Below, piece by piece: positions 1-64,000 of a DNA stretch of 64,000 nt. Both the position numbers and the translations under genes were made by a program. Positions within the stretch are counted from its first letter, which is position 1, and every line of letters begins with the position of its first letter. The notes below the pieces were generated by a model. The model did not search any database and was not told where the DNA came from. It saw only the letters and a list, made by a program, of their open reading frames with translations. The DNA is from Phenylobacterium sp. (GTDB lineage: Bacteria > Pseudomonadota > Alphaproteobacteria > Caulobacterales > Caulobacteraceae): assembly GCF_035276905.1 (NCBI RefSeq), contig NZ_DATELG010000107.1:290-64289 (forward strand), written 5' to 3'.

Positions 1-1302
1 CGCTTCCATCCGTCCGATTTTCGGGTGCGCTCGCTGGACGGGGTGGCCGACGACTGGCCGATCGACTACGCCACGCTCGAGCCCTTCTACGCCGAAAACG
101 ACCGGATGATGGGCGTTTCAGGGCTCGCAGGCGATCCCGCTTACCCGCCGAAGACGCCATTGATGCCGCCCCTGCCCCTGGGACGGTCGGGCATGACGCT
201 GGCGAAGGGGTTCAACGCGCTCGACTGGCACTGGTGGCCCTCGGATTCGACCATCGCCACGCGCGAATACGAGGGCCGGCCGGCCTGCATCAACCTCGGC
301 CTTTGCACCGGCGGCTGCGCGCAGGGCGCCAAGGGCAGCGCCGACGTCACCTATTGGCCGGCCGCGGTTCGCGCCGGCGTCGAAGTGCGCACCCGCTCGC
401 GGGTCAGCCACGTGGAGTGCGACAAGGACGGATTTGCGACCGGGGTCGTCTATTTCGACGCCGACGGGCAGGAACATTTTCAACCCGCCGAACTCGTCAT
501 CATGGCCTGCAACGGGGTCGGCACGCCCCGCATCCTGCTCAATTCCACCTCCGGCCGCTTCCCGACCGGCTTGGCCAATTCCAGCGGCCTGGTCGGCAGG
601 AACCTCATGTTCCATCCTTGCGCCTACATTGTCGGCATCTTCGAGGAAGAGCAGGACGGCTACCGCGGGCCGCACAACTGGTTCGCCAGCCAGGAATTCT
701 ACGAGACCGACGTCCGCCGGGGCTTCGTGCGAGGCTATACGCTGGAGGGCAATCGCGGCAGCGGGCCGGTCAGGACGGCCGTGGACGCGCTGGCCGCGGG
801 TTTGGCGCCGTTGGGCGAAGGCCATCACGAGGCCTTTCGCCGCCTGTTCAACCGCACTACCGCGCTGCTCGTCATCGGCGAGGATCTGCCGGAGCCGCAC
901 AACCGGGTCACGCTCGATCCTGTGCTCAAGGACGCCAACGGCATCCCCGCGCCGAAGATCAACTACACGCTGAGCGAGAACAGCTGGCGTATGCTGGAGC
1001 ACGGCCGGGACCGCGCCGTCGAGGCGCTGCGCGCCGCCGGCGCCGTCGACATCGCCGTCCAAATGCCGATCGAGCCGAGCGGCTGGCACCTGATGGGCAC
1101 GGCCCGCATGGGCCTCGATCCAGAGCGCTCGGTCGTCAACGCCTGGGGCCGAGCCCATGACGTGAAGAACCTCTTCATCATCGACGGCAGTATTTTCGTG
1201 ACCTCGGCGGGCGTGAACCCGACCCCGACGATTCAGGCGCTGGCGCTCTACATCGCCGACGCCATCAAGCAGCGCCTCGCCTCGGCGACCCTCTTCGATT
1301 GA
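1..1302 (+). CDS. GMC-family FAD oxidoreductase, C-terminal part (5' end outside window)
   Basis: Frame-1 ORF is open from base 1 to the TGA at 1300-1302. It shows the GMC C-terminal pattern (...SGWHLMGTARMG...IIDGSIFVTSAGVNPTPTIQALALY...), as in gluconate-2-dehydrogenase-type flavoprotein subunits. Confidence 0.85.
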   Translation, partial: RFHPSDFRVRSLDGVADDWPIDYATLEPFYAENDRMMGVSGLAGDPAYPPKTPLMPPLPLGRSGMTLAKGFNALDWHWWPSDSTIATREYEGRPACINLGLCTGGCAQGAKGSADVTYWPAAVRAGVEVRTRSRVSHVECDKDGFATGVVYFDADGQEHFQPAELVIMACNGVGTPRILLNSTSGRFPTGLANSSGLVGRNLMFHPCAYIVGIFEEEQDGYRGPHNWFASQEFYETDVRRGFVRGYTLEGNRGSGPVRTAVDALAAGLAPLGEGHHEAFRRLFNRTTALLVIGEDLPEPHNRVTLDPVLKDANGIPAPKINYTLSENSWRMLEHGRDRAVEALRAAGAVDIAVQMPIEPSGWHLMGTARMGLDPERSVVNAWGRAHDVKNLFIIDGSIFVTSAGVNPTPTIQALALYIADAIKQRLASATLFD

Positions 1303-1310
1303 GCCCCCGA

Positions 1311-1742
1311 ATGGAAACCCCCACTCAAGCCGACCTGGAGCTGCTGCGGCGGATCGTCGGCCGCATGATCCCCGGCAGCGCCCGCTACCAGCTGCCCGGC
1401 GCGGACGATCCGGCCATCTTCGGCGAGGTCGCGGCGATGCTGCGAGCGCGGCCCGTGCCGGTGGGCGCGCTGGTGCAGGCGGCGACGGAGGACAAGCTCG
1501 GCGATCGGACGGCCGCCGCCGACCAAGCGCTGTTCGCCTGCCTGCGCGAGGCCGATGCGGATGCGTTCGCCGGGCTGACCCTGGCGCTCGCCCAGTGCTA
1601 CTACCGGGACGATCGGGTCATGCGAGCGCTCGACATGGAGCCTCGGCCGCCGTTTCCCAAGGGCTACGAGGTTGCGGAGGGCGACTGGTCGTTGCTCGAA
1701 CCGGTCAAGCGTCGCAGCCCGCTCTGGCGGCCCCCCTCCTGA
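1311..1742 (+). CDS. small hypothetical protein, possible accessory subunit of the upstream GMC oxidoreductase
   Basis: 143-aa ORF with ATG at 1311 (TTG 1299 is an alternative), 8 nt after the GMC stop. The motif RMIPGSARYQLPGADDP resembles the signature of gluconate 2-dehydrogenase subunit-3-like proteins. This assignment is by recollection only. Confidence 0.45.
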   Translation: METPTQADLELLRRIVGRMIPGSARYQLPGADDPAIFGEVAAMLRARPVPVGALVQAATEDKLGDRTAAADQALFACLREADADAFAGLTLALAQCYYRDDRVMRALDMEPRPPFPKGYEVAEGDWSLLEPVKRRSPLWRPPS

Positions 1743-1756
1743 TTCCTCCGGAACCC

Positions 1757-2245
1757 CTATTGGGGTCCGCGGAACTCGCCCGACTTCAGCGCCGCGGTCT
1801 TTGCCGGATGGATCGCGCCCGGCGAGGCCATCACCCGCAGCCGCTCGATGCGGCGCCAGATGAACAGCCACTGGCCGTCCCGTTTCACATACTTCTCATG
1901 ATAGAAGCCGAAGCCGTGCAGCCAGTGGTCGGCGTCCCCCTGCTTCCAGAAGTGCTGGTCCTCCAGGTACCATCGGCCTGACGCGGTGTCGCGCGTGTGG
2001 ATGGTGATGTCGGGCGTGTGCGACAGGTGGATGATGTCGACGTGGCCGATGTCCTCGCGCAGATGCCGGACCATGTCCTCGCGCGTCCAGGGCGCGTAAC
2101 CATCGTTGACCGACTGGTGATCCGGCGCGTGCAGCGCGGTGTAGGTGTCCCAGTCCTTCAGGTCGACCGCCCGGTCCCGGCGCGACTTGAGCTTCTTGAT
2201 CTCCTCGATCGCGATCAGCTTTTCCAGATCCGAAAGCTCTTCCAT
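1757..2245 (-). CDS. NTF2/SnoaL-like fold protein
   Basis: 162-aa ORF with an AGGAG upstream that overlaps the stop of the preceding gene. Size and pattern (IEEIKKLKSRRDRAVDLKDWDTYTALHAPDH...GRWYLEDQHFW...GFYHEKYVKRDGQWLF) are typical of SnoaL_4/NTF2 cone-fold proteins. Confidence 0.7.
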   Translation of the reverse strand: MEELSDLEKLIAIEEIKKLKSRRDRAVDLKDWDTYTALHAPDHQSVNDGYAPWTREDMVRHLREDIGHVDIIHLSHTPDITIHTRDTASGRWYLEDQHFWKQGDADHWLHGFGFYHEKYVKRDGQWLFIWRRIERLRVMASPGAIHPAKTAALKSGEFRGPQ

Positions 2246-2258
2246 GAGATCGTGGCTC

Positions 2259-3140
2259 CTAGATGCGATAGACCCGCTCGGCGGTCGCGCCGAACAGCAT
2301 GGCCGCCTCGTCTTCCGTTCGGTCGGCGGCCACCGCCTCGAACACGGTCAGCAGTTCCCCGAAGCTGCTGTAGACGAGGTCGACGGGGAAGTTGCTGCCG
2401 AACATGCAGCGCTCGGCGCCGAACAGGCCGATGCAGGCGTCGAAGTAACGCCGGTGAATATCCACATCCGTGCGGTGCACGAACATTGGCAGGCCGGACA
2501 GCTTCACATGCGCAAGCGGCGCCGCCGCAAGCTCCGCCATTTCCTGTCGCCAGCAATGGAAGGTGTCCAGGTCGTCAGCGAGCGGCCAGCCCGTATGCTC
2601 CAGCACCACCACCAGCCCGTCATGGCGGCGCAACGCCCCGGCGAGCGCGGCGATCCCGCCGCCTGGGTGGGCCACGGCGTCATAGACGAGCTTGCGCTCG
2701 GCGAGCGCGCGCATGGCCGCGTCCGCCGCCGGGCTGGCGTAGTCGAGGCCGCCGAGGAAGCGGGCGCCCCGATAGAGCGGGTCGCGCATCTCCCGGTCCA
2801 GGATCGCGGCCGTCTCGGCGGCCGAAGCCGCCGCGTCGAACGTACCGACGATGGCGGTGGGAAGACCACGCTCTTTCGCGATCTGCGAGATCCAACGGCT
2901 CTCGGCCTCGACATGCGCGGCCGGACCGACCGCCGTCACATGCACGGTCTTGACGACCTCGACGTCGGCCAGCACGGCGAGATAGTCGTCCAGCACGAAG
3001 GGATCCGGGAACGCCCTCGGCAGGGCCAGGTTCAGGCCGAAATCGTCGCCCCCGGGCGCCGGGAAGGCGTACCAGTCGTTCCTGGCCGAATCCCAAAGAT
3101 GCATGTGAGCGTCAACGAACCGGCGCCTGGTCTTGCTCAA
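2259..3140 (-). CDS. amidohydrolase-2 family metal-dependent hydrolase
   Basis: 293-aa ORF with a TTG start preceded by GGGGAGG. The N-terminal FVDAHMHLWD (HxH metal ligands) is typical of the amidohydrolase_2 family. Confidence 0.8.
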   Translation of the reverse strand: MSKTRRRFVDAHMHLWDSARNDWYAFPAPGGDDFGLNLALPRAFPDPFVLDDYLAVLADVEVVKTVHVTAVGPAAHVEAESRWISQIAKERGLPTAIVGTFDAAASAAETAAILDREMRDPLYRGARFLGGLDYASPAADAAMRALAERKLVYDAVAHPGGGIAALAGALRRHDGLVVVLEHTGWPLADDLDTFHCWRQEMAELAAAPLAHVKLSGLPMFVHRTDVDIHRRYFDACIGLFGAERCMFGSNFPVDLVYSSFGELLTVFEAVAADRTEDEAAMLFGATAERVYRI

Positions 3141-3251
3141 GTCCGCCTCCCCTGTTGTTGCATCTTATGACCGCCGCGTTCGTCTGCGCGGCGCGCGGTC
3201 CGCCGAGATCCCGGCGGCGGGGGCGGGCACGTCGCCCCCGCCGCCTGGCGA

Positions 3252-4664
3252 CTAGGCCGGCACCGCCGCGGCCTGCTTCAGCCAGCCGGCCGGACGCAGC
3301 TGCGGAACGAGCTCGACCGTCGAGTCCGCCAGCGGCGGGGCGCCGCCGCACTCGCGACGCAGCGCCGGCGTCACCTCTTCGGCGAAGGCCTGCATCTGGT
3401 CCTCGATCTCACGCGACTCGAAACCGGCGATCTCGAAGTCGAGATTGACCGCGAAGTCCTCGTAGCCGCAGGATTCCTTGATGCGCATGATGCCCTCGAT
3501 GATCTTGTCGGGCGGACCGCCGAGCGCCAGCTCCTTCTGCTGCACGATGTCCGGCGTGATGCGGGTCGTGGCCGGCCACAGCGGCTCGTCCGCCTCGGCC
3601 AGGATCGCGGCGAAGCCGAACGGGCCGTAGTAGTCCCATCCGTGCTGCAGGCCGCGTTCCCAGCGCTTCTTGTCGCCGAGCCCCGGCATCTCGATGTGGA
3701 TCCAGCGCGCCGGCACGATGCCGCGCCGCTTCTCGGCGTCCCACCCGTACTTGAACGCGCCGCGGTTCTTGTAATCGGGGAAGCCCAGCCGCTCGGCTTC
3801 CTTGTGATAGATCTCGATGTTGCGCTTCAGCCGGCTGTTGTTCTCCGCGAAGAACTGGCCGTTGATGCCTTTCTGCGCGCCCAGCTTGATCGTGCGGTCG
3901 CTGGTCATCGGCATCCAGATCTGCGGATGCGGCCGCTGAAGGGTCTGCGGGAAGACGCTGAGCTCCTTGAGCCGGGTGGTGGTCGCCACGACCGGGTTGC
4001 CGCCGGAATAGAAGTCGGGTCCGCCCATCGCCAGCACGTCCTCGAGAGCCCGCCCGGCGTTGGCTTCGCTGAAGAAGGCGATGGACTGGGTGTGGAACCA
4101 CTTGGTGTAGCTCGGGGGAATCGACAGGTTTTCGCCATGATGGCTGAACGAATCCTGCGTCCAGCACTTCATCAGGACTTCATAGGCCTCTTCGAAGAAG
4201 GAGCGGTTCCGTTCCTGGTCCTGGATCGTCGCGCCGAAGTTGCGGCCCAAGATCTCCACTTCGCGCGGCTGGTAGCCGCGGCCCACGCCCATTTCGCAGC
4301 GACCGCCGCTGACGATGTCGAGCATGGCGACCTGTTCGGCCAGACGGACCGGATGGTGCTGGGTGATGACGTTGGTGGCCTGGCCGAGGCGGATCCGCTT
4401 CGTGAGCATGGCGATCGCCATCTCGCTCTGCACCGGGTTGGGGCTGAACTCGGCGCCTTCGACCTGGAAGTGGTGCTCGGTCTGCCAGAAGGTGTCGTAG
4501 CCGAGCTTGTCGGCCAGCACGCCCTGCCGGATCGTCGCGACGATGCCGCGCATGCAGGACTCGTGGACCGCCCGCAGATCACCCTTTGGAATGACGACGC
4601 CGTCCTTGCCCTCCTTCAGAGGAAGGTCGATCCCGCCGTTATGAAAAACGCCGATGTCAATCAT
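3252..4664 (-). CDS. LLM-class (luciferase-like) flavin-dependent oxidoreductase/monooxygenase
   Basis: 470-aa ORF with the pattern ...LGYDTFWQTEHHF...RIRLGQATNVITQHHPVRLAEQVAMLDIVSGGRCEMGVGRGY..., characteristic of luciferase-like monooxygenases. Confidence 0.85.
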   Translation of the reverse strand: MIDIGVFHNGGIDLPLKEGKDGVVIPKGDLRAVHESCMRGIVATIRQGVLADKLGYDTFWQTEHHFQVEGAEFSPNPVQSEMAIAMLTKRIRLGQATNVITQHHPVRLAEQVAMLDIVSGGRCEMGVGRGYQPREVEILGRNFGATIQDQERNRSFFEEAYEVLMKCWTQDSFSHHGENLSIPPSYTKWFHTQSIAFFSEANAGRALEDVLAMGGPDFYSGGNPVVATTTRLKELSVFPQTLQRPHPQIWMPMTSDRTIKLGAQKGINGQFFAENNSRLKRNIEIYHKEAERLGFPDYKNRGAFKYGWDAEKRRGIVPARWIHIEMPGLGDKKRWERGLQHGWDYYGPFGFAAILAEADEPLWPATTRITPDIVQQKELALGGPPDKIIEGIMRIKESCGYEDFAVNLDFEIAGFESREIEDQMQAFAEEVTPALRRECGGAPPLADSTVELVPQLRPAGWLKQAAAVPA

Positions 4665-4847
4665 AGCTTGTCCCGCTCACGCCGGCCGGGCTCGGCCAAG
4701 GAGTCCGGCCTGGGCGAAAATCGCCTCCCCACTGCGACCATGTTCTGCTTATGCGCCCCGGGGGAATGCTGGCGCGCATGCTCGGGATACAGAACGCGCG
4801 TGTTCTGCCCGCAATAGAGCCAGTATCTGCTTTGGCCGAAGCGGGGT

Positions 4848-4889
4848 CCAATAGGTAAGCGCCGGGGACCAATAGCGATTACCTATTGG
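4848..4889. repeat. 11-bp perfect inverted repeat CCAATAGGTAA-N20-TTACCTATTGG
   Basis: Read directly: CCAATAGGTAA at 4848-4858 and TTACCTATTGG at 4879-4889, with a third half-site copy CCAATAG at 4869-4875. It lies between the Rieske gene stop and the LLM gene start. Confidence 0.6.
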
Positions 4890-4935
4890 CGGAAAGGTCG
4901 TCGCCGCAGCCCTCGTCGCTTGCAGCGCCGGATCC

Positions 4936-5038
4936 CTAGACCATTCGCCGCCGAAGTGGAGGCCGGTTCGGCGCAGCGAATGGTCTAACTTCAAAAACTT
5001 ATGAGCGTTCGGCGGTTCATTCGAGCCGCCGAACGCTC
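4936..5038 (-). repeat. 103-bp two-hairpin intergenic repeat, copy A (inverted relative to copy B at 16818-16920)
   Basis: The reverse complement aligns with 16818-16920 over the full length, with about 14 mismatches and 2 single-nt indels by hand. It has two long stem-loops: GAGCGTTCGGCGG...CCGCCGAACGCTC and AGACCATTCGC...GCGAATGGTCT. It abuts the TAG stop of the Rieske gene. Confidence 0.85.
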
Positions 5039-6426
5039 TAGCTCTGCTCCGCCTCGCCACGGGCGATGTAGGCGTCGATCATCCGGTGCAGATTGCGGCA
5101 CCGGATCTCCGAATAGCGCGAGAAGTTGACGGGCCGCTCGCCGAGCGCCCGCAGTCCCTCCTGGGTAGGCGCCATATTTCCCTCGTCCTGATCGTAGACG
5201 CCGGCCAGGTAGCTGAGCTCGTGGAACGCCTCGCTCCACTTCTCGTCGGGCCCCAGGGTGCGCAACTGCGCCGGCGGCGGCTTCGGCTGGTCAATCGGAG
5301 AAAGCTTGTAGAGGAAGACCTCGAGCAGGGTCTTCTCATGCTCCAAACCGACAGGCCGGAACCGATAGGAGATCTTGGTGGCGAGGCTGCCCCACAGGTG
5401 GAAGTTCGGAAACAGGTCGTGGGACACGCCGTCGAGAAAATCGGCGTCGCAGCGATCGGAGAGATCCCGGCCGGTCCGCGTCTCCAGGTTGGCCCGTCCG
5501 ATGCTCGCCAGGTACTGCCGCTCGGGAACGGCGCCGTCGAAGACGCCCTCGGCGGCGCCCGCCTTATTGCCGTTCCGGGTGGCCGCCTCGAGGATCTGAG
5601 CGGGGGTCAGCTCGGGCCCCTCGTACAACAGCCCCGGATAGCCGTGCGGCGAGATCGCGCGCGTGACATGATCCGACAGCACGTCGTACTGCGCATTGGC
5701 GTCGGGGGTGTAGGCGGAGACCTGCGGGTGGGTCACGCCGACGTGGTGGTTCTCCAGGAACGCCTCGCAGACCACCTTCCAGTTCGCCGGGATGACCTTC
5801 GCGACGTGGGCGGCCTTGTAGCACTCGTCGATCTTCCAGTAGGCCATGTGCCGCGGCAGAGGATCGGCGATCTCCTCGAACGGCCGCGCGCCCAGGTCGA
5901 AGTTGACGAAGACGAACCCCGCCCACCTGGCGACCCGCGCCTCGCCCAGACCGAAGGTCTTTGGCTCGATCTGCGGGAAGTCCCAGATCACCGGCCCTGG
6001 GCGGAAGCTGCCGTCCAGCTCCCAGGTGAAGCCGTGGTAGGGACAGCGGAAGGCCGTCTTGCAGCCGCCCTGCGTGGCGATCTTGCGGCCGCGGTGCAGG
6101 CAGACGTTCTCGAACGCCCGAACCGAGCCGTCATGCTGGCGCGCCACCAGCAGAGATCGACCGACCAGGTCGAAGACATAGGTGTCGCCGGGGCTGGGAA
6201 TCTCTTCTTCCCGGCAGGCGTATTGCCAGGTCTTGAGGAAGACGTGCTCGACTTCCTTCTTGAAGAAGGCCGGGTCGGTGTAGCGGCGGGCGCTATAGGG
6301 CTCGACGCCGAGGTCGACGATCCGATGCTCGCGCATGATGTCCGAGACCGGCCGCGTCTTCTCGTCCTCGTCGAGGATCTCCTGGTAGCTCGGGCCCTCC
6401 CAGGCCTCGACCGGGCTTCGTTTCAT
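5038..6426 (-). CDS. Rieske [2Fe-2S] non-heme iron oxygenase, alpha subunit
   Basis: Rieske motif CLHRGRKIATQGGCKTAFRCPYHGFTW and mononuclear-iron motif ENHHVGVTH. I chose ATG 6426 (MKRSPVEAW...), giving 462 aa. The longer ORF to 6528 has an R/A/P-rich extension. Confidence 0.9.
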   Translation of the reverse strand: MKRSPVEAWEGPSYQEILDEDEKTRPVSDIMREHRIVDLGVEPYSARRYTDPAFFKKEVEHVFLKTWQYACREEEIPSPGDTYVFDLVGRSLLVARQHDGSVRAFENVCLHRGRKIATQGGCKTAFRCPYHGFTWELDGSFRPGPVIWDFPQIEPKTFGLGEARVARWAGFVFVNFDLGARPFEEIADPLPRHMAYWKIDECYKAAHVAKVIPANWKVVCEAFLENHHVGVTHPQVSAYTPDANAQYDVLSDHVTRAISPHGYPGLLYEGPELTPAQILEAATRNGNKAGAAEGVFDGAVPERQYLASIGRANLETRTGRDLSDRCDADFLDGVSHDLFPNFHLWGSLATKISYRFRPVGLEHEKTLLEVFLYKLSPIDQPKPPPAQLRTLGPDEKWSEAFHELSYLAGVYDQDEGNMAPTQEGLRALGERPVNFSRYSEIRCRNLHRMIDAYIARGEAEQS

Positions 6427-6537
6427 GGCGCGCCCCCGGATGGCGGCCGGGGCGGTTCCCGGCGAGGGGTCAAGGTCGTCATTTGCACTCGCCACTCCTT
6501 CTGCCCGAGGACGCCAGGCCCGGCGCAATCCTCAAGC

Positions 6538-7920
6538 TCACGCGTCAAAGGCGGCTCTGCTGGTGAGCTCCCGCAGCGAGCCCAGGCTCTCGAACCGCCG
6601 CACGAGGCCGACGATCTCCTTGGACCGGCCATCGCCCAGTATGGGCGCCACCAGGCTATGGAACTTGGCCTCGAGGTCCGCCCACTGCCGGGAAAGCGCC
6701 TCGTCCGGGCGGGGCTCGAAGATGTTGACGCAAGCCTCGTGCGTCTCGCCGTTCTTGAGGCGCACGGTCACCTCCGTCGGCATCGACATGTGCGGCAGGC
6801 GCGCGACGGGGGTGACCTTCACAAGCTCACGCACCGCGGTCAGGCGGGGGTCCTGGACGCGCGCGTCCGTGAACGCGTCCGGCCCGGTGTCGCTGTCGGT
6901 CAGGGCCAGCGCCGTGGCGTAGCGGACGCTGAACATCCCTTCCATGGCGGTCTTCGGCTCGGCGATCCCGCACACGCCTGGCAGCAGCTCGCAGACGACG
7001 AGCTCGACCTCCTCGACGTCATCAACGGTGAAAGGCCGCCTGGCCTTGATCGCGCGAACCCCGTCGATCGCCGAGTGCGTGCCGCCGCAGGCGGCGTGAA
7101 GCTTGAACATGATGCCCTCCACGCCCAGCCGCTCCTCCAGGAAGGCGCCGGGGCGGGAGGGATCGAAGTGCGCCTGGGTCCCGCTCATCGCATTGGCGAA
7201 GCCCTGGGGATGCTCGATCACGTCGGTCGGGCCGACGAATCCGGCCTCGGCCAACCGCGCCGACAGCACTCCGGCTGCAGCCGCGTTGCCGGCGTTCAGG
7301 TGCTTGCACATCGTGCCGAAGCCCGCCCGAAGGCCGGACGCCTGCATGCCGGCGATCCCCAGCGCCCACTGCTGGCGCAGGGGGTCCAGCTTGAGCAGCC
7401 GCCCGACCGCGGCGGCGGCGCCGAACGCGCCGAAGGTGCCGGTGCAGTGAAACCCCCGCGCATAGGAGTCGTCGGTCACCGCGGCCATGAGCAGCTTCAG
7501 GGTCTCGTACCCCCGCAGGATCGCTTGCAGCGTGTCCTGCCCGCTCGCGTCGATCTCTTCGGCCACGGCGAACGCCGCTGGAAGCACGACCACGGAAGGA
7601 TGCATCAGCATCCCCATGTCGTCGAAGTCCTGAGAGTGGCTCGCGACGCCCGTGACCAGCGCGGCCTGCCGCGCGGTCATTCGATGGGGGGAGCCGGGCA
7701 CTTGCGCGACCGGATCGCCGCCCTCCGCCTCCAGCACGCTGATGGCGGCCGCGGTCGAAGGCTGGCGCGATCCTGAGATCGTCACCCCAAGCCAATCCAG
7801 GACCGCGTGGCGAGTTCGCTCCAGGACCCTCTCGGGCAGCGTCCGCGAGGCGATCGCACTGGCTTCCGAGACCAATTGCGCCGTAAAGCCGCTCGAGACC
7901 TTCGCCGCACCGTCCGCCAT
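6538..7920 (-). CDS. MmgE/PrpD family protein (2-methylcitrate dehydratase-like)
   Basis: 460 aa from ATG 7920, preceded by GAGGAA. Family pattern: ...RTRHAVLDWLGVTISG...GFHCTGTFGAFGAAAAVGRLLKLD.... Confidence 0.85.
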   Translation of the reverse strand: MADGAAKVSSGFTAQLVSEASAIASRTLPERVLERTRHAVLDWLGVTISGSRQPSTAAAISVLEAEGGDPVAQVPGSPHRMTARQAALVTGVASHSQDFDDMGMLMHPSVVVLPAAFAVAEEIDASGQDTLQAILRGYETLKLLMAAVTDDSYARGFHCTGTFGAFGAAAAVGRLLKLDPLRQQWALGIAGMQASGLRAGFGTMCKHLNAGNAAAAGVLSARLAEAGFVGPTDVIEHPQGFANAMSGTQAHFDPSRPGAFLEERLGVEGIMFKLHAACGGTHSAIDGVRAIKARRPFTVDDVEEVELVVCELLPGVCGIAEPKTAMEGMFSVRYATALALTDSDTGPDAFTDARVQDPRLTAVRELVKVTPVARLPHMSMPTEVTVRLKNGETHEACVNIFEPRPDEALSRQWADLEAKFHSLVAPILGDGRSKEIVGLVRRFESLGSLRELTSRAAFDA

Positions 7921-7943
7921 GGGTTCCTCACTTCCAATCGACA

Positions 7944-8190
7944 TTAGATCAGCCTTCCGGCGAGGTGCGGCAACCGCCACGCCTCATCAAGCTTCGGCGA
8001 GCTCCGTCGCCAGACACCGGCGTCGCGGCCGTCGATAGCGGCCCGCCCCGTCGCGTATCCAGCGACCGCCTTGCCCGCAATTGGAAAGGCCCTGCGTCGC
8101 TGCAGAATTCACCATCGTGATTGTCGTCGTCAGAGGGCCTTGTCGGGCGGCGAGCGGATAGTCGGATGGTTCAATTCAAATTTAGATCAG
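7944..8190. promoter_or_regulatory. divergent promoter region with direct repeat TTAGATCAG (7944-7952 and 8182-8190) and ATTCAAAT box (8174-8181)
   Basis: Read directly in the 377-bp gap between the divergent MmgE/PrpD and acyl-CoA dehydrogenase genes. Confidence 0.35.
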
Positions 8191-8297
8191 TGTATCGCCA
8201 CAGTCGTTGGGGCGCGCATGGAGCGTCGCTGCGCCTGACGACCGTGCGCGGCTGGGCCACCGTCGGCGCCGGCGCAACCCGTTGGTACACGGCAGGG

Positions 8298-9422
8298 ATG
8301 GTCGAGATGGATGCGGCGTCGTGGGAAGAAGACCTCGTGGCCTTGTCCGAGGGTATTTCCGACGTTCTGGAAGCCGAGTGCGACCGACGCGCCGTGCATG
8401 CTTTCTTCGACGGACAGAACGACCTCGACCAGCAGCTTTGGGCTCGCGCGGCTGAGCTCGGCTGGCTGGGTCTTGGACTTCCCGAAGATTACGGCGGCCT
8501 GGGCCTTGGGGCGCCGGGGCTGGATGTCCTCTATCGCGCGCTCGGCGCGGCGCTCGCGCCCGGCGCCTTCATTCCGACGCTCGCTGTCGCCCAGTGGCTC
8601 AGCGGAACAGCCGCCGACAGCGTCAAGGAAGAGGTCCTGCCGCAGGTGGCGACGGGCGCGCTGACGCTTGCCGCGCCCGCGTCGCTGGAGGCCGAGCCGC
8701 TGCCCGTGGGCGACGGCCTACTCCGCGGCGTCTCGCAGCCGATGCTGGGGACCAGCCGCGCCGCACTCGCAATCGCCCCGGTCCGCGTCGACGGGCGGAA
8801 CGGCTTTGCCGTGGTGCGGCTCGACGGCGCCCGCGCCAAGTTCGAGGCGGCCGACACCTGGGACCGCACCCGCAGCATCGGCCGTATCGTTTACGACCGC
8901 GCCGAGCCCCTCGCGCTCCTTGCCGACGCCGACGGCGCCTTGAACTCGTCGCTGCGCAGCAATCTGGCGCTCGCGGTCGCCGGCGACAGCGTCGGCGGGG
9001 CGCGTGCGATCGCCGAGCAGACCATCGCCTACATGAAGGAGCGCGTGCAGTTCGGTCGTCCGATCGCCAGCTTCCAGGCCTTGAAGCACCGTGCGGCCGA
9101 TCTGATGGTGGCGGTCATCCAGGGCGAGCAGGCGCTCGATCAGGCGGTCGCCGCGGCGGCCGACGGCGAGCCGAACGCGGCCATGTGGGCGAGCCTGGCC
9201 AAGGTCGCGGCGGCCGAGCATTTCCGGTTCGTGGCGGACGACTGCGTGCAACTGCACGGCGGCGTTGGCTTCACCTGGGAGTTCGACTGCCACATCTTCC
9301 TGAAGCGCGCGCTGCTCAATCGGGAGCTGGCCGGGAGCGCCGGCGCGCTACGCGACCTCGCCGCAACCTATCTCGCCGCGGCGAGCCGGGCGGGGCGGAC
9401 CACTGCGGAGCTGACGACGTGA
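8298..9422 (+). CDS. acyl-CoA dehydrogenase family protein, probable FAD-poor (beta-type) partner subunit
   Basis: 374 aa from ATG 8298. ACAD C-terminal pattern QLHGGVGFTWEFDCHIFLKRALL. I see no TEPxAGSD-type FAD motif. Its stop overlaps the next ACAD start (GTGA). Confidence 0.8.
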   Translation: MVEMDAASWEEDLVALSEGISDVLEAECDRRAVHAFFDGQNDLDQQLWARAAELGWLGLGLPEDYGGLGLGAPGLDVLYRALGAALAPGAFIPTLAVAQWLSGTAADSVKEEVLPQVATGALTLAAPASLEAEPLPVGDGLLRGVSQPMLGTSRAALAIAPVRVDGRNGFAVVRLDGARAKFEAADTWDRTRSIGRIVYDRAEPLALLADADGALNSSLRSNLALAVAGDSVGGARAIAEQTIAYMKERVQFGRPIASFQALKHRAADLMVAVIQGEQALDQAVAAAADGEPNAAMWASLAKVAAAEHFRFVADDCVQLHGGVGFTWEFDCHIFLKRALLNRELAGSAGALRDLAATYLAAASRAGRTTAELTT

Positions 9423-10597
9423 TCCTCGACAAGGTTGGTGACGACGCCGCGTTCCGCGCCGCCCTGCGCGCCTGGCTGGGGACGGTCCTGCAGGCGCCGG
9501 AGGCCAGGCCCACGCCGGGCGACAGCCGCAGCTTCTACGAGAGCCAGAAGTGGTGGATGGCCGAACGGCACAAGGTCGGTCTGGGCACGCCGCACTGGCC
9601 GAGCGCCTACGGCGGCGCCGACCTTGGCCTGAGAGATCAGATCATCATCGCCGAGGAGGTCGCCCGCGCCCGGGCGCCGACCCTTGGGCTTTTCACCGTC
9701 TCCCTCAACCACCTGCCGCACACGTTGTTGAAGTGGGGCACGGAGGCGCAACGGGCGACCTATCTGCCGGGCGTCACGCGCGATGGGGTGATGTGGTGCC
9801 AGGGCTTCTCAGAGCCCGGCGCGGGGTCTGACCTGGCGGCGCTGCGCACCCGCGCGGTGCGCGACGGCGACGTCTATGTGGTCAACGGGCAGAAGATCTG
9901 GTCGTCCTACTCGATGTACGCCGAGTACTGCATACTGTTGACCCGCACTGATCCGGACGCGGCCAAGCACGGCGGCATCACCTTCCTCATCCTCGACATG
10001 AATACGCCGGGCGTTGAGGTGCGTCCCCTGCGGCAGGCCAACGGCATGGCGAAGTTCGCCGAGATATTCCTCACCGATGTCCGTATTCCGGTGGAGAATC
10101 GTGTCGGCGACGAGAACAACGGCTGGGCCGTCGCCCAGACCACGCTGGCGTCGGAGCGCGGGGTGCTGTCGTTCGAGCGGAACGAGCGCCTGCGCTACCA
10201 TATGGAGGATTTTCACGCCGAGGCCCTGCGGCGCGACGCGCCTTGGCTTCGCGACGACGAACTCCGCCGCGAGTTCATGCGCCTGTTCATGGAAATGCAG
10301 GGCTGCCGGCGGCTGATGCGGCGACTGCTGAGGCAGACAGAGGCCGGATCTCCGGCGGCCTCGAGCACAGTGCCTTATGTCAAACTGATCAACACCGAGC
10401 TGCGCAAGAGCGCGGGCGAATTCATGGTGCGGGCCAACGGGATCGATGCGCTCGACTACGTACCGGGCTTCGACGAACTCTCGCTGGATCCGATGTTCAC
10501 CTACATGACCGCGCTCGGCGGCACGATCGCCGGCGGCAGCAACGAGATCATGCGCAATCTCATCGCCGAGCGGATCCTGGGAATGCCGAGGGGATAG
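9419..10597 (+). CDS. acyl-CoA dehydrogenase (alpha-type subunit)
   Basis: 392 aa. The GTG start at 9419 overlaps the upstream TGA. Motifs: WCQGFSEPGAGSDLAALRTRA...VNGQKIWSS and the C-terminal GGSNEIMRNLIAERILGMP. Confidence 0.85.
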   Translation: MILDKVGDDAAFRAALRAWLGTVLQAPEARPTPGDSRSFYESQKWWMAERHKVGLGTPHWPSAYGGADLGLRDQIIIAEEVARARAPTLGLFTVSLNHLPHTLLKWGTEAQRATYLPGVTRDGVMWCQGFSEPGAGSDLAALRTRAVRDGDVYVVNGQKIWSSYSMYAEYCILLTRTDPDAAKHGGITFLILDMNTPGVEVRPLRQANGMAKFAEIFLTDVRIPVENRVGDENNGWAVAQTTLASERGVLSFERNERLRYHMEDFHAEALRRDAPWLRDDELRREFMRLFMEMQGCRRLMRRLLRQTEAGSPAASSTVPYVKLINTELRKSAGEFMVRANGIDALDYVPGFDELSLDPMFTYMTALGGTIAGGSNEIMRNLIAERILGMPRG

Positions 10598-10605
10598 GCC
10601 AGGAG

Positions 10606-12255
10606 ATGATCGGACAGCCCGGCTCCACGAACCAGCCGGCGGGCGACACGCCGTACTGGGCGGACGTGGTGGTGATCGGCGCCGGCTTCGCTGGCCTCTA
10701 TGCCCACCACAGGCTTCGCGAATTGGGGTTCGCGGTTTGCGGCTTCGAAGCCGCGCCGGACGTCGGCGGAACCTGGTTCTGGAACCGTTACCCCGGCGCC
10801 AGGTGCGATGTCGAAAGCCTGGACTACAGCTATTCCTTCTCCGAGGCGCTGCAGGACGAGTGGCGGTGGAGCGAACGGTTCGCCACCCAGCCCGAGATCC
10901 TGCGGTACATCAACCATGTGGCCGACCGCTTCGACCTGCGACGCGACATCCGGTTCGAGCGGCGCGTCGTCCGCGCCCGTTACGACGGCGGCGAAGGCGT
11001 CTGGATCGTCGAGACCGACCGGGGCGAAAAGGTTCGTTGCCGCTTCCTGATCGCTGCGGTCGGCAGCCTGTCGTTGCCGAAGCCCCCCGACTTCGAGGGT
11101 CTGGAGACCTTCGAGGGCCAGTGGGCGCAGACGGGACTGTGGCCGCGCGAAGGCCTGGACTGCGAGGGCAAGCGGGTCGCCGTGATCGGCACCGGTTCCT
11201 CCGGCATTCAGTCAATCCCGCTGCTGGCCGAGGTGGCGCAGCGCCTCACGGTGTTCCAGCGGACACCCGCCTATACCGTCCCGGCGCTCAACGGGCCGAT
11301 CGATCCGGAGTTCGAGGCCAGTGTCCGCGCCGACTACCCGGCCTACCGCCAGCAGACCCGCAAGACCTACAACGGCGGCCGAGCGCCGCTTGCGGGGACC
11401 ACGTCCGCGCTCGCGGCGTCCGATGATGCGCGGCGCGCGACCTTCGAGGCCGCCTGGCGCTTCGGTTGCTTCTCGCTGCTCACCGTCTACCGCGACCTGA
11501 TGACTGACGCCGACGCCAACGCGGCCGCGAGCGCGTTCGTGCGTGAGAAGCTTCGAGCGGTGGTGAAGGATCCGCTGATCGCCGACCGGCTGACCCCGCG
11601 CGGTTATCCGATCGGCGCCAAGCGCCTGGCGCTGGACACGGGCTATTGGGCCATCTTCAACCGGCCCAACGTCGAGCTGGTGGACGTCCGCGCCGCCCCG
11701 ATCGAGCACATCACCGCCCGCGGCGTGTGCACGGTGGAGCGGGAATATCCAGCCGACGTGATCGTCTTCGCCACCGGCTTCGACGCGATCAGCGGACCGC
11801 TGCTGGCGATGGACATCGAAGGGACCGACGGCCGCACGTTGAGAGAGGTCTGGGCGCAGGGGCCGGTCAGCTATCTGGGCCTTATGATCGCGGGCTTTCC
11901 CAACCTCTTCACCATCAACGGACCGGGCAGCCCCTCGGTGCTGACGAACATGGTGGCGGCGATCGAGCACCATGTGGACTGGATCGCCGATTGCCTTGCG
12001 GAAATGCGCCAGCGGGGACTTGAGGAGGTGCAGGCCGAGCCTGCCGCGCAAACGGCTTGGGTGGAGGAAGTCCGGCGCATCGCCGACATGACGCTCTTTC
12101 CCCTGGCGGAGTCGTGGTACATGGGCGCCAACGTGCCCGGCAAGCCGCGCGTCTTCATGGCCTACCCCGCGGGCCTGCCCCCCTATCGTGAGCGCTGCGA
12201 GGACGTGGTCCGCAACGGCTACAGCGGCCTGCGCTTCTCCGCCCGCCAAGCCTGA
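10606..12255 (+). CDS. type I Baeyer-Villiger (flavin-containing) monooxygenase
   Basis: 549 aa from ATG 10606, preceded by AGGAG. Motifs: VVVIGAGFAGL (FAD GxGxxG), GGTWFWNRYPGARCD, a second Rossmann VAVIGTGSSGIQ, and the fingerprint-like FEGQWAQTGLWP. Confidence 0.9.
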   Translation: MIGQPGSTNQPAGDTPYWADVVVIGAGFAGLYAHHRLRELGFAVCGFEAAPDVGGTWFWNRYPGARCDVESLDYSYSFSEALQDEWRWSERFATQPEILRYINHVADRFDLRRDIRFERRVVRARYDGGEGVWIVETDRGEKVRCRFLIAAVGSLSLPKPPDFEGLETFEGQWAQTGLWPREGLDCEGKRVAVIGTGSSGIQSIPLLAEVAQRLTVFQRTPAYTVPALNGPIDPEFEASVRADYPAYRQQTRKTYNGGRAPLAGTTSALAASDDARRATFEAAWRFGCFSLLTVYRDLMTDADANAAASAFVREKLRAVVKDPLIADRLTPRGYPIGAKRLALDTGYWAIFNRPNVELVDVRAAPIEHITARGVCTVEREYPADVIVFATGFDAISGPLLAMDIEGTDGRTLREVWAQGPVSYLGLMIAGFPNLFTINGPGSPSVLTNMVAAIEHHVDWIADCLAEMRQRGLEEVQAEPAAQTAWVEEVRRIADMTLFPLAESWYMGANVPGKPRVFMAYPAGLPPYRERCEDVVRNGYSGLRFSARQA

Positions 12256-12279
12256 CACCGCTTCGCTTCGAGGATTTCA

Positions 12280-12302
12280 GGGACGAGGTTCACCCTCGCC
12301 CC
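12280..12302. terminator. candidate bidirectional terminator hairpin between convergent genes
   Basis: GGGACGAGG-ttcac-CCTCGCCCC (8 of 9 pairs), between the BVMO stop (12255) and the amidohydrolase stop (12332). There is no clear U-tract. Confidence 0.35.
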
Positions 12303-12331
12303 TGCCGTCCCGCCGACTGTTCGCGCGCCGA

Positions 12332-13543
12332 TCAGACCGGCAGCTTGTAAAGCCGGGCGGCGTTGCCCCCCATCACCTTGCGGGTCACCTCCTCGCCCCA
12401 CGGCTGCAGGACCTTGAGGCCGTGCTCGACCGCCCCGGGATAGAGGCAGGTGGCGTGCGGAAAGTCGGATTCGAACAGCACGTTGTCGAAGCCGATGACG
12501 TCGAGAAGCCGACTGGGCGCGGCCTCCTCGAACCAGAAGCAGCTGTAGACCTGGTTCTTGAACAGCTCCCGCGGGCCGGGCTGCTTCAGGCCCTTGTCCT
12601 GGAACGGCGTATCCAGAAGCTGCCACTCCAGCCGCTCGATGATGAACGGCACCCAGCAGAGGCCGCTCTCGACCAGCACCCACTTGGTCTTGGGGAAGCG
12701 CGGGAGCAGGTCACAGGTCAGGAGATTGGCGAGGATGCGCGCATTGTAGAGTTCCAGCTGGGAGTTGCCGATCACCAGCTTGCGCTGGTTGTCCAGGCCC
12801 GGCCAGGTCGACTGCATCCAGGCGTCCAGGCTGAACTCCGACGAGCCGACGTGGAAGTTGATCGGCAGCTCGAGCTCGGAGCAGGCGTCCCACAGCGGGT
12901 CCCAATGCGGGTCGTGCAGCGGCGGCAGATCGCTGCCAGCGTGCGGCTCGGGGCAGATCGTCACTCCGCGCAGCTTCAGGTCACGCGCGCACCGCTCGAC
13001 CTCCTTGACCGCGAACTTGATGTCCCAGAACGGCGCCAGGGCCTGCGGGAAGCAGCGGTCGCCACTGTCGCGCTGGAAGTCCGACATCGCGTCGTTGTAG
13101 ACCTGAACCGTCACCCGGGCGACTTCCGGATCGAGCTTGGTCAGGCGGTGCGCGCCAAATCCCAGGATGTTGCCGTAGACAATCTGCGCCCAGATCCCCT
13201 GCTGATCCATGAACTGGGTGCGCGCCTTGGCGTCATAGGACGCCGGGGTGACCTCCTCCAGGCTCATGCCGCTGCGGATGTCCCACTCCCAGAACGACTG
13301 CTTCGAGCCGTCGGTCCTGATCACCGAGGAGGCGCCGACCTTCTTCTGCAGGATCTCGTCGCCGTTGATGTACCAATGCGGCCGCCCCTTCGGCCCGGGG
13401 CGCACGTGGGGGACCTTCGAGCGCCAGGATTCCGGCACCCGGCTCGTCCAGAGGTCGTGGGGCTCCGAGAAGTGCGTATCGGCGTCCACTACTTTCAGGT
13501 CCTGCAAAACTTTACTGCCTTTGAGCGCGGTATCGCCGTCCAT
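12332..13543 (-). CDS. amidohydrolase-2 family protein (ACMSD/LigW-like hydrolase or decarboxylase)
   Basis: 403 aa with an AGGAG RBS. N-terminal VVDADTHFSEPHDLW and overall pattern match amidohydrolase_2 enzymes. Confidence 0.85.
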   Translation of the reverse strand: MDGDTALKGSKVLQDLKVVDADTHFSEPHDLWTSRVPESWRSKVPHVRPGPKGRPHWYINGDEILQKKVGASSVIRTDGSKQSFWEWDIRSGMSLEEVTPASYDAKARTQFMDQQGIWAQIVYGNILGFGAHRLTKLDPEVARVTVQVYNDAMSDFQRDSGDRCFPQALAPFWDIKFAVKEVERCARDLKLRGVTICPEPHAGSDLPPLHDPHWDPLWDACSELELPINFHVGSSEFSLDAWMQSTWPGLDNQRKLVIGNSQLELYNARILANLLTCDLLPRFPKTKWVLVESGLCWVPFIIERLEWQLLDTPFQDKGLKQPGPRELFKNQVYSCFWFEEAAPSRLLDVIGFDNVLFESDFPHATCLYPGAVEHGLKVLQPWGEEVTRKVMGGNAARLYKLPV

Positions 13544-13574
13544 GCTTAATCTCCTAAGAAAGTCGACTTAACGA

Positions 13575-13874
13575 CTACAGTTCCATGTCCAGAATGAAGG
13601 ACTGATAGGATTTGGCCTGCGTATCGACCATCAGGCTGGCCGAATAGGCGCCGCCAAGCGCCCCGTGCAGGACGAAGTTCAGTCCCTTGAGATTGGGGAA
13701 TTCATAGCGCTCGACCGGGCCTTTGACCGTGCGCGAGAAGAACTCCTTCACCCGCGAGGCCGTCAGCTTCTCGCGAAGAAGCTCCCAATCCTCGTCTTTA
13801 TAAGGGAAGACGCAGATGTTGGCCGTGTCGCCCTTGTCGCCCGAACGCGAGTAGGCGATTTCGCGAAGCCTCAT
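13575..13874 (-). CDS. small AtuA C-terminal-domain-like protein (partner of DUF1446 protein)
   Basis: 99 aa from ATG 13874, which forms an ATGA overlap with the upstream stop. The sequence MRLREIAYSRSGDKGDTANICVFPY... resembles the C-terminal module of full-length AtuA proteins. The longer ORF to 14045 is R-rich and overlaps the upstream gene. Confidence 0.6.
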   Translation of the reverse strand: MRLREIAYSRSGDKGDTANICVFPYKDEDWELLREKLTASRVKEFFSRTVKGPVERYEFPNLKGLNFVLHGALGGAYSASLMVDTQAKSYQSFILDMEL

Positions 13875-15217
13875 GCCGTGACCACCTCTGTCTGGACGCT
13901 GACGGCGCTGCGATCGACCGGCACGCCGACGACGGTCAGGGCCTCGATGATCTCCGCCTTGGGGCCGGCGACGCCGGCGGGACGGTCGAAGTAGACCATG
14001 CCGGTCTCGTTGCAGACGACGCGCGCGGCGTCCCGGGTCCGGCAATGGGCGGCGACGCGATAGCGCAGCTCATTGAGTTCGGGCGGGACGTTCGCGGCGT
14101 TGCCGTACATGGTCGAGACGCCGTAGATGTCGAACCGCAGGTCGAGGATCTCCCCCTCCAGCGGCCGCAGGCGCTCGCGGACGATCTCCTCGACCAGCTT
14201 CGCCCGATCCACGCAGCCGAAGCCGCCGAGCGAGCCCTCGGCCAGGGCCTTGTAGCCGTTGCGAACGCCGACCAGCGCGCGGAGCTTCTCCGGCCGCGGC
14301 TTGCCGCGCATGCCGCGCAGCTCGACGACATCGGGGGCCGGGACGCTGAGCTCGATCATCGACATGTCCATGTCGACGTCAGGCGTCAGGTAGGATCGCG
14401 GGTCGTGGATCTCGTAGCCGACGCGGCACTTCACCGTCTCGGCGGTGACCAGGCCGCCGGCGGCGGGCAGCTTCGTCACCTGCACGGCGTCCTCGTCCAG
14501 GATGACGTAGGGGAACCCCAGCGGCGCGAGGCCGGGCACGATGCGATACGGCGGATCAGCGAAGCCGCCGCCGGAAATGCCGGTGCTCCCCTGCAGCATG
14601 TGCCCGGCCAGGGTGCCGAGCGCGGCGCGTTGCGGGGTCAGCTCGTCCCAGCCCATGGCGTCGTAGGTCAGCGCCACGGCCATCGAGGGATCGGCGATCC
14701 GGCCCGCCAGCAGGAAGGTCGCCTCGGCCTCGAGAAGCTCGATGAAGCCTTCCGCGCCGAGATAGGCGTGCGCGCAGATCAGCCGTTCGCCCAGTTCGTT
14801 GATACGGCATCCGAGCTCGGGGAGCTCGACGTTCTGGCGCTTCAGATGATCGAGCACGTCGCCGCCGTGCATCGCGCCGATCCTGAGGCCTGAGAGGCCG
14901 GCGGCGCGGGCCGCGTCCACCGCTTCGGCGAGCGCGCACTCGACGTTCGCCTGGCCGAAGCTTCCGGCCACCACGCCGCCGCGGCGCAGATAGCCGCCCA
15001 GCGCCTTGAGCACTTCGCCGGTGCGCGGATCATAGCCCTTGTTGGGGTTCTTCATCCGCCGCAGCGTCGCCTGGGTCATGGTGGCCTCGCCCAGGCGGTC
15101 GAACATCATGTAGTCCACCTCGCCGCTTTCAGCGAGGTCCACCGCTGGCGGAAGGCTGTCGCCGGCGAAGGCCGAACCAGCCCCGATCCGCGGTCGGCGC
15201 ACATGTCTTGTCTTCAC
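13871..15217 (-). CDS. acyclic-terpene-utilisation AtuA family protein (DUF1446)
   Basis: About 448 aa, with pattern RIGAGSAFAGDSLPPAVDLAESGEVDYMMFDRLGEATM.... The start is uncertain: GTG 15217 is preceded by AGGTGG, and GTG 15226 is an alternative. Confidence 0.8.
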   Translation of the reverse strand: MKTRHVRRPRIGAGSAFAGDSLPPAVDLAESGEVDYMMFDRLGEATMTQATLRRMKNPNKGYDPRTGEVLKALGGYLRRGGVVAGSFGQANVECALAEAVDAARAAGLSGLRIGAMHGGDVLDHLKRQNVELPELGCRINELGERLICAHAYLGAEGFIELLEAEATFLLAGRIADPSMAVALTYDAMGWDELTPQRAALGTLAGHMLQGSTGISGGGFADPPYRIVPGLAPLGFPYVILDEDAVQVTKLPAAGGLVTAETVKCRVGYEIHDPRSYLTPDVDMDMSMIELSVPAPDVVELRGMRGKPRPEKLRALVGVRNGYKALAEGSLGGFGCVDRAKLVEEIVRERLRPLEGEILDLRFDIYGVSTMYGNAANVPPELNELRYRVAAHCRTRDAARVVCNETGMVYFDRPAGVAGPKAEIIEALTVVGVPVDRSAVSVQTEVVTA

Positions 15218-15230
15218 GTCGGCCACCTGC

Positions 15231-16484
15231 TCACACCACGCCCTTTTGCCGCAACTGCTCGATCTCGCGTTCGCCAAGCCCAAGCTCGCTGGCCAGCACC
15301 TCGTCGGTGTCGCGGCCGAGGAAGGGCGGAGGCCGATAGCTCTCCACCGGCTTGCCGCCGAAGCGGATGGGATTGGCGATGACCGAGACCTGGTCGACGC
15401 CGTCGCGATCGAGATCGACCCGCATTTGCCGGTGCTTGACCTGAGGGTCCTCGAAGGTCTGATCGATCGAATAGACCGGCGCGCACATGATGTCGGCGGC
15501 GACCAGCTTCTCGTACCAGTGCATCATGGTCCCCGAGCCGAACCTGGCGTTCAGCGCCGCGGCCAGCGCCTCGACGTGCTGGTAACGGTTCATCCGCGTG
15601 GCGAACCGTTCGTCCGACTTGAGCTCAGGCAGCTCCACCACATCGCAGAGGCGGTGAAACTGAGGGTCGGCGGTCGCCTGCACCTGCAGCAGCCCGTCCA
15701 CGCAGCGGAAGATTTCCGAAGGCGCCGAGCCGAATGCGCGCGGACCGAGACGTTGAGGCACTGCGCCGCTCGTGAAATATTCGAGCGCGGCCGGGGCCAC
15801 GGCGGCGACCGAGCAGTCCATCAACGCCATGTCGATGTGCTGGCCGCCGGCCTGCAGCACTTCGCGCGCACGCAGCGCCATGACCAGCGCGTTGGCGGCG
15901 TAGAGACCGGTGATCAAGTCGCTCACCACGACGCCGATGCGTTGCGGCAGGCGGTCCGGCTCGCCCGTCAGGCTCATCAGCCCGCTCATCGCCTGGAAGA
16001 TCGCGTCCGCCCCGGGACGGCCCGCATAGGGGCCGTTCTGGCCAAATCCGGTGACGGACAGGTAGATGATGTCCTGGTTCAGGGCTCTGATCGAGTCGTA
16101 GTCGAGCCCGTACTTCTTGAGGGCCCCAACCTTGAAGTTCTCGACCATGATGTCGGAGCGTCGGGCAAGGTCACGGACAATCCGCTGACCGTCGGGCTGG
16201 CCGATGTCGACGGTCAACGACCGCTTGTTGCGGTTGACCGAGCGATAGTTGGAGGATTCTACCGAAGCGGCGCCGACGGCGTCCTTCACCGGTCGCGGCG
16301 CATAATGGCGGAACTCGTCACCATGTCCGGGCCGCTCGACCTTGATGACATCGGCGCCCATGTCCGCCAGCAACTGGGTCGCAAACGGAGCCGCGAACAG
16401 GCGGCCGAGTTCCAGCACCTTGACGCCTGCCAGAGGACGGGAAATTTCGCCCGCCGCCGAGCCCTGATCAATCTTCTCGCTCAT
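15231..16484 (-). CDS. family III CoA-transferase (CaiB/BaiF family)
   Basis: 417 aa from ATG 16484, with pattern PLAGVKVLELGRLFAAPFATQLLADMGADVIKVERPGHGD. Confidence 0.9.
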   Translation of the reverse strand: MSEKIDQGSAAGEISRPLAGVKVLELGRLFAAPFATQLLADMGADVIKVERPGHGDEFRHYAPRPVKDAVGAASVESSNYRSVNRNKRSLTVDIGQPDGQRIVRDLARRSDIMVENFKVGALKKYGLDYDSIRALNQDIIYLSVTGFGQNGPYAGRPGADAIFQAMSGLMSLTGEPDRLPQRIGVVVSDLITGLYAANALVMALRAREVLQAGGQHIDMALMDCSVAAVAPAALEYFTSGAVPQRLGPRAFGSAPSEIFRCVDGLLQVQATADPQFHRLCDVVELPELKSDERFATRMNRYQHVEALAAALNARFGSGTMMHWYEKLVAADIMCAPVYSIDQTFEDPQVKHRQMRVDLDRDGVDQVSVIANPIRFGGKPVESYRPPPFLGRDTDEVLASELGLGEREIEQLRQKGVV

Positions 16485-16567
16485 GAGCCGAATCCGGACC
16501 TCGCCTTGCCCGCACCGTGTCTGGCCCTTCTGGGTTCGCCCGACCGGGCCTCGAGCGAGGGATAGGC

Positions 16568-16580
16568 GATATTCAAATCG
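16568..16580. promoter_or_regulatory. AT-rich box GATATTCAAATCG (exact copy also at 21213-21225)
   Basis: Exact 13-mer read at both sites. This copy lies about 85 bp upstream of the CoA-transferase start (minus strand). Confidence 0.5.
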
Positions 16581-16817
16581 GCGCATATCCGGGGCCCAGC
16601 CATTTCAGATATGTGAGAATTCACGCCGCCGGCTGGAATTTCCGGCCCGTCGAGGCGGGCCGATACCGGGCTGGCGAGGAGCTGCGCCGCCGGCGCTGGG
16701 AGCTCGGCCGCCGCCACCGCACAATTTCAGCGCGCTGATTTCTTTTGAATGCTGGCTGTCCTTCGCCAAGGCGAAGAAGATGTCGTCCGCGGCGCGTCGA
16801 GCTTTGGAGCCAGGCTG

Positions 16818-16920
16818 GAGCATTCGGCGGTTCGAAATGAACCGGCGAATGCTCATAAATTCTTGAAGTCAGGCCATTCGCTAGGCCGAACCGGCGTTCA
16901 CCTGGGCGCGAATGGTCTAG
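16818..16920 (+). repeat. 103-bp two-hairpin intergenic repeat, copy B
   Basis: Aligns with the reverse complement of 4936-5038. Its terminal TCTAG contains the TAG stop codon of the aldehyde dehydrogenase gene (16917-16919). Confidence 0.85.
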
Positions 16921-18386
16921 GTCGCGATGAACGGCGCCGTGACCTGCGCCCCGTGGTTCAGGAACACGGTCTTCGGCTTCATGAAGTTGAGGATGTTCTG
17001 CTGTCCGTTCTCGCTGCCCAGCCCGCTCTCCTTGTAACCGGTCGACGGCAACAGCACGCTCAGCAGCCGGTAGGTGTTCACCCACACCGTGCCCGCCTCG
17101 AGGCGTTCGGTCATGCGGAACGCGCGTGAAATATCGGACGTCCAGACGCCGGCGGCCAATCCGTAGCGGCTGTCGTTGGCGAGGCTGATCGCCTCGTCCT
17201 CATCCTCGAACGGGATCACGGAAAGCACCGGCCCAAAAATCTCGTCCTGGACGATGCGCATGTCGTTGCGCACGCGCGTGAAGACGGTCGGCTGGACGAG
17301 CTGTCCGGGACCGTCCAAGGCGGCGCCGCCCATCACGCACTCGGCCCCCTCGGCCCGGGCGCTGTCGAGAAAGCCTATGACCCGATCGAATTGCGGGCGC
17401 GTCGTGATCGGGCCGATCTGGGTCTCGGGCCGTCTCGGGTCGCCGATGCGCAGATCCTTCGTCAGCGCAACCAGGCGATCGATGAACCGGTCGTGGATCG
17501 ACCTGTGCAGCAACAGGCGCGAGCCGGAGATGCAGGACTGTCCGCTGGAACTGAAAATGCCGACGATCGCCCCCCTGATCGCGGCGTCGATGTCGGCGTC
17601 GTCGAACACCACGTTCGGAGACTTGCCGCCGAGTTCGAGAACCACCTTTTTCAGCCCGCCGGACGCAAGCGCGTTGATGCGCCGGCCCGTCGCCGAACCG
17701 CCGGTGAACTGGATCTTCGCCACCTTCGGATGGGTCACCAGGCGCTCGCCGACCTCGGCCCCCAGGCCGGTCACGACATTGACCACGCCGGGCGGAAAGC
17801 CGGCGCGCTCGAACAGCTTGGCGAACTCGAGCGTCGAGGCCGAGGTGAACTCCGAGGGTTTGATGACGACGGTGCAACCCGCCGCCAGCGCGTTCGCCGT
17901 CTTGATCGCCGCAATCAGCAGCGGCGAATTCCAGGGCGTGATGACGGCCACCACCCCCAGCGGCTGATAGCACGCGTAGGCGAAGACCCCCGGGATCTCC
18001 GGCGGAGCGATCACGCCTTCGATCTTGTCCGCCAGCCCGGCGAAATAGTGGAAGATGTTCGCCAGCGCCGCGACTTCGCCGCGCGTCGCCGCGAGCAGCT
18101 TGCCATTGTCCCGCGTCTCCACCTCGGCCAGGCCGTCCGCCACCGTCGGGATCAGGTCCGCCACCTTGCGCATGAGCGCCGCGCGCGCGCTGGCCGGGAG
18201 CGAACGCCAGGAGGGCGCGGTGAAGGCGGCGTCGGCCGCCTCCACCGCGGCGTCGACGTCGTCGGCCGCGCCGCGAGGAATGACGGCCCAGGCCTTCCCG
18301 GAATAGGGATCCTCGCTGGCGAGGTGATCGCCGCCGGCGGCCTCCACCCAGCGCCCGCCAATCAGCATCTGATACGACTGCGTCAT
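16917..18386 (-). CDS. NAD(P)-dependent aldehyde dehydrogenase
   Basis: 489 aa with ALDH patterns: ...VITPWNSPLL..., FTGGSATGRRI, ELGGKSPNVVFDDAD, SSGQSCISGSRLLL (catalytic Cys) and EIFGPVLSVIPFEDEDEAI. Confidence 0.9.
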   Translation of the reverse strand: MTQSYQMLIGGRWVEAAGGDHLASEDPYSGKAWAVIPRGAADDVDAAVEAADAAFTAPSWRSLPASARAALMRKVADLIPTVADGLAEVETRDNGKLLAATRGEVAALANIFHYFAGLADKIEGVIAPPEIPGVFAYACYQPLGVVAVITPWNSPLLIAAIKTANALAAGCTVVIKPSEFTSASTLEFAKLFERAGFPPGVVNVVTGLGAEVGERLVTHPKVAKIQFTGGSATGRRINALASGGLKKVVLELGGKSPNVVFDDADIDAAIRGAIVGIFSSSGQSCISGSRLLLHRSIHDRFIDRLVALTKDLRIGDPRRPETQIGPITTRPQFDRVIGFLDSARAEGAECVMGGAALDGPGQLVQPTVFTRVRNDMRIVQDEIFGPVLSVIPFEDEDEAISLANDSRYGLAAGVWTSDISRAFRMTERLEAGTVWVNTYRLLSVLLPSTGYKESGLGSENGQQNILNFMKPKTVFLNHGAQVTAPFIAT

Positions 18387-18413
18387 CCCTCATGCATCCT
18401 TGTCGCGTCCGGC

Positions 18414-19352
18414 TCAGGCTTGATGCGCGAGCTTCATGCCGGCCACAGGGCTTCGGCCCTTGGCCACATAGGTGGTCTCCAGGCAGCCAATGTAGAGGTC
18501 CTTCATGTCCGGGCCGCCAAACGTGACGTTGCTCGGCATCCGCAAGATCTCGCCAGCCGGGTCGTCGATGATCGTGAGCAGGTTTCCGGCCGGTGTGATC
18601 GCCAGGACCTTGTTGGCGAAGAAGAGCGTGACCCAGAGGTTCCCCTCCACGTCGAAGGCGCATCCGTCCGGATAGCCCAGGGTCTTGACATCCCCGAGCG
18701 CGCCGGGCTGCGCCGTGCGGCCCAGCGGCGGGCCATACTGCTCGCCGGGACCGAGCCTTGCGCCCGGCAGCACGGGATAGCGGACGACGTTCGAACCGAA
18801 GCTCTGACAGCAGTAGAGGAACTTCTCGTCCGCCGACATGGCCAGGCCGTTGGCGAAACCCAAGCCCTCGGCGACGATCGACGAGGTCCCGTCCGGGCGC
18901 AGGACGAAGATGAAGCCGTCGTGCGGCAGGTCCTGCGTCAAGGTGGCGAAGTTTTCCCCAGCGATCGAGTTCGAGCACCAGATGTTTCCGGCGCGATCGA
19001 CCATCGGGTAGTTGCAGCTCGTCAGCTTGCGCCCCTCGACTTCCGTCAGCAGCACCGTGCGCTCGCCGGTCGTCGGATCGAGCCGCTCCAGCGCTCCGGG
19101 CTCGCCTTCGGCGGCGCCCAGGTTCGCCATCAGGAGCCGGTTCTCCAGGTCCATGCTGACGCCGTTGATCACGCCGGGGCGGCGCCTCTCGCCGACCGAC
19201 CTCAAGGCCCCGTCGCGCAGGATCTCGCGCGCGCCGACGTGCGGATCGGTGGCGAACACCCGCCCGTCGCGGCCCACCGCCACGTCCTCCGGCCGCTCAA
19301 GGCCCTCCCCCCATCTCAGAAGCGCGTCCAGGGGTATCTGATCAAGCGGCAT
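18414..19352 (-). CDS. SMP-30/gluconolactonase/LRE family protein
   Basis: 312 aa with beta-propeller lactonase-like patterns (LERPEDVAVGRDGRVFATD..., GYPDGCAFDVEGNLWV). It overlaps the upstream GMC gene by 11 nt. Confidence 0.8.
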   Translation of the reverse strand: MPLDQIPLDALLRWGEGLERPEDVAVGRDGRVFATDPHVGAREILRDGALRSVGERRRPGVINGVSMDLENRLLMANLGAAEGEPGALERLDPTTGERTVLLTEVEGRKLTSCNYPMVDRAGNIWCSNSIAGENFATLTQDLPHDGFIFVLRPDGTSSIVAEGLGFANGLAMSADEKFLYCCQSFGSNVVRYPVLPGARLGPGEQYGPPLGRTAQPGALGDVKTLGYPDGCAFDVEGNLWVTLFFANKVLAITPAGNLLTIIDDPAGEILRMPSNVTFGGPDMKDLYIGCLETTYVAKGRSPVAGMKLAHQA

Positions 19353-20982
19353 GCGGCTCTCCGGGCTGGATGTGGCTGAACGCGCTCACGCCGGCGCGCT
19401 GGTCTTCGCGGATCAGGTCGGCGGCCTTCTCGCCGATCATCATCACCGTGGCGTTGGTGTTCGCCGAGACGATCTTCGGCATGATGGACGCATCGGCGAC
19501 CCGCAGGCCCGCGATCCCGCGCACGCGTAGCCGCGGATCGACCACGGCGTTCGCGTCCCGCCCCATGCGACAGGTGCCGACGGGGTGGTAGACCGGGCCC
19601 AGGGCGCCCCGCAGCATTTCCACGACTTCTGAATCGTCGGCGGACAGCGGCGTCGTCAGCTTGAAGGTTTCGAACAGCGGCGAGGACATGATCCTCGCCG
19701 CCAGCCTCATGCCCGCCACCAGGGTCGCCTGATCCTTGGGGCTCGCCATAAAGTTCACCAGCATGCGCGGCGCATCGGCGATGTTCGGCGAGTTCAGGGT
19801 CAGCGCGCCGCGGGACTCCGGCTGCAGCTGGTAGACGGACGTCGTGACCGTCGGCGTCTTGGAGATTCCGATCGTGCCGCCGTCGAAGACGAAGCTGAAG
19901 GGGCGCGTGGTGAGCTGCACGTCAGGCTGCTCGACACCGGCCAGGACCCGGGCGAACAGAGCCGAATGGGACGTGCCGAGCGCCAAGAGGCCGGTGCGGG
20001 TGGCGGCGTACCTGAGCACCTCGCCCGCCAGCGCCGGCCCGCGGGTCAGGGCGTTGACGGAATACCGCTCCGGCACGTCGTAAACCAGGTGCGCGCAGGT
20101 GTGATCGTGAAGGTTGCGCCCCACCTCGGGCGCGTCGCAAATGACCTCGATGCCCAGCTCCTTCAGATGCGCTGCGGGGCCCACGCCCGAGAGCATCAGG
20201 AGCTGCGGCGAATTGATCGCCCCGCCCGCCAAGATCACCTCCCGCCCCGCCTGGACCGTCCGGCGTGCGGCCGCGTGCAGGAAGCTGACCCCAGTGGCGC
20301 GGCGGCCGACGATATTGATCTTCTCGACCTGGGCGTCGGAGAGGATCGTCAGATTGCGCCGATGGCGGACCGGCGCGAGGAAGGCGTCGTAGGCCGAACA
20401 GCGCCGGCCGTTGCGGATGTTGTACTGTAAGCGGCCGACGCCGTCCTGGTCGCCCGAGTTGAAGTCCTCATTGTATGGAAATCCGGCTTCGACGGCGGCC
20501 TCAATGAACCGCTCCGGGAACGGATACCGTGTCGCCGGATCGGTTACGTTCAGCTCCCCGCTGGTCCCGCGTACGGCGGGGTCGCCGCCCCGCCGGCGCT
20601 CGCCGCGCTTGAACAGGGGAAGGACGTCGCTCCATCCCCAGCCGACATTGCCGAGCTGGCGCCAGTGATCGTAGTCGCGCGGATGGCCGCGCAGATAGAG
20701 CATGCCGTTGATCGCACTGGAGCCGCCCAACCCCCGTCCGCGCGGCCAATAGATCCGCCGGTTGTTGAGGTGCGGCTCAGGCTCGGTCATGTAGCCCCAG
20801 TTGTAGGGGCAAGCCGTCAGCAGCTTGGAGACCGCGCCCGGAATGCCGATCCATGGGCTCCGGGGCTCCGGCCCGGCTTCCAGCAGCAGCACGCGCACAG
20901 TTGGATCGGCCGACAGCCGACTGGCCACCACGCATCCTGCCGAGCCCGCGCCCACGACAATATAGTCGAACGCCTCGGCCAT
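19342..20982 (-). CDS. GMC-family (choline dehydrogenase-like) FAD oxidoreductase
   Basis: 546 aa from ATG 20982, preceded by GGGAGGA. Patterns: FDYIVVGAGSAGCVVASRLSADP..VRVLLLEAG and the C-terminal HPVGTCRMG. The ORF extension to 21648 is rejected. Confidence 0.9.
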   Translation of the reverse strand: MAEAFDYIVVGAGSAGCVVASRLSADPTVRVLLLEAGPEPRSPWIGIPGAVSKLLTACPYNWGYMTEPEPHLNNRRIYWPRGRGLGGSSAINGMLYLRGHPRDYDHWRQLGNVGWGWSDVLPLFKRGERRRGGDPAVRGTSGELNVTDPATRYPFPERFIEAAVEAGFPYNEDFNSGDQDGVGRLQYNIRNGRRCSAYDAFLAPVRHRRNLTILSDAQVEKINIVGRRATGVSFLHAAARRTVQAGREVILAGGAINSPQLLMLSGVGPAAHLKELGIEVICDAPEVGRNLHDHTCAHLVYDVPERYSVNALTRGPALAGEVLRYAATRTGLLALGTSHSALFARVLAGVEQPDVQLTTRPFSFVFDGGTIGISKTPTVTTSVYQLQPESRGALTLNSPNIADAPRMLVNFMASPKDQATLVAGMRLAARIMSSPLFETFKLTTPLSADDSEVVEMLRGALGPVYHPVGTCRMGRDANAVVDPRLRVRGIAGLRVADASIMPKIVSANTNATVMMIGEKAADLIREDQRAGVSAFSHIQPGEPHAA

Positions 20983-21212
20983 CACCGACGTCCTCCCGTG
21001 CCGGATTTCCCCGTCCCAACGAGGGTCCGGGCTTGTTGAACGAAGACTACGACCGGCTGGCCTTGGCCGCGAAGCCCTGTCGGGCCGATAGGCGGCCAAA
21101 CGGGAGAGGAATTCATGTATCTGAAAACATGGCGTCCAGCGGAGCGCCGGGACGGAGCCGGCCCCAATCACCTGCACCCTCGCGCCGATCTCCGACTGCG
21201 GCTCCTCAAATT

Positions 21213-21225
21213 GATATTCAAATCG
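21213..21225. promoter_or_regulatory. AT-rich box GATATTCAAATCG (second exact copy), within AAATTGATATTCAAATCG
   Basis: Located in the divergent region between the GMC gene (minus) and the ABM gene (plus), 64 nt upstream of the ABM ATG. Confidence 0.5.
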
Positions 21226-21288
21226 ACATCGCTCTATGGTCATGGGCCGACAGCGCTCCTCGCAGGCGCGGCCGCACTGGAGACAGGG

Positions 21289-21582
21289 ATGACCATCGCT
21301 CGCCTTTATCAAATGACCGCGAAGGAGCACGCGGCCGAAGAACTCGCCATGGCGCTGAAGGCCCTCGCTTCCGTGCTTCAGCAGTTGCCGGGATTCGAAA
21401 ACGCGGAGCTCATGCAGGATGTAAATGCGCCCGGACGGTTCACCTTCATCGAGAAGTGGGCCAGCGCGCAGGCGCACGCCGACAGCGGCCGGCTGCTGCC
21501 CAAGGATGCGTTTTCGCAGGTTCTGGCGCTCCTCGGCGAAAAACCGCAAGTCTCCACCTACGAGATCATTGAAGGCGTCTGA
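21289..21582 (+). CDS. ABM-domain (antibiotic-biosynthesis-monooxygenase-like) protein
   Basis: 97 aa from ATG 21289, preceded by GGAGA. The pattern ...ELMQDVNAPGRFTFIEKWASAQAHADS... and the small size fit the ABM ferredoxin-like fold. Confidence 0.7.
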   Translation: MTIARLYQMTAKEHAAEELAMALKALASVLQQLPGFENAELMQDVNAPGRFTFIEKWASAQAHADSGRLLPKDAFSQVLALLGEKPQVSTYEIIEGV

Positions 21583-21747
21583 GCGATCCGTCCTCGGCAG
21601 GTGGCCTGCCAGCCCGCGTCTGGAGCTCGGCGACCGCTCTCTTTTCATCCGCCGACGCAGCGGGCGACATTGACGCTCCGCGTCCGCCGCTGTTTACTCT
21701 CGCACATGCGTATCCTGCACCTTCGACACACGGAGGGTTGAGCGGTA

Positions 21748-22560
21748 GTGGACGTCGCGAGTAAGAGCGGCAATTCTCCCCGCGGGTGGAACGTACGGGT
21801 AAAGCACCCAGGTGACCGCCGAAGTCTTTCCCGCTCGGCGACACGTGCGCTGGATGTCATGGAATGCTTCGGGCGGCTGCGGCGGCCTCTCCGTGCGATG
21901 GAGATTTCCAGGGTGCTGGGGCTGCATCCCTCCACGGCGAACCAACTGCTGAAGACCATGGTCGAGTCCGCCCACCTGACCTTCGATGCGGCCACCAAGA
22001 CCTACCTGCCCTCCCACCGACTTACGAGCTTCGGGGCCTGGTTGGTCGAGAACTACGGCGCTGATGAACGTCTGCGCGGGCTGGTGCGCGACGTGCAGGC
22101 GGCCACGGGCGAGTTGGTCACCCTGACGACGCCGAACGACCTGTTCATGCAGATCGTGGATCTGTCCGGGATGCCGGCCGCAGATGACTTCACCGAACGC
22201 GGCCTGCGGATCTCGATCTTCGGTTCGGCGATCGGCGCCGCCTTTCTGTCGACGCAGAAGGATGCGGAAGTCGCGCGGCTGGCCGAACGCGCGCGAATTG
22301 CGCCCGCGGATCTGCGCGAGCTGCAATCGAAGCTCGTCGAAGTCAGGCGCGATGGCGTCGCCGACGGTTCCGCCCTCGGCGGGGAGTTGTGGTCGGTCGC
22401 CGCCCCGCTGCCGGCGGAAGTGTTCCCAACGCCCCTGGTGCTGGGCCTTTCAGGGCCGAATGCGCGCGTGCAAGCCAATTTGGGCGAGCTGCGCGAGCTT
22501 CTGCCCGCCGCCATCGCGCGCTGGGTTCCGCGCCAGCCGGTTCCTCCGCAAGCTCTGTGA
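21748..22560 (+). CDS. IclR-family transcriptional regulator
   Basis: 270 aa. N-terminal wHTH pattern: SATRALDVMECFGRLRRPLRAMEISRVLGLHPSTANQLLKTMVE. The C-terminal region looks like an effector-binding domain. The GTG start follows an in-frame TAG. Confidence 0.85.
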   Translation: MDVASKSGNSPRGWNVRVKHPGDRRSLSRSATRALDVMECFGRLRRPLRAMEISRVLGLHPSTANQLLKTMVESAHLTFDAATKTYLPSHRLTSFGAWLVENYGADERLRGLVRDVQAATGELVTLTTPNDLFMQIVDLSGMPAADDFTERGLRISIFGSAIGAAFLSTQKDAEVARLAERARIAPADLRELQSKLVEVRRDGVADGSALGGELWSVAAPLPAEVFPTPLVLGLSGPNARVQANLGELRELLPAAIARWVPRQPVPPQAL

Positions 22561-22669
22561 CCGCGGGCTCGGCCCGTGGCGATCGGGGGCCGGCGGCTGG
22601 CCGAACGCCGGAAAGATCCGGCGTCGTGAAACCTCTAATGGAAAAATAGACGGCTATACGCACCCAAAT

Positions 22670-22693
22670 ACGTAAATACGTAACGACGTAAAA
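22670..22693. promoter_or_regulatory. three tandem 8-bp-phased ACGTAA units (ACGTAAAT ACGTAACG ACGTAAAA)
   Basis: Read directly. It lies about 110 bp after the IclR stop and about 125 bp upstream of the SDR start. Confidence 0.45.
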
Positions 22694-22814
22694 TTGCGAT
22701 CACCGAGAGAAGAATTCTCTTCACTAGGAGCAACGGAGACGCACAATATTGCCCGCACCTCCTCTCTGTGGGCCGCGTTACAAGCGGCCGCGTCGTGGAG
22801 GTGAGGAGGAAGGC

Positions 22815-23606
22815 ATGAAGGACATCCTGGGGCTGCAGGGGCAGCCAACGCTCGTCGTCGGCGGAGGATATGGCATCGGCCGCGCGACGGCGCTCTTGCT
22901 GGCCGAGGCGGGGGCGCAAGTGGCCGTCGCCGACATTGACGGCGAACGCGCCGCCAGCGTTGCAAAAGAGGTGGGCGGGCACGCCATCGTCGGCGATGTC
23001 ACCACGGCAGCCGGGGCCGACGCCATCGTGGACGAAGCCCACGACGTACTTGGCGGGCTCACGCGGCTCGCGAATATCGTCGGCCGGGTCCAGATGCGCG
23101 AATTCGAAGACACCGATCCGGCGCAGTGGCAGGACCAGATCCAGTTCAACCTCGTGCAGCAAATGCACGTCTGTCACGCTGCGGGACGGCACATGCGCGC
23201 GCGAGGCGGCGCGATCGCGATGGTGGCCTCCGTTAGCGGCATCTATGGCGCCCGCAAACACGTGGCCTACGGCGCCGCCAAAGCCGGCGTGCTGTCGCTG
23301 GCGCGAAGCCTTGCCGATGAATGGGGACGGTACGGCATCCGGGTCAACACCGTCGCGCCGGACATCAACGCGACGCCGCGCATCCTGGACGGCGCGAACC
23401 GGCCGATCGACGAGGCGCTGGCCAGCATGGACGCCAAGGCGGCGCGGGAGGGCGTGCCGCTCGGCCGCTTCGGCCGGCCGGAGGAGGTGGCCGGCCCCCT
23501 GTTGTTCCTGCTTTCCGACCTCTCATCGTTCATGACGGGGCAATGCCTGGTCGCCGACGGCGGAACCATGGCCCGTTTTCCCCATGCCGTCGCCGGCGAA
23601 GGTTGA
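22815..23606 (+). CDS. short-chain dehydrogenase/reductase (SDR)
   Basis: 263 aa from ATG 22815, preceded by GAGGAGGAAGG. Patterns: VVGGGYGIGRA (TGxxxGxG variant) and YGAAKAG (YxxxK). Confidence 0.85.
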   Translation: MKDILGLQGQPTLVVGGGYGIGRATALLLAEAGAQVAVADIDGERAASVAKEVGGHAIVGDVTTAAGADAIVDEAHDVLGGLTRLANIVGRVQMREFEDTDPAQWQDQIQFNLVQQMHVCHAAGRHMRARGGAIAMVASVSGIYGARKHVAYGAAKAGVLSLARSLADEWGRYGIRVNTVAPDINATPRILDGANRPIDEALASMDAKAAREGVPLGRFGRPEEVAGPLLFLLSDLSSFMTGQCLVADGGTMARFPHAVAGEG

Positions 23607-23736
23607 TCCGCGGCTTGACCAGATCTCGGGCGGCCCACCGCGGCCTTTCGCCATCACCCTGGCTCAATCGACAGGTATTCGCGTTCATCTATTTGGCACT
23701 TTCAGTTTGTTCTGACATCACCTTGGCTGGAACGGT

Positions 23737-25428
23737 ATGAAAAGCGCATTCGACTACGTCATCCGCGGCGGAACGATCGCGGACGGGACTGCCGGCGATC
23801 TTTATGAAGCGGACGTGGGCGTAACGGCCGGTCGCATCGCGGCGGTCGGCGCTTCCCTCCCCAGCGGCAAGGAGGAGATCGACGCCCGCGGGCTGCTGGT
23901 CACGCCGGGCTTTGTCGATATCCATACCCACTATGACGGTCAGGTGACCTGGGAGGACACGCTTGCGCCCTCCTCGGATCACGGCGTCACAACCGTGCTG
24001 ATGGGGAACTGCGGCGTCGGTTTCGCGCCCTGCCGGCCGTCCGACCACGCCGCCCTGGTCACGCTGATGGAAGGCGTGGAGGACCTGCCGGAAATCGTCC
24101 TGGCGGCCGGGCTTCCCTGGGCGTGGGAGGACTTCGGCGGCTATCTCGATTTCCTGGAAGGCCGATCGTTCAACATCGACGTCGCCGCCCAGATTCCGCA
24201 CGCACCGGTGCGGGTGTTCGCAATGGGCGAGCGCGCCTTCAATCGCGAGCCCGCGACCGAGGCCGACAATGCGATGATGGCGCAGATCGTCGGGGAGGCG
24301 ATCCGCGCCGGGGCGCTTGGCTTTTCGACGTCGCGCAGCTTGAACCACAAGGGAAGCGACGGACGCGTCACGCCCTCCTGGCGCGCCGCCGAGGCGGAGC
24401 TGAGCACGATCGCCCGCGCGGTCGGCGAGTGCGGTACGGGGGTGCTGCAGGTGATTTCCGATCTCGAGGACCCGGCGGCCGAGATGGCGATGCTCGGGCG
24501 GGTTTGCCGCGCCAGCGGCCGGCCAATGTCGATATCGCTGTTGCAACGGCATCGGGCGCCGGGCGTATGGCGCGACGTCCTGCGCTGGGTCGAGGAGCTC
24601 AACGCGGAAGGCATGACCGTTCGGGCCCAGGTGGGAGACCGTCCGATCGGCGCGCTGATGGGACTGGCGTTGAGCCTCAATCCGCTCGCCGCCTCGCCCG
24701 CCTATCAGGCCGTCGCCCATCTTCCGCTGGAGGCGCGGGCCAAGGCCCTGGCCGAGCCGTCGCTGCGCGCGCGCATTATCGCCGAGATCGAGGCGAGCGC
24801 GCCGTCATTGGACTTCGATCACCTGTATCCGCTCGGCAATCCCCCGAGCTACGAGCCGCCCAGCGACCGCTTCATCGGCGCCATGGCGCGTGCGCGGGGC
24901 GTGAGGCCGCTGGAACTGCTCTACGATCTGCTGCTGGAAGACGCCGGCGCAGCCATCATCGCGCATCCCACGGCCAACTATGCCGAGGGCGACCTGGATT
25001 CGTGCGGAGAGCTCCTGCGCCATCCGTACACCCTCATCGGCCTCGGTGACGGCGGCGCCCACCTCGGCATCCTCTGCGACGCCAGCCAGCCCACCCACCT
25101 GCTCCACTACTGGACGCGCGACCGGGCGCGAGGCCGAATTCCTCTGGCCAAGGCCGTCTCGGCGCTCACCCGTGAGACCGCCGCGGCCGTGGGGCTCGGC
25201 GATCGCGGCCAGATCGCCGTCGGCAGGCGCGCCGATCTCAACGTCATCGACTACGACCGCCTGTCGCTCGAGCCGCCCACCGTCACCTACGACCTGCCGG
25301 CGGGCGGCCGGCGGGTGCGGCAACGCGCGCATGGCTATGTCGCGACGCTTGTCGCCGGCGAGGTCGTCGCCCGCGATGACCAAGACACGGGCGCGCGGCC
25401 TGGCCGTCTGGTGCGCGGCGCAAGGTGA
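23737..25428 (+). CDS. N-acyl-D-amino-acid deacylase (D-aminoacylase) family amidohydrolase
   Basis: 563 aa. The N-terminal FDYVIRGGTIADGTAG...GRIAAVG...IDARGLLVTPGFVDIHTHYD is typical of this family. Confidence 0.85.
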   Translation: MKSAFDYVIRGGTIADGTAGDLYEADVGVTAGRIAAVGASLPSGKEEIDARGLLVTPGFVDIHTHYDGQVTWEDTLAPSSDHGVTTVLMGNCGVGFAPCRPSDHAALVTLMEGVEDLPEIVLAAGLPWAWEDFGGYLDFLEGRSFNIDVAAQIPHAPVRVFAMGERAFNREPATEADNAMMAQIVGEAIRAGALGFSTSRSLNHKGSDGRVTPSWRAAEAELSTIARAVGECGTGVLQVISDLEDPAAEMAMLGRVCRASGRPMSISLLQRHRAPGVWRDVLRWVEELNAEGMTVRAQVGDRPIGALMGLALSLNPLAASPAYQAVAHLPLEARAKALAEPSLRARIIAEIEASAPSLDFDHLYPLGNPPSYEPPSDRFIGAMARARGVRPLELLYDLLLEDAGAAIIAHPTANYAEGDLDSCGELLRHPYTLIGLGDGGAHLGILCDASQPTHLLHYWTRDRARGRIPLAKAVSALTRETAAAVGLGDRGQIAVGRRADLNVIDYDRLSLEPPTVTYDLPAGGRRVRQRAHGYVATLVAGEVVARDDQDTGARPGRLVRGAR

Positions 25429-25588
25429 CGCGCGCTGGCGGAGCATGAGCCGCTCCGCAGGTTCTGCAATTCAAAGCAGAGGTGCGAACGCTCCGCCTTG
25501 GAGAGCTCAAGGCAAACGAACGCCGGCCAGAAGCGGCCGACGACTGCTTCATGATTCCGCAAATCCTACTCTTAGATTCCAGCTCCGC

Positions 25589-25636
25589 CAAGCGCACGAT
25601 TACATGATTACGTATTTATATTGAGTTTAGATTGTT
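25589..25636. promoter_or_regulatory. 8-bp-phased array GATTACAT GATTACGT ... GATTGTTC AATTGCAA (reverse complement gives ACGTAATC units)
   Basis: Read directly, about 140-185 bp upstream of the TonB-dependent receptor start. It shares the 11-mer TAAATACGTAA (on the opposite strand) with 22668-22683. Confidence 0.45.
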
Positions 25637-25772
25637 CAATTGCAAAGCGCGGGACACTCTGATCTGCTCAACTTCGGTAACCCGCATGGGAGAACGCACT
25701 CCGTAGAAGTGCGGGCCGGAATTCCAGGAAAGCTGGAGCTTCGGGAACGACAGAAATATGGGGGAAGGAAAC

Positions 25773-28112
25773 ATGGCGCGGAGCATTTCGCGTAGTGCGT
25801 ATCGGGCGGTGCTCTTCGGCTGCAGCGCCCTGGCGGCGGCGGGCGCTGGGGCGGGGGCCTGGGCTCAGGCCGCGCCTGACCAGGGAAACACGCTTGGCGA
25901 AATCGTGGTCACCGCGCAGAAACGCGAGCAGAGCCTGCAAGACGTGCCGATCTCGGTCACGGCCGTAACCCAAGCGGCGCTGCAGGCGAACCGCATCACC
26001 AATGTCACCGACCTTGGCGCGGTGGCTCCCAACCTGTCCGTCCGCAGCGCCGCCGGCGGCTCCGGCATCCCGGTGTTCGCGATGCGCGGCGTGGTCAGCT
26101 TCGGCTCGGTGCCCGGTCAGGACAAGTCGATCTCGATGTACCTCGACGGGGTCTTCATCGGCAGTTCCTACGCCACGTCCTTTGAGCTTCCGGACCTGGA
26201 GCGGATCGAAGTCCTGCGGGGTCCGCAAGGCACGCTGTTCGGCCGCAATTCCACCGGCGGCGCGATCAGCATCATAACCCGCAATCCTAGCGGTCGGTTT
26301 GGCGTCCACCAGGCCGTGACGTATGGGAACTACAACGAGGTCAGGTCCGTCACGCGAGTCGAGCTACCGCAATGGGGGCCGCTCAGCGCCTCGGTCAGCT
26401 ATGTCCACGATCAGCGCGACGGCGACATCAAGAACCTGGGCGCAGGGCAGGTCTGGGACCGGAGCGGTCCGAGAACCTTGCAGGGGGTGCAGGTTTCGCC
26501 GAAGACGCTGGGCGCCAAGAACGCAGACACCTGGTTTGCGACGGTCCGCTTCAAGCCAAACGACAATTTCGAGACAGTCTACAAGTTCGACTACGCCGTA
26601 AACCACGGCACGCCTGAAGGCACCGGCGTGGTGGGCGTCTTCCCGGCGGGCGCCGGACGCAACGCCGCATTGCTGAACGCGCTTCTCGCCGGCAATCCGC
26701 CGCTCGTGTTCAGCGGCGCCGAGCGGCCGAAATACGTGAACAATTTCTGGACGTCGAACAACTACCAGCGGGTTTTCGGTCACAATATCACGACAAACAT
26801 CGCGATAAACGATCATATTTCCCTGAAGAATATCCTGGCTTATCGAAAATCGTTCAACTACTCGAACGACGATATCAGCGGCGCCGGAGGGCTTTTCGTG
26901 ACTCCACAGGTGGTCGCGAGGATGCCGCAGCTAGCCAGCGTACTGGGCGCGCCGTTTGTCATCTCCGGCTCTGAATCGCAGAGCACGGCCAAACAATGGA
27001 GCGACGAGGTCCAGCTGAACTACAATTCTCAGCCCCTGACGCTGACGGCGGGCGCGCTCTATTTTCACCTCGACACGGTGACCGGCACGCCGGACGGCCT
27101 GCTTGGCCCGTCGATCACCTTGACGCCCGTGCCGGGCGGACGAGTGCCCTTCGGCCCGCGCAATCTTAACTTCAACTACGCCAAGTCCGCGGCCGCCTAC
27201 GTTCAGGCCGAAGTCCATGTCACGCGAAAGCTGGACATCGTCGGCGGCTATCGCATCACCAAGGACGACAAGACCGGCACGAACTACGTCAACGGCGCCT
27301 TGTTCAACTTCACCTACTCCAAGACCAAGCCGTCCTACATGGCTGGCGTCAACTACAGGCCCGCCGAGGGTATCCTCGTCTACGGCAAGTACGCGAATGG
27401 TTTCGTCTCCGGCGGCGCCGTGGGGCCGATCGCCTTTGCGCCGGAGACGGTGCGGTCCTGGGAGGGAGGCGTAAAGAGCGATCTCCTCGACCGTCGGCTG
27501 CGGCTGAACCTCGCGGTGTTTGAAGCCAGTTACAAGCATATTCAAGCGGTCAGCGGCGGCGTCTTCATCAACCGACCGGAGCTCGGGACCCTGGTCATTG
27601 ACCAGGGCGGGATTAAGACCAAAGGCGTCGAGGGTGAATTCACCCTGTTGCCGATGCGGGGCCTGAGCTTCAACGGCGGCTTCGGCTACACCGATGTTCG
27701 CGCGACCAGCGTGAACCCAATTTTTGGCACGCTCGCCACCTACCATCCCACGCTGCGGCCGAGGTGGACCACCAACATAGCGGCGCAGTACGAAACCGAG
27801 CCGCTGTTCAGGGACGCGCGCCTAGTGCTCCGGGCCGATGCGAGCTGGCGGTCGACTATCCGCACATTTTCGCAGGATGTGATCCCGGCGCCGTTCCGCA
27901 TTCTGACCTATTCGCCGGCGTCCTGGATCGTGAACACCCGGGTCGCCTTCAAGGATATAGCGCTCGCGCGCGGTCATGTGGAGGTGGCGCTTTGGGCGAA
28001 GAACCTTAATGACAACGGAGCGCCAGTGTTCCCGATCAACTTCTTTTTCCTCGGGTCCACTACCTATCAGTCCGCGCGGACTTTCGGCATCGATGTGATC
28101 TACGACTATTAA
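25773..28112 (+). CDS. TonB-dependent outer-membrane receptor
   Basis: 779 aa from ATG 25773, preceded by GAAGGAA (ATG 25758 is an alternative). It has a signal peptide ending AWAQA, a plug-domain start GEIVVTAQKREQSLQDVPISVTAV, and a long beta-barrel with an aromatic C-terminus. Confidence 0.9.
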   Translation: MARSISRSAYRAVLFGCSALAAAGAGAGAWAQAAPDQGNTLGEIVVTAQKREQSLQDVPISVTAVTQAALQANRITNVTDLGAVAPNLSVRSAAGGSGIPVFAMRGVVSFGSVPGQDKSISMYLDGVFIGSSYATSFELPDLERIEVLRGPQGTLFGRNSTGGAISIITRNPSGRFGVHQAVTYGNYNEVRSVTRVELPQWGPLSASVSYVHDQRDGDIKNLGAGQVWDRSGPRTLQGVQVSPKTLGAKNADTWFATVRFKPNDNFETVYKFDYAVNHGTPEGTGVVGVFPAGAGRNAALLNALLAGNPPLVFSGAERPKYVNNFWTSNNYQRVFGHNITTNIAINDHISLKNILAYRKSFNYSNDDISGAGGLFVTPQVVARMPQLASVLGAPFVISGSESQSTAKQWSDEVQLNYNSQPLTLTAGALYFHLDTVTGTPDGLLGPSITLTPVPGGRVPFGPRNLNFNYAKSAAAYVQAEVHVTRKLDIVGGYRITKDDKTGTNYVNGALFNFTYSKTKPSYMAGVNYRPAEGILVYGKYANGFVSGGAVGPIAFAPETVRSWEGGVKSDLLDRRLRLNLAVFEASYKHIQAVSGGVFINRPELGTLVIDQGGIKTKGVEGEFTLLPMRGLSFNGGFGYTDVRATSVNPIFGTLATYHPTLRPRWTTNIAAQYETEPLFRDARLVLRADASWRSTIRTFSQDVIPAPFRILTYSPASWIVNTRVAFKDIALARGHVEVALWAKNLNDNGAPVFPINFFFLGSTTYQSARTFGIDVIYDY

Positions 28113-28137
28113 GGACTGGCACCGGAGATTATCGAAC

Positions 28138-29112
28138 ATGTCCTCCGCCACGACAGACATGCTGCGGCTTCCCGCTCGGGAAATCCCCATCCCGACGTCG
28201 ATCAGCCCCGCCGCCCAGGCATATCTGACGCCGCGGCCCGCCCCGCAGGTCGACTATCCGCCCGCTCACGACCACGCCGCCTGGCGAGCGCTGATCGCGG
28301 CCCGCGAACAGGACCTTCTGCCCCTTCTGCAGCGCATCAACCCAGGCGTTCCGGCGAAGGTCGAGACGCGCGAGATCGATCGCGCCCGCGTCTTCGACAT
28401 CACCCCGGCAGGGGCGCCGGCGGACAGCCGCGGGATCGTCCTGGACATGCATGGCGGCGGTCTTTTCCTGTGCGCCGGCGACCTGTGCCGCATGATGGGG
28501 GTTGGCCTTGCGACGCGGCTGCAGCGGCGTGTCTGGGCGGTGGACTACCGCATGCCGCCCGACCATCCCTATCCGGCGGGGCTGGACGACGCCGTCGCGG
28601 TCTACCGCGCGCTGCTGCGCGAACACTCGCCGCAAGAGATCATCGCCAGCGGCGGATCGGCGGGGGGCAATCTCGCGGCCGCGCTGGTCCTGCGCACCCG
28701 CGACGAAGGCCTCCCTCTGCCGGCAGGCCTGCTGCTGAACACGCCTGAAATCGACCTCACCGAGTCTGGCGACAGCTTCCATACCAACCTGGGGGTCGAT
28801 CCCGGCCTGCGCAGCCTCATGCCCGTCAATCTCCTCTATGCGAACGGCCATGATCTAAGTCACCCCTACCTGTCGCCACTATTCGGGGATTTCCGCAAAG
28901 GGTTCCCGCCGACCCTGCTCACGACGGGCACGCGCGACCTTTATCTGTCGAACACGGTTCGCATGCACCGCGCGCTGCGCGCGGCCGACATACCGGCCGA
29001 ACTACATGTCGTCGAAGCCGGCGGCCACGGCGGCTTCCCCGGCGCCCCTGAGGGCGAGGAGATCAATCGCGAGGTGCGCCGCTTCATTCAAGCGCTCTGG
29101 GCCGACCTTTGA
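28138..29112 (+). CDS. alpha/beta hydrolase (hormone-sensitive-lipase-type esterase)
   Basis: 324 aa with the oxyanion motif HGGG (LDMHGGGLF) and the nucleophile elbow GGSAGGN. Confidence 0.85.
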   Translation: MSSATTDMLRLPAREIPIPTSISPAAQAYLTPRPAPQVDYPPAHDHAAWRALIAAREQDLLPLLQRINPGVPAKVETREIDRARVFDITPAGAPADSRGIVLDMHGGGLFLCAGDLCRMMGVGLATRLQRRVWAVDYRMPPDHPYPAGLDDAVAVYRALLREHSPQEIIASGGSAGGNLAAALVLRTRDEGLPLPAGLLLNTPEIDLTESGDSFHTNLGVDPGLRSLMPVNLLYANGHDLSHPYLSPLFGDFRKGFPPTLLTTGTRDLYLSNTVRMHRALRAADIPAELHVVEAGGHGGFPGAPEGEEINREVRRFIQALWADL

Positions 29113-29195
29113 GCGTCGTGCGCCCGTCGTCGCCGAGACCTCGGCGCGCCTCAGCCGAAGCCGTCCTGACGGACCACAATCGTGAAGGGTTCAAG

Positions 29196-30437
29196 GTGCC
29201 GAGAATTTACTATGGATGGGCAGTCGTTACGGCGACCATCATCACCTACACCTTGATCATGGGTGCGACGTACAGCTCGTACGGATTATTTGTCCTGCCC
29301 ATATCGAAAGATCTCGGTTTGTCGCGGGCGAACGCCAACACCGGCATCATCATCATGAACCTTGGCATGATGATGCAGGCGCCGCTTCTAGGCATGCTTC
29401 TGGACCGCGTGCCCGCCAGGCGGATCATGATCCTCAGCAGCCTGCTGTTCATCGCCAGTTTCGCCGTGCTTGCACGCTCGCATTCATTCTGGGTCAACGG
29501 AGCGGTCCTGGCGCTGTCGCTGCCGTTCGCCTTCAAAGGCGCGGGCTCGCTGACGGCGCCGCTCCTGATCGTGCGCTGGTTCACCGTCCAGCGCGGCCGG
29601 GCGCTGGCCATCTCGCAGCTGGGGCTGTCGCTCGGAGGCTTGCTGCTGCCGCCTGTCGTTGCGGCGCTGATCGAGCACCAGGGCTGGCGGAACGCCTTGC
29701 TGGTCACGGGGGCGAGCTGCGGCGCGCTGCTCCTGGCCATAAGCCTGGTCCTCCGCGAGCGGCCGGGACCGAACGATCGCGAACCCGGGGCCGTGCTGCC
29801 AGCGGCTGCTTCCGAGCGGCCGGTCGCACGGGGCCCGGGCCCGGTGAAAATTGGCGCGATCCTGAGGACGTCGCAATTCTGGACCATCAACTTGAGCTGC
29901 GGGCTTGTGGCGGCGATGTCGTCGGCCCTGCTGATCACCCTGGCGCCGCTGGCGCGGGAGGAAGGCTTGTCCATGATGCAGGCGGCAAGTCTGGTCTCGG
30001 TCATGTCCGGGTTCAGCATCGCATCGATGCTGCTGCTCGCCCTTGTCGCCGACCGCATAGACCGCATCGTCCTGCTGACCATCTTGTTCGTCGTGGGCTC
30101 GGCGTTCAGTCTCACCCTGACGGTCAGTCACACCTATGCGCTGCTCGTCTCCGCCGCCGCGGCGATGGGCTTGATCCAAGGCGCCACGGTGCCCACGCAG
30201 TACGCGCTCCTCGCCGACCGCTTCGGCGCGGCTTCATACGGCGTTGTGACTGGCCTCACAGTTCCGCTGGTCGCCGGCTTGGGCATGATCACGATCCGCT
30301 ACGGCGGCGAGGTGTTCGACCGCACAGGCGACTACGGGGCCTTGTTCATGACATTCGCCGTGCTGCAGCTGGTCGCCGCCGGCACCATCTTTGTGACCCG
30401 CTTCACGCGGGCCCGTGCGGCGTTGGCGACGCCCTGA
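29196..30437 (+). CDS. MFS transporter
   Basis: About 413 aa of hydrophobic multi-span sequence. I chose the GTG start at 29196, preceded by GAAGGG. TTG 29109, overlapping the upstream stop, is an alternative. Confidence 0.8.
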   Translation: MPRIYYGWAVVTATIITYTLIMGATYSSYGLFVLPISKDLGLSRANANTGIIIMNLGMMMQAPLLGMLLDRVPARRIMILSSLLFIASFAVLARSHSFWVNGAVLALSLPFAFKGAGSLTAPLLIVRWFTVQRGRALAISQLGLSLGGLLLPPVVAALIEHQGWRNALLVTGASCGALLLAISLVLRERPGPNDREPGAVLPAAASERPVARGPGPVKIGAILRTSQFWTINLSCGLVAAMSSALLITLAPLAREEGLSMMQAASLVSVMSGFSIASMLLLALVADRIDRIVLLTILFVVGSAFSLTLTVSHTYALLVSAAAAMGLIQGATVPTQYALLADRFGAASYGVVTGLTVPLVAGLGMITIRYGGEVFDRTGDYGALFMTFAVLQLVAAGTIFVTRFTRARAALATP

Positions 30438-30621
30438 ATCTGGCAGGTCAAGGCGCCGCCGCCGCCATGGCGGCGTGACGCTCGGATCGGCGTTCGCCTG
30501 AAACCTGCGTAGGACGCGACCAAGGCGCTCGATCAACGCCGCCGGCCGCGGGCGATCTCACCCTGGTCGGCGCGTTCGCCACCCTCGCCGGCGCCGCTGG
30601 CGCGCGTAGGGTTTTGAAGCA

Positions 30622-30802
30622 AGAGCACGCTTCAACGATCAGGCGATTCCGTCCGACCGTTGAGGCGTGCTCTTCTGTGCTGGGATCTGAAGTTCGCTTG
30701 ATTTCGGGTCGTGCGCCGGAGCGAACTTCAGACCCGGAACGCTGGAAAACGATTCCGAAGTTCGTCGGCGGCCGTCATAGGCACGTGCGAACTCCGGAAT
30801 CG
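30622..30802. repeat. array of three long imperfect hairpins (stems 16, 12 and 15 bp; loops 20-23 nt)
   Basis: Arm pairs are 30622-30637/30658-30673, 30686-30697/30721-30732 and 30750-30764/30788-30802. The array sits between the convergent MFS and LLM genes. Stems 2 and 3 share GAAGTTCG. It is preceded by TTTTGAAG, as is hairpin 2 of the 103-bp repeat. Confidence 0.75.
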
Positions 30803-30818
30803 CGAGACCGGCAGCGGC

Positions 30819-32015
30819 TCAGTCCGGGACGAGCGGCGAGGCAGCCAGAGGGCTTGCGTGCTTTGCCGCGGCCAACCCCTGCTCCAAGGCCTGCGCCGTA
30901 CGGGTGGCGCGCGCCTTCTTCAGCTCCGGAAGCACCTTCGTTCCGAGCAGCTCGATCGAGCGCAACACCGCCGAATTCGGCAGGAAGCCGAAGTTCATGT
31001 AGCAGAGCAGCTGATCGACGCCGGCTTCCTCGTACCGGAGCAATTTCTGCACGCATTCCTCCGGCGTGCCGACGATCACCATGTCTTCCTTGTCGAACTC
31101 GGTGATGTCGAAGTCGCCCCTGGCCTGCCTTTGAAGCAGCGGAAAGGCCTTTTCCTGCTGCTCGGCTGAAAGATGAGCGAACTCCCACTTCAGATGAAAT
31201 TCGGCGAGGCCCTTGTACCACCACCACATCGAGTCCCAGAGACGGTTTTCCTCGAAGGTGTCCCGGGAATCGGTGCAATGCACCAAGGTATAGATGCCCA
31301 CCTTGTTGGTGTGCACGCTGGTCAGCGGCTTGGCCCGCTGCTGCGCCTGGCGGTAGTGGTCGATCAGCGTCTTGAGCTTGTCGAGCGGCTGCATGATGCT
31401 GAAGCAGAGCAGGCCGCAGCCGTTCTCCCCGGCCATCACCGCGCTGGACTCCGTGGACGCCGCCATCCAGGCGGGCGGATGCGGATCTTGCCACGGCTTC
31501 GGCGTCACCATCCGCTTCGGGAACTCGAGGAACTCGGAATGCTCCTCATAATACTGCTCCGCCCACATGCCGACGACAGTGCGCGCCGCGGCGCACATCT
31601 TGTCCTTGCTTCGGGCGATGTCGACGCCGAAGGCGGTCTGCTCCATCGGCGTCGAGCGACCCATGCCCCACACCGCGCGCCCGCCTGAGAGCACGTCGAC
31701 GGTGGCGACCTTCTCGGCGACTCGAGCCGGGTGGATGAATTCGTGGGGCATCAGCGTCACGCCGAAGCCCAGCTTGATCCTCTTGGTGATCTGGGAGAGC
31801 GCGCCCAGCACCACCTCGTTGCACGGCATATGCGACCTGTTTTCGCGGAAATGGTGCTCGACGCACCAGACGGTGTCGAATCCCACCGCGTCAGCGAGGA
31901 CGATTTGCTCGATGGATTCTTGGTAGGCCTTCCGCTCAGCCAGCCGCTGGCCCCAGGGGTGTTCGCCCTCCCAGGGCTGCGGCACATCGAATTCATAGAG
32001 TAAGCTAAGATCCAT
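30819..32015 (-). CDS. LLM-class (luciferase-like) flavin-dependent oxidoreductase
   Basis: 398 aa from ATG 32015, with pattern ...GFDTVWCVEHHFRENRSHMP...IKLGFGVTLMPHEFIHPARVAEKVATVDVLSGGRAVWGMGRS.... Confidence 0.85.
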   Translation of the reverse strand: MDLSLLYEFDVPQPWEGEHPWGQRLAERKAYQESIEQIVLADAVGFDTVWCVEHHFRENRSHMPCNEVVLGALSQITKRIKLGFGVTLMPHEFIHPARVAEKVATVDVLSGGRAVWGMGRSTPMEQTAFGVDIARSKDKMCAAARTVVGMWAEQYYEEHSEFLEFPKRMVTPKPWQDPHPPAWMAASTESSAVMAGENGCGLLCFSIMQPLDKLKTLIDHYRQAQQRAKPLTSVHTNKVGIYTLVHCTDSRDTFEENRLWDSMWWWYKGLAEFHLKWEFAHLSAEQQEKAFPLLQRQARGDFDITEFDKEDMVIVGTPEECVQKLLRYEEAGVDQLLCYMNFGFLPNSAVLRSIELLGTKVLPELKKARATRTAQALEQGLAAAKHASPLAASPLVPD

Positions 32016-32136
32016 GGCGCAGCCTTCTTTCAAGAGTGTCAGTTGCTCAATGGTAGAATTCAGCATTGCCTTTGAGCAAATTCGAATTGATATCTGGCGC
32101 GAAAAACTTATATACGGAGAGCAATACGCAATCGGC

Positions 32137-32185
32137 ATAGGCTGACAGCTGCGCCTGTCAGCGACGATTTCCTTGTATACGTATA
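32137..32185. promoter_or_regulatory. ATAGGCTGACA box + palindrome GCTGACAG-N6-CTGTCAGC + 10-bp palindrome TATACGTATA
   Basis: Read directly: 11-mer at 32137-32147 (an exact second copy is at 61449-61459), inverted repeat at 32141-32162, and TATACGTATA at 32176-32185. These lie 120-170 bp upstream of the LLM start. Confidence 0.45.
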
Positions 32186-32298
32186 GGCGGAGCCCGCGAC
32201 CGAAGCTGCGCACCCGGACTGGGTGCAGACCGCCCGTGCGCGAGCGACGGCTGCTTGCCGAACTTTCGGCGGCCGCGCTCGCGCTTCTGTGGCGGACG

Positions 32299-33144
32299 CT
32301 AAACGCGGAACGCGCGTTTAGTATTGTCCGAAAGGATCAATTGCTTCTCGGTAGTGGAAAGGTGGTCGGTCGAGATGATCTCATCGAGCACGAGCGTGCC
32401 ACGTGACGGACGCCACCTGTCCCGGCGGATCTGCGAGTAATACTGGCTTCCATAGACGACCCGCTCAGCGCCGAATTGCCGGGCGAACTCGATCACCAGG
32501 TCGACCAGGCTGCAGGAGGCGGTGTCAAAGATGATGTTCGGCGCGACGTCGGCGATGAAGAAACACTCCTGCAGCCCGTCGAAAGTGTAGAACGGCTCCA
32601 GGGCGACGAGCTGCAGGTCGGGCAGCGCCCGCGCCACCTTGCCGAGGCGCCAAAGCGCCTCATGCAGAACGACGTTGGAGGCGTGGATCAGCGGAACCAG
32701 GTTGAGCTCGCCCATCCGCTCGAGGATCTTCATCATCCACGGGCTGTCGATCGTCACCCCGCCGAATTCCGTGTGGAAGCTCACGCCCTTGAGCCCCAGC
32801 TCGACGATCCGGTCGAGCTCGTCCACCGCCGCCTGCTGATCGAGCGGCTCGACGATGCCGACGGCGACGGGAAACCGGTCGGGCATGGCGTCGCGATAGC
32901 GGGCGATGGCCTCGTTCTCGGCGTGCGTCGCCTGGGCGCCCGCGGCGCGGTTGTAGTTGTGCCCGGGGATGGCCACGGCACGGCCGATCCGCATGCGATC
33001 CATGAACTCAAGCCGACAGGCGACCTCCGCCGGGTCTATGCGAGCGCCGCTGACTTGGGTGTCGGTGACGAAGCCATGGGCGTCGCCGGTCGAGCCCATG
33101 TGCTGGTGGATATCGAAGATCTCGAAATCATGCGCCTCGGTCAT
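32299..33144 (-). CDS. amidohydrolase-2 family protein
   Basis: 281 aa from ATG 33144, preceded by GGAGGA. The N-terminal FDIHQHMGS supplies the metal-ligand HxH. Confidence 0.8.
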   Translation of the reverse strand: MTEAHDFEIFDIHQHMGSTGDAHGFVTDTQVSGARIDPAEVACRLEFMDRMRIGRAVAIPGHNYNRAAGAQATHAENEAIARYRDAMPDRFPVAVGIVEPLDQQAAVDELDRIVELGLKGVSFHTEFGGVTIDSPWMMKILERMGELNLVPLIHASNVVLHEALWRLGKVARALPDLQLVALEPFYTFDGLQECFFIADVAPNIIFDTASCSLVDLVIEFARQFGAERVVYGSQYYSQIRRDRWRPSRGTLVLDEIISTDHLSTTEKQLILSDNTKRAFRV

Positions 33145-33255
33145 GGTGCTCCTCCGAATGACGGCCGCCACAGAGCGGGCGGCCAGACCGTCTCGCGTCG
33201 TGGCGGCGACATGGAATGCCGATCACCTGAGGGCCGCGCCGGCGCGGCCGCAGCG

Positions 33256-34194
33256 CTAGGGCCACCCGGCGCCCGGGACGTCGACCTCCATCATATAGAG
33301 GCCGGACGTGTCGACCTCGGCGGGATCGTCGGGCGAACGCTTGAGTCCGGTGTCGTGCCCAGGTCCCATGTAAAGGCTGCCGTGCGGCTTCGACGGATCG
33401 CTGCTGGGAAGCCGGCGGACGTCGGTGGCGACGATGAACAGCGTGCGCCGCCCCTCCCCGCCCAGCATGCAGGCGACCGCGCCGGGGATCGAGTACCTTT
33501 GCGCCACTTCGCCGCTGGACAGAACGCCGACGACCTCGCCCGAGTATGGCGAGCAGGCCCAAACGGCGCCTTCCGCGTCGAGGCAGATTCCATCCGGCCA
33601 GGTATGCTCGAACTCGACAAGCACGCGCTTGCCGCTGAGGCGGCCTTGCGGATCGCGGTCAAAGCGGACAATGCGCCTGGCGTAGATCTCGGCCATGATG
33701 AAGCTGCGCCCGTCGGGCGTGATCACCGCCCCGTTCGGCGAGCAGATTTGCTCCACGGGCGCCGCCGACTCGCCGTCCGGCTCGACGACGATCAGGGAAT
33801 CCGGCCCGCCGGGTTCGCGATAATGAACCGCCGGAGAGACCTTGGTGCTGCGCGTCCCGACATAGGCCCGCCCGTCTCCGTCCACGACCATGTCGTTCAG
33901 CCACTCGCCAGGCAGCCCCCGAAGGTCCGCGTGGAGCGAAAGCCGGCCGTCGCGCCACCGTAGCAGTTGGCGTTTGCGCATCGAGGCGATCAGGAGCCCG
34001 CCGTCAGGCATGAAGCCGAGTGCGGCCGGGGCGTCGTCGAGTTGCAGCACCACCTCGGACGGCTGGCCCAGCACCATCCGGTTCACCGTCTTCCTATAGT
34101 AGTCGGAAAACCAGAACGCGCCGCCATGCCATCGCGGACTTTCCGGACTGTTGAGGTCGAGGTGCGTTCTCGTCGGACCATCAGCTCTCGACAC
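33256..34194 (-). CDS. SMP-30/gluconolactonase/LRE family protein
   Basis: 312 aa with a GTG start. Patterns: PESPRWHGGAFWFSDY, WLNDMVVDGDGRAYVG and PDGICLDAEGAVW. Confidence 0.8.
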   Translation of the reverse strand: MSRADGPTRTHLDLNSPESPRWHGGAFWFSDYYRKTVNRMVLGQPSEVVLQLDDAPAALGFMPDGGLLIASMRKRQLLRWRDGRLSLHADLRGLPGEWLNDMVVDGDGRAYVGTRSTKVSPAVHYREPGGPDSLIVVEPDGESAAPVEQICSPNGAVITPDGRSFIMAEIYARRIVRFDRDPQGRLSGKRVLVEFEHTWPDGICLDAEGAVWACSPYSGEVVGVLSSGEVAQRYSIPGAVACMLGGEGRRTLFIVATDVRRLPSSDPSKPHGSLYMGPGHDTGLKRSPDDPAEVDTSGLYMMEVDVPGAGWP

Positions 34195-34380
34195 GGCGGT
34201 TCACTCCCACACTTCATTCATTTGCGACACCTATAGGCGCCGGCTGACAAGGCTCGCAAACTATAAGGCCTGCTACGAAAAGACATTCGTATGGACGCAA
34301 CTCGATGCGTAACTATGGATGTTCGGTCGAGGCGCCGCGGCGAGCTTGTTCAGTACCGCCCTCCCCGGCCCGGCGAGCGG

Positions 34381-35325
34381 TCAACTCCCCGGGATCGGCG
34401 TGGCGAGAGGCTGGCCGGCGTAGAACCGGTTGAGATTATCCAACACCATCGCGCCGATATTTTCCCAGGAACCGCGGCCAATCCCGCCGATGTGAGGACT
34501 GAGCAGGGAGTTGGGAACATCGGCCCAGCGGGTGTCCCTCACCGGCTCCTGGCCATAGACGTCGGTGGCGGCTCCGCCGATGGCGCCGGTCCGCAACGCC
34601 GCGATGAGCGCCTCCTCATCCACGGCCGAGCCACGCGAAACGTTGACCAGAAGTCCCTCCGGACCGAGCGCCTCGAGCACCCGCATATCGACGAGACCGC
34701 GGTTGGATTCGTCCGCCCGATGGGCCAGAAACAGGACGTCGCTCTCCTGCGCCAGCTCGAGCACGCTTGCGACCCACGGGTATTTTACGTCCGGCTTGGG
34801 GCGGGGTCCGAACCAGCGCACCTGACAGCCGAACGCCGTCAGCCGCCGCGCCAGCAGCTTGCCGATCGCACCCATTCCGACAATCCCGACCCGAAGGTTA
34901 CGGATCGAGGGCATGCTCATGATGCTTCCGGGGTCCAGCCACAGACCAGCGCGGACGCGACGATCACCGTCCGCGACCCGCCGGACCAGGCCGAGGAACA
35001 GCGCCATCGCGTGATCCGCCACATCCTCCGCATTTGCGCCCGGCGCGTGGGTGACCGCAATCCCCCGGGCCAGCAGCCGGTCGGTTTGCAGCCCCTCGTA
35101 GCCGGCGCCCATGACCGCGACCAGCCCCAGGTTGGGAAGCGTCTCGATGAGTTCGGGCAACGGCCGGCCGCCAGAGGTTACAATCGCGCGAACATCCGGA
35201 TATTCACGGACGATCTTCTCGAGTGTCTCGGGGGTCCAATCTACCAGATGGTACTTATCGATGTATTTCTTGATAAAGCCCAAGGCCCTATCGATAAGTA
35301 CATAGGGTGAGGATGGATCGGTCAT
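34381..35325 (-). CDS. D-isomer-specific 2-hydroxyacid dehydrogenase
   Basis: 314 aa with a GGGAGG RBS. NAD motif: VGIVGMGAIGKLLARRL. Catalytic region: LLVNVSRGSAVDEEALI...GAATDVY...LSPHIGG. Confidence 0.9.
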   Translation of the reverse strand: MTDPSSPYVLIDRALGFIKKYIDKYHLVDWTPETLEKIVREYPDVRAIVTSGGRPLPELIETLPNLGLVAVMGAGYEGLQTDRLLARGIAVTHAPGANAEDVADHAMALFLGLVRRVADGDRRVRAGLWLDPGSIMSMPSIRNLRVGIVGMGAIGKLLARRLTAFGCQVRWFGPRPKPDVKYPWVASVLELAQESDVLFLAHRADESNRGLVDMRVLEALGPEGLLVNVSRGSAVDEEALIAALRTGAIGGAATDVYGQEPVRDTRWADVPNSLLSPHIGGIGRGSWENIGAMVLDNLNRFYAGQPLATPIPGS

Positions 35326-35449
35326 CGTTTATACCTCCCGGGGCGCCTGACGCGGCGCGCTTATTGAGCATCGGCGATCATCTGCGCCCCACGCAGAAGC
35401 CCGGCGATGTCCGCAGCGAACCGACACGACGCGCCGCGCGTCGTCGCGG

Positions 35450-36247
35450 TCAGTTCCTGTAGTCAGGGCAAAGCCGATCGAGCTTTCGTAGTAAAGCCGG
35501 CCAGACATAGTTGCGCGCATAGGCGGCGCTCTGCTCGTTGCGGCGCGGGCCGGCCTTCATCTTGTCGACGACGGCCGGGTCCGGCATGCGGCAGGGGCGG
35601 CCCATCCCCAGGGTTTTGACCTGGAAGGTGCAGGCCTTCTCCAGCGTGTACATGCGAGAGAACGCTTCGGCCACGGTGGCGCCGACGGCCAGGGTGCCGT
35701 GATTACGGAGAAACATCAGGTCGTTGTCGCCGAGATCGGCCACCAGGCGCTCACGCTCGCCGAGGTCGACCGCCACGCCCTCGTATTCGTGCACGCTCAC
35801 CCTGCCGGCGACGATCATCGCCGTCTGGTTCAGCGGCAAGAGTCCTTCGTCAAGGGCTGAAACGGCGACGCCGTCCTCGGTGTGCAGATGCATGACGCAG
35901 CCGGCGTCGGGGCGCGCTTGATGCACCGCGCTGTGGACGACGAAGCCCGCCTTGTTCACCGGCTCGTCACTGTCCGACAGGATGTCGCCCTCGACGTCGA
36001 CCTTCACGAGGCTGGAGGCGGTGATCTCCTCGAACAATATGCCGTACTGGTTGAGCAGGAACGCTTCCGGCTCGCCCGGCGCCGACGGCAGCCGGACCGA
36101 GAAGTGCGTGGCGATCAGGTCGTCCCACCCGAACAGCGCCGCCAGGCGGTAGGCCGCGGCCAGGTCTCGACGCAACTCGTGCTCTTTGGGCGGGTCTGTC
36201 CGGTTCGGCTCGCGCGACCCCTCGCGAAACATCGCAATGTCTGTCAT
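35450..36247 (-). CDS. class II aldolase/adducin-domain protein
   Basis: 265 aa with pattern ...HFSVRLP...VVHSAVHQARPDAGCVMHLHT...LRNHGTLAVG.... Confidence 0.85.
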   Translation of the reverse strand: MTDIAMFREGSREPNRTDPPKEHELRRDLAAAYRLAALFGWDDLIATHFSVRLPSAPGEPEAFLLNQYGILFEEITASSLVKVDVEGDILSDSDEPVNKAGFVVHSAVHQARPDAGCVMHLHTEDGVAVSALDEGLLPLNQTAMIVAGRVSVHEYEGVAVDLGERERLVADLGDNDLMFLRNHGTLAVGATVAEAFSRMYTLEKACTFQVKTLGMGRPCRMPDPAVVDKMKAGPRRNEQSAAYARNYVWPALLRKLDRLCPDYRN

Positions 36248-36406
36248 GGGCCTTCTTCGGTTGGTCGGTCAGGAACAGGCCCAGACGCTACGCTCGCGCC
36301 GAGGCGGACGCACCTGATCGCAATCTCTAATCAGCTATCTGAAATTTCGCTGCGCGGATGAAGTCGATCAGCGGCTTTTGTGTTTTTGCGGCCCGCCCCA
36401 ACCCTT

Positions 36407-36441
36407 TATTTTAAATTGCATTATTACGCGCCGCGGCGTAA
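36407..36441. promoter_or_regulatory. TATTTTAAATT box (36407-36417) followed by TTACGC-N6-GCGTAA inverted repeat (36424-36441)
   Basis: Read directly, 160-190 bp upstream of the KstD-like gene. The same 11-mer occurs upstream of the second KstD-like paralog (60275-60285, opposite strand). Confidence 0.45.
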
Positions 36442-36599
36442 CCCGTCAACGTCGGCCTCGAGGACATGGCTGCATGGTCTCGCCGCCGACCCTACCCCTG
36501 CAGGGCTAGGAGGCGCATTGTCCGCTTCAGCAAACGCGACCGCCGGCTGGCTGACGCTTCACACGCGTCGCACAAAGTGAGCCAAGAGGAAGGAGAGAC

Positions 36600-38324
36600 A
36601 TGCCAGGCCAGGATGAAACCTACGACTTTGTCATCGTCGGCAGCGGCGGCGGTTCGATGTGTGCTGCGCTGCTGATGAGGAGCATGGGCAAGACGGCGAT
36701 CATTCTTGAGAAGATGGAGGTCGTCGGCGGCTCCACGGCAATGTCGGGCGGAGTCCTGTGGCTGCCGAACAACGGTCTCAACCGTGCGGCCGGGGTCCCG
36801 GACTCGCCCGAGCTGTCGCTCAAATACCTCGAAAGCTTGACTACACCTGATCCCGGCCGCGGCGGGACGCCGCAGCGCCGCAAGGCGTTCGTCGATAACG
36901 CGCCGGTGATGTTGGATTTTCTACAACGGCAAGGCATCCAGCTCGAGCGGGCGGGCGGCTATTCCGACTACTACGACGACCAACCCGGCGGGCTTGCCGA
37001 AGGGCGCGCTGTGGTCGCGCGCATCTTCGACGTCAACAGGTTGGGGCGCGAGTGGGCCGGCAAGCTTCGGCTCACCGGACTGACGCTGCCGCTGACGATC
37101 AAGGAGGTTTGTCGAATTGTTCTGGTGAGACGGACCTGGGAGGCCCGGGCCGTGGCCGCCCGGCTTATGTGGCGGCTGCTCAAGGGCAAACTCACAGGTC
37201 AGCGCCTCGTCGGCACGGGCGCAGCGCTTCAGGGACGCATGCTGGAGGCCAGCGTGAAGGCCGGGGTGGAAATCCGCGTCAACTCGCCGGTGCGCAAGCT
37301 GATCGTGGAAGATGGCCGGGTATGCGGCGTCGTTGTCAGCCGCGACGGCAAGGATCAACGCGTCCTGGGCAAACTGGGCGTGCTCATCAATGCCGGAGGA
37401 TTCGCCCGCAACGAGCAGATGCGGTCGAAATACCAGCCCGGAAGTTCAAGCGCCTGGACCAACGCCAATCCCGGCGACACGGGCGAAATGATCGAGGAGG
37501 TGCTGCGGGTCGGCGGCAGCGTCGACCTGATGGACGAGAGCTGGTGGATCAGCGTCAGCGTCCCGCCGAATGCCGGCAGCATGTTGCCGATGCACCTGAT
37601 GGACATCGCCAAGCCTCACGCCTTCCTCGTCGACGCGGGCGCGCAGCGTTTCTGCGACGAAGCCGCCTCCTACATGGAGGTGGGCCAGCGGCAGCTGGCG
37701 CGCACGCGGCAGGGCGTGAACGCCACGCCCGCCTGGATGATCTTCGACAGCCAGCACCGGTCCAAATATATGGTGAGCGGCGCCCAGCCGGGGCGGACGC
37801 CTCGCGAGTGGGTGGAAGCCGGCTACCTGAAGGTCTCGGACACGCTCGCGGACCTGGCCCGCCAGTGCGGGCTCGACCCCGACGCGCTGGCCGCGACCAC
37901 GGAACGGTTCAACCGCTTCGCCGATCGCGGCGTCGATGAGGATTTCCATCGCGGGCGGCGGCGGTACGACAGCTGGTTCGGCGATCCCACGCACAGGCCC
38001 TCGGCGACCCTCGGGGCCGTCCGCAAGGGGCCCTTCTACGCCCTGCAGGTCTATCCCGGCGACGTCGGCACCGCGGGAGGCGTGGTCACCGACGAGCATG
38101 GCCGAGCGCTCACGGCGGACGGCAAGGTCATTCCGGGTCTTTACGTCACCGGCAACTCCGCAGCGCCCGTGACCGGCCACTATTACGTCGGGCCGGGCAC
38201 CAGCATCGGCGCCTCCTTCACCTTCGGCTTCCTGGCCGCAAAGCACGCGACCGCCGGCTCCAGGACCGCGGTGGCGCACGACGAGGATCAACGTCCTTAC
38301 CGTGCCGGCATGTCAACACATTGA
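36600..38324 (+). CDS. FAD-dependent dehydrogenase of the 3-ketosteroid dehydrogenase (KstD)/fumarate-reductase-flavoprotein-like family
   Basis: 574 aa with an AGGAAGGAGAG RBS. Patterns: YDFVIVGSGGGSMCAAL...LEKMEVVGGSTAMSGGVLW and the C-terminal GDVGTAGGVVTDEHGRAL...IPGLYVTGNSAAP. Confidence 0.85.
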   Translation: MPGQDETYDFVIVGSGGGSMCAALLMRSMGKTAIILEKMEVVGGSTAMSGGVLWLPNNGLNRAAGVPDSPELSLKYLESLTTPDPGRGGTPQRRKAFVDNAPVMLDFLQRQGIQLERAGGYSDYYDDQPGGLAEGRAVVARIFDVNRLGREWAGKLRLTGLTLPLTIKEVCRIVLVRRTWEARAVAARLMWRLLKGKLTGQRLVGTGAALQGRMLEASVKAGVEIRVNSPVRKLIVEDGRVCGVVVSRDGKDQRVLGKLGVLINAGGFARNEQMRSKYQPGSSSAWTNANPGDTGEMIEEVLRVGGSVDLMDESWWISVSVPPNAGSMLPMHLMDIAKPHAFLVDAGAQRFCDEAASYMEVGQRQLARTRQGVNATPAWMIFDSQHRSKYMVSGAQPGRTPREWVEAGYLKVSDTLADLARQCGLDPDALAATTERFNRFADRGVDEDFHRGRRRYDSWFGDPTHRPSATLGAVRKGPFYALQVYPGDVGTAGGVVTDEHGRALTADGKVIPGLYVTGNSAAPVTGHYYVGPGTSIGASFTFGFLAAKHATAGSRTAVAHDEDQRPYRAGMSTH

Positions 38325-38340
38325 GATCGAGCGACTGACG

Positions 38341-38787
38341 ATGACTGTCGAAGACCTTTTGGCGCGAGAAGAAATTCGCCGCACCCTGGCCGGCTACAAC
38401 CTGGCCGGAGACCGACTTCGCGTCGACGAGGTGGTCAACTGTTTCACCGCCGACGGAGTCCTGGAAATCCCAGGGGCCCGCTTTTCCGGACGGGAGCGGA
38501 TCCGAGAATTCATGAGCGGGAGGGGACCGTCCACGGAGGGCGCTGCACGGCCGCGCCCGACCTTCGTCAGGCACCACATCACCACCTGCGGCATCGAGCT
38601 CACGGGGCCGGACACGGCGACGGCGCGGACCTATTACGCGGTCTATACCGATGTCGGCCCGGATCACTGCGGCTATTATGTGGACGCCTTCCGCAAGGAA
38701 GACGGTCGCTGGCTGATCGCGGAGCGCAAGGCGCGGCTCGATTGGCGATCGCCCTCCAGCTTGATGGTCGCCGCCCCAAGCGCGTGA
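38341..38787 (+). CDS. NTF2/SnoaL-like fold protein
   Basis: 148 aa, starting 16 nt after the KstD-like stop. Pattern: LLAREEIRRTLAGYNLAGDRLRVDEVVNCFTADGVLE...YVDAFRKEDGRWLIAERK. Confidence 0.7.
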   Translation: MTVEDLLAREEIRRTLAGYNLAGDRLRVDEVVNCFTADGVLEIPGARFSGRERIREFMSGRGPSTEGAARPRPTFVRHHITTCGIELTGPDTATARTYYAVYTDVGPDHCGYYVDAFRKEDGRWLIAERKARLDWRSPSSLMVAAPSA

Positions 38788-38812
38788 GGCGCGGCGGGCC
38801 AGGCCCCAGCCG

Positions 38813-39706
38813 TCAGGCTTCTCCCGCCTGCTTCTTGTTCGCCGCCGCCATGGCCTTGGAGTCCAGGTTGCCGATCGAGCTTCCCAGGACCAGGTCGTTC
38901 TGGGCGTGGGCGAAGTGATGCATGTGGTAGACCGCATCCATCGTCGCGCGCTTGCCGCGAAGGTCCTCGGCGTGGCTGATCGCCTGCTTGGTGAGCCAGA
39001 GGCCCAGCGCCGGCCGCTCCGCCAGCTGGTTTGCGATCTTGGCGCATTCGTCGCGCAGGCGTTCACGCGGCGCGACCCGGTTGACCATGCCGAAGTGATG
39101 CGCGCGCTCCGCGCTCATCCGTTCTCCGAGCATCAGGAATTCGGCCGCCACACGCGGGGGCAACTCGAAGGCGTGCGCCCAGTATTCGACGCCCGGAATG
39201 CCCATCAGCAGGACCGGATCCTGGAAGAAGGCGTCCTCCGAGGCGACGATCAGGTCGCACACCCAAGCCAGCATCAACCCGCCGGCGACGCACGCCCCCT
39301 GGACCATGGCGATCGTCGGCTTGGCGATCTGTCGCCAGCGCCGGCAGAGGCCGAGGTAGACTTCCTGCTCGCGCGTGTAGAGGAACTCCGCCGCGGGCTT
39401 GTCCGCATGGTCGGGGAACAGATGGACCCGCGGGCGGCTGACCCCCACGTCGCGTCCGGGGGTGCCGATGTCATGGCCGGCGGAAAAGTGCTTTCCCTCG
39501 CCGCCGAGCACGATCGCCTTCACCGCAGGATCATCGACTGCGCGCCGGAACGCCGCATCCAGGGCGTAGAGCAGCTGCCCGTTCTGCGCGTTGTGGAACC
39601 TGGGGCGGTTCAACATGATCCAGGCGGTGGATCCTTCGACGCCATAGGACACCGGCTCTTCGGTCTCGTACGTCGGGTTGGCCGCCCTTGCGAAATCGTC
39701 CGTCAT
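38813..39706 (-). CDS. enoyl-CoA hydratase/isomerase (crotonase) family protein
   Basis: 297 aa from ATG 39706, with pattern WIMLNRPRFHNAQN...VLGGEGKHFSAGHDIG. Confidence 0.85.
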   Translation of the reverse strand: MTDDFARAANPTYETEEPVSYGVEGSTAWIMLNRPRFHNAQNGQLLYALDAAFRRAVDDPAVKAIVLGGEGKHFSAGHDIGTPGRDVGVSRPRVHLFPDHADKPAAEFLYTREQEVYLGLCRRWRQIAKPTIAMVQGACVAGGLMLAWVCDLIVASEDAFFQDPVLLMGIPGVEYWAHAFELPPRVAAEFLMLGERMSAERAHHFGMVNRVAPRERLRDECAKIANQLAERPALGLWLTKQAISHAEDLRGKRATMDAVYHMHHFAHAQNDLVLGSSIGNLDSKAMAAANKKQAGEA

Positions 39707-39875
39707 GCTGCCCTCTCTCGGCCCTGGCCCGCTCACGCGATTGCGCCTGACGTTCGCCGGCCGGACTCATCCGGCTTTTCCATCGCAGAAACGCCTCCGA
39801 TCGACAGTTCTCGCCACGATCGGGCCGGCGATTTCACAATCATGATAGGCCCGCCGCCTGGCTCGGCCCAGGCGG

Positions 39876-40106
39876 CTATTCGATCGCGCCAATCTCGGCG
39901 CCCACGGGGTAGACGGCGCCAGCCGCCGCCCTGTGGATCAGCCGACCGGCGACGGGAGCGGCAATGTCCTGCGCCGCCTTTCCGGTCTCCAGGACATAGA
40001 TCGGATCGCCCTCGGCGACCTGCGCGCCGTCCGCGGCCAGCCATTCGGCCAGGCCGCCCTCGGACATCGCCATCTCCAGCTGCGGGATCGTCAGAATGGT
40101 GCTCAT
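39876..40106 (-). CDS. free-standing lipoyl/biotinyl-attachment domain protein
   Basis: 76 aa from ATG 40106, preceded by AGGAG. The whole protein aligns by eye to a single lipoyl domain (LTIPQLEMAMSEGGLAEWLAADGAQVAEGDPIYVLETGKAAQDIAAPVAGRL...). The modification-site context is TGKA rather than TDKA. Confidence 0.75.
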   Translation of the reverse strand: MSTILTIPQLEMAMSEGGLAEWLAADGAQVAEGDPIYVLETGKAAQDIAAPVAGRLIHRAAAGAVYPVGAEIGAIE

Positions 40107-40122
40107 CGAGACTCCTGGGCTC

Positions 40123-42168
40123 TTATTTGAACGCCACCAGCTCACGCGCGCGGGCGGCGATGGCCGGGGCGTACGGGATCTGGTTGAACTCAATCTCGGG
40201 GGAATAGGCGATCGGAGCGTATTCCGCGCCGAGCCGGTCGGCCGGCGCCTTGAGCGTGCTGAACAGCTCCGCATTCAGAGTTGCGGCGATCTCCGAGCCC
40301 AGACCGCAGAACTCGGTCGCGGCGTGCACGACCAGGGCCCTTCGGGTCTTGCGCACGGAGTCCAGCACGCGGTGATAGTCGAGCGGCAGCAGCGTGCGCA
40401 GGTCGATGACCTCGGCGCTGACGCCCTCCTTGGCGAGGTCCTCGGCGGCCGACATGCACTGATGCACCTCCCAGCCGTAGGAGATCAGGGTGATGTCCGT
40501 CCCCGTGCGGAGCACCTTGGCGACCCCGAGCGGGATCCGGTAATCGCCCGCCGGCAACTCCCCGCGGAAACTGCGCAACAGCGTCATCGATTCCAGGTGC
40601 ACGCAGGGGTCCTCGTCAAAGATGCAGCTGAGCAGCAGCCCCTTGGCGTCGAGCGGATTGCTCGGATAGGCGACCTTCAGGCCCGGCGTGTGCAGCAGCC
40701 ACGCTTCCAGCGACTGTGAATGCTGGGCGCCGAAGCCGCCGAGCCCGCCGCCGGTCATGATCCGCATGGTCATCGGCACATGGGTCGCCGCGCCCGACAT
40801 GTAGCGCTGCTTGGCCGCATGGTTGACGATCTGGTCGAGGCACACGGCGGTGAAGTCGCTGAACATGATCTCGGCGATCGGCCTGAGGCCCGCGAGCGCC
40901 GCCCCGGTGCCGGCGCCGATGATCGACTGCTCGGCGATGGGCGTCGGCCGCACCCGCTGGGGGCCGAACGTCGTCTGCAGGCCTGCGGAGGTCTTGAAGA
41001 CCCCGCCCGGCGGATCGCCGATGTCCTCGCCCAGAAGGAGGACGCCTGGATCGGCCTCCATGGCGATCCGCTGCGCCTCGACGATCGCCTCGTTCATCAG
41101 CACCGTGCGCCGCTCGCCCGCCGGCTCGGGCTCGGCGGCGCGAATGGGGTAGCGGCCGCGGCGGGGAATGACGTCGGGATCGCCGTAGACGTCGACGAGC
41201 ATCTCCGCGACGGGCGTGACGGGGCTGGCCAGCGCAGCCGCCACGGCGGAGTCCACCTCGACCTGGACCTCGCGGTCGATCCGCTCCAGCTCGTCTTCCG
41301 TGCAGACCCCCGCCTCGAGCAGCCGGGCTCGCGTCCGCGGAGCAGGCGCGGCGGCCTTGCCCGCCTTCAGCTCTTCGCGGGTCAGCTCGGGGCTGTCGCC
41401 GACGCCGGCGTGACGGCCGAGGCGCAAGGTGACCGCCTCGACGAACACCGGGCCCTCGCCGCGCCGCACCGCCTCGACGATCGGCTTCATGGCGTTGAAG
41501 AAACCGATCGGGTCGTTCCCGTCGAGCTTCACGCCTCGGAAGCCATAGCCCGCCGCACGAGAGGCGAAGTCCGGGCTCGCCGTATAGTCCGGAATCTTAG
41601 TATACTCGGCGATCTGGTTGTTCTGGCACAGGAAAATCACCGGCAGCTTCCACACGCCGGCCAGGTTCATCGCCTCGTGCACCGCGCCGATGGAGGTCGC
41701 CCCGTCGCCGAAGTTGACCACGGTGACGCGGTCCTCGCCGCGAAGCTGAGCGGCCATCGCCAGCCCGTTGGCGATCGGCGCGCCGGCGCCGACGATCGCC
41801 GTGGTCAGCATCGAGCCGGAGGCCGGGTCGGAGATGTGCGGCGCCCCGCCCTTGCCCTTGTTCACTCCGCCGATCCGGCTCAGCGCCTCGGCGAACAGCC
41901 GGTCGAGCGGCACGCCCTTGGCCACCTGATCGTGGATCCCCCGATAGGTGGTGACCATGTAATCGCGCGCCGTCAGCAATTGCGACAACACCGCCGGGAT
42001 CGCCTCCTGACCGGTCATCGGCCAGTAGTTGAACCGCAGTTGGCCGCTGGAAAGGCCGGCCTGTATCGCCTTGTCCACGGCGCGCACCCGCGCCATCTGC
42101 CGGTAGATCGCCTGCAGCACCGCCGGCTCGATCCCCAGATTGCCGCTCACCTTCTCGCCGACGCTCAT
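40123..42168 (-). CDS. fused E1 alpha-beta subunit of a TPP-dependent 2-oxoacid/acetoin dehydrogenase-type enzyme
   Basis: 681 aa from ATG 42168, preceded by GGAGG. The N-terminal half has the TPP motif GDGATSIGAVHEAMNLAGVWKLPVIFLCQNNQ. The C-terminal half has the E1-beta pattern LLLGEDIGDPPGGVFKTSAGLQTTFGPQRVRPTPIAEQSIIGAGTGAAL. Confidence 0.85.
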   Translation of the reverse strand: MSVGEKVSGNLGIEPAVLQAIYRQMARVRAVDKAIQAGLSSGQLRFNYWPMTGQEAIPAVLSQLLTARDYMVTTYRGIHDQVAKGVPLDRLFAEALSRIGGVNKGKGGAPHISDPASGSMLTTAIVGAGAPIANGLAMAAQLRGEDRVTVVNFGDGATSIGAVHEAMNLAGVWKLPVIFLCQNNQIAEYTKIPDYTASPDFASRAAGYGFRGVKLDGNDPIGFFNAMKPIVEAVRRGEGPVFVEAVTLRLGRHAGVGDSPELTREELKAGKAAAPAPRTRARLLEAGVCTEDELERIDREVQVEVDSAVAAALASPVTPVAEMLVDVYGDPDVIPRRGRYPIRAAEPEPAGERRTVLMNEAIVEAQRIAMEADPGVLLLGEDIGDPPGGVFKTSAGLQTTFGPQRVRPTPIAEQSIIGAGTGAALAGLRPIAEIMFSDFTAVCLDQIVNHAAKQRYMSGAATHVPMTMRIMTGGGLGGFGAQHSQSLEAWLLHTPGLKVAYPSNPLDAKGLLLSCIFDEDPCVHLESMTLLRSFRGELPAGDYRIPLGVAKVLRTGTDITLISYGWEVHQCMSAAEDLAKEGVSAEVIDLRTLLPLDYHRVLDSVRKTRRALVVHAATEFCGLGSEIAATLNAELFSTLKAPADRLGAEYAPIAYSPEIEFNQIPYAPAIAARARELVAFK

Positions 42169-42448
42169 CGCCGCCTCCATCGCCGCCCAGGGGCGCCGCA
42201 AGCCCCGCAGCGCCTCACGCCAACCATCGTCAGCGCCGGGCTCGTCGCAGGTCGCCGTGCTTCGAGACGGGCGCTCGTGAGCGGCGAGGACTTTACGAAC
42301 ACTGTGCGCTTCGCCGTCGATACGGCGCGATGAACCTCACTGGCTTTGACCGGCTGCGGCGCCGACGTCCAGCATCCGGCGAGATTCATCAGCTATATGA
42401 AAACTGGTCAGGCGCGAGGCGACCTCGCAGCGCGTGGGCGCGCTTGAC

Positions 42449-43264
42449 CTATTTTCCGCGGAAGGTCGGCTTGCGTTTTTCGACGTGGGCGCGGGTGGCC
42501 TCGGTGAAATCCTCGGTCTTGAAGGTGTAGGCCTCGTAGGCGATGGAGGTCTCGAAGGCGGCGCCGGTCATCTGCTTCAGGGCGACGTTCAAGGACGCCT
42601 TGGTGTAGTTCAGCGCGTGCGGTGGCTGAGCAAGCAGCCGCTGGACGACCCCGTCCACATAGCCGTCGAGCTCCTCGTCCGGGATCACGCGGTTGATCAG
42701 GCCGATCTCGGCCGCATCCTCGGCGCTGATCGGGTCGCCCAGCATCAGGGCCTCCTTGGCGCGCCGCAGCGCCCCCAACGCCGGCCACAGCAACACGCCG
42801 CCGTCGCCCGCGACCAGCCCGACCCGCACGTGGGAATCGCGGAACTTGGCCCCCGGGGCCGCATAGACGAGGTCGCAGGCGAGCGCGAGCGTGACGCCCA
42901 CGCCATAGGCCGCGCCGCGCACCTTCGCGATCGTGGGTTTCTCACAATCGAGGATGGCGTAGGCATGCTTCTTGGCCAGCCGTGTCATGGGGAACACGGG
43001 ATTGGCGACGTCGAACCGCCCGCCCAACCTGCTGGCGTCGGCGCCGGCGCAGAAGTCGGCGCCGTCCCCCTGGAGGACGATCACGCGGACCTCCGGATCG
43101 AGCCACACGTCCTCCCAGATCCGCGTCAGCTCTGCGCTCATGGTCGGGTTCGTGGCGTTGCGGCGGCCGGGATTGGATAGGGTGATGGTCATCACGCCAT
43201 CCTTCTTGTCGAGGCGCAGCGCCTCGTAGCGGCTGTAGTCGTAGGCGCTTTGGCTCGTGCTCAA
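42449..43264 (-). CDS. enoyl-CoA hydratase/isomerase (crotonase) family protein
   Basis: About 271 aa, with pattern GVMTITLSNPGRRNA...VLQGDGADFCAGADAS. I chose the TTG start at 43264, preceded by GGAAGGAAG. The longer ORF to 43357 is S/R-rich. Confidence 0.8.
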   Translation of the reverse strand: MSTSQSAYDYSRYEALRLDKKDGVMTITLSNPGRRNATNPTMSAELTRIWEDVWLDPEVRVIVLQGDGADFCAGADASRLGGRFDVANPVFPMTRLAKKHAYAILDCEKPTIAKVRGAAYGVGVTLALACDLVYAAPGAKFRDSHVRVGLVAGDGGVLLWPALGALRRAKEALMLGDPISAEDAAEIGLINRVIPDEELDGYVDGVVQRLLAQPPHALNYTKASLNVALKQMTGAAFETSIAYEAYTFKTEDFTEATRAHVEKRKPTFRGK

Positions 43265-43373
43265 CGTGAAGCTTCCTTCCCCAGCTGCTCGCCTCGACGA
43301 AGACCCGGTCGTGACCGCGGAGCTCCTTGACCCTCGCCGCAGCTGCGCCAGGGACAATCTCCATTTGCCTTGA

Positions 43374-43382
43374 ATTCAAATC
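43374..43382. promoter_or_regulatory. ATTCAAATC core box (third copy) within TTGAATTCAAATCT
   Basis: Read directly in the divergent region between the crotonase gene (minus) and the TetR gene (plus). Confidence 0.4.
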
Positions 43383-43552
43383 TGGCGCGGCGTAGCCGCC
43401 TCAACTAGATAGGCCAGGCGGCCGCTCGCGAACAGCGCGGAGCCGCATCTGTTTGGATTTTAGCAGCTTATCTTCCGCCCAGCTTGGCGGGCGGCCTCCT
43501 CGACGCATACTATCAGTCCAATAGAATTTCATTTCAGCCGGAAAACGACGAT

Positions 43553-44296
43553 ATGGCGCGAGCGCGTGCAACCTCCTCCAAGCCGCGAGCGGCGAAGCCG
43601 GCTGCGCATGAGCCGTCCGCCGCCAGGGCGGAAGAGCGACGCCGCGAGATCATTCTCGCCGCGGCCGCCGAGTTCGCGCGGAAGGGCTATGCCGAGACGA
43701 CCCTCGGCGGCATCGCCAAAAGGCTCGGCATTCACACGGCAGGTCTCTACTACTACTTCGAAAACAAGGACGCGATCGTCGTCGCGCTTCTGCAGTTCGC
43801 CGCCGAACGGATGACCGCCGAGAGCCAGCAGATGCTGGAGGACCTGCCCGACGTCACGCCGCTCGATCAGATGAAGCTGCTGATCCGCGCCTATGTCGCC
43901 CGGACCGCCGAGCGCGATGACGTGGGGCGCGCCTTCTACAAGATCTTCGACCAGGTCTCTCCGGAGCTGCGCCGCAACTGTATCCGCGGCCCGAAGTCCT
44001 ACCTGCGCCTCTGGCGGGATACGGTCACCCGCGCGGTCGAGGCCGGACAGATCCGAAGCGATGTTCCGCCCAGCCTCCTGCGGCTCTTCCTGATCGGAAG
44101 CATGTTCTGGATCGTCGAATGGTATAAGCCCGGCGGTGAGAACAGCCTCGACGAGATCAGCGACGCGCTGATCGCCATCTATCTCGGGAACGGCGAGCCG
44201 CCGGAAAAGCCGGCGCGCCGCGCCGCCAGCGAGACCAAGCCGCGCAAGACGACGCGGGCGCCGCGCACCGCGTCGCGAAGCCGCCAGGCTGTCTAG
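43553..44296 (+). CDS. TetR/AcrR-family transcriptional regulator
   Basis: 247 aa from ATG 43553, with HTH pattern RRREIILAAAAEFARKGYAETTLGGIAKRLGIHTAGLYYYFENKDAIV. Confidence 0.85.
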   Translation: MARARATSSKPRAAKPAAHEPSAARAEERRREIILAAAAEFARKGYAETTLGGIAKRLGIHTAGLYYYFENKDAIVVALLQFAAERMTAESQQMLEDLPDVTPLDQMKLLIRAYVARTAERDDVGRAFYKIFDQVSPELRRNCIRGPKSYLRLWRDTVTRAVEAGQIRSDVPPSLLRLFLIGSMFWIVEWYKPGGENSLDEISDALIAIYLGNGEPPEKPARRAASETKPRKTTRAPRTASRSRQAV

Positions 44297-44340
44297 AACG
44301 CGTTCCGCAAAAGTGGATCCGGTTTTGCGATCAGAACGCG
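44295..44340. repeat. 8-bp direct repeat AGAACGCG flanking a 30-bp palindromic segment (CGCAAAA-N10-TTTTGCG); first copy is part of 10-bp palindrome GAACGCGTTC
   Basis: Read directly between the convergent TetR and alpha/beta hydrolase genes. The hairpin could also act as a terminator. Confidence 0.5.
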
Positions 44341-44373
44341 CTCCAGCTCTTGGAACGGCCGGCCTGGGTCGCC

Positions 44374-45432
44374 CTAAAGGCCCGCCACGGCGGTGGCGAC
44401 GCTCTTGATCCTCCAGGTCTGCGAGAGCCGGGCGCCGAGCCAGTGGGCGAGCGCGGCGTTGACCTCGACCGGCTTCTCCTGCTGCACCCAGTGACCGGCC
44501 TCGACGACATGCTCCTCAAGATCGGGGCAGTATTCACGCATGGGGCGGGCTAGATCCGAGCTGATCGTCGCGCACGACATGTCGTAGACCGCATGGATAA
44601 AGCAGACCGGCATCTCAAGTCTTCCGCCCCTCACCGCGCGCCCGGCGTACTCTGCGTTCAGGTCCTGGTTATGGTAGTACTTGTTGGCGCCGGCAAAGCC
44701 GTGACGCTTGAAGTTGGAAACGAAAGCCCAATAGGCGGCCTCGTCGAGAACGGCCTCGTCGCGCTCGAAACCGCGGGTGGCGTCCAGCAGCGGCTGCCAG
44801 CCGGCGGGCGCCTTGATCAGTCCGGCGGGGGAGGCTGCGCCGAAGTGCGCCGCGTCCCCCCGGCGGAAGATGAGCCGGACGGAATGCTCGACGTCCGCAT
44901 CGAGGGCGGCGGTGACGGTCTCGTGGGCCTCCAGGTGATAGTTCCAATAGGCCCACTGCCCCTGCGGGAACCGGTCCTGCGGATAGATCTCGCGGTTCAC
45001 CAGCGGCACGACGCTGGCGAGCGTGAACCCGCCGGGGAGATAGGGAACGCACAGGTTCGCAACCGCGATGCAGGCTTCCGGGTGATGGCTCGCCAGGGCC
45101 CAGACCACGGCGGCGCCCACGTCGTGACCGACCCAGACCGCCTGATCGCGGCCAAGAGCCTTCAACAGCTCGAGCATGTCGCGGACGCACTCCTCCATGG
45201 AATAGTCCTCGAACCGGTCGTAGGCGCTCGACCGTCCGTAGCCACGCATGTCCGGCGCGATCACCCGGTAGCCGAGGGCGGCGAAGACAGGCAACTGATG
45301 GCGCCAGCTTATCGCCAGCTCCGGCCAGCCGTGCACGAAGATCAACGGCACCCCGTCGGCCGGACCGGCCTCGAGATAGGACGTCATGTGGCGCGCGGTG
45401 GCCACGACCCGCTCGGTGACCTGAAGCGTCAT
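44374..45432 (-). CDS. alpha/beta hydrolase (epoxide hydrolase/haloalkane-dehalogenase-like)
   Basis: 352 aa, with the HGWPE motif (LIFVHGWPELAISWRHQ), the nucleophile region WVGHDVGAAV, and a cap-domain insertion. Confidence 0.85.
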   Translation of the reverse strand: MTLQVTERVVATARHMTSYLEAGPADGVPLIFVHGWPELAISWRHQLPVFAALGYRVIAPDMRGYGRSSAYDRFEDYSMEECVRDMLELLKALGRDQAVWVGHDVGAAVVWALASHHPEACIAVANLCVPYLPGGFTLASVVPLVNREIYPQDRFPQGQWAYWNYHLEAHETVTAALDADVEHSVRLIFRRGDAAHFGAASPAGLIKAPAGWQPLLDATRGFERDEAVLDEAAYWAFVSNFKRHGFAGANKYYHNQDLNAEYAGRAVRGGRLEMPVCFIHAVYDMSCATISSDLARPMREYCPDLEEHVVEAGHWVQQEKPVEVNAALAHWLGARLSQTWRIKSVATAVAGL

Positions 45433-45609
45433 TCGACCTAATTTCCTTTAGAATTAACTCCTGTTTGTGGCAGACTCCCCGCCGGCCTGCAAGCCGGTCC
45501 AGCAGGGGCGCATGTATGCAGAGGCGATCGACGGCGGATCCACCTCTCCCGGCGCTTTGCATCGGCTCCGGCAATTGTGTCAGGATTTGCGCATTCGGAG
45601 TTAAACACC

Positions 45610-46779
45610 ATGCCCTCAGTCGTGATCGTCAGCGCCGCCCGGACGGCGATCGGCGCCGCCCGCAAGGGCTCTTTGGCCCGCACGCCCGCCGAACGCCTCG
45701 CGGCGACGGCCGTCAAGGCGGCGGTGGAGCGCTCCGGCTTCGCGCCGGAGGAGATCGATGACGTCGTACTGGCCGAGTCGCTCTACGGCGGCGGCGCCGT
45801 CGCCCGCCACGCCGCCGTAGAGCTCGGCATGACGCGGGCCGCCGGCATGGCGGTCAACCGGCACTGCGCCGGCAGCCTGAGCGCGATGGGCGTCGCGGCG
45901 GGATCCATCCTGGCGGGGATGGAGCGGGTGATGGTGACGGGCGGCGTCAACTCCAGCTCGCTCTCGCCCCAGATGATGCAGCCCGACCCTGCGACCGGCG
46001 AATTGCAGCGCTGGTGGCCGCCGACGCATCCGGATTCGCCGGAGGCGCCAAATCTGGACATGTCGATCACCGTCGGCTGGAACACGGCCAAGGAGCTCGG
46101 CCTGACGCGCGAGGAGCTCGACCGTTGGGCGTTGCGCTCGCACCAGCGCGCGGTGACCGCCATCGACGAGGGCCGTTTCATCGAGGAGATCGCCCCGATC
46201 ACCGTGCGCGACGCCGAGGGCGCCGAGTTCGAATTCAAGGTGGACGAGCATCCCCGCCGCGGGACCACGCTGGAGAAACTCGCCAGCCTCGCGGTCCTGC
46301 ACCCGGAGATCGAAGGCTTCTCCATTACCGCGGGCAACGCCAGCGGCGGCAACGACGCGGCCGCGGCGATGGTCGTCACCGAAGCGGACATCGCCAGGCG
46401 CCGCAACGCTCCGGTGCTCGCCAAGGTCCTGGGCTGGACCGCCATCGGCGCAGATCCGGCGAGAACAGGGCTCGCCGTCGCCCCGGTCGTGGAAAAGCTG
46501 CTCTCCCGGACGGGCCGGCGGATCGAGGAGGTGCGGCTCTGGGAGATCAACGAGGCGTTCGCCTCGGTCCCGCTCGGCGCCTGCCGGATCCTGGGATTGT
46601 CCGAGGACACGGTGAACATCTCCGGCAGCGGCTGCTCCCTCGGGCACCCGGTGGGCGCCAGCGGCGCCCGCATGCTGATCACCCTGGCGCACGACCTTCG
46701 CCGGCGCGGCGGCGGCCTAGGGGTCGCGGCGATGTGCGCCGGCGGCGGCCAGGCCGGCGCCGTCCTGATCGAGGTCTGA
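45610..46779 (+). CDS. thiolase (acetyl-CoA C-acyltransferase family)
   Basis: 389 aa from ATG 45610. Patterns: VIVSAARTAIGAARKGSLA, catalytic Cys region NRHCAGSLSA, and the C-terminal GCSLGHPVGASGARM and AMCAGGGQAGAVLIEV. Confidence 0.9.
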   Translation: MPSVVIVSAARTAIGAARKGSLARTPAERLAATAVKAAVERSGFAPEEIDDVVLAESLYGGGAVARHAAVELGMTRAAGMAVNRHCAGSLSAMGVAAGSILAGMERVMVTGGVNSSSLSPQMMQPDPATGELQRWWPPTHPDSPEAPNLDMSITVGWNTAKELGLTREELDRWALRSHQRAVTAIDEGRFIEEIAPITVRDAEGAEFEFKVDEHPRRGTTLEKLASLAVLHPEIEGFSITAGNASGGNDAAAAMVVTEADIARRRNAPVLAKVLGWTAIGADPARTGLAVAPVVEKLLSRTGRRIEEVRLWEINEAFASVPLGACRILGLSEDTVNISGSGCSLGHPVGASGARMLITLAHDLRRRGGGLGVAAMCAGGGQAGAVLIEV

Positions 46780-46952
46780 GCCGCATCCGGCGCCAGGCGA
46801 GCGCACGAGCGCTCGTCTGCACAATTCACGTTCATGATAACGGCGCGCCGCCTGCCTGCGACGACGAAGACTGCCGTATGGTCGGGCGGATTGTACTTCG
46901 CATGCGCCGCAGGCCTTCGCATTCCGGCGACGTCGATCCCAAGGAGCCGAGC

Positions 46953-47342
46953 GTGGCGCTCACACTCGAGGACCGTGTCCTGCTGCAGGACCTGATGGGC
47001 CGCTACTGCCTGATGGTGGACGCCGCCGATGAAGGCTGGGCCGACCTCTTCGTCGAGGACGGCGTTCTCGATGGGATCTATCCCGAGCCGCTGATCGGCC
47101 GCGAAGCCCTGCGCGTCGTGCCTCGGAACGCAAGAGAAGGGAGCGGCGGATTTTGGCGCCATCACCTGACCAGCGTCGCCATCGACGAAGCCGCCGGCGG
47201 CGCACGCCTTCGCGCCTACAACCTCGTCACGGACTGGCGTGACGGCGGCAAGCTGGTGATGAACGCGCGCTACAACGTTGAGGCGGTCCGGACCCCTGAA
47301 GGCTGGCGGCTCAAACGGGTCTACGCCGCGTTGGACCGATAG
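46953..47342 (+). CDS. NTF2/SnoaL-like fold protein
   Basis: About 129 aa. The GTG start at 46953 is preceded by AAGGAG at a 6-nt spacing. Pattern: LEDRVLLQDLMGRYCLMVDAADEGWADLFVEDGVLD...RTPEGWRLKR. Upstream in-frame ATGs at 46878 and 46902 are alternatives. Confidence 0.65.
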   Translation: MALTLEDRVLLQDLMGRYCLMVDAADEGWADLFVEDGVLDGIYPEPLIGREALRVVPRNAREGSGGFWRHHLTSVAIDEAAGGARLRAYNLVTDWRDGGKLVMNARYNVEAVRTPEGWRLKRVYAALDR

Positions 47343-47395
47343 AACGCGGCAATTCGCGTTCAAATCCACAGCGTCCACGAAGCGAGGGATATTCA
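47342..47395. promoter_or_regulatory. inverted repeat GAACGCG-N6-CGCGTTC (47342-47361) overlapping TTCAAATC (47359-47366), plus GATATTCA (47388-47395)
   Basis: Read directly in the 58-bp gap upstream of the SDR gene. It contains both halves of the 13-mer box, separated by 21 nt. Confidence 0.4.
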
Positions 47396-47400
47396 GGTCG

Positions 47401-48189
47401 ATGAAGCGATACGAAGGCAAGGTCGCCGTCGTCACGGCCTCGGCCGCCGGGATCGGCCGCGCCATAGTCGAGCGGCTCGTCGCGGAAGGGGCGCACGTCC
47501 TGGCGACCAGCCGCAACGGCGCGGACGAACTGGCCGCGAAGCTGGGCGAGCGCTGCGTTTCGATGAGGGTCGACATCGGCCAGGAAGACCAGATCATCGC
47601 GATGGTCGAGGCCGCCAAGGCGCGGTTCGGCCGGATCGACGTCGCGTTCAACGTCGCCAATGGCGCGCGCCTGGGCACGATCCTCGGCAGCTCGGCTGCG
47701 GAGTGGCGGGTCGCCTTCGACGTCTCGGTGATCGGCACCTTCAACTGCGTGCGCCACGAAGCCCGGCAGATGATCGAGGCGGGGATTCGCGGGGCGATCG
47801 TCAATGTCGCCTCGCTGAACGCCGATGTGCCCGCCCGCGGCCTGAGCTCATACTCGGCGGCCAAGGCCGCGATCGTCATGCTCGGCAAGGCCTGCAGCAT
47901 CGAGTTCGCCCAGTATGGCGTGCGGGTGAACACCCTGTCTCCCGGGCTGACCGGCACGGCCGTCAACAAGGACATCCCGGAGGCGATGCTCGCCGCCTTT
48001 ATGGAACGGATCCCGGTCGGGCGCATGGCGAGCCCCGAGGAGCAGGCCGAAGCCGCCTTGTTCCTGGGCAGCGAACAGGCCTCCTACATCTGCGGCGAGA
48101 ACCTCGTCGTCGACGGCGGCTGGGCCAACAGCGGCTATCCCGACACCCGTCTATGGTTCGGCGGGCTGCTCGACGACAAGCTCGGCTAG
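47401..48189 (+). CDS. short-chain dehydrogenase/reductase (SDR)
   Basis: 262 aa from ATG 47401, with VAVVTASAAGIGRA and YSAAKAA (YxxxK). Confidence 0.85.
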   Translation: MKRYEGKVAVVTASAAGIGRAIVERLVAEGAHVLATSRNGADELAAKLGERCVSMRVDIGQEDQIIAMVEAAKARFGRIDVAFNVANGARLGTILGSSAAEWRVAFDVSVIGTFNCVRHEARQMIEAGIRGAIVNVASLNADVPARGLSSYSAAKAAIVMLGKACSIEFAQYGVRVNTLSPGLTGTAVNKDIPEAMLAAFMERIPVGRMASPEEQAEAALFLGSEQASYICGENLVVDGGWANSGYPDTRLWFGGLLDDKLG

Positions 48190-48358
48190 GCGACGCCGCC
48201 GGAAACACGGTTGTGATGTCTGCACTGCGCGTCGGGCCGCGGCATTGACGCTCGAGACCCGCCGGCTAGGGTCGCTTCCAGGCGGCCAGAGCGCCGCGGT
48301 CCAGGGGCGATCCGTCGAGGAGCCGCGACCCTCTCCGACCGAACTCACGGAGTGCCGA

Positions 48359-49591
48359 ATGACCAAGGTAATGAAGGGGGTGCGGATCCTCGAGGTGGCG
48401 CAGTTCACCTTCGTGCCTGCGGCCGGGGCGGTGCTCGCCGACTGGGGCGCGGACGTCATCAAGATCGAGCATCCGGTGCGCGGCGACACCCAGCGGGGCT
48501 TCGTGCAGTTCGGCGGCGGTCAGACCTACAATCCCAATCGCCACACCCTCATCGAGCATCCGAACCGCGGCAAGCGCAGCGTCGGCCTGGACCTGTCCAA
48601 GCCGCAGGGTCAGGAGCTTCTCTACGACATCGCCCGCACCGCCGACGTCTTCCTGACCAATTACCTCCCGGCGGCGCGGCAGAAGCACAGGTTCGACGTG
48701 GAGCACATCCGCGCCGTCAATCCGAACATCATCTATGCGCGCGGCAGCGCCTGGGGCGACAAGGGTCCCGAGCGCGAGGCCGGCGGCTTCGACAGCACGG
48801 CCTTCTGGGCGCGGTCCGGCATCGGCCTGGCGCTCTCTCCCTCGACCTTGGATGCGCCGCTCTCCCAGGCGATCCCGGCGTTTGGCGACAGCATCGGCGG
48901 GATGACCATCGCCGGCGGGATCTCGGCGGCTCTGTTCCACCGCAACAACACCGGCGAGGCGGTCGAGCTTGACGTCTCCCTCCTCTCGACCGGCTGGTGG
49001 GCGGCAGGGGCCGCGATCACCCAGGCGATGGAGTCCGGCCAGGCCGTGCGCCCCGGAGCGCCGCGCATCGGAGGGATGCCGAACAATCCCTTCCTTGGCA
49101 GCTATATGACCGAGGACGGCGGGGTGATCATGCTGTGCACGCTCACCCCCGGGCCCTACATCCGCGACGTCTTCGAGCACCTCGGGATTCCGGAGGCGGC
49201 GGAGGATCCGCGGTTCGCGAACGCCGAAGCGCTGATGAAGAACTGGGCTGACGCCAGCGGCGCGATCACGGCGGCGTTCCTCAAGAAGCCCTTCGCCTAC
49301 TGGCTCGAGCGCTTGAAGACGATGAAAGGCCAGTGGGCGCCCTACCAGTCGATGCTGGACTTGGCCAACGACCAGCAGGCGCTGGCCAACGACATGGTCG
49401 TCGAGGTCGAGGCGGTGGACGGCGGACGGCCGCTGAAGCTGGTCCGCTCGCCGGTGCAGTTCGACCACGCGCCGATCGAGACCACCCGCGCGCCGCAAGC
49501 TTCCGAGCACACAGAGCTCTTCCTGCTCGAAGATCTCGGCGTCGAGTGGGATCGCATCGAAGCCCTCAAGAGCGCCGGCGTCATCGCCTGA
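48359..49591 (+). CDS. family III CoA-transferase (CaiB/BaiF family)
   Basis: 410 aa from ATG 48359, with pattern MKGVRILEVAQFTFVPAAGAVLADWGADVIKIEHPVRGD. Confidence 0.9.
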   Translation: MTKVMKGVRILEVAQFTFVPAAGAVLADWGADVIKIEHPVRGDTQRGFVQFGGGQTYNPNRHTLIEHPNRGKRSVGLDLSKPQGQELLYDIARTADVFLTNYLPAARQKHRFDVEHIRAVNPNIIYARGSAWGDKGPEREAGGFDSTAFWARSGIGLALSPSTLDAPLSQAIPAFGDSIGGMTIAGGISAALFHRNNTGEAVELDVSLLSTGWWAAGAAITQAMESGQAVRPGAPRIGGMPNNPFLGSYMTEDGGVIMLCTLTPGPYIRDVFEHLGIPEAAEDPRFANAEALMKNWADASGAITAAFLKKPFAYWLERLKTMKGQWAPYQSMLDLANDQQALANDMVVEVEAVDGGRPLKLVRSPVQFDHAPIETTRAPQASEHTELFLLEDLGVEWDRIEALKSAGVIA

Positions 49592-49623
49592 CCGCCGGCG
49601 CCTCAGTCCCGCACCCTTCGGGC

Positions 49624-50028
49624 CTAGCCTGCCTGGATCACTTCGAGGAGATGGCCCTCCGGATCGGCGTAGAACGCCAGGCGCGCGGTCATGCCGGGCA
49701 TGTCCATAGGGCCGATCGGCTGGAACACGCTTCCCCCCGCGGCCAGCACACGCGCCTCGAACGCCTCGAGATCGTCGGTGAACATGCCGCAGATCATGGC
49801 TCCGGGCGCAGGCGCGGGGCCCCCATCGACATAGGCCATCACCAGCATCTCGACCTTGCCGTCGGGCGCGCTGAAGATGAATTCCTCTACCGCGCGGCCG
49901 TTGATCTTCCCGGTCAGGAACTGGCCTTCGCCATAGCCGACGACGGCGCGGTAGAAAGCCGCCTGTTTGTGCAGGTCTCGAACGACCAGCTTCGGGAAGC
50001 CGAAGCGTGCAGGGAGTTTGTCAGCCAA
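49624..50028 (-). CDS. VOC-family (glyoxalase/bleomycin-resistance/dioxygenase fold) protein
   Basis: 134 aa with a TTG start. It is a single VOC module (FPKLVVRDLHKQAAFYRAVVGY...ADPEGHLLEVIQ). Confidence 0.75.
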   Translation of the reverse strand: MADKLPARFGFPKLVVRDLHKQAAFYRAVVGYGEGQFLTGKINGRAVEEFIFSAPDGKVEMLVMAYVDGGPAPAPGAMICGMFTDDLEAFEARVLAAGGSVFQPIGPMDMPGMTARLAFYADPEGHLLEVIQAG

Positions 50029-50327
50029 GGTCTTCGCTCCAGTGATGAATGATGGCTTGCCCGAGCCACGCGGCTCACTTCAGCGCGTCTCCACGCTCGG
50101 CGCACCCGTCGGTATGGTTGTGGGCCCCGCTGTGCGGAGGTTTCCACGTATGTGAAATAGTTGCTGCGTGAATCAGAGACCGCGCCGCCGCCCTTCGCTA
50201 GCTATAATTGAAATTAGTATATGATTGACGGCGCGGTCGCGACGCGCGTGAATGGCAGGCCCCGCGCAAGGCTGCGGTCGCGGGGCGTGGGCGGCGTGCG
50301 CCGCGGCTGCTGAGCGAGGAATTTAGC

Positions 50328-51167
50328 GTGTCGATACTGCTGGTCGAGCGGAAGGGCCCCGTTACGGTGCTGACCCTGAACCGCCGGGAGCGCCACAACG
50401 CCCTGTCGCCGGCGCTGGGCCTCGAGCTGAAGGCGGCGGTCGCCGCGTTCCGGGATGATCCCGACCAGCTGGTGCTGATTATCACGGGCGCCGGTGATCA
50501 GGCCTTCTGCTCGGGCGCCGACCTGAAGGAGATGCGCGAAGGCCAGGCGGACCCGGCGGCGCGGCCGTCCGGCAAGCGCCCGCTGCCGATGGCTCCGGAG
50601 CCGGACATGGCGGGCCTGCTGACCTGCCACAAGCCGGTGATCGCGGCGATCAACGGCCTGGCCGTCGGCGGGGGCCTGGAGATCACGCTATGCTGCGACA
50701 TCCGGCTGGCGGCCGAGGGGGCCTGGTTCGGCCTTCCCGAACCGGGTCACGGCTTCATCGCCGGCGTCGCAGCGGTCGCGCTGCCGCGGCTGATGCCGAT
50801 GGGCGCGGTGATGGACATGATGCTCGCCGGCGAGCGGCTGCCTGCGGCGGACGCCTATCGCCTGGGCCTGGTGCAGTGCCTCGTCCCGCGCGAGCGCTTG
50901 ATGGACGAGGCGATGCGCCGCGCCGAGGCGATGGCCAAGAGCTCGCCTTCGGCGCTCTGGGGCACCAAGCAGGTGCTGCGCTACTGGCGCGACCTGATGC
51001 TGCAGGAGCATCACCGCTACTACGACGCCGTGGTCCACCGCGTGCTGCTGTCGGGCGACATGATCGAAGGCATCCGCGCCTTCGCCGAGAAGCGCGAACG
51101 GCGCTACCGCACGGACTGGCCGGACCCGTTCGAGCGGGCCGAGTCGCTAGGAGGCTCCGCCGACTGA
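50328..51167 (+). CDS. enoyl-CoA hydratase/isomerase (crotonase) family protein
   Basis: 279 aa with a GTG start after GAGCGAGGA. Pattern: VTVLTLNRRERHNAL...ITGAGDQAFCSGADLKEM. Confidence 0.85.
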   Translation: MSILLVERKGPVTVLTLNRRERHNALSPALGLELKAAVAAFRDDPDQLVLIITGAGDQAFCSGADLKEMREGQADPAARPSGKRPLPMAPEPDMAGLLTCHKPVIAAINGLAVGGGLEITLCCDIRLAAEGAWFGLPEPGHGFIAGVAAVALPRLMPMGAVMDMMLAGERLPAADAYRLGLVQCLVPRERLMDEAMRRAEAMAKSSPSALWGTKQVLRYWRDLMLQEHHRYYDAVVHRVLLSGDMIEGIRAFAEKRERRYRTDWPDPFERAESLGGSAD

Positions 51168-51902
51168 GCGGCAGTGGACGTCGATCTCCTCGCGCATGAC
51201 GGCCACGAGCTCGGCTTCGCGGGCGCTCAGCTCGCTGGGGCGGGCATGGACGCTGAGCGCGAGCGCCTTGCCGAAGCTGTCGCGGAACGGCAGCTTCACG
51301 GCGGTCGCCCCGGCCTCGGCGACCAGCCGGCCGAGCACCGTGGCATAGCCGCGCTCGCGCGCCGCCCGCACGGTCTGCAGCACCGCCTCCGGCTGCTCGC
51401 GTTCGCCGATGTCCGGCAGGGTGTTCAGCCGCCGCACGATCCGGCCGATCTCCTCGTCGGCGACCTCGGTCAGCAGCATGACGCCGCCGGCCGCGCGGGT
51501 CAGCGGCCGCAGGCTGCCGGCGCGCAGCGCCAGCATGCGCCGGCCGGGCGCGGCCAGGGTGTAGACGTACTGCACGTGCACGCCCTGGCGCGAGGACAGG
51601 ATCACCGTCGCCCCGGTCCGCTCGCGCACCGCCGACAGCAGGTCCAGCACCTGGAAGGCGTGCAGCCCGTCGAAGCGGAGGTAGCCGCCGACCAGGGCGA
51701 CCCGGATCGAGGGCGCAAATTCGTGCGTGGTCGGATTGAAGTTCAGGTAGCCGAGCTGAAGGAGGCTGTTGATCAGAACCGAGGTGCTGGACTGCGGATA
51801 GCCGAGCAGCTTGGCGATCTCCGACACCCGCGCCGGCCGCTTCAGCTTCTCCATCAACTCCAGGATCGCCAGCGCCCGCTGAGCGGACTTCACCGTGCTC
51901 AT
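51147..51902 (-). CDS. IclR-family transcriptional regulator
   Basis: 251 aa, with pattern SAQRALAILELMEKLKRPARVSEIAKLLGYPQSSTSVLINSLLQLGYL. Its 3' end overlaps the convergent crotonase gene by 21 nt. Confidence 0.85.
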   Translation of the reverse strand: MSTVKSAQRALAILELMEKLKRPARVSEIAKLLGYPQSSTSVLINSLLQLGYLNFNPTTHEFAPSIRVALVGGYLRFDGLHAFQVLDLLSAVRERTGATVILSSRQGVHVQYVYTLAAPGRRMLALRAGSLRPLTRAAGGVMLLTEVADEEIGRIVRRLNTLPDIGEREQPEAVLQTVRAARERGYATVLGRLVAEAGATAVKLPFRDSFGKALALSVHARPSELSAREAELVAVMREEIDVHCRSVGGAS

Positions 51903-52120
51903 CTACGCATCCCAGCCCCGCCGCCCGGCCGCCTCCCGTAAGCTTTCGTAGCCGAGGCCCCCCGGCCGCTCAAGCTCCACGACCCCGCTCGCTCCAAAGC
52001 CGCTTCCATCAGCAGGCTGATATCGACCCGCCGATGTTGCCCCCAGACTCCGCCGCCGGCATCCTTTCGCCGGCGCGCTTGGCGCCCCGCCGGCGTCGGT
52101 CCGGAAGGAGGGATGAGCCC

Positions 52121-53605
52121 ATGGACGACGCCACGCACGAGTCTCCCTGGCGGGGCGAGCTTGCGCCCGACCGGAAATACGGCCTGCTGATCGACGGCGA
52201 GTTCGTCGCGGGCGAAGGCGGACAGACCTTCCAGTGCGAGTACCCGTTCACCGGCGAGAAATGGGGCGCAGCGCCGCTTGCGACCAAGGCCGACGTCGAT
52301 CGCGCGGTGCAGGCCGCCCGTCGGGCCTTCGACGGCTGGGGCCGCACGCGCCCGATGGAGCGCGCCGCGGCGCTGAGGCGCCTGGCCGACCTCATCCTTG
52401 CGGACGCCGACGCCCTGGGCCGCCTCCAGGTGCACGAGAACGGCAAGCTGCTGAGCGAGATGCGCACCAGCGCTCCTGCGCTGACGGCGCTCGCCCACTT
52501 CATGGCCGGGCTGGCTGAAAGCGACAGCGGCTACACTTCCCAGTCCAATCTGCCGGACATGACGAGCTATGTCGTGCGGGAGCCGATCGGCGTGGTCGCC
52601 GCCATCACGCCCTGGAACAGCCCGCTGGGGCTGCTTGGCTGGAAGCTGTTCCCGGCGCTCGCCGCCGGCAACACGATCGTGATCAAACCCTCGGAAGTGA
52701 CGCCGTTCTCGACCCTGCGGCTTGGCGAGCTGTGCATGAAGGCGGGCATTCCGCCAGGGGTGGTCAACGTCGTCACGGGATTCGGCGACGTCGGTGCAGC
52801 CCTGGTCGAGCATCCGCTGGTGGACAAGATCGCCTTCACCGGCGCGACCACGACCGGCCAGGCCATCGCCCGCGTCGCGGCGGGCCGGAATGCGCGGGTG
52901 TCGCTCGAGCTCGGGGGAAAGTCGCCGAACATCATCTTCGACGACGCCGATCTCGACCGGGCGATCGACGGCGTCATCACCGGAATCTTCAGCGCCTCCG
53001 GCCAGTCCTGCATCGCCGGCTCGCGGATCCTGGTGCAGGAGACGATCGGCCAGGACTTTTTCGACGAACTGGCGCGCCGGGTGAACGCTCTGAGGCTTGG
53101 CGACCCGCTGGACAGCGCCTCCGAAATCTCGCCGCTCGCATCGCGCGCGCACATGCAGAAGGTGCTGAGCTACATCGACATCGCCCGGTCCGAGGGCGCG
53201 AGCGCGCTCACCGGCGGCGGGCGTCCGACCGAGGCGGCCCTCGCCGAGGGCTTCTTCGTCAAGCCGACGCTCTTCACCGGGGTGCGCAACGACTTCCGCA
53301 TCGCCCGCGAGGAGGTCTTCGGCCCCGTCGGCGTGATCGTCCGTTTCAAGGACGAGGACGACGCCGCGCGGATCGCCAACGATACGCCGTTCGGTCTGGG
53401 CGCGGCGATCTGGACGGAGAACGTGCGGCGCGGTCACCGCATGATCCCGCGCCTGCGCGCCGGCACGGTCTGGCTGAACAGCTACCGGGCCGGCGAGTAC
53501 ACGCGTCCGTTCGGCGGCTTCAAGCAGAGCGGGCTCGGCCGCGAGGTCGGGATCAATGCGCTCGACGCCTACACGGAGCTGAAGTCCGTCTTCATTTCCC
53601 ACTAG
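52121..53605 (+). CDS. NAD(P)-dependent aldehyde dehydrogenase
   Basis: 494 aa from ATG 52121, preceded by GGAAGGAGGG. Patterns: AITPWNSPL, FTGATTTGQAI, ELGGKSPNIIFDDAD, SGQSCIAGSRILV and EVFGPV. Confidence 0.9.
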   Translation: MDDATHESPWRGELAPDRKYGLLIDGEFVAGEGGQTFQCEYPFTGEKWGAAPLATKADVDRAVQAARRAFDGWGRTRPMERAAALRRLADLILADADALGRLQVHENGKLLSEMRTSAPALTALAHFMAGLAESDSGYTSQSNLPDMTSYVVREPIGVVAAITPWNSPLGLLGWKLFPALAAGNTIVIKPSEVTPFSTLRLGELCMKAGIPPGVVNVVTGFGDVGAALVEHPLVDKIAFTGATTTGQAIARVAAGRNARVSLELGGKSPNIIFDDADLDRAIDGVITGIFSASGQSCIAGSRILVQETIGQDFFDELARRVNALRLGDPLDSASEISPLASRAHMQKVLSYIDIARSEGASALTGGGRPTEAALAEGFFVKPTLFTGVRNDFRIAREEVFGPVGVIVRFKDEDDAARIANDTPFGLGAAIWTENVRRGHRMIPRLRAGTVWLNSYRAGEYTRPFGGFKQSGLGREVGINALDAYTELKSVFISH

Positions 53606-53618
53606 ATCCCCCGCTCTT

Positions 53619-53635
53619 CCCCGCGGAACGCGGGG
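53619..53635. terminator. candidate terminator hairpin CCCCGCG-gaa-CGCGGGG
   Basis: A 7-bp GC stem 14 nt after the aldehyde dehydrogenase stop, between convergent genes. There is no U-tract. Confidence 0.35.
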
Positions 53636-53734
53636 TGACCGGAGCGGGAGGGTCAACCTGTGGGATCATGCTATAGGCGCGGCTTCGCAGCACGCGCCGG
53701 ACATTCCCGCCGCGCCCGCGCCATTCGCCGCCGG

Positions 53735-54781
53735 TCAGGCCCTCAGACGCCGTTTGAAGAAGCGGACGATGGCTTGATAGGCTTCGCTGGGCTCCGGCGC
53801 GGAGGCGTCGTAGTAGAAGCAATGGCCCAGACCGTCGAAGACGTGCAGGGACGAGTCCGCGCCCGCGCGGATCAGGGCCCGGTGGGCCGCAATGGCCGGG
53901 CTCATATCGAAGGCGCGGGTGGCGGTGAGGATCATGCTGGGCGGGAACTTCGCCAGCAGCGCCGGATCGCCGAGCGTCGGATCAACGAACGGGTCGTCGG
54001 CGCGCGCGGTCGAGAAATAGCCGAGCTTGGTGTTGAGCACGCCTGGGATCGGGGCCACGGGCGGAGCCGTGGCGGCGCCGATCGCGGCGAAGTAGTCGCT
54101 GTCGCCGTGGGAGAAGCCGCCCGCGCCGAACACCCCGATCGCGGCGGGCGCCGGCAAGCCGTCGGCGACGATCCTGTAGGCGGCCTGGAGCGACAGAATC
54201 CCGCCGGCCGACCCGCCATAGATCACGATGTTCTCCGGCGCGTGGTGCTGCAGCAGCTCTCGATAGACGGCGACGACATCGTCGGTGGCGGCCGGATATT
54301 TGTGCTCGTAACCCTGGCGGTAGTCGATCGAGACCACCTTCATTCCGGTCAGATGCGCCATCGGGATCGCTTCGATGCGTGAGACATAGCCGTAGCCCGA
54401 ACAGAACCCGCCGCCGTGCAGGTTCAGGAGGATCCGATCGGGATCGCAATTGGCCGGGATGAACGCCTCGCCTCGGACGCCGGCAAGGACGACGTCTCGC
54501 ATCTCGACGGGGAACTCGGCCAGCAGCTTCTCCGACAGCGGCCGGGCGAACATCTCGTCCAGGCCCGCGCGGAAGGCGTCGACCGCAGCCCTGTAGGCGT
54601 CGGGGACGTCGATCTTGTCGATGGCCGAGATGTCGATCGGCAGCGCCGCGGCAAGCGCCTGGGCCTGAGCCCGGGCGGTCGATGCGCTGAGGGCGGCGGA
54701 GATGGGCAGGCTGAAGGATGGAACCTGGATGGTTCCGTCGCTCTCGACCCTGGCTGCGGCTTTGGCGTCGTCAGTAGCCAT
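53735..54781 (-). CDS. alpha/beta hydrolase (HSL-type esterase/lipase)
   Basis: 348 aa with the HGGGF oxyanion motif (LNLHGGGFCSG) and YGGSAGG (GxSxG). Confidence 0.85.
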   Translation of the reverse strand: MATDDAKAAARVESDGTIQVPSFSLPISAALSASTARAQAQALAAALPIDISAIDKIDVPDAYRAAVDAFRAGLDEMFARPLSEKLLAEFPVEMRDVVLAGVRGEAFIPANCDPDRILLNLHGGGFCSGYGYVSRIEAIPMAHLTGMKVVSIDYRQGYEHKYPAATDDVVAVYRELLQHHAPENIVIYGGSAGGILSLQAAYRIVADGLPAPAAIGVFGAGGFSHGDSDYFAAIGAATAPPVAPIPGVLNTKLGYFSTARADDPFVDPTLGDPALLAKFPPSMILTATRAFDMSPAIAAHRALIRAGADSSLHVFDGLGHCFYYDASAPEPSEAYQAIVRFFKRRLRA

Positions 54782-54854
54782 GAGACCTTCCTCGACAGTC
54801 GTTCTGCGATGCTCGCAGGAGGCGGCGTCGCGTAACGCCGCCTCAACGCCTCGC

Positions 54855-55673
54855 TTAGGCGGAAAACTCGAACATCACGCCCAGGGTGGCGCTCGTCGGC
54901 AGTGCAAATCCATCGGGCGCGGCGGCGGCGCCCACCTGGATCCCACGCCGGGTGAAATAGTCGCGCGCCTGCTCAACGTCGCGCACGCCGTAGACGGTGG
55001 AGCGGATCCCCTGGCCGTGCTTGGCCAGATGGTCGCTCAGCGCGCCCTCCCCGTCCGGCGCGATCAGCTCGATGTGGGAGTCGCCGACCTTGAATCCCCG
55101 GGCACGGGCGCTCACGCCCGACCGTGGGGCCTCATAGGCGATCTCGGTGGCGAACAGACGCTGCAGGAAGGCGCTCGGGGCGTCCAGATCGTGGACCGCC
55201 ACCGTATAGGCCTTCAGGCCGGTCAAGCCGATGGGATGCTCGTCGCGCCAATAGTCCGCCGGCAGCATGCGCCGGCCCAGCAGCGGCCATTCGCGCTCGT
55301 GGAACGACTGGTCATAGAACTCGAACGACACGCCGAAGCAGTCGTCCGGGTGGGTGTGCACCGCGACCTTGATGTCGCGGGCGATGCGGACGCCGCAGGC
55401 GGCGATCGTCTCGCGCACCTCTTCCATGTCCGCCTGGTACTCGATCCCGAGCCAGTGGGGGCCATAACGGGCGTTGAGCAGGAATGCGTGCGGGACGAAC
55501 GGCTCGATGATCACGCCGCCAAAGGCGATCAGGGCGGCGCGCCATTCGGTCTGAGGCATGTCGAGCAGGAACTCCGCGCCGAACAGGTCGCGAAGACGGG
55601 CCATGCCGGCGTCAAAGTCCTCCAGCACGACATTCATATGATTTACCCGGAACGGGCGGATTCTGCGGGACAT
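54855..55673 (-). CDS. two-module VOC-family protein (glyoxalase/extradiol-dioxygenase superfamily)
   Basis: 272 aa from ATG 55673, preceded by GGGGAGG. It has two tandem VOC-like halves (VNHMNVVLEDFD... and LKAYTVAVHDLD...). I cannot tell from the sequence alone whether it is a ring-cleaving dioxygenase. Confidence 0.7.
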   Translation of the reverse strand: MSRRIRPFRVNHMNVVLEDFDAGMARLRDLFGAEFLLDMPQTEWRAALIAFGGVIIEPFVPHAFLLNARYGPHWLGIEYQADMEEVRETIAACGVRIARDIKVAVHTHPDDCFGVSFEFYDQSFHEREWPLLGRRMLPADYWRDEHPIGLTGLKAYTVAVHDLDAPSAFLQRLFATEIAYEAPRSGVSARARGFKVGDSHIELIAPDGEGALSDHLAKHGQGIRSTVYGVRDVEQARDYFTRRGIQVGAAAAPDGFALPTSATLGVMFEFSA

Positions 55674-55869
55674 TGTCTCAGCCTCCCCAGGGCGGGCAAT
55701 CTTGCTCGCCGACCAGCGCTTTAGTTCTGACATCTGGTGGAGTCGATCTACCGGCCTCCCGCCTCAGCTCAAATCAAGAGCGTGATTTCAGGCCCAGATG
55801 ACGTGCGCGGACCCATGCTGAATGGGATTGTGCCGGCTCGCCGTCACGCATTTTGGAGCTGAATTCGAA

Positions 55870-56655
55870 ATGGAAACGACATCGCTTCAACGGCTCCGCC
55901 TCGACGGCAAGGTGGCCGTGATCACCGGCGGCGCCCGCGGCGTCGGGCGGGGCGTCGCCAAGGTGTTCAGCGAGGCGGGCGCCTCAGTCGTCCTGACCGC
56001 GCGCACCCAGGCGGATCTCGACGTGGCCGTCGCGGAGATCAACGGCCAAGGCGGCCGCGCCGTCGCGGTCGCGGCCGACGCCAGCCAACGGGGCGACAAC
56101 GCGCGCACGGTCGAAACGGCGCTGGAGGCGTTCGGCAGGATCGACATCGTCGTCAACAACGCCGGCGGCGCCGGCCCGACGTCGTTCGAGGAGATCACGG
56201 AAGAGAAATTCCTCCATGATTTTCAGTTCAACGTCGTTTCAGCTTTCAGCCTCACGCAGCTCGCCGCGCCCCATCTGCGCAAGAGCCGAGGCGGCGCGGT
56301 CGTGAACATCTCCTCCCGGGCCTCGCAACTCGGCGGGCCGGGCTTCCTGACCTATAGCGTGGTGAAGGCGGGCCTGGAGCAGATGACGCGCATGCTGGCG
56401 AAAGATCTCGCGCCGGACATTCGCGTCAACGCCATCTCGCTCGGGATGATCTCGACGGATGCGCTCGCGGGCTATCTGGACACCCAGCCGGGCGCGCGTG
56501 AGCGCGTTCTGCGACAGATCCCATTGCAGCGGATCGGCGACGTCGGGGACATCGGGCTGGCCGCGCTCTTTCTCTGCGCCGAGAACGGCTACGCCACCGG
56601 CGCCGTCCTGAACATCGACGGCGGCATCGAGACGTCGCCCTCCCTGACGGGGTGA
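55870..56655 (+). CDS. short-chain dehydrogenase/reductase (SDR)
   Basis: 261 aa from ATG 55870, with VAVITGGARGVGRG, NNAG and YSVVKAG (YxxxK). Confidence 0.85.
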   Translation: METTSLQRLRLDGKVAVITGGARGVGRGVAKVFSEAGASVVLTARTQADLDVAVAEINGQGGRAVAVAADASQRGDNARTVETALEAFGRIDIVVNNAGGAGPTSFEEITEEKFLHDFQFNVVSAFSLTQLAAPHLRKSRGGAVVNISSRASQLGGPGFLTYSVVKAGLEQMTRMLAKDLAPDIRVNAISLGMISTDALAGYLDTQPGARERVLRQIPLQRIGDVGDIGLAALFLCAENGYATGAVLNIDGGIETSPSLTG

Positions 56656-56671
56656 GACTTGCAGAGCTCCC

Positions 56672-58213
56672 TTAGCCCGTCGTTCGACCGAGCCTGGCCT
56701 CCAGCATGCGCTCGAGCTGGCGTCGCGCCACCTTGTTGCTGGGCAGCATGGGCACCTCGTCCCGGCCGATGGCGACGTAGGCGCGCGGCACCTTGAAGCC
56801 GGAGAGGCGCTCTCGCAACTGCGCCTCTATGTCCCCGAAGTCGAGCGTCACGCCATCCCGCGCCACCACGGCCGCGACCACGATCTGCCCCCGCTCCGCG
56901 TCGGGCAGGCCGACGACGTAGGCGGAGTGCACGCCCTCGAGTTGCTGCATCTCCATTTCGACCTCGGCGGGAGACACGTTGGCGCTGGCTGTCTTGATCA
57001 TGTCGCCGCTGCGCCCCACGAAATGGATGCGCGTCCCGTCGCGCACCCCCAGGTCGCCGGTTCGATAAAATCCGTCAGGCTCGAAGACCTGCTCGCGCTC
57101 GACCTTGTGGAGACCCGGGGTGACGGCGAACCCGCGCACCTGGATCTCGCCCTGGCCGCCGTCTCCCACCTCGCCGCCGTCCCAGACGCGGACCTCGAAG
57201 CCGTCGGCGATGTGCTCAAGCGGAGAGGTCAGCGGGTAGCCCGGGACGCGCAGGGTGTCGGCGTAGGCGTACGGCCCCAAGGTCTCGGTCATGCCGATCG
57301 ACCAGATGACCTCGTCCGAGGGCGCCGGCCGCAGATCCTCCTCGGCCAGCACGCTGCCCATGGCCTTGCGGCTGTTGGTGGAGGTCCGTTCCGGGCAGGC
57401 GGTGGTCACGCCATGCGCCCAGTTGGGCAACAGCATGAAGCCCAGCCCGCCGATCCAGAACATCGGCAGGGGCGAGGGCCGCCGCTGGCCGGGCTCGAGC
57501 CGCATCATCTCGGCGATGTAGAAGGTCCGCCGCATGAGCGGTCCGTGGAGGTGCTTGACCCCCTTCGGCAGGGCCATCGCCCCCGACGTATAGATCTCCA
57601 TGACCTGATCGGCGGGATGGACCTCGGATTCGATCGCCGCCAGCAACGCCTCGCTGACGCTCGGCGCGGCGTCGCTGAGATAGCCGGAGTCGTGAAAGCC
57701 GGCGGGAAGATCGCCTTCGGCGCAGAGGATCCAGCGCAGATATGGAGCCTCCGCGAGCCGCAGGTCAGGCCCGCTCGCCGTTCTCAGCCCGGGCAGCGCT
57801 TCACACAGGCGCTCCACATAGTCATGGCCGAGCAAGGATCGCTGGACGATAAGGCCCATGACGTCGGACTGCCGAAGCACGCGGACCAGCTCGTTGGCCT
57901 TGATCAGGGTGCTGATCGGCACGGCGATCGCGCCAATCCGCGCGATCGCCGCGAAGGTCACGGCGAACGACGGACCGTTGCCATAGATGAATCCCACGCG
58001 CGCGCCCTTGCCCACGCCGCGCGCGATCAGCCCGCGCGCCAGCTCGGCCGAACGCAGATCAAGCTCTGCGAAGGTCGCCGTCTCCTCGGCGGCGGCGTCG
58101 GACTCCAGACTGATCGCCACGGCGTCGCCGTAAGCCTGGGCCGCAGCCCGAACGAACTGTGGAAAGGTCTTCGCCGCGCGAAGATCGCGATGAAGAAAGC
58201 TCGCCCTATTCAT
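56672..58213 (-). CDS. AMP-dependent synthetase/ligase (acyl-CoA ligase)
   Basis: 513 aa, with an AMP-binding motif variant IYTSGAMALPKGV, plus YRTGDLG and the C-terminal PSNKVARRQL. Confidence 0.9.
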   Translation of the reverse strand: MNRASFLHRDLRAAKTFPQFVRAAAQAYGDAVAISLESDAAAEETATFAELDLRSAELARGLIARGVGKGARVGFIYGNGPSFAVTFAAIARIGAIAVPISTLIKANELVRVLRQSDVMGLIVQRSLLGHDYVERLCEALPGLRTASGPDLRLAEAPYLRWILCAEGDLPAGFHDSGYLSDAAPSVSEALLAAIESEVHPADQVMEIYTSGAMALPKGVKHLHGPLMRRTFYIAEMMRLEPGQRRPSPLPMFWIGGLGFMLLPNWAHGVTTACPERTSTNSRKAMGSVLAEEDLRPAPSDEVIWSIGMTETLGPYAYADTLRVPGYPLTSPLEHIADGFEVRVWDGGEVGDGGQGEIQVRGFAVTPGLHKVEREQVFEPDGFYRTGDLGVRDGTRIHFVGRSGDMIKTASANVSPAEVEMEMQQLEGVHSAYVVGLPDAERGQIVVAAVVARDGVTLDFGDIEAQLRERLSGFKVPRAYVAIGRDEVPMLPSNKVARRQLERMLEARLGRTTG

Positions 58214-58444
58214 GCAACGGCACTCCCGAGAACCATATCCTGCGCCTGCGACGGCTCCGCCGAGGCGCGGGACCGGCCTCTGACGACAACGCGTCCGTCC
58301 CCCGCCGCAATCGTTTCGCGGGCGCCTGGCGCGCCAAGCCTAAGCCGCTGCAGCGTCGATAGTCGCTTCGCGCCGATCCGATTTGCTGTCGGCATCCTTT
58401 GAATGGATACGGCATAACCCTATTTGGAAAAGACTTCGCCCGCA

Positions 58445-58461
58445 CGTATTCGCCGAATACG
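58445..58461. promoter_or_regulatory. 17-bp perfect palindrome CGTATTCG-C-CGAATACG
   Basis: Read directly, 34 nt after the KstD-like stop and about 230 nt upstream of the ligase start. A 1-nt spacer is too short for an RNA hairpin loop, which points to a protein-binding site. Confidence 0.45.
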
Positions 58462-58494
58462 GGAGGATATCATCCATATGATCAATCGAGTGCG

Positions 58495-60174
58495 CTACGC
58501 TGCTTCCGCAGCTCCGCCTCGTAGCCGAGCTGCGCCGACCGCGTGCTGCGCTGCGATGAAGCCGAACGTCATGGAGGCGCCGACGCTGGAGCCCGCGCCG
58601 ACATAGAACCGTCCCGTCACGCCGGCCGTGGAATTGCCGGTGGCGTAGAGGCCCTCGATCACCTCTCCCTGCGGCCGCAGGGCGCGAGCGAACTCGTCGG
58701 CGACGATGCCGCCCGCGGTCCCGACGTCTCCGGGGAAGATCTGCAGCGCATAGAACGGCGCCTCCTCGATCCCGCCTAGCGTCGGCACGGGCTTGTGGGT
58801 CGGGTCGGCGAACCATTGATCGTACTGCCTGGCGCCCCGGCCGAAGTCCTCGTCGACGCCCCGGCGCGCGAACCCGTTGAACCGCGCCACCGTGGCGGTC
58901 AGGCTCGCCGCGTCGAGGCCGCACTGGGCGGCCAAGCCCTCGAGGGTGTCGGCCTTCTTCAAGAAGCCGCTGTCCAGCCACTCCCTGGGCGTCACGCCCG
59001 GCATCTGGTGGGCCAGGAAGTAGTTCCGGCGATGTCGGCTGTCCAAGATCATCCAGCTTGGCACCGCCTGCGCTTGCGTGTGCCGCCTGTACATCTTCTG
59101 TCCCACCTCCATGTAGGAGGCGGCCTCGTTCATGTAGCGCTGGCCTGCGCCGTCGACGACGATGCAGTGCGGCTTGGCGGTGTCCGTCAGCACCATCACC
59201 CGTGGAGAGCGGTGCGGCCTGGGCGGAAGGGCCGTCGGAATCCACCACGCCTCCTCCATCAGGTCGACCGCCGCGCCGATGCGCATCGCCTCCTGGATCA
59301 TCTCGCCGGTGTCGCCCGGATTGGCGTGCGTCCAGTCGATCGACGCCGGCTTCGGCTGGTAGCGCTCGCGCATCTCCTTGTTGTGGGAAAATCCGCCGGC
59401 GTTGATCAGCACGCCGTTCCGTGCGCCGATGCATCGGTCGACGCCGTTCCAGGTCACCCTTACGCCGACCACCCGGCCGCCCTCGACCAGGAGCTCGCGC
59501 ACCGGGGCATCCGTGCGGATTTGTACGCCCGCCTTGACGGCGGCCTGGAGCATGCGTCCCTGCAAGGCGTAGCCGGCGCTCACCAGATGCTTGCCGGTCA
59601 ACTTCTGCAGCACGGATCGCAGAGCCACCTTCATCGCGAGCCACTTGGCGATCCAAGTGCGCTTGATCAGCACCATCTTCAAGCTCTCGTCGAAGCCAAT
59701 CGGCGAGGGGATCAGGCCCGGACGCAGCCTCGACTTCCATGGGCCAAGCTCGTTCAGGTCGAACAGCTCGGCGATAAGGGTCCGGCCCTCCGCGGTCCCT
59801 CCAGGGCGCTCGTCGTAGTAGTCGGAGTAGCCCTGCATGCGTTTGAACTTGAGCCCGTGCGCCAGTAGGAACTCGATCATCTTCGGCGATTGAGCGACAA
59901 AAGCCTTCCGCCGCGCGGCGCTGGCGCCGGGCCCGCAGTCGCCGAACTGCGTGAGGTAGGTCAGCGCCTTCGCCTGGCTGTCGGGCACGCCGTCCCGGGC
60001 GAGCAGCGGGTTGTCGGGCGCCCACAGGACGCCGCCGGACATGGCGGTTGAACCGCCGACCACCTCGGTCTTTTCCAGAACGAGCGGCTCCTTGCCGGCG
60101 GCCTTGACGACCAAGGCGGCGCAGAACGAGGGGGCGCCGCTGCCGACAATGACGAAATCAAAGACCTCGTCCAT
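58495..60174 (-). CDS. FAD-dependent dehydrogenase, KstD-like paralog of 36600-38324
   Basis: 559 aa from ATG 60174, preceded by GGGAGGAGGAG. Patterns: FDFVIVGSGAPSFCAAL...LEKTEVVGGSTAMSGGVLW and the C-terminal GDVGTAGGIVADEFARAL...IEGLYATGNSTAG. It is colinear with the other paralog throughout. Confidence 0.85.
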   Translation of the reverse strand: MDEVFDFVIVGSGAPSFCAALVVKAAGKEPLVLEKTEVVGGSTAMSGGVLWAPDNPLLARDGVPDSQAKALTYLTQFGDCGPGASAARRKAFVAQSPKMIEFLLAHGLKFKRMQGYSDYYDERPGGTAEGRTLIAELFDLNELGPWKSRLRPGLIPSPIGFDESLKMVLIKRTWIAKWLAMKVALRSVLQKLTGKHLVSAGYALQGRMLQAAVKAGVQIRTDAPVRELLVEGGRVVGVRVTWNGVDRCIGARNGVLINAGGFSHNKEMRERYQPKPASIDWTHANPGDTGEMIQEAMRIGAAVDLMEEAWWIPTALPPRPHRSPRVMVLTDTAKPHCIVVDGAGQRYMNEAASYMEVGQKMYRRHTQAQAVPSWMILDSRHRRNYFLAHQMPGVTPREWLDSGFLKKADTLEGLAAQCGLDAASLTATVARFNGFARRGVDEDFGRGARQYDQWFADPTHKPVPTLGGIEEAPFYALQIFPGDVGTAGGIVADEFARALRPQGEVIEGLYATGNSTAGVTGRFYVGAGSSVGASMTFGFIAAQHAVGAARLRGGAAEAA

Positions 60175-60274
60175 CACTCCTCCTCCCAGCGCCGCCCTTC
60201 TGGACCCACCGGCCAAGCGTGCGCTCGGGGCGAGTCTTCACAACGCCCCGCGCAAGTCCAGCCAATTTTAGTTT

Positions 60275-60285
60275 AATTTAAAATA
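60275..60285. promoter_or_regulatory. TATTTTAAATT box (read on minus strand), second copy
   Basis: The plus-strand sequence AATTTAAAATA at 60275-60285 lies in the 126-bp gap between the Rieske gene stop and the KstD-like gene start. Confidence 0.45.
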
Positions 60286-60300
60286 CATGGTCGAGCCGGC

Positions 60301-61353
60301 CTATTCGGCGGCGACCGAAGAGGATTGGCCCAAGCTCGCCTCCTCGGCGATTTTCCGCTTGAGCAGACGTCTCGCCATGACCCCTGCGGCGTCGGCCTTC
60401 AGGATGATCGGCTTCTGGTCGAGGAAATCGGTGCTTTCGCCCATGGCGGCCTGCTGAGCCTCGATCATCGGGCCATCCTGGGTCTGGAAGATCCTTTTGA
60501 CCATGGCCGCGGTGGCGCGGGTCGCCTCCTCGTCCGCTATGTTGAAGGTCCGGCCAGTGGCCCAGAAATAGTGGCTGCTGAACTCCGTCTCCGGCGTCAG
60601 GAGGTGCGCCGAAGGTGATTGGACACCCTCCTCTGGCGACCTGCCCCGCTCCCACCAGGCGGTGAGCACCAGGATGACGCCAGGGGCGCTCCAGCGCGAA
60701 TGCCCCTGACCTTCGATCCCGCTGGACGTGAAGCCATAGGCCTTTCGTCGGTCCTGGTCGAAATTGAGATCTGGCCGCCAGAGCATGGACCAGATGGTCT
60801 CGCCGTCGACCTGGACCTCGTTCTTGAAGCGCGCGAAGTCCCCGCCAAGGTCTATCTCGGGATGCAGATAGTGGACGTGGCTGAGATCGAGAAGATTATC
60901 GGCGATCAGCTGATAATTCGCCTTGATATGCAGATGTCCCTGCGCCGTGGCGAACCGTTCGTCGGTGATGAAGTCGAAGGTTGGAATCTTGGCGGGATCG
61001 GCCAGCTCCGGCCGCCCCATCCACAACCAGACCACTCCATGGCGCTCCACGGCGGGATAGGACTTCACGCACGGCTTGAGGACCGTGTTGTCGCGGTCGT
61101 TGGGCATGTCGACGCACGCGCCGTCGCTGCCGAAGCGCAATCCGTGATAGCCGCACTGCAGGCTGTCGCCGACGCGCGCGCCCAGGGAGAGCGGCACGAA
61201 GCGATGCGGGCACCGGTCCTGCAGCGCCGCGACCTCGCCGGACGAGGTGCGGAACATGACGACCGGCTCGTTGCAGATCTTGCGGCTGACCAGGGCGTCG
61301 TCGAGCTCGCCAGCGTTGGCCGCCACATACCAGGCGTTCCTCAGGAAGGGCAC
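60301..61353 (-). CDS. Rieske [2Fe-2S] oxygenase, VanA/KshA-type (class IA-like) oxygenase component
   Basis: 350 aa from GTG 61353, preceded by AAGGAG at a 6-nt spacing. The N-terminus (M)PFLRNAWYVAA is typical of this group. Rieske motif: CPHRFVPLSLGARVGDSLQCGYHGLRF. Iron motif: DLSHVHYLH. Confidence 0.85.
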   Translation of the reverse strand: MPFLRNAWYVAANAGELDDALVSRKICNEPVVMFRTSSGEVAALQDRCPHRFVPLSLGARVGDSLQCGYHGLRFGSDGACVDMPNDRDNTVLKPCVKSYPAVERHGVVWLWMGRPELADPAKIPTFDFITDERFATAQGHLHIKANYQLIADNLLDLSHVHYLHPEIDLGGDFARFKNEVQVDGETIWSMLWRPDLNFDQDRRKAYGFTSSGIEGQGHSRWSAPGVILVLTAWWERGRSPEEGVQSPSAHLLTPETEFSSHYFWATGRTFNIADEEATRATAAMVKRIFQTQDGPMIEAQQAAMGESTDFLDQKPIILKADAAGVMARRLLKRKIAEEASLGQSSSVAAE

Positions 61354-61448
61354 GGCGTTCTCCTTGCTCTCAACAACGGTCTGGAGCGATTTCGCGATAC
61401 GAAAGACCTCGCGCGGCCAAGCCGGACACAAGGCGCGGACCGCTGGCG

Positions 61449-61459
61449 ATAGGCTGACA
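61449..61459. promoter_or_regulatory. ATAGGCTGACA box, second exact copy
   Basis: Read directly, about 96 bp upstream of the Rieske oxygenase start on the minus strand. It is identical to 32137-32147. Confidence 0.45.
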
Positions 61460-61641
61460 TATATCGACGTGCGCGCATAGCAGTGAGACCGAATAGGCCA
61501 GCTTAGCTTTTGGTCTACTCCCGCACATTCGTCGAATCGCCGTCCGAAAGCTTCACATTCGCGGACTTCTGGCCGCAAAGACGTGGACCTATATCATAAA
61601 TAACTTACAGCCGCTGCCGAAGGTATCAGAGCGCGCCGGGC

Positions 61642-62427
61642 TCAAGCGGCGACGTAGCCGCCGTCGACCGGCAAGACGACCCCCGTGATGTTCCTGGCGA
61701 GATCCGACGCCAGGAACAGCGCCGCATTGGCCGCATCCTCGGGATCGATCGGGCGCCCAAGCGGCTGATACTTGCCGTAGGCGGCCTCTACCTCGGGCGT
61801 AATCTGCCGGTCCGGCGCGCCGTCCGGCCTGCCGAAATTGGTGGCCATCGCCGCGGGGCAGACGGCGTTCACCCGGATCCCGTGGCGGGCGTACTCTATG
61901 GCGAGGCCGCGGGTGATCTGAATCACCGCGCCTTTGGTCGCGCCATAGATCGAGCCGCCCCAGCCCACGAGGCCCGCGACCGAGCCGGTGTTGACGATCA
62001 CGCCCTGGCCGTCGGCCTGCTGAAGGAATTGCCGGATCGCCTGCCGACAGCCGTTGACGACGCCGCGGAAATTCACGTCCGACAGCAGTTCATAGTCTGC
62101 GTCGGTCGACTCGGCGAAACCGGCGGGGGCCGCGCCGGAGCGGCTGCTAGCGATCCCCACATTGTTGAAGATCACGTCGAGCCGGCCGTAGGCCTCGACG
62201 GCGGCGTCGATGGCGGCCTTGACCTGGGCTTCGTCCCGGACGTCGCAGGTCACCGCCCGCGCCGCAAAGCCCTCGGCCGCGACGCGAGCCGCGGTCTCCT
62301 GGTTGCGTTCCGGCACGAGGTCGGCGCAGATGATCGCCGCGCCATGACGGGCGAAGATCAACGCCGCGGCGCGTCCGACGCCCGACCCGGCGCCCATGAT
62401 CACGACCGACTTGCCTTTGAGCAGCAC
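61642..62427 (-). CDS. short-chain dehydrogenase/reductase (SDR)
   Basis: 261 aa with a GTG start after GGGGAGG. Patterns: VVIMGAGSGVGRA, NNVG and YGATKGA (YxxxK). Confidence 0.85.
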   Translation of the reverse strand: MLLKGKSVVIMGAGSGVGRAAALIFARHGAAIICADLVPERNQETAARVAAEGFAARAVTCDVRDEAQVKAAIDAAVEAYGRLDVIFNNVGIASSRSGAAPAGFAESTDADYELLSDVNFRGVVNGCRQAIRQFLQQADGQGVIVNTGSVAGLVGWGGSIYGATKGAVIQITRGLAIEYARHGIRVNAVCPAAMATNFGRPDGAPDRQITPEVEAAYGKYQPLGRPIDPEDAANAALFLASDLARNITGVVLPVDGGYVAA

Positions 62428-62457
62428 CGACGCCTCCCCTTCCGTGATCGTTGCGGA

Positions 62458-63948
62458 TCAACTCGCCAGGTTGAGGCACTGCAGATCCTGGTAGATCCGG
62501 ACGCCCTCGACCCCGCGCTCCCGGCCGATCCCGCTCTGCTTACGGCCCCCGGACGAGGCGTAGGCGCTCGCGAAGCCGGTGTTCACGTTCACCGTGCCAG
62601 AGCGGATGCGGCCGGCGACCGCAAGCGCCTGCCGGACGTCCTTGCCGTAGACGTAGCCCGACAGCCCGAACGCCGAGTCATTCGCCATCTGCACGGCGTG
62701 GTCGACGTCGCGGTAGCCGATGACGCAGATCACCGGCCCGAAGATCTCGTCCTGAGCGGCCGGGTTGCTGTTGTCCGGAACGTCGAGGATCGTCGGCGCG
62801 AAGTAGAAACCGGGTCGGTCGATACGCCGGCCGCCCGCCACGATCTTGGCGCCGGCGGCCACTGCCAGCTCGACATAGCGCGCGCAGCGCTCAAGCTGAG
62901 CCTGGCTGATCACCGGGCTCATGGTCGTGCTTGGGTCATGGGGGTCACCGGCGCGCAGGGCCGCCAGGCTCGCCTTCATCGCCTCCATGACCTTCGGCTT
63001 GTCTGCTTGCGGCACGAAGATGCGCGTTCCCAGCACGCAGCCTTGGCCCGCATGGGCCATGCAGACGCCAAGCGCCGCGTGTGCGGCCGCCTCGACCCGA
63101 TCGGGAAGGAAGATCTGAGCCGACTTTCCGCCCAGCTCCAGCTGCAAGCGCTTCATGGTCGGCGCCGCCTGCGCCATCACCTTCTTGCCGACGTCAGTCG
63201 AGCCGGTGAAGGCGACCATGTCCACCGCCGGATCGGTCGTCAGCAGGAGGGCGCCCTCGGCGCCCGTCTCGGCGAGAATGCTCAGCACGCCGGGAGGGAG
63301 CTGCGCCTCCAAGGCCGCCTCCGCAAGGGCCAGAGCGCTCAGCGGCGTCAGCGGACTGGGCCGCAGAATGGCGCAGTTGCCCGTCGCCAGCGCCGGCATG
63401 ATCTTCCAGAGGCCGATGTTGAGCGGAAAGTTGTAAGCCGCGATCCCCGCGACCACCCCCACCGGCACGTACCGCCGCAGGCTCTGGACCAGCCCCTGCC
63501 CCACGACCCGCTCCTCCAGCGGAAGCGGGTTCTCCTCCAGCTCCGGCAGCTTCAGATAGAGGTCGAGCATGCCCCTCATCTGCCGCAGCGGCGAGCGAAC
63601 CTGGGCCTCCAGCACCACGGACCCCGCGGGGCAGCCGGTCTCGGCGACGATGAGCGCTTCGAGCTCGTCGGCGCGCGCCTCCAGGGCCGAGACGAACCGC
63701 TGCAGGACCGAGACCCGCTCGTGCGGGCGCAGCCCGGCCCACAGGCCGCCGTCGAAGGCGCGCCGGGCGTCGGCGATCGCCTGGCGAAACTGATCGAGCG
63801 ACGCGCCGGGAAAGGTTGCGACCGGCGAGCCTGTCGCCGGGCTGACGACGGTGAGGTCGGCCCCGCGGCCTCGCGTCAGGCGGCCGCCCACCAGCATGTC
63901 CCGATGCCGCGCGACCTGCACGTCAAGCTTTTTTGCGGCGGCGCTCAT
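62458..63948 (-). CDS. NAD(P)-dependent aldehyde dehydrogenase
   Basis: 496 aa with a GAGGAG RBS. Patterns: AAYNFPLNI, FTGSTDVGKKV, ELGGKSAQIFLPD, GQGCVLGTRIFV and EIFGPV. Confidence 0.9.
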   Translation of the reverse strand: MSAAAKKLDVQVARHRDMLVGGRLTRGRGADLTVVSPATGSPVATFPGASLDQFRQAIADARRAFDGGLWAGLRPHERVSVLQRFVSALEARADELEALIVAETGCPAGSVVLEAQVRSPLRQMRGMLDLYLKLPELEENPLPLEERVVGQGLVQSLRRYVPVGVVAGIAAYNFPLNIGLWKIMPALATGNCAILRPSPLTPLSALALAEAALEAQLPPGVLSILAETGAEGALLLTTDPAVDMVAFTGSTDVGKKVMAQAAPTMKRLQLELGGKSAQIFLPDRVEAAAHAALGVCMAHAGQGCVLGTRIFVPQADKPKVMEAMKASLAALRAGDPHDPSTTMSPVISQAQLERCARYVELAVAAGAKIVAGGRRIDRPGFYFAPTILDVPDNSNPAAQDEIFGPVICVIGYRDVDHAVQMANDSAFGLSGYVYGKDVRQALAVAGRIRSGTVNVNTGFASAYASSGGRKQSGIGRERGVEGVRIYQDLQCLNLAS

Positions 63949-64000
63949 GCCTTCTCCTCAAATCCGGCTTTCGTCGCCCGAACTGGTTACTCTCCGCCGG

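Follow-up and report, generated by a model that had tools for sequence, protein, structure and literature searches.

A fused E1 dehydrogenase component and a free-standing lipoyl carrier form a conserved two-gene unit with no E2 catalytic domain or E3 at the locus

We describe a two-gene unit, found in a 64-kb window (the whole stretch of DNA that was analyzed), in which a TPP-dependent fused E1 alpha-beta is encoded together with a lipoyl domain that stands alone as a small protein. The module is related to the pyruvate and acetoin dehydrogenase complexes but stripped down, with the E2 scaffold split up or lost from the locus, and the pair is a conserved unit that moves among islands for the catabolism of hydrophobic, alicyclic, terpenoid, or steroid-like compounds. 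Our preferred reading, of moderate confidence, is that E1 and carrier together make up one self-contained module within a disaggregated lipoyl-dependent dehydrogenase, with the E2 and E3 functions supplied in trans. A first-pass annotation, made from the sequence of this DNA, had suggested a minimal TPP/lipoyl-carrier module lacking E2 and E3 and had called the architecture uncharacterized. Such a module is real, conserved (15 of 18 close loci), and located in catabolic islands, and no description of it was found in the searchable full-text literature; a paper on tomatine in Sphingobium makes no mention of the E1 or carrier genes.

RESULTS

The fused E1 has all three domains and an intact catalytic set

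As the first-pass annotation had predicted, one polypeptide carries both halves of an E1 (Table 1), and its three Pfam domains all lie far over their cutoffs (PF00676, E = 1.5e-61; PF02779, E = 1.3e-31; PF02780, E = 1.2e-33). An alpha part (residues ~1-335) is joined by a Pro/Arg-rich linker (~335-355) to a beta part (356-681) that holds the pyrimidine-binding and C-terminal domains. The ORF has a GC3 of 0.91 and ends with a TAA codon at 40125-40123, and further possible starts lie upstream, an ATG at 42180 and a TTG at 42201. More than 100 homologues share 72-86% identity with the protein. The nearest solved structures are the PDH E1beta of G. stearothermophilus (267 bits) and human PDH E1alpha (143 bits), and the NCBIfam equivalog models for PDH E1 alpha/beta all score below cutoff (287.8 vs 321, 267 vs 454, and 226 vs 394).

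The TPP/Mg motif consists of GDG from residue 154 and NN at 183-184. His253 of the alpha part aligns with His263 of human E1alpha, while the beta part has the cofactor-activating Glu413 within PIAEQ and His483 within QHSQ. This whole set is kept in 18 of 18 fused-clade members. His253 and His483 are the predicted histidines for reductive acylation of lipoamide, and Glu413 would serve in cofactor activation.

Table 1. Features of the E1-carrier locus (positions in the 64-kb window)
Feature	Coordinates	Strand	Size	Domain or remarks
Upstream crotonase-family gene	42449..43357	(-)	302 aa	PF00378, E = 2.1e-51; 245-280 nt from E1 start
Fused E1 alpha-beta, TPP-dependent dehydrogenase component	40123..42168	(-)	681 aa	PF00676 + PF02779 + PF02780
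Spacer, E1 stop to carrier ATG	40107..40122	(-)	16 nt	Shine-Dalgarno AGGAG inside
Free-standing lipoyl carrier protein, lipoyl domain alone	39876..40106	(-)	76 aa	PF00364
Lys43 codon AAG, predicted lipoylation site	39980-39978	(-)		VLETGKAAQD context
Downstream crotonase-family gene, PRK08290 subfamily	38813..39736	(-)	307 aa	PF00378; 140-170 nt past carrier stop

The small protein is a lipoyl domain alone

The reading of the small downstream ORF as nothing more than a lipoyl domain was borne out, as PF00364 is the sole Pfam family over cutoff (34.8 bits vs 22.1). Its top NCBIfam match is the N-terminal lipoyl end of the AcoC-type acetoin dehydrogenase E2 (NF011457, positions 4-77 of 372) at 54.9 bits, with the runner-up model at 32.6. 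By profile, the carrier is not a glycine cleavage H protein (GCV_H, PF01597, 19.5 bits vs a cutoff of 22.2; 76 aa vs ~125 aa), and the biotin carboxyl carrier motif (A/V)MKM was not found in it, as no methionines flank Lys43. The AlphaFold2 model (mean pLDDT 90.7) has the flattened beta-barrel fold, with Lys43 at the tip of a hairpin between strands 35-41 and 44-49, and Foldseek matched the model to the lipoyl domains of PDH and OGDH at TM 0.90-0.92.

Lys43 is invariant among the aligned carrier homologues (30 of 30 and 21 of 21) and would be the lipoylated residue. The first-pass annotation had treated the glycine before this lysine as unusual; the sequence is indeed present, but the motif in the family is LET[GDSEA]KA, and since the residue before Lys43 varies among G, D, S, E, and A, GKA is no distinguishing feature and was rejected as a special motif. 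Our searches found 76 carrier homologues, nearly all of 76 aa, and with a median dN/dS of ~0.18 (16 loci) the ORF is under purifying selection.

The pair is tightly coupled and recurs in distant taxa

The E1 and carrier genes are tightly coupled, with the AGGAG at 40116-40112 placed 5 nt ahead of the carrier ATG at 40106. A neighborhood survey of homologous fused E1 genes, which the first-pass annotation had proposed as a check for a conserved mini-lipoyl ORF, returned the pair in 15 of 18 close relatives (at least 67% identity) from Alphaproteobacteria, Gammaproteobacteria, and Verrucomicrobia. The paired loci come from Steroidobacteraceae, Sphingobium, Phenylobacterium, Acidocella, Bradyrhizobium, Halieaceae, Luminiphilus, Porticoccaceae, and Verrucomicrobiaceae; the gap between the two genes is 6-24 nt in 15 of 15, the carrier measures 75-78 aa across them, and the surrounding genes differ. 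In the other three (L007, L010, and L017), the E1 has no carrier, and L007 has an ordinary E1alpha/E1beta/E2 operon 6 kb from the E1.

No E2 catalytic domain or E3 is encoded in the window

We searched every window ORF of at least 40 aa with phmmer, the queries being five full E2s, three E2 catalytic domains of the stand-alone kind, and two E3s. In agreement with the first-pass annotation, the search turned up neither an E2 catalytic domain nor an E3, and the sole match was the carrier ORF, through its lipoyl part. LpdA of RHA1, used as an extra E3 query, matched no window ORF either, and Pfam annotation of ~50 predicted window genes likewise revealed no E2 catalytic domain and no E3. The 140 nt past the carrier contain no E2 fragment. 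Neither the window nor the 10 kb around the 18 fused-clade loci yielded an E2 catalytic domain, E3, or lipoate ligase (compare the operon with an E2 in L007), and a stand-alone E2 catalytic domain adjoins the carrier neither here nor at any of the 18.

A split sister family carries a stand-alone E2 catalytic domain

In a neighbor-joining tree, the fused clade was recovered in 200 of 200 bootstraps and grouped in 199 of 200 with split, carrier-associated E1s. Aco-type E1, the RHA1 full-E2 type, and other fused E1 alpha-beta proteins with a full E2 and an E3 downstream all lie apart from this group; fused E1 alpha-beta genes at the greater distance of 35-50% identity are followed by a full E2 of 400-470 aa. 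The sister lineage consists of split E1alpha and E1beta genes with a 76-aa carrier, at 44-49% identity for the E1 and 45-51% for the carrier. The E1 of L057 is likewise split into alpha and beta.

In 26 of 42 metagenome loci of the sister family (~60%), a stand-alone E2 catalytic domain (PF00198 alone, ~250 aa) directly follows the carrier, an order also seen in Paraburkholderia sp. PGU19, Diaphorobacter sp. HDW4B, Azospirillum sp. B510, and Comamonadaceae. This protein has the DHRxxNG motif and no subunit-binding domain. The remaining 16 loci do not have it, and in these the domain could be dispensable. Rieske oxygenase, SDR, crotonase, and acyl-CoA enzymes are contexts common to sister and fused loci. 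The split systems with carrier and E2 catalytic domain carry generic annotation only, and present annotations of the E1 and carrier genes go no further than "2-oxoisovalerate/pyruvate/acetoin dehydrogenase E1" and "lipoyl domain-containing protein."

The neighborhood is catabolic and variable

The first-pass annotation had described the pair as bracketed by two crotonases. Both same-strand flanking genes do belong to PF00378, the downstream one scoring 394 bits with NF006140 (cutoff 280), but the bracket is not conserved: an orthologue of the upstream gene occurs only in L006 (69% identity) and orthologues of the downstream gene only in L006 (82%) and L012 (85%), the two loci nearest to this one. 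We therefore rejected the crotonases as conserved partners, and both are local context outside the conserved module.

The window also has several hydrolase genes, two for CoA-transferase III, and one for an acyl-CoA synthetase. Genes for SDR and aldehyde dehydrogenase turn up repeatedly near the module, whose neighbors include Rieske, P450, SDR, and KstD-like enzymes; no specific function emerged when the recurrent neighbors of the Rieske oxygenase, PrpD-like, and KstD-like types were scanned with NCBIfam. We also considered the alpha/beta hydrolase at 44374-45432 as a detached body of an AcoC-type E2 and rejected it, as its match to NF011457 (111-226) reflects the generic hydrolase fold. Its top matches are haloalkane dehalogenase models, far under cutoff, it is unique to this window among the loci compared, and it looks like a generic protein of haloalkane-dehalogenase or epoxide-hydrolase type. 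Nor did any gene consistently take the place after the carrier in loci that have no E2 catalytic domain, where P450, ACAD, SDR, GMC oxidoreductase, and AMP-binding genes were found instead.

DISCUSSION

Proposed mechanism

We propose a TPP-dependent reaction of the fused E1, presumably a homodimer equivalent to alpha2beta2, in which a 2-oxoacid would be decarboxylated or an alpha-hydroxyketone or 1,2-diketone cleaved, the substrate probably being a hydrophobic 2-oxoacid or acyloin. The E1 would then oxidatively move the acyl group onto lipoyl-Lys43 of its own freely diffusing carrier. An E2-type catalytic domain encoded off the locus, which may be a stand-alone ~250-aa domain as in the sister family or part of a housekeeping E2, would next pass the acyl group from the acyl-dihydrolipoyl carrier to CoA, and the dihydrolipoyl carrier would be re-oxidized by the general cellular dihydrolipoamide dehydrogenase, a housekeeping E3 being expected in the host. 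Lipoyl domains in isolation are good substrates of their cognate E1, and E2 catalytic domains and E3 accept free lipoyl domains and free lipoamide. A housekeeping E2 would need to accept a possibly bulky acyl group, which counts against this explanation.

As no E2 catalytic domain accompanies any of the 18 fused-clade loci or occurs anywhere in the window, a partner acting in trans is one that we infer. The PF00198-only protein that follows the carrier in the sister family indicates that the architecture is that of a disaggregated E2. The first-pass annotation had assigned acyl transfer to CoA to a non-E2 partner; given the stand-alone E2 catalytic domain of the sister family, this is the less economical reading, and the likelihood of an E2 catalytic domain in trans, be it a dedicated one with its gene elsewhere or the housekeeping one, is no lower than that of a non-E2 partner.

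Alternative explanations

The acyl-dihydrolipoyl carrier may still be discharged by a non-E2 enzyme, so that no E2 catalytic domain would be needed, either by a serine hydrolase followed by re-activation through an acyl-CoA synthetase or CoA-transferase, or by direct transfer through another acyltransferase. We consider this possible but unlikely. It agrees with the lack of an E2 catalytic domain within 10 kb at the fused-clade loci, in the window, and in the 16 sister loci, and AMP-binding ligases, CoA-transferase III, and hydrolases recur beside modules that have no E2 catalytic domain; the window has CoA-transferase III, acyl-CoA synthetase, and hydrolase genes of its own. Directly after the carrier, we found an AMP-binding gene in Azospirillum and a patatin-like hydrolase in Streptomyces, and likewise in five metagenome loci. 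There is also a precedent, the AcoC-type acetoin "E2," which combines a lipoyl domain with an alpha/beta-hydrolase fold, and its model NF011457 is matched in its two parts by the carrier and by the hydrolase at 44374-45432. However, no candidate is conserved beside the pair, the hydrolase being generic and confined to this window, AMP-binding genes are present also in loci that have the E2 catalytic domain, and hydrolysis followed by ATP-dependent re-activation would waste the energy of the thioester.

A more specific form of off-loading without E2, which we judge to be quite unlikely, would make the pair a complete C-C cleaving module that converts an alpha-hydroxyketone or 1,2-diketone into an aldehyde and an acyl-lipoyl carrier, with the acyl group passed on by a non-E2 enzyme. 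The neighboring Rieske, P450, SDR, and KstD-like enzymes could supply the intermediates, for example as oxidized rings or side chains of alicyclic, terpenoid, or steroid compounds. Cleavage of this kind, if true, would be a previously unrecognized catabolic use of protein-bound lipoate.

It is improbable that the fused E1 docks on a housekeeping PDH or BCKDH E2 core and uses the lipoyl domains of that core, leaving the small protein as an accessory such as an adaptor or a lipoyl relay or donor. The three loci with an E1 and no carrier fit this idea, as does the ordinary operon near the E1 of L007, and Bacillus GcvH is a precedent for a small lipoyl protein in a lipoyl relay. Against it, translational coupling links carrier and E1 in all 15 paired loci, and the carrier is under purifying selection and stays with the E1 genes throughout this family, split or fused. 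In addition, neither the carrier nor the split E2 catalytic domain has a subunit-binding domain, which argues against core assembly.

The E1 could also be a TPP-dependent decarboxylase or carboligase that needs no lipoate, similar to the sugar-branching E1-type enzymes of natural-product pathways, with the small ORF functionally unrelated to it; alpha-ketoacid dehydrogenase-like TPP enzymes that work without an E2 do exist and have been reviewed (PMC12247030), but the lipoamide-acylation histidines are conserved, the carrier is nearly always co-encoded, and the context is catabolic rather than biosynthetic, all of which makes this highly improbable. Finally, the carrier ORF can hardly be a decaying remnant of a full-length E2, as the full E2 genes after distant fused E1 alpha-beta genes might suggest, since same-clade loci do not routinely carry a full-length E2, and this reading is already contradicted by the conservation data, namely, a steady ORF length in 15 loci of three phyla, the low dN/dS, the invariant Lys43, and a following sequence free of E2 fragments.

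Taken together with its split relatives, the pair represents a widespread, horizontally mobile family that dispenses with the E2 scaffold, in which the lipoyl arm is a free protein of 76 residues, the E2 catalytic domain is a separate small protein or missing at the locus, and no E3 is encoded alongside. Should the module work as we propose, it would perform lipoyl-dependent oxidative C-C cleavage with a soluble carrier protein, much as acyl carrier proteins serve in their own pathways, and it would mark an unassigned step in the bacterial breakdown of hydrophobic, alicyclic, or steroid-like compounds.

Comparison with known systems

The 2-oxoacid and acetoin dehydrogenases are textbook enzymes built around an E2 core that bears lipoyl arms and binds E1 and E3. 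The module described here matches the heterotetrameric-type complexes PDH and BCKDH in its three E1 domains, in its TPP motif and its catalytic Glu and His residues, and in its lipoyl fold. In these complexes, however, an E2 with lipoyl domain, subunit-binding domain, and catalytic core is encoded with the E1, whereas here the alpha and beta parts are fused and the lipoyl domain alone is present, as a separate protein. Because the locus provides no subunit-binding domain, E2 core, or E3, a scaffolded megacomplex is unlikely.

In acetoin dehydrogenase, an E1 of the same superfamily cleaves a C-C bond of an acyloin and passes an acyl group on to lipoate (PMC12247030). This system (AcoA/AcoB/AcoC/AcoL; Ao:DCPIP oxidoreductase) and our module have the E1 superfamily and the AcoC-like lipoyl end in common. 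A bona fide Aco-type E1 (Caballeronia acoABC) is only 39% identical to the fused E1 and falls outside the family clade, and the 64-kb window contains no AcoC body, AcoL, acoX, or AcoR/sigma-54 regulator. The split-E2 systems have the same type of carrier and a sister E1, and they differ in the split E1 and in the E2 catalytic domain present at the locus.

Lipoyl proteins that are free or act in trans include the glycine cleavage H protein and LbpA of the sulfur-oxidizing sHdr systems, and corynebacterial OdhA employs in trans the lipoyl domains of AceF, which belong to another complex. The carrier described here is of the E2 type rather than the H type and is partnered with an E1 of the PDH/BCKDH class. 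What all of these systems would share with our module, as proposed, is a lipoyl-lysine arm that is off the scaffold of the enzyme itself and shuttles between partners.

The E1-carrier pair

Four consecutive minus-strand genes encode a crotonase, a 681-aa protein, a 76-aa protein and a second crotonase. A Pfam scan bore out the first-pass annotation of a fused E1, a lipoyl-only protein and enoyl-CoA hydratase-family flanks: the 681-aa chain holds all three domains of a heterotetrameric-type E1, the small ORF has the biotin/lipoyl attachment domain as its sole family above cutoff, and both same-strand neighbors are crotonases. The proposed 16-nt spacer between the E1 stop codon and the ATG of the small ORF is also present, with AGGAG 5 nt upstream of that ATG. 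Three long antisense ORFs (747, 433 and 537 aa) overlap real genes and were rejected as artefacts of the 67% G+C content, the GC3 analysis favoring the opposite strand.

Coordinates of the features discussed (window positions unless another locus is given)
Locus	Feature	Coordinates	Strand	Remark
Window	Crotonase	42449-43357	-	PF00378
Window	Fused E1 alpha-beta, 681 aa	40123-42168	-	PF00676 + PF02779 + PF02780
Window	Lipoyl carrier, 76 aa	39876-40106	-	Biotin/lipoyl attachment domain
Window	Second crotonase	38813-39736	-	PF00378
Window	Antisense ORF, 747 aa	45783-48026	-	Rejected
Window	Antisense ORF, 433 aa	38906-40207	+	Rejected
Window	Antisense ORF, 537 aa	40720-42333	+	Rejected
Window	KstD-like flavoprotein	36600-38324	+	FAD_binding_2
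Window	KstD-like flavoprotein	58495-60216	-	FAD_binding_2
Window	SnoaL_4 genes	38302-38787; 1757-2245		Accompany KstD-like genes
Window	PrpD/MmgE-like gene	6538-7980	-	Adjacent to Rieske gene
Window	GbcA-like Rieske oxygenase	5038-6528	-	
Window	Two luciferase-like monooxygenases, one FMO/BVMO-type flavoprotein, SGL lactonases, Abhydrolase_3 esterases	3252-4664; 30819-32213; 10243-12255; 18414-19352; 33256-34194; 28138-29112; 53735-54781		
L007	Fused E1 (no small ORF) and E1alpha/E1beta/full-E2 operon	2406-5000 and 9704-12049, together		Steroidobacteraceae
L014	Flavoprotein, 426 aa	12740-14020		Verrucomicrobiaceae
L089; L090; L091; L097	Split dehydrogenase: E1alpha, E1beta, 76-aa lipoyl protein, ~250-aa E2 catalytic protein	6991-10001; 6992-9985; 9001-10042; 7783-10801		

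The E1-carrier pair is a real, conserved unit. More than 100 E1 homologues share 72-86% identity, and clustering at 50% reduces the clade to a single representative at 60% identity, the next ones lying at 48% or less. The neighborhood survey proposed earlier found a 75-78-aa lipoyl ORF directly 3′ of E1, after a gap of 6-24 nt, in 15 of the 18 close loci (at least 67% identity; the fused clade). Pairs occur in Steroidobacteraceae, Sphingobium, Phenylobacterium, Acidocella, Bradyrhizobium, Porticoccaceae, Luminiphilus, Halieaceae, Pseudomonadales and a Verrucomicrobiaceae MAG. The carrier is missing from L007, L010 and L017; the last is the one locus retrieved from Novosphingobium, for which homologues of both proteins are on record, and in L007 an ordinary E1alpha/E1beta/E2 operon lies 6 kb upstream of the fused E1 on the opposite strand.

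The small ORF is under purifying constraint in 16 loci (median pN 0.22 versus pS 0.63, dN/dS ~0.18), and its predicted lipoylation site, Lys43, is invariant among aligned homologues. In an AlphaFold2 model (mean pLDDT 90.7) Lys43 sits between strands 35-41 and 44-49, and Foldseek returned the E2 lipoyl domains of PDH and OGDH (TM ~0.9). The first-pass annotation had singled out GKA in place of DKA, but members differ at the position preceding the lysine (G, D, S, E or A), so this is not a distinguishing feature.

The fused E1 itself looks catalytically complete, judged by its motifs. All 18 clade members keep the GDG (residue 154) and NN (183-184) of the TPP/Mg motif and, in the alpha part, the Tyr-Arg and GKGGxPH elements. 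They also share His253, aligned with His263 of human E1alpha, Glu413 of PIAEQ, which activates the cofactor, and His483 of QHSQ. We take His253 and His483 to be the counterparts of the residues for reductive lipoamide acylation in the Geobacillus stearothermophilus and human E1s, and the retention of both argues that the fused E1 still passes its product to a lipoyl arm.

Missing E2 and E3, and the split relatives

Searches of all window ORFs of at least 40 aa (phmmer; five full-length E2s, two E3s and three stand-alone E2 catalytic domains from related loci as queries) found no E2 catalytic domain or E3, the sole match being the lipoyl part of the 76-aa ORF; RHA1 LpdA as an additional E3 query matched no window ORF. 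Pfam likewise found neither PF00198 nor an E3 among ~50 predicted window genes, in agreement with the earlier reading of the 64 kb. No stand-alone E2 catalytic domain lies near E1 in any of the 18 fused-clade loci. In L014, a flavoprotein ~450 nt past the carrier has a weak dihydrolipoamide dehydrogenase likeness (40.6 bits) and is probably a ferredoxin reductase.

Full-length E2s do occur in homologous loci, but after more distant fused E1s (35-50% identity; E2 of 400-470 aa, often with an E3), which are not the closest relatives. Split E1alpha and E1beta pairs (46-50% identity) followed by a 76-aa "lipoyl domain-containing protein" were found by tblastn against plasmids in Azospirillum sp. 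B510, Paraburkholderia sp. PGU19, P. sprentiae, Diaphorobacter sp. HDW4B, Sphingobium sp. RAC03 and Streptomyces sp. NBC_00564. The split E1 and the carrier of tomato-associated Sphingobium strains are 17 kb apart. In Paraburkholderia, Diaphorobacter, a second Azospirillum locus and a Comamonadaceae contig, the next gene after the carrier encodes a ~250-aa protein made up solely of the E2 catalytic domain, PF00198 with the DHRxxNG motif, without a subunit-binding domain. Of 42 metagenome loci anchored on the split-family carrier, each with 1.5 kb or more of sequence beyond it downstream, 26 carry the stand-alone E2 domain and the other 16 do not; where 5 kb or more is available on both sides, 10/17 carry it. 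E1beta adjoins the carrier in 47/50.

Homologues of the stand-alone E2 domain are numerous (e.g., Thauera linaloolentis, Ferribacterium and Pseudomonas umsongensis). The Paraburkholderia and Diaphorobacter loci adjoin a DUF1302/DUF1329/YCF48/MMPL transporter set. On the megaplasmid of Sphingobium sp. TomTYG73 and in 10 sister strains (L087, L096), split E1 and carrier both lie in a region with many genes for acyl-CoA dehydrogenases and SDRs, for an alkene reductase and for KstD-like proteins; the E1 and carrier genes go unmentioned in the published tomatine paper. On Azospirillum plasmid pAB510b, two loci ~82 kb apart (L086 and L091) divide the system: one is Rieske-E1alpha-E1beta-carrier without the E2 domain, and the other, IS-flanked, has carrier and E2 domain without E1. 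This layout could be a natural case of an E2 domain acting in trans.

In a neighbor-joining tree of concatenated or fused E1 sequences (200 bootstraps), the fused clade (200/200) groups with the split carrier-associated E1s (199/200), separate from the Aco-type E1 of Caballeronia acoABC, the RHA1 pRHL3 E1, which is accompanied by a full E2 and LpdA, and other fused E1 alpha-betas. It follows that E1 was fused in this clade independently of the common BCKDH-like fusions, and that the small lipoyl protein, a trait of the whole family, derives from a disaggregated E2.

Proposed mechanism

The best-supported scheme has four steps. E1 alpha-beta would act on a 2-oxoacid or an acyloin/diketone to give a hydroxyalkyl-TPP intermediate and would then reductively acylate lipoyl-Lys43 on the free carrier, the latter step being proposed because the catalytic residues are intact and the genes tightly coupled. 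An E2-type catalytic domain would transfer the acyl group to CoA in trans, and a general E3 would re-oxidize the carrier. We infer these last two steps from the split-E2 relatives and because E2 catalytic domains and E3 are known to accept free lipoyl domains. In the main rival scheme E2 plays no part: a hydrolase plus ligase or CoA-transferase, or another acyltransferase, would off-load the product, as the absence of the E2 domain from 18/18 fused-clade loci and ~40% of sister-family (split-E1) loci would allow. No conserved substitute gene was found.

Genomic setting and candidate substrates

By its Pfam/NCBIfam annotation, the window is one large catabolic island. Its gene content, part of it tabulated above, includes a TonB receptor and MFS transporter, two Rieske oxygenases, PrpD-like and AtuA-like proteins, GMC oxidoreductases, a D-2-hydroxyacid dehydrogenase, a class II aldolase, three aldehyde dehydrogenases, two CoA-transferase III enzymes, an acyl-CoA synthetase, a thiolase, SDRs, and IclR and TetR regulators. 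The KstD-like and SnoaL_4 genes suggest cyclic-ketone or steroid-like substrates; the minus-strand KstD-like protein scores 774 bits against a 789-bit cutoff for the 3-ketosteroid delta-1-dehydrogenase model. The monooxygenases, lactonases and esterases together form a Baeyer-Villiger and lactone/ester hydrolysis toolkit. The PrpD/MmgE-like and Rieske genes lie ~35 kb from E1 in the window, and the same pair adjoins the fused E1 in Steroidobacteraceae L006 and L007.

In other genomes, an SDR (11-13 loci), a GbcA-like Rieske oxygenase (7-8 loci; also in Azospirillum, Streptomyces, Rhodococcus and Comamonadaceae), a crotonase (6-8 loci) and an aldehyde dehydrogenase (6 loci) recur near the pair, and beyond these general themes gene order is not conserved. 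Only L006 and L012 contain orthologues of the two window crotonases, so the pair behaves as a portable two-gene module within varied hydrophobic-substrate degradation clusters.

Comparison with known systems

Database names for these proteins are generic, and full-text literature searches turned up neither a split E2 nor an E1 paired with a free E2-type lipoyl carrier, in line with the first-pass view of the architecture as uncharacterized. The E1-type TPP enzymes treated in one review (PMC12247030) are limited to lipoate-independent carboligases and the Bacillus acetoin system. The chemistry and all the folds are already known; what is unusual is the organization: E1 is fused, the carrier is free, E2 is detached or missing, and there is no subunit-binding domain. 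Two substrate classes fit the gene contexts equally well: 2-oxoacids from alpha-oxidation of hindered acids, matched by genes for a hydroxylase, a 2-hydroxyacid dehydrogenase and a GMC oxidase, and acyloins or diketones from oxygenases and SDRs. The latter would resemble acetoin cleavage, and the best family match of the carrier is the lipoyl end of AcoC.
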